21,506 nucleotides of DNA from an uncultured archaeon (lineage in GTDB: Archaea > Asgardarchaeota > Thorarchaeia > Thorarchaeales > Thorarchaeaceae), in contig CAYWJO010000002.1 in the NCBI GenBank assembly GCA_964458565.1, positions 216,822-238,327 on the forward strand, written 5' to 3'. Made by a program: the position numbers and the translations under genes. Below are positions 1 to 21,506 of this stretch, piece by piece; the stretch's first letter is position 1, and every line of letters begins with the position of its first letter. The notes under the pieces were generated by a model that was not told the DNA's origin, made no database searches, and saw only the letters and a list, made by a program, of their open reading frames with translations.

Positions 1-1198
1 ATTCATGGAAGTCATGATTAAGGGTGATATGAAGGGTAAGGGATTCAGCTTTCCCAAACCTAACGTCGTTCTCAGAAAAGAATTCATGAGACCCGAGTTC
101 GAAGAATCATGGCATCTCGTTGCTGAGCTCACCGCTAAACATGGCTCTCCCTATTTTGAGAATTATCTCAATTGGAGGTCAAAGATAGAAGCTGGTTGCA
201 GTAGCTGCTGCTCACATCTTTGGACAGCTAGTACCGATGAAGAGTTGGAGGAATTCCTCTCGGGCAATATGGTTTTTGGTGCATCACAGATGGTGACTCC
301 AAACTTCGGTCGAGCTGCTTGGATTGGTCGGACCGATGAAGATCGCTTCTTTGCCAAAATCGATGAATACCTTGATCTCTCAAAGGAAGTCATTCTGGAG
401 AAGAAAAGGCTCATGGATCAGCTGATGGAAAGTGGGAGCGTTCCATTCTACACCCAGCCCAAGCCTAATGGCGACCCTCTAATCGACATGACAAAGCGAC
501 AGTTCTTACTTGGAACAGTTGGTTTCAATGAGATGGCGATGATCGCAACTGATTGCCCACTCCATGAACGCGAAGGTACTCGTTTCGGTATCAAGGTCTT
601 GATGCATCTAAAGAAGAGAGCTGCAGAGTTTGAGAAGGAGACCGGTCTCCAGTTCGGTATCACACGCACTCCTGCAGAGAGTGCAGCTGGACGCCTCGCA
701 TCTAAAGACTACCGTGCTTATCCGGGAATCAGAAAATACCTGAGAGGCGGTAATGAGCATCCATACTATACAAACAGTACAACTTTGGATGTTTCAGCTC
801 AATTACCCCTCAGTGACCGAATCAGAAAGGAAGGTATGTTCCATCCCTACATGGATGGTGGAGCTCTTACTCATGTCTATCTTGGTGAAGCTAATCCTGA
901 CCCCGATGCATTGTGGGAGTTGACAAAGATTATCGCTAAAGATACGTTAACAAGCTACTGGAGCTTCACAAAAGACGTGCTTCAGTGCGGGTCCTGCAAC
1001 TATCAGGCAGGTATTGACTGGCGTACAATGAAGTTCAACTCCATCGAGGAGCTCAGTCAGATTGTCTGCCCACGATGCGGTCATGTTGGCGTTGATGTGT
1101 TCTCGCGCGTGACCGGGTACGTCCAGGCGCTCGCGAGCTGGAACCCTGCAAAGAAACAGGAGTTTCTAGATAGGCATCGGTATTCATTATTAAATTAG
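1..1198 (+). CDS. nrdD: Anaerobic (class III) ribonucleoside-triphosphate reductase, 5'-truncated by window edge
   Basis: FSFPKP; PYFEN; finger-loop SSCC; RTPAES; YYTNS; GGALTHVYLGE; C-terminal Zn site CGSC...CPRCG; glycyl-radical motif FSRVTGY; tail WNPAKKQEF. The frame is open to the window start. Confidence 0.97.
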   Translation, partial: FMEVMIKGDMKGKGFSFPKPNVVLRKEFMRPEFEESWHLVAELTAKHGSPYFENYLNWRSKIEAGCSSCCSHLWTASTDEELEEFLSGNMVFGASQMVTPNFGRAAWIGRTDEDRFFAKIDEYLDLSKEVILEKKRLMDQLMESGSVPFYTQPKPNGDPLIDMTKRQFLLGTVGFNEMAMIATDCPLHEREGTRFGIKVLMHLKKRAAEFEKETGLQFGITRTPAESAAGRLASKDYRAYPGIRKYLRGGNEHPYYTNSTTLDVSAQLPLSDRIRKEGMFHPYMDGGALTHVYLGEANPDPDALWELTKIIAKDTLTSYWSFTKDVLQCGSCNYQAGIDWRTMKFNSIEELSQIVCPRCGHVGVDVFSRVTGYVQALASWNPAKKQEFLDRHRYSLLN

Positions 1199-1308
1199 AA
1201 TTCATCAAGAGATGTCTGTTTTTTCTTCTTCTTCCTTTGATGTCGATAGAGCTTAGCTTCATCCCCCCGTCCATTGATAGGTGGTTCTATTCTTTTTTCA
1301 GCATCAAT
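1195..1308 (-). pseudogene. Start-less 37-aa frame ending in a PIP-box-like motif (IDAEKRIEPPINGRGDEAKLYRHQRKKKKKQTSLDEF*); probable 3' remnant of a gene
   Basis: Manual translation of the minus strand. TAA at 1197-1195 overlaps the nrdD TAG, and an in-frame TAG at 1311-1309 closes the frame upstream. No ATG/GTG/TTG lies between them. Confidence 0.45.
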
Positions 1309-1419
1309 CTAACATTCGCATCTCCAAGTGAACACACCCAAATGTTAAGCCCCCATGTAACACAATATTATATGACATCGATTTGATGAAACGTGGGAAC
1401 TATCCCAGGAGTTGGTTAG

Positions 1420-2052
1420 TTGAGGTGTGATTGGAAAATAATTCTTATCGTGATAATACTCATTATCCTAGGGCTTGCGTTAGTAGCTCTGGGATATGTG
1501 ATTGGATGGATTGCAGTCATCATTGGATTGCTCATACTTCTATGGTGTGGATATAAACCCTCACAACAAAAGAGAGTGAGCTGGCATGATCTTACGAGGA
1601 GCTTGAGCCTGCATTCTACTCGAATCTATCTCCAAGCCTGCATCAATGGTGAGGGGTGGAAACGAATTGTCTATGGTGAACCTTCACCAGGTCCAGGAGC
1701 TACGGAAACGATCTACTTGGAGTTGAATCAGACTCCTCCATATTCAGAGGCGCAAATTGACGACCCAGCATTCAGTTTTCCCGGAGCTGAATTCGATCGG
1801 AAGTATGGTCTCTTAACCATTCGAGATTGGTATGCTGGAGATCATGATACTGTTGGATCTGGACAGTTCATAGAACGAACAACATTGGTCGAAGGACAAC
1901 CAATCCATGCAAGAAATCAGATAAACACACTTGATGCCGTGCCTAGACCCGCTTTACCAGACAATGTGTATGGTAGAGCCATTGTTAAGTTCTTGCTACA
2001 GGCGGCACCAAATGCAAGACATATTGGAAATGGCATATTCATTCTCTCTTGA
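1420..2052 (+). CDS. Hypothetical protein with N-terminal hydrophobic hairpin (about 2 TM) and ~165-aa soluble domain
   Basis: 210-aa ORF with a TTG start preceded by AGGAG; residues ~6-42 are strongly hydrophobic; a T8 tract follows. Confidence 0.75.
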   Translation: MRCDWKIILIVIILIILGLALVALGYVIGWIAVIIGLLILLWCGYKPSQQKRVSWHDLTRSLSLHSTRIYLQACINGEGWKRIVYGEPSPGPGATETIYLELNQTPPYSEAQIDDPAFSFPGAEFDRKYGLLTIRDWYAGDHDTVGSGQFIERTTLVEGQPIHARNQINTLDAVPRPALPDNVYGRAIVKFLLQAAPNARHIGNGIFILS

Positions 2053-2121
2053 AAGTATACGTTGAATATTCACTCTTTCCAAACATATTACTGAGAGTGA
2101 AGGGCAAACCTTACCTCTCAG

Positions 2122-2129
2122 TTTTTTTT
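2122..2129 (+). terminator. Oligo-T tract, likely archaeal terminator for 1420..2052
   Basis: T8 run about 70 nt after the stop codon. Confidence 0.4.
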
Positions 2130-2143
2130 ATTTCAATAATCTG

Positions 2144-2212
2144 TATCGACAATTGCTTTCAGCTTGGAACCCTTCCAAGAAACAGGAGTTTCTGGATTGA
2201 CCTCATTATTCA
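2144..2212 (+). repeat. Degenerate direct-repeat copy of the nrdD 3' end (matches 1118-1186)
   Basis: 2165-2197 vs 1139-1171 match at 30/33 nt. The copy translates YRQLLSAWNPSKKQEFLD*PHYS vs nrdD YVQALASWNPAKKQEFLDRHRYS. Confidence 0.85.
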
Positions 2213-2351
2213 GTTTGTTCAGATTCTTCCGCAAAGAACTATATGGTGATTCTCCCAAAGAGATTGTGTATGTTTCCAGTGACGGTCGCTTAGACGGCAA
2301 TATGGAAACAGAACGTTCGCGATTAAATGGTATAAGGAGGTTCCAAGAGGA

Positions 2352-5300
2352 ATGAATTCTAGATATACCCGACCAGCTATTTTGACCGCATCTACTCTAA
2401 TAGTAGGAATGCTTGTGCTCTCGTCATTTTTTGTGCCCTTTGCCTTGTTTCAAAGTCCTAGGGCACCAACTATCACTGACGAACAACAGACAGACTTTGT
2501 CCTCTCTAACGGTGTAACGCCTGAGGTTCAGTGGAGTCGTGTAACAGGGGGTGCTGTTGACTCCTCTCCCAGCGTTGCTGATGTAGATGGTGATGGAGTT
2601 CTAGAAGTGCTTGTCCGGTCGGACGACTATTACCTATACTGCCTAGATGCGACCAATGGGTTAGTTGAATGGAAATTCTTCTTTGGGTATAACAATGTTG
2701 AAACCTCGCCGTCACTCGCAGATATTGATAACGACGGACAGCTTGAGGTTATTATACCAGCAGGAACTCTCTATTGTATTGATGCCTCTCTTGGCACCGA
2801 AGAGTGGTCTGCACCAGGGAATGCGCGGAGTTCAGCGTGCATTGCTGATGTTACTGGAGATGATCGACTTGAAGTTCTCGTTGTTGATGGCACAACCAAT
2901 GCAGTTCGGTGCATAAATAGTACTGGTGGTGAAGAGTGGTCAACTCCGGATTTGGATTTCACTACTCTCTCATCACCAACTGCTGCTGATGTTGATGGTG
3001 ATGACCAACTTGAAGTGTTGTGTGGTTCCTTGAACTATAATTTCTATTGTCTAAACGGTGATACTGGATCTACTGAGTGGAACTTTACAACAGCTGTATC
3101 TTCATCATACACCCCTGCAGTTGCAGATCTTGATGGTGACTCAGTCAAAGATATCGTATTTGGAACAAACTATGGTCATGTCTATTGCCTGAATGGGACT
3201 ATGGGTGGTCTCGAATGGGACTACAATGTTGGAGCATATGCCATCATGTCCACTCCGTGTATTGGTGATGCAGGTAGTGATAGGACACTCGATGTGTTTG
3301 TGGGTACCCAGGACAACTACTTACACTGCATTGATGGTGTATCTGGCACTCAAAAGTGGATAAAAGCAGCAAGTGGTGATGTCGACGGGGATCCGTGTGT
3401 AGTGAATGTTGATGGAGATGATGTACTCGAGGTCTTTGTAGGTGCGGATGACTATGCCATGTATTGCGTTGACTCTGGGTCCGGTTCAACTGATTGGTAT
3501 TATCAAGCAGCAGGTTTCATTGAGTCGTCTCCCTATGTGGGAGACTTGGATGATGATGGGAGGATAGAGATTGTATTCGGGTCCAATGACCGAAACATCT
3601 ACTGTTTGGAAGCTCCTGAACCAAGAGCATCTCATCCGTGGACTGGTGTTGGTCCAAGGGGCGATCCCCATCTCACTGGTTGTTTCTTGGACAATGACAG
3701 TGACCTCCTAACTGACAACTATGAAATCATCGAAGGAATGGAAGAAAACATGGCTGACTCAGATGGGGATTCTGTAGATGATTATCTGGAATTTATCCTC
3801 GCGACAGATCCCCTTGATGGAATGACCATATATCCCCACGTGGAGTGGTCAATCCCTGTGGAGTCTTTAGTACCTAGTTCACCGGTCGTTGTGGATATCA
3901 ATGATGACGGACAGATGGACCTATTTGTAGCATTTGCGGGTCTGTTGATGTGTTTTGATGGCTCTTCATTGGAGCAGTTGTGGAATCGCACCTATACCCT
4001 CCAAATGATTGATACAATCATGGTTGAGGATGTGAACAACGATACCTTGCTAGAGGTACTTGCTGTGAGTGCGAATGTACTCTACTGTTACAGGGGTATT
4101 GATGGATTTCAACTTTGGAACTACACTGCACCTTACACGCTGGACCAAGCTTCGTGTGTATGTGACACGGACTCAGACGGTGACCTTGAGATTGTATTTG
4201 CGTCAGCACACTCAAGTGACCTCCATCTATACTGCGTTGAAGGAAGTACTGGGAATCAGATATGGAACTTCACCACAGCAGGTCTGATAGCTGCTTCGCC
4301 CACTGCAGCTGACCTCAACCATGATGGGCAACTCGATATTGTCTTTGGTGCGTGGGACGACCGTGTATACTGTCTCAATGCTTCAGACGGTACTGAGCTT
4401 TGGCGATACACCGACATCAGTGATCCATCTGGCTATCCTCCAGTGATAGCAGATATTGACCTTGATGGAGACTATGAGGTCTTTGTTGGTGCTTTTGATA
4501 ATCGTATCCATTGTATCAACGGTGTTAATGGATCAATGGAGTGGCGATTCCTCACTACAGACTACACACTATCTTCTGCTACGATTGTTGATGTGAATAA
4601 TGATGGCGCTTTCGAGGCTATCGCACCATCTCGTGATGGAAATGTCTACTGCCTGAACGCTTCAGGGGACATGATGTGGACCTATTATACGGATGGCAAT
4701 ATTCACTGTGGTGCATCGGTGGCAGATATCGATGGGGACAAGGATCTCGAGATACTTGTGACGTCCAGTGACGGCTATCTTCACTGTATTGATGGACCGA
4801 GTGGTTTGTCAGAGTGGACATACTACCTTGGTGATTATGGGTGGGGAATTCCAACAGTGGTTGATTTTGATGGGGACAACATCCTTGAAATGATTGTTAC
4901 TGTTGGATGGTCGGGCACAGGGATGATATACTGTCTTAGTGTAGTGTCAGATTCTATCGGATCTGACTCCTATCCATGGCTTGGTATTGCACCTCTTGGA
5001 GACCCCCTACATAGGGGGAGATATATTGACACTGACCTCGACTTCCTGGTTGATGATTATGAGATTGTAGCAGGTAGTGATGTTTTCTCGTCTGATCCTG
5101 ACACAGATCTATTATCTGACTATCAGGAGTACCTGCAGTCATCTGATCCTATGGTAGACTCTGTTCCACCAGGAGCAATCGAAGACCTAGCTATAAGTGA
5201 TGTAACAAGGACCTCCCTCGTACTCAATTGGAATGCTCCTGGCGAGAATGGGGCTGCTGGAATGACTTCTTCCTACATAGTCAAATGGTCAACCACTGGA

Positions 5301-6620
5301 CCAATAACTGAGGAGAATTGGGAAAGCGCAACGACCTATTCTCAGACATGGACGCCACTTGCACCAGACAATCCAGAGTCGCATCAAGTCACTGGTCTGT
5401 CAGGTGGTCAAGAATACTGGTTCGCAATCCGTGCCTTTGATGAAGACAGTAACATTGGTGAAATGTCAAACAGTCCTGGAACTACGATCATTGAAAACAT
5501 ACTACCTGGCACAATTATTGATTTAGCCGTTGTTAACACAACAACGACTACAGCGACTCTGACTTGGACTGCACCCGGTGATGATGGTGCTTCAGGTACA
5601 GCCTCAGGATACGAAGTCCGATATTCACTGATTGGTTCAATCAATGACATAAATTGGGACTCAGCGGATATCTATGGCCAATCTTGGATTCCTCTTTCTG
5701 GAGGATCTACCGAGACCAGGATCTTGACAGGACTAGACATTCATACAACATACTGGTTTGTAATCAAGGCGTATGATGATGTTGATAATTATGGTCTGGT
5801 TTCAAACAGCCCAGAGGTTCAGACCAATGAGGCGGAAGCACCTGATGCTATAGCAGACCTGAGTGCTTCTAGCATCTCTTCAACGTGGGTCACACTCACA
5901 TGGACTGCACCAGGTGATGACCAAGACACCGGAATCGCTGACGGGTACGTCTTCAAGTACTTGATGACAGGACCAATCACAGAGGAGAATTGGGACACAG
6001 CAATCATCTACGAGCAGTCATGGACACCTTCAGTTTCTGGGACTGCAGAATCAAGAATTATTACAGGCTTGATTCCCAATACCGATTACTGGTTTGCAAT
6101 TGTAGCCTTTGACGAGGTGCCAAACTATGGTGAGCTTTCCAATGTCCTCTCAGTTACCACACTAGAAGACACGCCTCCTAATGCGGTGACTGACTTGGTT
6201 ATGATTGGTCAGAACAGCACTTCGATTGTTCTCTCTTGGACTGCACCTGGTGATGATGGTACTTCAGGTACGGTTTCTGGTTACCTCGTGAAATACTCGT
6301 CCGAAGGTCCAATAACCACTCAAAACTGGAACGCAATAGAATCATCTATCGAGTTCTTAGATCCCTTAGCATCAGGGGAAACGGAAATTCGAATTATCAG
6401 TGGTCTGACTGAAAATACATCCTACTGGATTGCTATGGTAGCATTCGACGAAGTACCCAATCTGAGTGATTTATCCAACCTTGTATATGGACATACAACT
6501 TCCACTTTGAGTACTACAATGCCATTTGAGAGTGGACTTTTGATTGGTATTGCTATAGGCGCTACTGTAGTCGTTCTATCACTAGGACTTGTGGTTCTAC
6601 TCAAAAAGAGAAAGTCATGA
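2352..6620 (+). CDS. Large membrane-anchored surface protein: 2 x (8 FG-GAP/PQQ-like repeats + Asp-rich TSP3-like Ca-binding repeats), 4 fibronectin type III domains, C-terminal TM
   Basis: N-terminal signal/TM; 16 repeats of type SSPxxADxDxDGxxE...YCLxxxxGxxxW; DSDGDSVDDYLE / DTDLDFLVDDYE segments; four PxAIxDL...LxWTAPG...YWFAIxAFDE FN3 units; TM followed by KKRKS; GGAGG upstream. Confidence 0.92.
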   Translation: MNSRYTRPAILTASTLIVGMLVLSSFFVPFALFQSPRAPTITDEQQTDFVLSNGVTPEVQWSRVTGGAVDSSPSVADVDGDGVLEVLVRSDDYYLYCLDATNGLVEWKFFFGYNNVETSPSLADIDNDGQLEVIIPAGTLYCIDASLGTEEWSAPGNARSSACIADVTGDDRLEVLVVDGTTNAVRCINSTGGEEWSTPDLDFTTLSSPTAADVDGDDQLEVLCGSLNYNFYCLNGDTGSTEWNFTTAVSSSYTPAVADLDGDSVKDIVFGTNYGHVYCLNGTMGGLEWDYNVGAYAIMSTPCIGDAGSDRTLDVFVGTQDNYLHCIDGVSGTQKWIKAASGDVDGDPCVVNVDGDDVLEVFVGADDYAMYCVDSGSGSTDWYYQAAGFIESSPYVGDLDDDGRIEIVFGSNDRNIYCLEAPEPRASHPWTGVGPRGDPHLTGCFLDNDSDLLTDNYEIIEGMEENMADSDGDSVDDYLEFILATDPLDGMTIYPHVEWSIPVESLVPSSPVVVDINDDGQMDLFVAFAGLLMCFDGSSLEQLWNRTYTLQMIDTIMVEDVNNDTLLEVLAVSANVLYCYRGIDGFQLWNYTAPYTLDQASCVCDTDSDGDLEIVFASAHSSDLHLYCVEGSTGNQIWNFTTAGLIAASPTAADLNHDGQLDIVFGAWDDRVYCLNASDGTELWRYTDISDPSGYPPVIADIDLDGDYEVFVGAFDNRIHCINGVNGSMEWRFLTTDYTLSSATIVDVNNDGAFEAIAPSRDGNVYCLNASGDMMWTYYTDGNIHCGASVADIDGDKDLEILVTSSDGYLHCIDGPSGLSEWTYYLGDYGWGIPTVVDFDGDNILEMIVTVGWSGTGMIYCLSVVSDSIGSDSYPWLGIAPLGDPLHRGRYIDTDLDFLVDDYEIVAGSDVFSSDPDTDLLSDYQEYLQSSDPMVDSVPPGAIEDLAISDVTRTSLVLNWNAPGENGAAGMTSSYIVKWSTTGPITEENWESATTYSQTWTPLAPDNPESHQVTGLSGGQEYWFAIRAFDEDSNIGEMSNSPGTTIIENILPGTIIDLAVVNTTTTTATLTWTAPGDDGASGTASGYEVRYSLIGSINDINWDSADIYGQSWIPLSGGSTETRILTGLDIHTTYWFVIKAYDDVDNYGLVSNSPEVQTNEAEAPDAIADLSASSISSTWVTLTWTAPGDDQDTGIADGYVFKYLMTGPITEENWDTAIIYEQSWTPSVSGTAESRIITGLIPNTDYWFAIVAFDEVPNYGELSNVLSVTTLEDTPPNAVTDLVMIGQNSTSIVLSWTAPGDDGTSGTVSGYLVKYSSEGPITTQNWNAIESSIEFLDPLASGETEIRIISGLTENTSYWIAMVAFDEVPNLSDLSNLVYGHTTSTLSTTMPFESGLLIGIAIGATVVVLSLGLVVLLKKRKS

Positions 6621-6636
6621 ATCTGTAGATTACACC

Positions 6637-6660
6637 GGCTTGGAGCCTCTCTTCCAAGCC
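6637..6660 (+). terminator. Stem-loop just after the large surface-protein gene
   Basis: GGCTTGGA / TCCAAGCC form a perfect 8-bp stem with an 8-nt loop, 16 nt after the stop, followed by a pyrimidine-rich tail. Confidence 0.4.
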
Positions 6661-6728
6661 TCCACTTTCTATCTAGGTGAGATGAGGAATCTTCAATCTC
6701 TCAAACACATGGCGTTTTATTTCGCGCC

Positions 6729-6764
6729 TTGTCTTTGGTGCATGGGACGACCGGGTATACTGTC
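6729..6764 (+). repeat. 36-nt intergenic copy of coding sequence 4339-4374
   Basis: TTGTCTTTGGTGCATGGGACGACCGGGTATACTGTC vs TTGTCTTTGGTGCGTGGGACGACCGTGTATACTGTC: 34/36 identical, and both differences are synonymous (VFGAWDDRVYC). Confidence 0.9.
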
Positions 6765-6946
6765 AACATAATCTCTACCATTCTAGTGTTTCTCTCTCCA
6801 AACCAATCATGTATCACTTTCTTTGAACTGTAAACTTAATACTACTCATACTTCTCTTCCCTTATGACTATCGTTCCTATTCCGCGTGTTTTAAGCTTCA
6901 GGCAAGATTCAAATCTCAGAAAACCACACATCGGTAGGGTATTCCT

Positions 6947-7522
6947 ATGAGTCCATCTGATGCTCTTCGCTTTGAACCTCCTGAGTATGGCTTATTGCCC
7001 AAAGAGAGTGTAGTATGGAGTCGTCCAGCAGGTATAAGTTTCACGACCATTTTCTGTGGTGTCTGTTCACCTCTCCTCGTGGTGATTCCCGGAATCTTCA
7101 TGTTCGTTCTTTTCGGTGATGTTATTGGTTATACATTTCTTTTACTTCTCCTGCTTGTATTTATCATGTCGCTGAGGTCGTTCATAACTGAGCGAAGAAC
7201 AATGTACTACATAACAACAAAACGAGTAATACATGTCCTTGGTGGAAATATAGTCCAGGCGATATTCTTGGACCATCTAGAAGGTAGACCTAGGAGTGAG
7301 TTTTTGGAACTTAAGGAGACCGCACAGGTCAATCATAGACCTGTCTATAGTATTCGAATCAGCGATCCTAGAGCACCAATTGAAATCAAACTCAAGAATG
7401 TAGAAGATGATAAAGCAGAGATGTTTGAAAAACTTGGTGAAATTGTTACTTGTTCAAAGTGTGGCTACGTCAACATAGCTGTACTACCACGATGCAAGAA
7501 ATGTGATGCAAGACTTAGATGA
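6947..7522 (+). CDS. Membrane protein (2 TM) with bacterial PH-like domain and C-terminal zinc ribbon
   Basis: ESVVWSRP before the TM pair; TMYYITTKRVI motif typical of bPH domains; terminal C-x2-C-x3-N-x6-C-x2-C. Confidence 0.75.
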   Translation: MSPSDALRFEPPEYGLLPKESVVWSRPAGISFTTIFCGVCSPLLVVIPGIFMFVLFGDVIGYTFLLLLLLVFIMSLRSFITERRTMYYITTKRVIHVLGGNIVQAIFLDHLEGRPRSEFLELKETAQVNHRPVYSIRISDPRAPIEIKLKNVEDDKAEMFEKLGEIVTCSKCGYVNIAVLPRCKKCDARLR

Positions 7523-7546
7523 CTTGTTTTCAGAAATGGGGTCAGC

Positions 7547-7891
7547 TTACCATCCAAGTGACTCGGTTTCCATTCCTATCGTATAGAGATCCCAGAGCAA
7601 ATCCAAATATCTACCCCTGTTTTCGAAGGCAACACTGAACTCAATATTACCATCTTTCTCTTTCTTCTTGTATTCCATTCCTTCAATAAGTGATTCTACT
7701 TCTCCGACTCTCTCGGTATCCACCTCGATTCTTATAGGTCTCTTTCCAAAGTGCATGAAAACGAATATACCATTAGGAAATGTGTATCCTCCTCTCTCCG
7801 TCATCCCCCAGTGTGATCTGCATCGATCTATTCTTAGTAATTTCCATTGATGAAGAATGACCTCATCTCTCATTCTTTGTGATACTTCCAT
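7547..7891 (-). CDS. Hypothetical protein (~114 aa)
   Basis: Protein-like ORF filling the gap. The ATG at 7891 is preceded by AAGGTGAGG, an RBS-like site that the ORF track used as a GTG start at 7900. Confidence 0.65.
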   Translation of the reverse strand: MEVSQRMRDEVILHQWKLLRIDRCRSHWGMTERGGYTFPNGIFVFMHFGKRPIRIEVDTERVGEVESLIEGMEYKKKEKDGNIEFSVAFENRGRYLDLLWDLYTIGMETESLGW

Positions 7892-7992
7892 CAACCTCAC
7901 CTTGTATTGAATATGATGTGGTATCGTTATCTGGTTTTGCTTTCTTCATGTGTATGTTGGTAATTGCCATGGTATCTGATATTCTAAGAAAA

Positions 7993-8709
7993 TCAATCCA
8001 AGTTTCCACCATGCTTTGCTTTTTCATAATTCTGGTTGTATATCTTACGAAGCTCTTCCTCTGATATGAGGGGCTGACTGATGATCTCAAACAGGTTCGG
8101 GGATATCCTACCATCGATTATGAGTTGATTTCCTGCTGTTTTGATTGCATCAAATACAACCTCTGCTTTGTCTTCAAAATCCATCAATAGAAATGCATGA
8201 GGTCTAAGGATCGCCCCAGCAAACTCCACGCTGACATCTTCTGCAATCTCTTTGGCAATCCGTACTACCGTATCAAGATTTCCTAGCTCCCACCATCCTC
8301 CTGTTGCAACTAAGACAATCTGTGAAACATTCACATCATCATGGAATTTTATCCGGGTTCTACCATCTTTAAATTCAAGAATTGGTTCACATATTGGCAT
8401 GAGTCTGTTCAGAAGATTCTGAAATTCTCCAGGTAGAGGAAGATAGACTGGTGTAGCAAGGATCAGGATGTCTGCATTTCTTATCTTAGGAAATAGTATT
8501 TGCATGTCATCTGAATGGATGCACTCCCCCACTTTGTCAAACCAGCATTGGAAATCTCCGATACACGGGCGGATTTTCAGCTTCTTAGCGTAAACTACCT
8601 CAGTTGATGCTCCTGCTTCTTTCATACCCTCGAGGAAGGATGCAAGAACCAACTCTGTATTTCCTTTATCCATCCTTGCACTACCATTGATTGCGAGCAC
8701 GTTGGTCAT
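7993..8709 (-). CDS. Flavodoxin-fold NAD(P)H:FMN reductase / iron-sulfur flavoprotein (Isf-like)
   Basis: INGSARMDKGNT FMN-phosphate loop; CIGDFQCW...C..DDM cluster motif; ADILILATPVY; GGGTGA RBS. Confidence 0.9.
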   Translation of the reverse strand: MTNVLAINGSARMDKGNTELVLASFLEGMKEAGASTEVVYAKKLKIRPCIGDFQCWFDKVGECIHSDDMQILFPKIRNADILILATPVYLPLPGEFQNLLNRLMPICEPILEFKDGRTRIKFHDDVNVSQIVLVATGGWWELGNLDTVVRIAKEIAEDVSVEFAGAILRPHAFLLMDFEDKAEVVFDAIKTAGNQLIIDGRISPNLFEIISQPLISEEELRKIYNQNYEKAKHGGNLD

Positions 8710-8847
8710 TCAATCTCACCCTTTCTATTTCAATCTCAGTTCATCATCCACTACTAAAGCCTTCTCTATATCATAATCCGGACTTCACAGAGGCATGACT
8801 CTCTGAAAGCAAAATTCTCAAAAGCGGTACCGTACCCGCAGAGTTAG

Positions 8848-10698
8848 ATGAAGGTTACGATTTTGTGTGGAAAGCGAGGTATATTTCTCATATTCATTCT
8901 TGTTCTTGGAATGATTCCTTCTACTTCAATAGACCTACAATCAGGAAACGAAAGGTCTTTTCAATCACCAAAGATTCTGCACACTGCTTTAACTGCTCAT
9001 GACAGAATTCTGATTGCCTCTAATGAAGACTTTGAAACTCAAGCTCTCAATGAGGGGTGGACAGGTAATGGAACTGAAATCAATCCATATGTGATAGAAG
9101 ATTTGAACATGACCATCTATGGCTGGGCTGTTAGTATCAGAAACACTAGTGTTCATTTTAGGATTCAGAATTGTCTTATCAAACGTACTAATTATACTCA
9201 AGATTCACATCTAAATACACGTGCGTGTCTGAATTTCATCAACGTTTCTCATGGAGCAGTAGAGAACTGCGAGATAGTCTCAGACTTGTACACCGTTGAT
9301 ATTCTCTATTCCACGCATTGCAAAATCGAGCATTCAGAAATCTTCGAAACAGTCATTCTTTATTATAGTGACTATTGTTCGATTCTGAACAATACTTTTT
9401 CTGATTTTGATGATACACGCAACTCAGGAATTACATCATGGTATTCAACAGGGGCTAAGATTGCCTTCAATGAGCTATATACTATTGATCTTGACCTAGG
9501 AGTTACTAATTTCATCGTACGCAATAATACTGTGCTTCTGTTCATGCGACTATCTTGTAATAATTCCTTCATTGTCAATAACACCTGTGACAGCTGTACC
9601 ATCCAGAATTCCATCAATCTAACCATCATCAATAATGAGTTTAACTCATATTACTTTACATTTCTCGGGTCTGAAATTGAACACTGGAATACACACACCA
9701 TTGAGAATAACCTCTTCAATGAGCGACCAATTCTTTATTTCAATGGACTAGGTGAATCATCGATAGATGTTAGCGACGCTGGTCTTGTTATCTTAAGTAG
9801 CTGCTATGGAACTGGAATTCAAGGCGGGAGTTTTCAATACCAAAACACTGCAATAGTCGCTGGCTTTTGTCAGGACTGTGTAATTGAAGGCAGCACAGGA
9901 TTTGAGATAGTGTCCTTCATTGAACTATTTTTCTGTAATAATACCCTAATATCTAATAATGACGCCATTAATTGTACCTACTCATACTCTGCTCATGATA
10001 GCAACAACATACAGATTGTTGGCAATACTGCGTTTGGCTCAACTTTTGGAGTTGAAGTCTTCAGTTCCCAAAATTGTATAATTGATTCCAATATATTTAG
10101 CAATCTTATCATAGGAATACGAATTCATGATAGCAGTTATTTGCTGATTAAGAATAATACAATTAGCTTTTGTTATTCAGATGGCCTAGTCGGAGATCCC
10201 TCTAATTCACTGATTATTGATAATATCATATTCAAGAATAAAGGGTGGGGTATTAATTTTGGGCGTGACTCGTTTAACAATGTGTTATACAACAACACAC
10301 TATGGGGGAACAGCCCGACAAATGCATATGACACAGGGGTATCGAATCAGTGGGATGATGGAGTTTCAATTGGTAATGTATGGGATGACTATGATGGCGT
10401 GGGAGTCTACAACATTCCCGGTGATGCTGAGTCTGTAGATCGCTTTCCTCGTGTCTACATTCTAACCATGACAACAAGTTCTGTGATATCTAGTTCTACT
10501 CTTGTGTCTACAGACAAGACTACAACACCTTCGTCTATAACAACATCATCTTTGCCAGTGGATAATTTTCTCCAATTCATTCTACTAATCCTGCTCATAG
10601 TAATAGTGTCACTTGTCATATTCATTATGCTTGTCTATTTGAGAATAAAATCTCAACTACCAAATGCATGGAGGTCCTCAACATCGGAAAACGCGTAA
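8848..10698 (+). CDS. Secreted right-handed parallel beta-helix (NosD/CASH-like) protein, C-terminally anchored
   Basis: Signal peptide; GWTGNGTEINPYVIE motif; many IxNN repeats; NQWDDGVSIGNVWDDYDG...DRFP; Ser/Thr-rich linker; TM. Confidence 0.9.
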   Translation: MKVTILCGKRGIFLIFILVLGMIPSTSIDLQSGNERSFQSPKILHTALTAHDRILIASNEDFETQALNEGWTGNGTEINPYVIEDLNMTIYGWAVSIRNTSVHFRIQNCLIKRTNYTQDSHLNTRACLNFINVSHGAVENCEIVSDLYTVDILYSTHCKIEHSEIFETVILYYSDYCSILNNTFSDFDDTRNSGITSWYSTGAKIAFNELYTIDLDLGVTNFIVRNNTVLLFMRLSCNNSFIVNNTCDSCTIQNSINLTIINNEFNSYYFTFLGSEIEHWNTHTIENNLFNERPILYFNGLGESSIDVSDAGLVILSSCYGTGIQGGSFQYQNTAIVAGFCQDCVIEGSTGFEIVSFIELFFCNNTLISNNDAINCTYSYSAHDSNNIQIVGNTAFGSTFGVEVFSSQNCIIDSNIFSNLIIGIRIHDSSYLLIKNNTISFCYSDGLVGDPSNSLIIDNIIFKNKGWGINFGRDSFNNVLYNNTLWGNSPTNAYDTGVSNQWDDGVSIGNVWDDYDGVGVYNIPGDAESVDRFPRVYILTMTTSSVISSSTLVSTDKTTTPSSITTSSLPVDNFLQFILLILLIVIVSLVIFIMLVYLRIKSQLPNAWRSSTSENA

Positions 10699-10724
10699 CC
10701 CTTCTTCTTGATATTCACAGGAAT

Positions 10725-10786
10725 GAGCTACAATGTGAATAGCTCCTCACATTCAAAAGAATCAGGACTAAAATGGATTTTTTGAA
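10725..10786. other. Two adjacent intergenic stem-loops
   Basis: GAGCTA/TAGCTC (10725-10745) and TTCAAAAGAATC/GATTTTTTGAA (10752-10786, one bulge). Confidence 0.35.
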
Positions 10787-10839
10787 CCCTTTAATGCCAG
10801 TACTGGAAAAGATGTAAATCGAAGTTCATCGATTAATTT

Positions 10840-12780
10840 ATGGAGATTTTCATCATGAAAGGGTGGAATAGATTTGTTTCTTTATCTGTTCTACTAGTAA
10901 TTATTTCATCATTAGGAATTCCAGTAAGTAATCTATCTAGTAGACCTGACTCACCTCGCACCAAACAAAATTTAGCTTATGCACCTCATGTGCCGATTAT
11001 TATCATGTCGAATGCAGAGTTCATTACACAAGCGTCTATTGAAGCATGGTCTGGAAATGGAACCGAACAATCACCGTATGTGATTGAGAATTTTGAGATA
11101 GTAATGAATGAAACAGCGATTATTATAGCGAATACTGATGTTCATTTCATGATTCAGAATTGCCATTTTGAATGCACAAATAGTACACAAGGTCTTGAGA
11201 AATATCATCGCTATTGCGTTGCTCTAGAGAACGTAACAAATGGTATGATTGAAGATTGCGTCGTTCGTTCTAGTCGGAACTCGTTGGGTATTTTTGCAGC
11301 AGTCAATTGCTCAATTATTAGCTCTTATTTTGAAGGTCCTGGTCAGAGTGTCTACATCCGTGATGCACATCATTTTCTCTTCCATAACAACACTCTGAAA
11401 TCTTTGTATCCCTCAATACAATGTTTAACCATCTATAACAACATGTATGTAGAAATCTCTCTTAATAGGATCATAGATTCGGAGACCGGTATAGGTGGTA
11501 GTAGTCTTCAGAGGTGTAAGTTCGTATCCAACATTATCACGAATGCAACATGGAATGGCCTAATGATATATGAGTCCAATGATACTGAAATTCTCAATAA
11601 TACAATCTACTGTATCAGAGAAGGCATAAGTTTAGCAAGAACGCGAAATTTCACAGTAAGAGATAATCTTCTTTACTATGGATATGTTAAGCTCTCGGGT
11701 GAAGTTGTGGAAGATTGGGCAAGTCATTCGATACAGAATAATCTCGTTAATGACCGTCCAGTTCTATACCTGAATGGATTAGATTCTATGAATTTCGATG
11801 TAAGTACTTATGGAGAGGTAATTCTCGCCAACTGTACACGATGTTTGATAGATGGTGGGGACTTTCGTGACTCTGGTGGAGCTGTTCTCGTCGGATTCTG
11901 TATGGATTGTGATCTTGTGGGTTGCCAAGGGCAAAACCTAACAACCAATTTTATCGCTCTTTACTACTCTACAAGATGTAACATTTCATATTCATATTTC
12001 ACAGGGAGCGTTGGCTGTGCATTCTATATGCATTACAGCAATTCATGCTACATCATCGAAGGTTATATTGAGAGTGTATGGAGAGGGATCGATTTCTACT
12101 TCTCAAGAAATTGTATTGTTGAAACAACTGAGATTTGGTGGGTTCAAAACGCTATACAGTGTTCATATTCTATTGGAACGCAAATCATCGGAAACCATCT
12201 TCATGAGGCGGATCACGGTGTCTATCTAGACTCAGCAGCCCGTGTCTTGATTGGCCAGAATCATATCTACAATTGTTATTATAATGGGATAACGTTGAAG
12301 GAAGCCAATCATAATATGGTTACAAATAATCAAATCCACAATTGCAACCAGATGGGTATACATGTTGATGCAGAATGCTACAATAATACATTTGTGAATA
12401 ACATTCTTTGGAGCAACTCTGTTTCGAATGCTTTAGATGATGGAGACACTTCACGCTGGGACGATGGTATTTCGATAGGAAATCATTGGGATGACTACAT
12501 CGGAACTGGTACATATACAATTCCTGGAACTTCACATTCCGTTGACCATTTTCCAACCAAGTATTCTCCCACCACAACTGAACATACAACCCCCTCTAAT
12601 TCCCCTACTACTGTAATGATAACATCGACTTCCACAACAACAACCTCAACGACTCCATCCATACCAACATTTAATTCTGGTGAATTAATGACTATTATTG
12701 GTTGGCTAGTAACAATAGGATCCGTTGGAATTATAATTCTCTTCACTATCAAGATAATACGTATGCGAAGAAAATCCTAG
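10840..12780 (+). CDS. Second NosD/CASH-like beta-helix surface protein (tandem paralogue of 8848..10698; start may be 10855)
   Basis: WSGNGTEQSPYVIE; NDRPVLYLNGL; RWDDGISIGNHWDDYIG...DHFP; Thr-rich linker; TM followed by RMRRKS. Confidence 0.9.
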   Translation: MEIFIMKGWNRFVSLSVLLVIISSLGIPVSNLSSRPDSPRTKQNLAYAPHVPIIIMSNAEFITQASIEAWSGNGTEQSPYVIENFEIVMNETAIIIANTDVHFMIQNCHFECTNSTQGLEKYHRYCVALENVTNGMIEDCVVRSSRNSLGIFAAVNCSIISSYFEGPGQSVYIRDAHHFLFHNNTLKSLYPSIQCLTIYNNMYVEISLNRIIDSETGIGGSSLQRCKFVSNIITNATWNGLMIYESNDTEILNNTIYCIREGISLARTRNFTVRDNLLYYGYVKLSGEVVEDWASHSIQNNLVNDRPVLYLNGLDSMNFDVSTYGEVILANCTRCLIDGGDFRDSGGAVLVGFCMDCDLVGCQGQNLTTNFIALYYSTRCNISYSYFTGSVGCAFYMHYSNSCYIIEGYIESVWRGIDFYFSRNCIVETTEIWWVQNAIQCSYSIGTQIIGNHLHEADHGVYLDSAARVLIGQNHIYNCYYNGITLKEANHNMVTNNQIHNCNQMGIHVDAECYNNTFVNNILWSNSVSNALDDGDTSRWDDGISIGNHWDDYIGTGTYTIPGTSHSVDHFPTKYSPTTTEHTTPSNSPTTVMITSTSTTTTSTTPSIPTFNSGELMTIIGWLVTIGSVGIIILFTIKIIRMRRKS

Positions 12781-12994
12781 GGATTGAATCAGAACTCATC
12801 ATTATGGTTAATAGCAGCAAGATTTTTGTAACATTCAAATTGGTGTGTCGTTTAGATAATTCGCTTATGGGATTTGAAAAAGCCTTGATGGATTATTCTG
12901 ATGTGTTGATTTTACTTAAAATAAGATAAATACTGGTTACGCGCATTGATATCTTTGCATACGAGTGTCATTAGCTAAGAGAGGTTATATAATA

Positions 12995-13411
12995 ATGACT
13001 GAGTACGAATTTTATGGCGGTGTATATGTACTATTGATCGGTACAATACTATTGTTTGTGTCAGCCATATTTGATGTATTTTTATTCCCACAAGATGTCA
13101 GTGTCTACATATTAATACTAGGAGCAATCCTATCAATTCTCGCTACCTATTCGGCAGCAACTGATCGTGATATGTCCAGCTACTATAGGCTCGGTCGATA
13201 TGGAAGAAGGGAATATCTTGGAGAAACATCAGCAGCTCTCACATTTGCATTTGTTTCCGTCGGAATGTCAAGTTTACCCCTCGTTATATGGTCATTAATA
13301 TTAAGCGAGGAATTTAACGCCAATATGCTTCTTGTGACTGGGTTTACACTTATTGCAGTGCTGTTTGTAGCTATTGGTGGATATCTTGCTTGGCGATATT
13401 GGAATGAATAG
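12995..13411 (+). CDS. Hypothetical integral membrane protein (4 TM)
   Basis: Four hydrophobic segments. The ATG at 12995, preceded by GAGGT, is preferred over the GTG at 12965. Confidence 0.75.
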   Translation: MTEYEFYGGVYVLLIGTILLFVSAIFDVFLFPQDVSVYILILGAILSILATYSAATDRDMSSYYRLGRYGRREYLGETSAALTFAFVSVGMSSLPLVIWSLILSEEFNANMLLVTGFTLIAVLFVAIGGYLAWRYWNE

Positions 13412-13506
13412 TGAGTCTTAAATTTTAACCAATAGTTTTTCATGAGCTTTTTTGCCCGATGGCAAATAACCTGCGCTGAAATACTACCTTATATTCTAGT
13501 GACTCA

Positions 13507-14499
13507 ATGAATGAAATTATGAGACTAGGTACGATTACGAAGACGGGCTTGGGTTTGATTTTGGTAGTAACTATACTAGTAGCTCCGCTAATCCCCATCT
13601 CTTATGTTGAAGCAACTCCGGGTGATAACGCGATTATGCTCCAATACCTCTATAATGCTGGAGTCCGAATTGAGGCAAAAGGAGTGAGGATTTACATTGA
13701 TCCATATACGCTCACTGCTAATTTCAGTGATTTAGATGCAGATGCAATTCTGATAACACACCCACATGCGGACCACTACAATGAAGCATGGGTTAACGCG
13801 CTACAGAAAAATGATACCGTGAATGTATTTCCCGCGAATATGTCGGATGAAATAGCGACACATGATGGTGTTGGTGTGAATCCTAGTGATTCCATACAGA
13901 TTGGCCCCATCAACATAACCGCTTTCTACATGTACACAATAGCTCCTGAAGGGTATGATCCTAGTCATCCTCCTGAGGCGAATTGGACGAGCTATATCAT
14001 TGACATAGATGGATTCCGTATCTTTCATGCCGGAGATTCAAAGAATATCAGTGAATACGACCAACTCTCGGGAACTATCGATGTTGCTCTACTTCCATTA
14101 GGTCCCGGCTGCCAATCGATGACTGATTATGAAGTAGTTGATGCAATTCAAAGAATTGATCCTGACTACTTTATTCCAATTCATTTCTCTGAAGGTGCGG
14201 ATGCTGCCTTTATTGCTGCATATGGTGATGATATTGACGATACAACAGATTGCCAAATCATCAGTCTTGATAATCTACAATACTATATTTGGAATTTAGG
14301 TCCTACAACGACCAGTTCTACTGCAACCACATCAAGTACAATTTCTCCGACATCGAATGTGACAACCCTCACAACAGCCACAACAACCTCTCCAAGTGAA
14401 CCCGTTGATTACAGCGGAGTGTTAATTGGTGGTACCGTGGGAGTTATTGCTTTGGTAGTTATCATTGGATTAGTTATTGTAAAACAGAGATCTTCGTGA
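13507..14499 (+). CDS. Secreted, membrane-anchored metallo-beta-lactamase-fold hydrolase (UlaG/Lactamase_B_3-like)
   Basis: IYIDP; THPHADH (HxHxDH); FHAGD; IPIH; N-terminal signal; Thr-rich linker; C-terminal TM followed by KQR. Confidence 0.92.
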   Translation: MNEIMRLGTITKTGLGLILVVTILVAPLIPISYVEATPGDNAIMLQYLYNAGVRIEAKGVRIYIDPYTLTANFSDLDADAILITHPHADHYNEAWVNALQKNDTVNVFPANMSDEIATHDGVGVNPSDSIQIGPINITAFYMYTIAPEGYDPSHPPEANWTSYIIDIDGFRIFHAGDSKNISEYDQLSGTIDVALLPLGPGCQSMTDYEVVDAIQRIDPDYFIPIHFSEGADAAFIAAYGDDIDDTTDCQIISLDNLQYYIWNLGPTTTSSTATTSSTISPTSNVTTLTTATTTSPSEPVDYSGVLIGGTVGVIALVVIIGLVIVKQRSS

Positions 14500-14509
14500 T
14501 AATGCTCGT

Positions 14510-14550
14510 AATGACTTGGATCAAGAATTTGGTCCAAGTTTCATTTTTTT
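14510..14550 (+). terminator. Hairpin plus T7 tract, intrinsic terminator-like
   Basis: ACTTGGATCAA/TTGGTCCAAGT form an 11-bp stem (one G-T) with a 4-nt loop, extended by AATG/CATT; T7 at 14544-14550. Confidence 0.6.
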
Positions 14551-14601
14551 AATAGCTCGTGATTCAAAAGAATCAAAACACACAGTGTACTCACATTTAG
14601 C

Positions 14602-15222
14602 ATGCCTAATATCTTCAGTAAGAGGGTTCTTTCAAAGTTTGCAAAACAAGTTCCTGAACTTGCACATCATATAGAGCGTGTAAAGATGAAACTCGAACCG
14701 ACAATGACACCACCTTTTCAGATGTTGGTTCGTTCTATCGTCTATCAACAGCTTGCTTACAAGGCAGCAAAGACAATACATGACCGTTTGTTAGCGCTTG
14801 TCGGTGACCTAACTCCCAAGTCGATACTTTCAAAGAGTCAAGACGAGCTCAAGAGTGTTGGTCTGTCCTGGCAAAAGGCATCTTATGTTGTGAACGTTGC
14901 GGAAGCTTTTGACAAGAATGGATTCCTAAAGAAGTACAGTACAACTGATTCTCTCTCAGAACTTTCATCTGACGAGATTCTCGATCTATTTTCGCAAATC
15001 AAAGGTGTGGGTGATTGGACGGTACAGATGTACCTGCTCTTCTCATTAGGTCGACTTGATATTCTTGCTTCAAAAGATCTTGGAGTAAGAAAGGGGGTGC
15101 AAATACTCTACAATCTTGAGAAACCGCCCTCTTCAAAAGAAGTCGAAGGGTTAGCAGAGAGGTGGCGTCCACTAGAGTCGATTGGCACGGTCCTTGCTTG
15201 GAAAGTACTAGAGCTGGAATAG
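14602..15222 (+). CDS. alkA: DNA-3-methyladenine glycosylase II family (HhH-GPD)
   Basis: RSIVYQQLAYKAA; GLSWQKASY; HhH IKGVGDWT; catalytic DLGVRKG; ERWRP. Confidence 0.9.
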   Translation: MPNIFSKRVLSKFAKQVPELAHHIERVKMKLEPTMTPPFQMLVRSIVYQQLAYKAAKTIHDRLLALVGDLTPKSILSKSQDELKSVGLSWQKASYVVNVAEAFDKNGFLKKYSTTDSLSELSSDEILDLFSQIKGVGDWTVQMYLLFSLGRLDILASKDLGVRKGVQILYNLEKPPSSKEVEGLAERWRPLESIGTVLAWKVLELE

Positions 15223-15272
15223 CAAATGCAGCACTTCTCATTCGCTTAAGAATGTCTTCTTAGGGTTCTGGA

Positions 15273-15554
15273 TTAACGTATCATAGCCCTTGTTGAAGCT
15301 CGTCCAACCTCGATCTGTCGTTCTATGTCTTGCATTCGCTCTCGGTCGACTTCGTACAATGGTTTTCTCATATCATTGAGATTTGGTACCCTTCGACATA
15401 TTTTGAATCTGAGTAGGTCTTTTAGAGCATATGTAACAGATCTTGGCGAGAGACCTGATTTTGTAATGATTTGATCAGGACACATAGGACCAGTAGTTGT
15501 AAGCTGATTTAAGACGATAAGGGTACTTCTCCTAAATCTAGCTGGCAAAGACAC
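15273..15554 (-). CDS. Small winged-HTH (MarR/ArsR-like) regulator
   Basis: GPMCPDQIITKSGLSPRSVTYALKDL...PNLNDMRKPLY. The GTG at 15554, preceded by AAGGTG, is preferred over the TTG at 15608. Confidence 0.82.
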   Translation of the reverse strand: MSLPARFRRSTLIVLNQLTTTGPMCPDQIITKSGLSPRSVTYALKDLLRFKICRRVPNLNDMRKPLYEVDRERMQDIERQIEVGRASTRAMIR

Positions 15555-15664
15555 CTTGAAGACACCTTCTAGGATGGCGATACAGCACTTGTTTCGTATA
15601 CCTTCCAAGTATAACTATTCTCAAACTATTATATAACTGTGACAATAAAAGCAATGTTTCGTTC

Positions 15665-15961
15665 CTATCGCAACAGACCTAGGCGGAACTCAATTTGTGC
15701 GCGTAAGGCGTCGACAGTAATATGAAGTTCTTGCACTCTCTTCTCGTTGATGTGGTAGAGCGGTGATCGCATATCTAGAAAGTTAGGTGTCCTATCGGCA
15801 ATTTTCCTGTCTAGTAAGGTTTTCAATGCATGACTTACTGTTCTAGGAGCAAGGCCTGTTTTCTTTGAGATGTCCTTTGGACAAAGTGGGCCTTCTGCTA
15901 CAAGCTGCTCAAGTACAATCATTGCACTGGTTGCTAGGTTGTAGGTCTTACGCATTTTCAT
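15665..15961 (-). CDS. Small winged-HTH (MarR/ArsR-like) regulator, paralogue of the downstream gene
   Basis: GPLCPKDISKKTGLAPRTVSHALKTL...PNFLDMRSPLY (DxR wing motif). Confidence 0.87.
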   Translation of the reverse strand: MKMRKTYNLATSAMIVLEQLVAEGPLCPKDISKKTGLAPRTVSHALKTLLDRKIADRTPNFLDMRSPLYHINEKRVQELHITVDALRAQIEFRLGLLR

Positions 15962-16121
15962 CCCAACTTTTTTTTCATATCATTACTGGATAGATACTAC
16001 TGAAGTATTTTTCTTCGGATAAATCTTAGGTCTCTTAGCTCGACATGTGCCGTAAAAGACTTGTACATACTTCATATATTGTCGATAACTGTTAAACTTC
16101 GTTGTGTATTAAAGGGAACAA

Positions 16122-16817
16122 CTATTTGTACTGTAAAAAGGTTGGTGCTCTCCCTCTCATTCCAACTTTTTGAAGCACATTCATCTTTCTCAATGAGTAT
16201 GTCATTTTTCGTGCGATGTAGTTTGGTACATCAAGGGACCGTGCTAAATCCGCATTTGTAAATGGTTCATTTATCTCTGGAATCAGGCTAAGGTAATCAT
16301 GTGGTTTTTCAAATAACCTTGTTTCAATCACTGAATCAAGTTCTCTGTCAACAATACTCCATCCTTTGTTTCTCCAAGAGCCCTTTCCATCTCTCCTTTT
16401 CCTCTCAATCTCGTGAGTAATGGCTATTTCAAGAGAGAAATTCTCATGTTTTGCTAAGAATGGGATAAAGACTAATTCTTCGAATAGATTGACATAACTC
16501 CCTCGTTTTGGAGATTTCCGCTTTGAGAGAACCTCACATCCATCCAGCGATTCTCGGATAATGATCCGTTTTTCAGCAATAGGATGGATCAATCTAATTC
16601 TATATTTTGGTAATAGTCGTTGGAGTTTTTTCTTCATAGAAATAAAATTGGATGTCTGAACCTCTAAAAGGAGATTTTCCCTTAATATGTCAATTACATA
16701 GCCATCAACGGTTGCTTCTAATTGATCCCCCGGTAATTGATAATACTCCTTTAGAGACGAATGTAATGACCACTCATTCAGCGTCCCAATTACTGGATTC
16801 GAGTTAGCCATTTTCAT
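16122..16817 (-). CDS. Conserved hypothetical protein, PD-(D/E)xK nuclease-like N-terminal domain plus C-terminal wHTH
   Basis: IGTLNExSLH...E..VDGYVIDI...LLEVQT (D...ExQ variant); RKSPKRG; C-terminal FTNADLARSL...ARKMTYSLRKM...GMRGRA. Confidence 0.72.
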   Translation of the reverse strand: MKMANSNPVIGTLNEWSLHSSLKEYYQLPGDQLEATVDGYVIDILRENLLLEVQTSNFISMKKKLQRLLPKYRIRLIHPIAEKRIIIRESLDGCEVLSKRKSPKRGSYVNLFEELVFIPFLAKHENFSLEIAITHEIERKRRDGKGSWRNKGWSIVDRELDSVIETRLFEKPHDYLSLIPEINEPFTNADLARSLDVPNYIARKMTYSLRKMNVLQKVGMRGRAPTFLQYK

Positions 16818-16840
16818 ACATCCATTTCATTCTTCTTGCA

Positions 16841-17764
16841 CTATTTTGTATGATTACTGAAGAAGTACCATATCAATTCACTAGCTTCAAGTGCTTTTAG
16901 AGGATCAGTTGGTTCGCCAGGCCAAACATGTATTCCACTTAAAATGACGCATGCTAGTACATCAGACCTAGTATTTTCTCCAGCATACCTGGTTATTACC
17001 AATGATCCAGCTGTATAATTATCAACAAGGACTGCATTGTTTGCTCTAGTCCAGAAGGAGATCGAATCATTAAATGATAAATCAATACGTGACCCTGCGG
17101 CTAGAATTGCATGCCCTCCTTCAAATGCTACATGTGTATCAGCAGTGCCATGTACAAGAAGGACTGGTAAACGTGCTATAGGTTGTGGAGGCAAATAAAG
17201 CTCAGAATTTCTAGATTCATATCCACCAATCGACCCTGCTACTGGAGCTATCGCTGCAAAAATTTCTGACATCTCTGCTCCTAATCGGTGAGTAAGAATT
17301 GCTCCATTTGACATTCCCGTAGCATATATCCTACTGCTATTAATAGAGTAACTTTCATTCAGATTATTGAGAAGCTGCCGAATGAACTCTACATCATCAA
17401 TATTCTCTTCCAATGCGTATTCGCAACAATATCCTCCGTTCCATGTTAGGAAATAATAGTCTAATCTACCATTCCCATTTGGGTAACAAACAATGAATTC
17501 CTCACGATTTGCAATCTTTGTTAGTCCTGACCTAGCTTCAAACCCTTTTGCATTTCCTCCGCCCCCATGAAATCCTAGAACAAGGGGATACGCCTTACTC
17601 TCTGTGTAATTATCTGGTAATCTTACAATAAACGAGCGAATCCTTCCATCAACTACTATTTTTTGATAATCACTCGAGGTGTAATTGTATGTAGTTATTG
17701 TTGTAATAGATAGTGACAATATAATTAGAATAATAGAAAGTAAGATTGTACGATTTCTTGTCAA
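16841..17764 (-). CDS. Secreted LpqC / PHB-depolymerase-family alpha/beta hydrolase
   Basis: PLVLGFHGGGG; YPNG; WNGGYCC; DDVEFI; nucleophile GMSNG; HGTAD; HVWPG. Its TTG start overlaps the upstream TGA by 4 nt. Confidence 0.9.
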   Translation of the reverse strand: MTRNRTILLSIILIILSLSITTITTYNYTSSDYQKIVVDGRIRSFIVRLPDNYTESKAYPLVLGFHGGGGNAKGFEARSGLTKIANREEFIVCYPNGNGRLDYYFLTWNGGYCCEYALEENIDDVEFIRQLLNNLNESYSINSSRIYATGMSNGAILTHRLGAEMSEIFAAIAPVAGSIGGYESRNSELYLPPQPIARLPVLLVHGTADTHVAFEGGHAILAAGSRIDLSFNDSISFWTRANNAVLVDNYTAGSLVITRYAGENTRSDVLACVILSGIHVWPGEPTDPLKALEASELIWYFFSNHTK

Positions 17765-19299
17765 ACTTTCTCCCCTCGCTTCTTTAGAAGTGCATCAACT
17801 CTAAACTCTAGCGTTGGCTGTCCAGGTGATGCAGAATGATTACTTTCTAATAGCCATCTCAAAGAATCCAGAAGGTCATGGTATTGATTGTAAATTTGAC
17901 TATCGCACCGTTCGTATGCAATGTCCTTTCTCCTCCTCAGAAATATTATCATGATACCATAGACAACAATGTATGTTATGATAACAAGGAGAACCGATAG
18001 GTCGCCGCCAAGAACAAAGAGATCCGCTCTGACATATCCATAGATAGCTAATGCCCCAGTAACTAACCCAATCTGTAACAGCCCTCCAGATGCTACGAAC
18101 GAGTAATCTCGAAATTTATTTGCAATACAAGCTTGTGACAGGATAAATGCAACCAATTTATTGTGTGAGTCTAAATTCCTACATACTGATGCAGGTAATT
18201 CGTAATATCCCCCGATGAAAAGGCTCCCTTTCCTATCAAACACCTGAATATCCTTGCCCTTCGTTTGATTTACAGTGATACTGTCAGATTCAACTATCTT
18301 TCTTAAAATATCTTGAACCTCTTGTAGGATGTTTGAGGTATATCTGAAACGACTCCTAGAATAGAATGCAAATAGACGTGACAATGGCATTAAATTGAAC
18401 ATAGAAACAGTAACTATCATGACTGTTATGATGAAAGACACTGTATAGTGTTCCAGTGGTTGAGGGGAAACCAACCAAGGGGCAGTTTCCCAGACCAAGA
18501 TAAAGATGCAAAGTGTAACAAGTGTGTTTAGAATACTCAGAAGGAATGAAGCGCTCGCTCGCTGGTGCGAAACCTCTTGTGTAGACGCATACCCTCCAAA
18601 AATTGATGCATGTACATGTCCAGGATCTAATCCAAAAACGGTTCTGATTCTTTCTCTTTCTCTCTTCTTCAACGATAATTCTACGCCAAGAAAAATAATC
18701 AGCAAGCCAAATGAAACGAGTGCAGGAATTGAAAATATCCATTGAGATATCGTGCTTAATACATCAACCTGTGGTAATCCAAAAAAGAAACTTAATCCAA
18801 AGAGAAGTGAATAGAACACGTGTTTGATTATTGGGTGTACTGTCCTTTCATTACTCATCTGCCATGCTATAAGTATCTCACCCATTTCAGGACTATTCAG
18901 AATATCTTCCATTGCTGATTTTGATATTGCAATTGTAATCTTTCTAATTCCTACGAGCACATGCATGGAGATGTAATCTTCTTCTCCAATCCATATGTCT
19001 GGAGTTGGTCGAATCATCTCTCGTTTTGAGATCTGTTCCACCATTTGATAGAAAGGCCCATCGTTCAATTCATGATGTGAATAAAGAACTCTCTTCAAAA
19101 TGTGGATTGCCAGTGGAATAAAGAAACCAATAGACATCACAAGGAGAATCATGATTACAGTAGTTTCTTCTTGTGTTTCAGGAGAAAATGTCCCTATTAG
19201 AACTCCTATTAAAACTACCAAGGCTATCCAGAGATATGGCAATAATATTGAATTATTCTTTTCAAATCTCGGGTGATATCTCTCGATTATAGGGCTCAT
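17761..19299 (-). CDS. Multi-pass membrane protein with two degenerate M48/HtpX-like units lacking HExxH
   Basis: About 8 TM segments; HtpX-like segments FYQMVEQISK...PDIWI...IAISKS...EILIAWQMSN and YERCD...LLDSL...QPTLEFRVDAL. Confidence 0.6.
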   Translation of the reverse strand: MSPIIERYHPRFEKNNSILLPYLWIALVVLIGVLIGTFSPETQEETTVIMILLVMSIGFFIPLAIHILKRVLYSHHELNDGPFYQMVEQISKREMIRPTPDIWIGEEDYISMHVLVGIRKITIAISKSAMEDILNSPEMGEILIAWQMSNERTVHPIIKHVFYSLLFGLSFFFGLPQVDVLSTISQWIFSIPALVSFGLLIIFLGVELSLKKRERERIRTVFGLDPGHVHASIFGGYASTQEVSHQRASASFLLSILNTLVTLCIFILVWETAPWLVSPQPLEHYTVSFIITVMIVTVSMFNLMPLSRLFAFYSRSRFRYTSNILQEVQDILRKIVESDSITVNQTKGKDIQVFDRKGSLFIGGYYELPASVCRNLDSHNKLVAFILSQACIANKFRDYSFVASGGLLQIGLVTGALAIYGYVRADLFVLGGDLSVLLVIITYIVVYGIMIIFLRRRKDIAYERCDSQIYNQYHDLLDSLRWLLESNHSASPGQPTLEFRVDALLKKRGEKV

Positions 19300-19342
19300 T
19301 ACAATACAACACTAAACTAGGAGTTGCTGGATTTAAAAAAGT

Positions 19343-19807
19343 CTATTCCACTCTCAAAATCTTGATTGCGGCATCATCGTGAGGGTAGAATGCTGATAGT
19401 CTTATTTCCTCATCAAACCCAAGAGATTCATAAAATTGTCTGGCGGTTTCATTTTGATTCTCCATAAACAGATAAACAATCCTTAACATAGAACCTGATT
19501 CAGAAAATACTAATCTTGCCATCTCTAGCATCTGGATAACTAGTCCTGAACCTACACCTTTCCTTCTATATTTTTCAGTGACTCCCATGGCAACGAGTTC
19601 AATAACTCCATCATCAAGTCCTCCTCGAATCTCCCATGATAAGGTCCCACAAATCTCGCTATCGGATATATTCAGAATCGTATTATATCTCTGAATCAAG
19701 TCATCTGCGAATTGTTGCGCTTGAACCTGATTCTCTTCAATCTCATGATAATACATCTCGACTAGAATATCCCTGTCTTCCTCAGTTGCAATTTTGAAAG
19801 AATGCAT
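19343..19807 (-). CDS. GNAT family N-acetyltransferase
   Basis: Motif A VTEKYRRKGVGSGL; motif B NETARQFYESLGF. Confidence 0.93.
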   Translation of the reverse strand: MHSFKIATEEDRDILVEMYYHEIEENQVQAQQFADDLIQRYNTILNISDSEICGTLSWEIRGGLDDGVIELVAMGVTEKYRRKGVGSGLVIQMLEMARLVFSESGSMLRIVYLFMENQNETARQFYESLGFDEEIRLSAFYPHDDAAIKILRVE

Positions 19808-19852
19808 GACTGTGAAATTAACTAACTCTAATATGAATGTACAGAAAGCGGT

Positions 19853-19897
19853 GACTGAGGAGCATGAATCGGGCCAGAAATCACATGTTCCTCAGTC
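19853..19897. other. 14-bp inverted repeat between iscU and the GNAT gene
   Basis: GACTGAGGAGCATG / CATGTTCCTCAGTC, 13/14 complementary, with a 17-nt loop. Confidence 0.6.
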
Positions 19898-19925
19898 GGT
19901 GTGTGAGTTCATTGAAGAATGATGA

Positions 19926-20705
19926 TCAGTCAATTATAACTACGGCATCAACAAAGAGTTCGTAATCCTCCTCTTCGTCGAGGTTTCGAATCAATGCTTT
20001 TTCTACTTCAATTTCGCCACGAATTTCTAGTAAGCGGGATTGATAGAGCACTTTGACTGATGACATTTCTAGCTCTTTTGACAACTCTTTTGTTGTCAGA
20101 ATCTCTTCAGCGGCAGTGAGAAGAATGACTCGATCCGTCTGCGAAGTTAACTCTAAAGCAGTGTCAACTGACTCATCGCCTGTGTGGACAACTAACACGC
20201 GCAAACCTTGGAAATCTTCTGCATCCTCTACAGATGTATAGAATCCCTTGTCAAGAAACTTCTCTTTTCCAACATAACACTCTGGTTCTGGGATTTCTTC
20301 CTCCTTCTCCTCCTCTATGACATCTCCACGAGCAATCCTATAATTCTTGATTGCTTCATGAAGTGCATCCGCTGCAAGGTTGGAGCAATGCATCTTGATT
20401 GGAGGGAGTCCGTCTAGCTCGGTTGCAACATCTTCTCGGGTAATCTTCATTGCATCCTCAAGCTTCATTCCGATGACCATTTCAGTGGTCATACTGCTTG
20501 TTGCGATGGCTGAACCGCATCCAAATGTCCGAAACTTTGCGTCAACAATCACGTCATCTTCGACTTTGATGAAGACTTCCATTAAATCGCCGCAGGTGGG
20601 ATTTCCTACCTTACCCGCAGCTACATCATCTCCTTCTAGAACTCCAACATTTCTTGGGTTTCTAAAATGTTCTAATACTTTTTCTGAATAACTTGTGGAT
20701 TTCAT
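19926..20705 (-). CDS. iscU: Fe-S scaffold IscU/NifU-N (MisU-type) fused to a degenerate thioredoxin-reductase NAD(P)H-domain-like module
   Basis: YSEKVLEHFRNPRNVG; NPTCGD; FGCGSAIA; LPPIKMHCS (aa 1-125); then an acidic linker and GKEKFLDKG...FQGLRVLVVHTGDESVDTALEL...EIRG..VE...ELFVDAVVI. Confidence 0.93.
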   Translation of the reverse strand: MKSTSYSEKVLEHFRNPRNVGVLEGDDVAAGKVGNPTCGDLMEVFIKVEDDVIVDAKFRTFGCGSAIATSSMTTEMVIGMKLEDAMKITREDVATELDGLPPIKMHCSNLAADALHEAIKNYRIARGDVIEEEKEEEIPEPECYVGKEKFLDKGFYTSVEDAEDFQGLRVLVVHTGDESVDTALELTSQTDRVILLTAAEEILTTKELSKELEMSSVKVLYQSRLLEIRGEIEVEKALIRNLDEEEDYELFVDAVVIID

Positions 20706-21506
20706 TTAACTCAACACCTTTCTTTTTGGTTTGTATATGGGTGACATCTCTCTAAGTTTTGATACAATCTCTGGTGTCGCGGTAAGAACACGATCAATGT
20801 CACTCTGTTCTGTGAATCTTCCTACGGTCAATTGCATTGAGCCATGCGCCTCTTCATGCACCAAACCGGTTGCAATCAAGGTATGAGATGGTTCTAGGGT
20901 CTTTGAGGTACAAGCTGAACCTGTTGAAATGGCAATCTGTTTGTCCTTGAAAGAAAGAAGTAATGCTTCACCTTCAAGACCTTCAAATCGGACATGAACG
21001 TTACTTGGTAGGCGCTCTGTTGGATGTCCATTTAGGTATGTGTCAGGGATTGTATCTAGTAATGTGGATATGAGCAAATCTCGATACTTTTTGAATCGTT
21101 TCACTTCCTCATCCATTTCGCTCCTAAGAATCTCCGAAGCTACTTTCATCCCCACAATTCCGGGGATATTCTCACTTCCTGAACGGAGACCGTTTTCCTG
21201 ACCACCACCAATCGACAGTGGGTTTATTCGGTATTTCTTCCGCATGTAGAGCGCACCAACACCCCTTGGTCCATAAAGATCGTTTGATGATAATGCCATC
21301 AGATGTATTCCATCTCTTTTCACATCGATTGGAATTAACCCTTCAGCAGCAACAGCATCACTATGTAAAGCGATTCCACGTTCCTCGGCTAACTTTCCTA
21401 TCTCCTTCATTGGCTGAATTGTACCGATCTCATTACTAGCATAGCCTATGGACATCAGAATTGTATCGTCTCTGATTCTTTGTTCCAGTTTGCGTAGCAC
21501 GATTCT
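20706..21506 (-). CDS. iscS: Cysteine desulfurase-like protein (IscS/NifS group I, MisS-type), 5'-truncated by window edge; PLP Lys replaced by Asp
   Basis: SNEIGTIQP; LHSDAV; SSNDLYGPRGVGALY; GGGQENGLRSGSEN; STGSACTS; LEPSH; LREMSP. Its TAA stop directly abuts the iscU ATG. Confidence 0.95.
   Translation of the reverse strand, partial: RIVLRKLEQRIRDDTILMSIGYASNEIGTIQPMKEIGKLAEERGIALHSDAVAAEGLIPIDVKRDGIHLMALSSNDLYGPRGVGALYMRKKYRINPLSIGGGQENGLRSGSENIPGIVGMKVASEILRSEMDEEVKRFKKYRDLLISTLLDTIPDTYLNGHPTERLPSNVHVRFEGLEGEALLLSFKDKQIAISTGSACTSKTLEPSHTLIATGLVHEEAHGSMQLTVGRFTEQSDIDRVLTATPEIVSKLREMSPIYKPKRKVLS

Follow-up and report, generated by a model that had tools for sequence, protein, structure and literature searches.

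A lysine-less IscS and an IscU fused to a reductase remnant in a tusA-dsrE operon of Asgard archaea

Two genes at a contig end and the operon they belong to

The window analysed here, a 21,506-nucleotide stretch of a Thorarchaeaceae ("Thor") genome, ends in two adjoining minus-strand genes that raise a question: what can an IscS without its catalytic lysine do beside an IscU with a long C-terminal extension? The iscS stop codon (TAA, 20706-20708) touches the iscU start codon (ATG, 20703-20705), and an AGGTG Shine-Dalgarno-like site (20715-20719, minus strand) lies within the 3' end of iscS, 9 nt 5' of the ATG. The iscU stop codon is at 19926-19928 (minus strand), and the next genes encode a GNAT acetyltransferase, a 512-aa membrane protein and an esterase. 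We found no hscA, hscB, iscA or fdx downstream in the window. The original prediction had described this arrangement, including the abutting codons, the AGGTG and the missing downstream genes, correctly.

The last base of the window (21506) is also the end of contig C2 (base 238327) and falls within iscS. Only the C-terminal 266 codons and the stop are therefore present (20706..21506, minus strand). A tblastn search found no contig of this genome carrying the IscS N-terminus, and other assemblies with an identical IscU are at most 1.7 kb long, so the contig gap stays unbridged. Because the N-terminal ~127 residues are not assembled, we infer the integrity of iscS in this genome from its orthologues.

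The start of contig C91, in matching orientation, carries a 131-aa ORF (x136), tusA and the first 37 codons of dsrE, where the gene is cut. Relatives place these three genes directly upstream of iscS, and the complete Thor genome CP070761.1 has x136, tusA, dsrE, iscS (with an SSND motif) and the iscU fusion in this order. The operon is conserved and reads tusA-(dsrE)-iscS-iscU, with its final two genes in the window. This gene order recurs in ~100 Asgard loci. In 80 named species loci, iscS was upstream of the fusion in 72, tusA in 63 and dsrE in 41; roughly half of the loci lack dsrE, and some lack tusA. The locus had been put forward as a two-gene system, which the preceding tusA and dsrE (C91 start; gene order of relatives) contradict.

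We also compared the operon with MIS (MisS/MisU; Garcia et al. 2022), which two reviews (PMC13066941, PMC12192291) define as the pair alone with a cysteine desulfurase. Both pair an IscS-like with an IscU-like protein in anaerobic archaea, and neither includes HscAB, IscA or a dedicated ferredoxin. The Thor operon differs in a desulfurase homologue without the lysine, in two sulfur-carrier genes and in a scaffold with an extra domain. The proposed bare MIS-type pair thus holds for the missing HscAB, IscA and dedicated ferredoxin, and fails on the tusA and dsrE of the operon and on the absent catalytic lysine.

Profile searches of the 93%-complete genome gave no match for HscB (PF07743), IscA (PF01521) or SufB/D. 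SufB/SmsB was detected neither in this genome nor in ~60% of its family. We asked whether the fused operon is simply anticorrelated with the SMS (SufB) system and rejected this, as families f1 and f22 both have the fusion and SufB is present in 34 of 85 f1 genomes and 89 of 135 f22 genomes.

A desulfurase fold without its lysine, beside two sulfur carriers

The SSND motif of IscS (21279..21290, minus strand; surrounding sequence LSSNDLYGPRG) has Asp (21279-21281) in place of the PLP Schiff-base Lys and Asn in place of the preceding His. In HMMER alignments with solved IscS/NFS1 chains, it aligned with SSND of 4eb5, SSNK of the D199K variant 4r5f and SGHK of human NFS1, and the predicted loss of the Schiff-base Lys was thereby borne out. 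The mobile Cys loop is retained (GSAC, 20910..20921, minus strand; Cys at 20910-20912). Its Cys is invariant in 30 orthologues (C326 in the orthologue alignment), as are the pocket residues H101, D177 and T73 in the orthologues.

The class-V aminotransferase fold was recovered both for the window fragment (Pfam Aminotran_5, PF00266, E 5.3e-37) and for the full-length orthologue of locus L003 (E 5.4e-71). A full-length orthologue did not reach the NCBIfam equivalog cut-offs (TIGR03402, 465.6 vs 530.75; TIGR02006, 390 vs 643). The best PDB match was Archaeoglobus fulgidus IscS2 (4eb5, E 5e-86), which also has SSND. Judged from its residues, IscS is an A. fulgidus-type class-V fold protein in which the mobile Cys loop and most cofactor-pocket residues are retained, and it cannot be a normal PLP-Lys desulfurase.

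A Lys-less IscS alone is an already known type. A. fulgidus IscS2 (PDB 4EB5, 4EB7 and 4HVK; D199K variant 4R5F) is presented as a Lys-to-Asp type in PMC8918507 and PMC7585200, which cite the IscS2-IscU work of Marinoni 2012, Yamanaka 2013 and Pagnier 2015. The passages on this protein describe it as having no activity, as carrying PMP instead of PLP and as providing a Cys ligand to a [2Fe-2S] cluster (PMC8918507; PMC7585200; PMC13066941). A co-scaffold role has already been proposed for it (PMC8918507, section 10; PMC7585200, discussion), and the former states that open questions remain on its role in vivo. The co-scaffold role suggested for the Thor IscS is therefore plausible, and the idea is a published one.

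The Thor pair resembles A. fulgidus IscS2-IscU in the Asp of SSND, the retained Cys loop, the adjacent iscU and the IscU domains (59-61% identical). The A. fulgidus IscU is plain (138 residues, chain 4eb5_C), whereas the Thor IscU adds 134 residues that comprise a linker and a reductase remnant, and this remnant is predicted to bind IscS. In the Thor operon tusA and dsrE also lie ahead of the pair; for A. fulgidus, the comparison covered the two proteins and the adjacency of iscU.

To see how the two modifications co-occur, we examined the IscS neighbours of fused IscUs; 218 species genomes match the fusion pattern. All 65 neighbours with a readable motif were Lys-less (58 SSND, 6 SSNE, 1 SAND), and none of the fused IscUs stood beside a Lys-bearing IscS. 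An SSND/SSNE IscS lay directly upstream of the fusion in 19 of 20 loci from six Asgard families and in 24 of 29 loci of family f1, with nothing seen directly upstream in the other 5. One subgroup of genus g12 looked like a fusion without an SSND IscS. This was only apparent, as a 585-aa opposite-strand gene sits between iscS and iscU there, and the contig, or at least the genome, still contains the SSND IscS. The two partners had been thought to be modified together. This stands in one direction, from fused IscU to Lys-less IscS, and fails in the other, because A. fulgidus IscS2 has the Lys-to-Asp change and pairs with a plain IscU.

We then assessed the upstream genes. The tusA and dsrE products of L003 matched PF01206 (83.8 bits) and PF02635 (60 bits). 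The CPxP Cys of TusA is present in 19 of 20 TusA-like ORFs, the exception being a second, divergent copy in locus L053, and the CEASK Cys of DsrE is present in all 14 DsrE ORFs. The genome's own tusA, on C91, has CPQP. These two genes with their carrier cysteines ahead of the pair point to protein-bound persulfide as the sulfur source rather than to the free sulfide that had been suggested. The genome also encodes several other class-V aminotransferases and, on contig C25, a SufS-like desulfurase with both the Lys and a C-terminal Cys. With this Lys-bearing enzyme kept, cysteine may still be the ultimate source of sulfur. The proposal of a variant that does not draw on cysteine is thus supported as far as IscS itself is concerned, and not for the cell as a whole.

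TusA and DsrE-family proteins form the classical 2-thiouridine relay, and E. coli TusA binds IscS (PMC2854127). The operon could accordingly be mainly a sulfur relay that, like IscS-TusA-TusBCD of E. coli, serves thio-cofactors or the thiolation of tRNA, with IscU as an accessory. We consider this improbable. A Lys-less IscS could not start such a relay from cysteine, IscU keeps all of its cluster ligands (see below), and the homologous A. fulgidus pair holds a [2Fe-2S] cluster according to PMC13066941. With no SufB/SmsB detectable here or in ~60% of the family, the only Fe-S machinery that can be recognised consists of Isc-type pairs. The E. coli IscS network (IscU, TusA, CyaY, IscX, Fdx and ThiI; PMC2854127) remains a useful comparison, since TusA and a DsrE-family protein work with IscS there too. 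Sulfur in E. coli flows from IscS to TusA and TusBCD, whereas the Thor flow would run towards IscS and IscU.

An IscU scaffold with a predicted IscS-docking domain

The Thor IscU is 259 aa long. The NifU_N domain covers residues 6-123 (Pfam E 2.4e-48; 163.9 bits vs a cut-off of 22) and is followed by ~134 extra residues, in line with the ~130-aa addition originally reported. The scaffold domain (residues 1-125; 20331..20705, minus strand) has C38, D40, C63, H106 and C107, which are invariant in 54 fused IscU sequences, together with Y6 and the LPPIK motif. It scored 188.7 against the TIGR03419 (NCBIfam) cut-off of 187.9, and Foldseek gave target TM-scores of up to 0.92 with IscU structures. 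Judged by these signatures, the protein contains a complete IscU scaffold. With 70-80% identity between the IscU domain and the unfused IscUs of unrelated archaea, this domain is too conserved to resolve a tree of its own.

An acidic linker that is predicted to be disordered follows (residues 126-145; 20271..20330, minus strand; net charge -7), with pLDDT below 50 for residues 130-143. Its Cys143 (20277-20279) is conserved in the core Thor clade only. A universal role for Cys143, either as an additional ligand or in carrying persulfide, was considered and rejected, as other families have D, I, V, S or P at this position.

The C-terminal domain (residues 146-259; 19929..20270, minus strand; net charge -16) matched TIGR01292 at profile positions 119-232 of 300 (E 4.5e-12; 45.4 bits vs a cut-off of 343), and Pfam Pyr_redox families matched below threshold. 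Foldseek recovered the NADPH-subdomain fold in 2zbw, 3f8p and 3lzw with a probability of 1.00 (rmsd 1.6-3.3 over 119-125 columns), including 31-32% identity to 2zbw and an rmsd of 1.6 to 3f8p. The domain thus has the same fold as, and is collinear with, the NADPH subdomain of TrxR-type ferredoxin-NADP reductases and low-Mr thioredoxin reductases (Thermus thermophilus 2ZBW, Bacillus subtilis YumC 3LZW, Sulfolobus solfataricus TrxR-B3 3F8P). The functional sites of these enzymes are missing. The FAD domain and GxGxxG that mark a two-domain flavoprotein are absent, the GGGxxA (GxGxxA) loop of the NADPH site is replaced by HTGDES (20169-20186, minus strand), and alignments to TrxR-type reductases showed neither the HRR 2'-phosphate site (HRRxxxR; the segment is deleted) nor the Cys pair (CxxC) of TrxR. 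The loop also varies among orthologues (HTGDES, ENGEKS, EYDQKS and others). In contrast to the reductases, the domain is fused to IscU and strongly acidic, with a net charge of -18 over 122 residues (Thor median, -19) compared to -2 for stand-alone NADPH domains. Sequence and fold comparisons together indicate that it is a conserved NADPH-subdomain remnant of a TrxR-type ferredoxin/flavodoxin-NADP reductase that has lost every catalytic signature.

Because every catalytic motif is gone, the extension might be a decaying, functionless relic of a former fusion. We regard this as highly improbable. The frame is open and the total length constant (257-263 aa) in 54 aligned proteins and ~150 further genome hits from several Asgard families. 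Most shorter IscU matches (160-224 aa) were fragmentary or frameshifted gene calls of this fusion, and some came from bacterial MAGs. Mean column identity is 78% within Thor, taken over the full protein, and 56% across families, taken over the C-terminal domain, ten positions are invariant, and the fold is confidently predicted (pLDDT 82-94 over residues 150-259).

A precedent for an IscU-type scaffold fused to redox or transfer modules is NifU of the NIF system. NifU adds a ferredoxin-like [2Fe-2S] domain and an Nfu domain, whereas the Thor extension is a flavoprotein fragment, and the partner of NifU, NifS, is an active desulfurase, unlike the Thor IscS.

We modelled the IscS dimer with the C-terminal domain using ESMFold2. 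The model scored 0.73, the score being the model's own confidence, compared to 0.00 for the best of 3 controls. Of 80 solved complexes, 58 reach this mark, as do 2 of 110 mismatched pairs, counts that are approximate for our own alignments and 2+1 chain layout. Runs agreed in at least 90% of contacts, and partner pLDDT was at least 88. Solved structures include no complex of this kind, so the pass is unlikely to be a memorised result. The domain is thus predicted to dock on IscS through residues 167, 169 (R), 191, 192 (R), 194, 218 and 220, with further contacts at 230-232, 235-236 and 248-252 (Y248). Eight of 26 conserved positions of the domain fall in the predicted interface (hypergeometric P = 0.01), among them the invariant R169, R192, G230 and Y248. 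The extra module had been suggested to dock an electron, iron or sulfur donor; the model instead places this stripped TrxR-type NADPH subdomain on IscS itself.

The IscS side of the predicted interface comprises residues 338-346 and 119-137 (L003 numbering), equivalent to ~340-348 and ~122-140 of E. coli IscS by alignment offsets, not superposition. The acidic partners of E. coli IscS bind next to the IscU site, around R116, R220-R225 and R340, and R340E and R116E weaken CyaY, IscX and ThiI binding and leave IscU binding unaffected (PMC2854127, Table 3). The Thor module differs in being tethered covalently to IscU and in a fold unrelated to CyaY, IscX and Fdx. A. fulgidus IscS2, whose partner carries no fusion, also has the IscS interface stretch GL.HEEAHG, and the conservation of this stretch is therefore no specific evidence of co-evolution.

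This footprint overlaps the equivalent of R340 and, with the acidity of the domain, would fit a built-in frataxin/CyaY-like module that delivers or holds iron, or regulates sulfur transfer, beyond anchoring. We find such a role rather unlikely: other Asgard families are far less acidic (-4 to -14), the residues invariant across families include two Arg and a Tyr and form no acidic ridge, and Foldseek showed no fold relation to frataxin.

Full-length relatives and a model for the operon

Full-length IscU::TrxR-like fusions (441-454 aa) occur in Ca. Methanoperedens, ANME-2a and Jordarchaeia. We found ~100 of them, with source names Ca. Methanoperedens, Methanosarcinales, Methanocomedens and Jordarchaeaceae, as database entries annotated NifU, IscU 2 or thioredoxin reductase. 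P0154 (443 aa), for example, joins IscU to a complete flavoprotein with GGGPAG, GGGNSA and HRK. Within Asgard archaea they are restricted to family f16 (6 of 6 genomes). The NADPH loop decays stepwise among the full-length fusions, and the FAD motif stays intact.

Like the Thor IscU, these proteins have IscU at the N-terminus, and their genes lie downstream of an SSND iscS in operons that include dsrE or tusA. Gene orders include SSND-iscS, iscU::TFNR and flavodoxin (L063); dsrE, iscS (SSND), iscU::TFNR and flavodoxin (L074 and L075); and tusA, iscS (SSND), HAD and iscU::TFNR (L076). They differ in keeping the whole FAD domain, and the Methanoperedens forms also keep intact NADPH motifs and a flavodoxin gene downstream. 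Because of these features the Methanoperedens fusions are plausibly reductases, which the Thor IscU cannot be, and the full-length fusions look like the active form.

Phylogenetic analysis recovered the stripped domains as one clade (100/100). This clade sits next to, not inside, the full-fusion clade with weak support (83/60) and a long stem, and joining the two was not rejected (AU test, P = 0.41). Placement of the remnant inside the full-fusion clade was not adopted, as the tree is unresolved there and the AU test neutral. The remnant may descend from a full IscU-flavoprotein fusion, and the data are compatible with such a descent.

These relatives bear on whether the remnant is still redox-active, either binding a dinucleotide such as NADH or pairing in trans with a flavoprotein or flavodoxin, as an electron entry for persulfide reduction or [2Fe-2S] coupling. 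The domain derives from an NADPH domain, full-length fusions, some with an adjacent flavodoxin, stand beside the same IscS type, and an acidic residue ends strand beta2 (LLTPE), as in NAD-type Rossmann folds. The genome also has a stand-alone TFNR homologue that adjoins a flavodiiron protein (contig C5), and the electron donor of MIS is an acknowledged unknown in the legend of Fig. 3 of PMC13066941. We nevertheless judge redox activity unlikely. The Gly-rich loop is unconserved in orthologues (with His, Tyr, Glu or Asp in place of the first Gly), a deletion removes HRR together with four adjacent residues, the domain has no flavin domain and no Cys pair, and its family-wide invariant residues map to the predicted IscS interface, not to the nucleotide site.

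The explanation that we favour as a whole, and hold to be probable, combines a PLP-dead IscS, sulfur supply by TusA and DsrE, a remnant that anchors IscU to IscS and possible descent from a full fusion. IscS would not desulfurate cysteine; it would support IscU structurally, as a co-scaffold, and relay persulfide to it, in line with what has been proposed for A. fulgidus IscS2. Its Cys loop would receive sulfane sulfur from the carrier cysteines of TusA and DsrE, which could themselves be loaded by the separate SufS-like desulfurase, a persulfide/polysulfide pool or sulfide. The remnant would be a second, built-in IscS anchor beside the IscU site and no redox enzyme. It would occupy the region where E. 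coli IscS binds acidic CyaY, IscX and ThiI, hold the scaffold on IscS and perhaps take over or gate that docking site. It may stem from the full fusion that is intact beside SSND IscS in Methanoperedens, ANME and Jordarchaeia. At Methanoperedens-type loci, where flavodoxin follows the fusion, the add-on plausibly gives electrons for persulfide reduction or cluster coupling.

A further-reaching version is tentative and, in our estimate, doubtful. The operon tusA-dsrE-iscS-iscU would then be a self-contained Fe-S machine without a desulfurase of its own, in which TusA/DsrE persulfide loads the Cys loop and the remnant clamps IscU permanently at the frataxin/ferredoxin site, and the full-length relatives would be the built-in electron donor of MIS-type systems.

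Our literature search found no paper on IscU fused to a reductase remnant, nor on a full-length IscU-flavoprotein fusion. The combination had been thought undescribed; this applies to the fusion, and the Lys-to-Asp IscS and the co-scaffold idea were already published for A. fulgidus. What is new here is an IscU with a stripped reductase piece, and what is known is the Lys-less IscS of Archaeoglobus.

Asgard archaea are the closest prokaryotic relatives of eukaryotes. Isc-type pairs may be the housekeeping Fe-S machinery of many of them, because SufB/SmsB was detectable neither here nor in most genomes of the family. For the sources of sulfur and electrons, the locus and its relatives provide candidates that are concrete and clonable. 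Two carriers with an invariant Cys share an operon with what appears to be a dead desulfurase, and the IscU fusion family appears to range from a full NADPH flavoprotein accompanied by flavodoxin to an anchor that has no catalytic function. If the operon is indeed a self-contained machine, these fusions would form an evolutionary series on how sulfur and electrons enter the ancestral Isc-type machinery.

The iscS-iscU pair at the contig end

The iscU fusion (259 aa) was read at 19926-20705 of the window, and an iscS-like open frame encoding the last 266 residues at 20706-21506, both on the minus strand. The iscS stop codon (TAA, 20706-20708, minus strand) directly abuts the iscU ATG (20703-20705, minus strand), and AGGTG (20715-20719, minus strand) lies 9 nt 5' of that ATG. 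Pfam assigned IscU residues 6-123 to NifU_N (E 2.4e-48); residues 142-253 matched Pyr_redox families only, all sub-threshold. The IscS fragment matched Aminotran_5 (Pfam) and carries SSND in place of the canonical SGHK at the PLP-Lys position (Asp codon 21279-21281), with its GSAC Cys loop kept whole.

Three genes follow 3' of iscU: a GNAT acetyltransferase, a 512-aa multi-pass membrane protein without a Pfam family (17761-19299, minus strand) and an esterase-like protein (16841-17764). The remaining window genes (NrdD, a 1422-aa FG-GAP/fn3 protein, two NosD-like proteins, an FMN reductase, an MBL-fold protein and an HhH-GPD glycosylase) are unrelated to the pair. The 1422-aa protein (2352-6620, plus strand) has FG-GAP/beta-propeller repeats and four fn3 domains, and the NosD-like beta-helix proteins come after it (8848-10698 and 10840-12780); these genes probably form a cell-surface group with no relation to the IscS/IscU finding.

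The window and its contig (C2) end at the same base, so ~127 N-terminal iscS codons are absent. We observed that the "two-gene" system of the original prediction is an artefact of this contig end. The orthologous locus in a complete Thorarchaeota chromosome (CP070761.1) contains a 136-aa ORF, tusA, dsrE, iscS (389 aa, SSND) and the iscU fusion (257 aa). Searches with the CP070761.1 proteins (tblastn) placed a homologue of the 136-aa ORF, tusA and the first 37 dsrE codons at the very start of another contig of the same genome (C91), in matching orientation, with ~660 bases unassembled between the two contigs. Besides this genome, 11 of 80 related loci have the ORF upstream of tusA (131-136 aa; C91 450-842, minus strand; locus L003 3696-4106; locus L053 3493-3900). 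It had no Pfam or NCBIfam match, and its DGHTRL motif looks like a candidate ParB/sulfiredoxin-like motif.

The closest solved relative of the IscS is A. fulgidus IscS2 (4eb5/4eb7/4hvk; E 5e-86), with an identical SSND; 4r5f is its D199K variant. According to reviews, A. fulgidus IscS2 has Asp199 for Lys, PMP rather than PLP, and no desulfurase activity, and its proposed sole role is that of a scaffold partner giving one Cys ligand to the IscU [2Fe-2S] cluster (PMC8918507 section 10; PMC7585200 discussion; PMC13066941 section 2.1). The Lys-less IscS is therefore already known, earlier work by others having established that IscS of the A. fulgidus type lacks activity and, in complex with IscU, holds a cluster. 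Across 30 orthologues of the Lys-less IscS, H101, D177 and T73 of the PLP pocket and loop Cys326 were invariant, which fits a protein that still holds a cofactor structurally and still uses its Cys.

Distribution of the operon and other Fe-S assembly genes

Among 400 Asgard genomes searched, most of those in the window's family (f1) contain a full-length match to the fused IscU, as do genomes of families f17, f19, f21, f22 and f23. In 19 of 20 loci from these families, an IscS with SSND or SSNE lay directly 5' of the fusion, and tusA and dsrE were present in 18 and 14 loci, respectively. The same pattern held for 29 further f1 loci, save one subgroup of genus g12, where a 585-aa opposite-strand gene is inserted between iscS and iscU and the SSND IscS is retained. 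A pattern scan found a relative of the extra IscU domain in 218 species-representative genomes. We kept 80 loci, labelled Thorarchaeota, Promethearchaeota, Hermodarchaeota, Hodarchaeota, Odinarchaeota and one "bacterium"; iscS was upstream in 72, tusA was present in 63 and dsrE in 41. Fragments of the fusion were also recovered from bacterial MAGs (Thermoleophilia, Thermodesulfobacteriota, WOR-3).

All 65 readable IscS motifs among the 80 loci lacked the Lys (58 SSND, 6 SSNE, 1 SAND), and we found no IscU fusion without a Lys-less IscS. The proposal that both partners were modified together holds in this direction. The K-to-D change also occurs without the fusion, since the IscU that partners A. 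fulgidus IscS2 is plain (138 residues in chain 4eb5_C). The CPxP Cys was present in 19 of 20 TusA-like ORFs scanned, the exception being a second, divergent copy in L053, and the CEASK Cys in 14 of 14 DsrE ORFs. An operon with such carriers could serve a sulfur relay other than Fe-S assembly, which we regard as very unlikely.

Two families showed further features. The f21 iscU fusions (L034, L039, L040) end in a short extra tail with one Cys (e.g. TECSDD, CADDD, CEN), absent from the iscU fusions of other families. In f22, labelled Promethearchaeota, a 789-795-aa protein is encoded 0.2-2 kb downstream of the fusion (L037 7035-9419; also L041, L042 and L043). The L037 protein, the sole copy scanned, contains Pyr_redox_2, a dimerisation domain, TusA and two rhodanese domains; it is CoA-disulfide/persulfide-reductase-like and adds sulfane-sulfur chemistry to a fusion locus.

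SufB/D core, A-type carrier and HscB genes were not found in the 93%-complete own genome; SufB was present in 34 of 85 f1 genomes. A second iscS-iscU pair lies at C14 16775-18988 (locus L002, C14:17195-20439). Its IscS carries His at the PLP Lys position (FDAHHIHGPKG) and Gln where the PLP-stacking His would be; the IscU beside it is plain (142 aa). This K-to-H paralogue recurs in four other f1 genomes. A 152-aa HTH protein with a terminal four-Cys cluster, a candidate Fe-S-sensing regulator, is encoded before the pair. A SufS-like protein on C25 retains both Lys and catalytic Cys, so a route from cysteine to the TusA/DsrE carriers is possible. The suggested cysteine-independent variant agrees with the missing IscS Lys, but cysteine could still be the source of carrier sulfur.

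The extra IscU domain and its full-length relatives

The AlphaFold2 model of the fused IscU (54 sequences, pLDDT 83) showed two confident domains separated by a disordered stretch (residues 130-143). Foldseek matched the first to IscU structures; for the second, the matches were NADPH-binding subdomains of thioredoxin reductases and of TrxR-type ferredoxin-NADP reductases (2zbw, 31-32% identity; 3f8p, rmsd 1.6). Residues 146-257 aligned with positions 119-232 of TIGR01292 (NCBIfam). Alignment to solved chains showed HTGDES where reductases have GGGDSA, deletion of the 2'-phosphate segment HRRxxFRA, no CxxC in the domain and complete absence of the FAD domain. A residual redox role for this remnant would accord with its reductase fold; with these motifs lost, we judge it unlikely. 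Across Asgard families the former Gly loop varies freely (ENGEKS, DTGDEA, EYDQKS and others) and linker Cys143 is not conserved. Ten positions are invariant (R169, A183, L186, R192, V193, S215, G230, E244, Y248, D253), and a dead relic, for which the lost catalytic motifs might speak, is extremely improbable.

A profile search of this domain against 1.84 billion representatives ranked P0154 (443 aa) just above stand-alone reductases. In P0154, a complete TrxR-like flavoprotein follows the IscU part; its GGGPAG (FAD) and GGGNSA plus HRK (NADPH) motifs are intact, and it has no CxxC. We found ~100 such full-length fusions (441-454 aa), with named sources Ca. Methanoperedens, Methanosarcinales, Ca. 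Methanocomedens (ANME-2a) and Ca. Jordarchaeaceae; among the 400 Asgard genomes they occurred in 6 of 6 f16 genomes and nowhere else. The operon recurs at the loci of these fusions, the gene order being SSND iscS, fusion, flavodoxin in L063; dsrE, a small rubredoxin-like gene, SSND iscS, fusion, flavodoxin in L074/L075 (Methanoperedens); and tusA, SSND iscS, a HAD gene, fusion in L076. The FAD motif was intact in every full-length form, but the NADPH loop degenerates in steps: Methanoperedens has GGGNSA with HRK, Jordarchaeia have YGNGEQA with AYKEKD (and, in common with the remnant, the acidic EDEDFEL motif), and ANME-2a has YGHGYNA.

In a tree of 85 NADPH subdomains, the stripped domains grouped without exception into a single clade (100/100), which has a long stem. 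That the remnant arose once is well supported. The clade fell weakly (83/60) beside a group in which full fusions occur with stand-alone homologues, among them the C5 copy of this genome, and a topology forcing stripped and full fusions together was not rejected (AU p 0.41). Descent of the remnant from a full fusion is plausible because the operon is shared. At the C5 locus (1108-3255), the gene for a flavodiiron protein is followed directly by that for a stand-alone TrxR-type reductase, which lacks CxxC and shares 42% identity with the flavoprotein portion of the Jordarchaeial fusion.

We found no publication on the stripped or full-length IscU fusion, or on a tusA/dsrE link to Lys-less IscS, and databases annotate both fusions simply as NifU or IscU. 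The novelty lies in the IscU fusion with its predicted docking site, in the carrier genes and in the full-length series; the Lys-less IscS was known before.

Predicted docking on IscS and proposed mechanism

We predicted the complex of two IscS copies (alignment A3) with the C-terminal domain (alignment A4). The score was 0.73 (best of three controls, 0.00). In the calibration, 58 of 80 solved complexes scored this high, as did 2 of 110 mismatched pairs; these counts are rough here, since we used our own alignments and a layout unlike that of the calibration. Three runs shared at least 90% of contacts, with partner pLDDT of at least 88. Recall of a known structure is unlikely because no similar complex has been solved; the score is a model confidence and no measurement.

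The predicted interface of the domain (residues 167, 169, 191-192, 194, 218, 220, 230-232, 235-236, 248-252) includes 8 of its 26 conserved positions (p 0.01), among them invariant R169, R192, G230 and Y248. On the IscS side, one protomer contributes residues 98, 119-137 and 338-346 (numbered as in the complete L003 orthologue), approximately E. coli 122-140 and 340-348 by alignment offsets. Part of this footprint, GL.HEEAHG, is also conserved in A. fulgidus IscS2, whose IscU lacks the fused domain. In E. coli, CyaY, IscX and ThiI bind less well to the IscS variants R340E and R116E, whereas IscU binding is not weakened (PMC2854127 Table 3). The acidic remnant is therefore predicted to sit next to the IscU site rather than on it, in an area that acidic accessory proteins use. 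The original prediction suggested that the fused module might dock an electron, iron or sulfur donor; the partner predicted here is IscS itself.

The domain is very acidic: its net charge is -18 here (Thor median -19), and the corresponding subdomain of stand-alone enzymes has -2. A role like that of frataxin, in iron handling or regulation, could draw on this acidity and placement; set against the reductase ancestry of the fold, it appears quite unlikely. The gene parts with their motifs, the operon and its spread, the fold of the remnant and the occurrence of full-length fusions are shown. We favour, with moderate confidence, a joint arrangement of persulfide feed, tethered anchor and flavoprotein electron supply. 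TusA/DsrE persulfide would feed the Cys loop of the Lys-less IscS and IscU, and the remnant, tethered to IscU, may act as an anchor on IscS. Electrons would come from the flavoprotein in the full-length relatives, together with flavodoxin in Methanoperedens-type loci.
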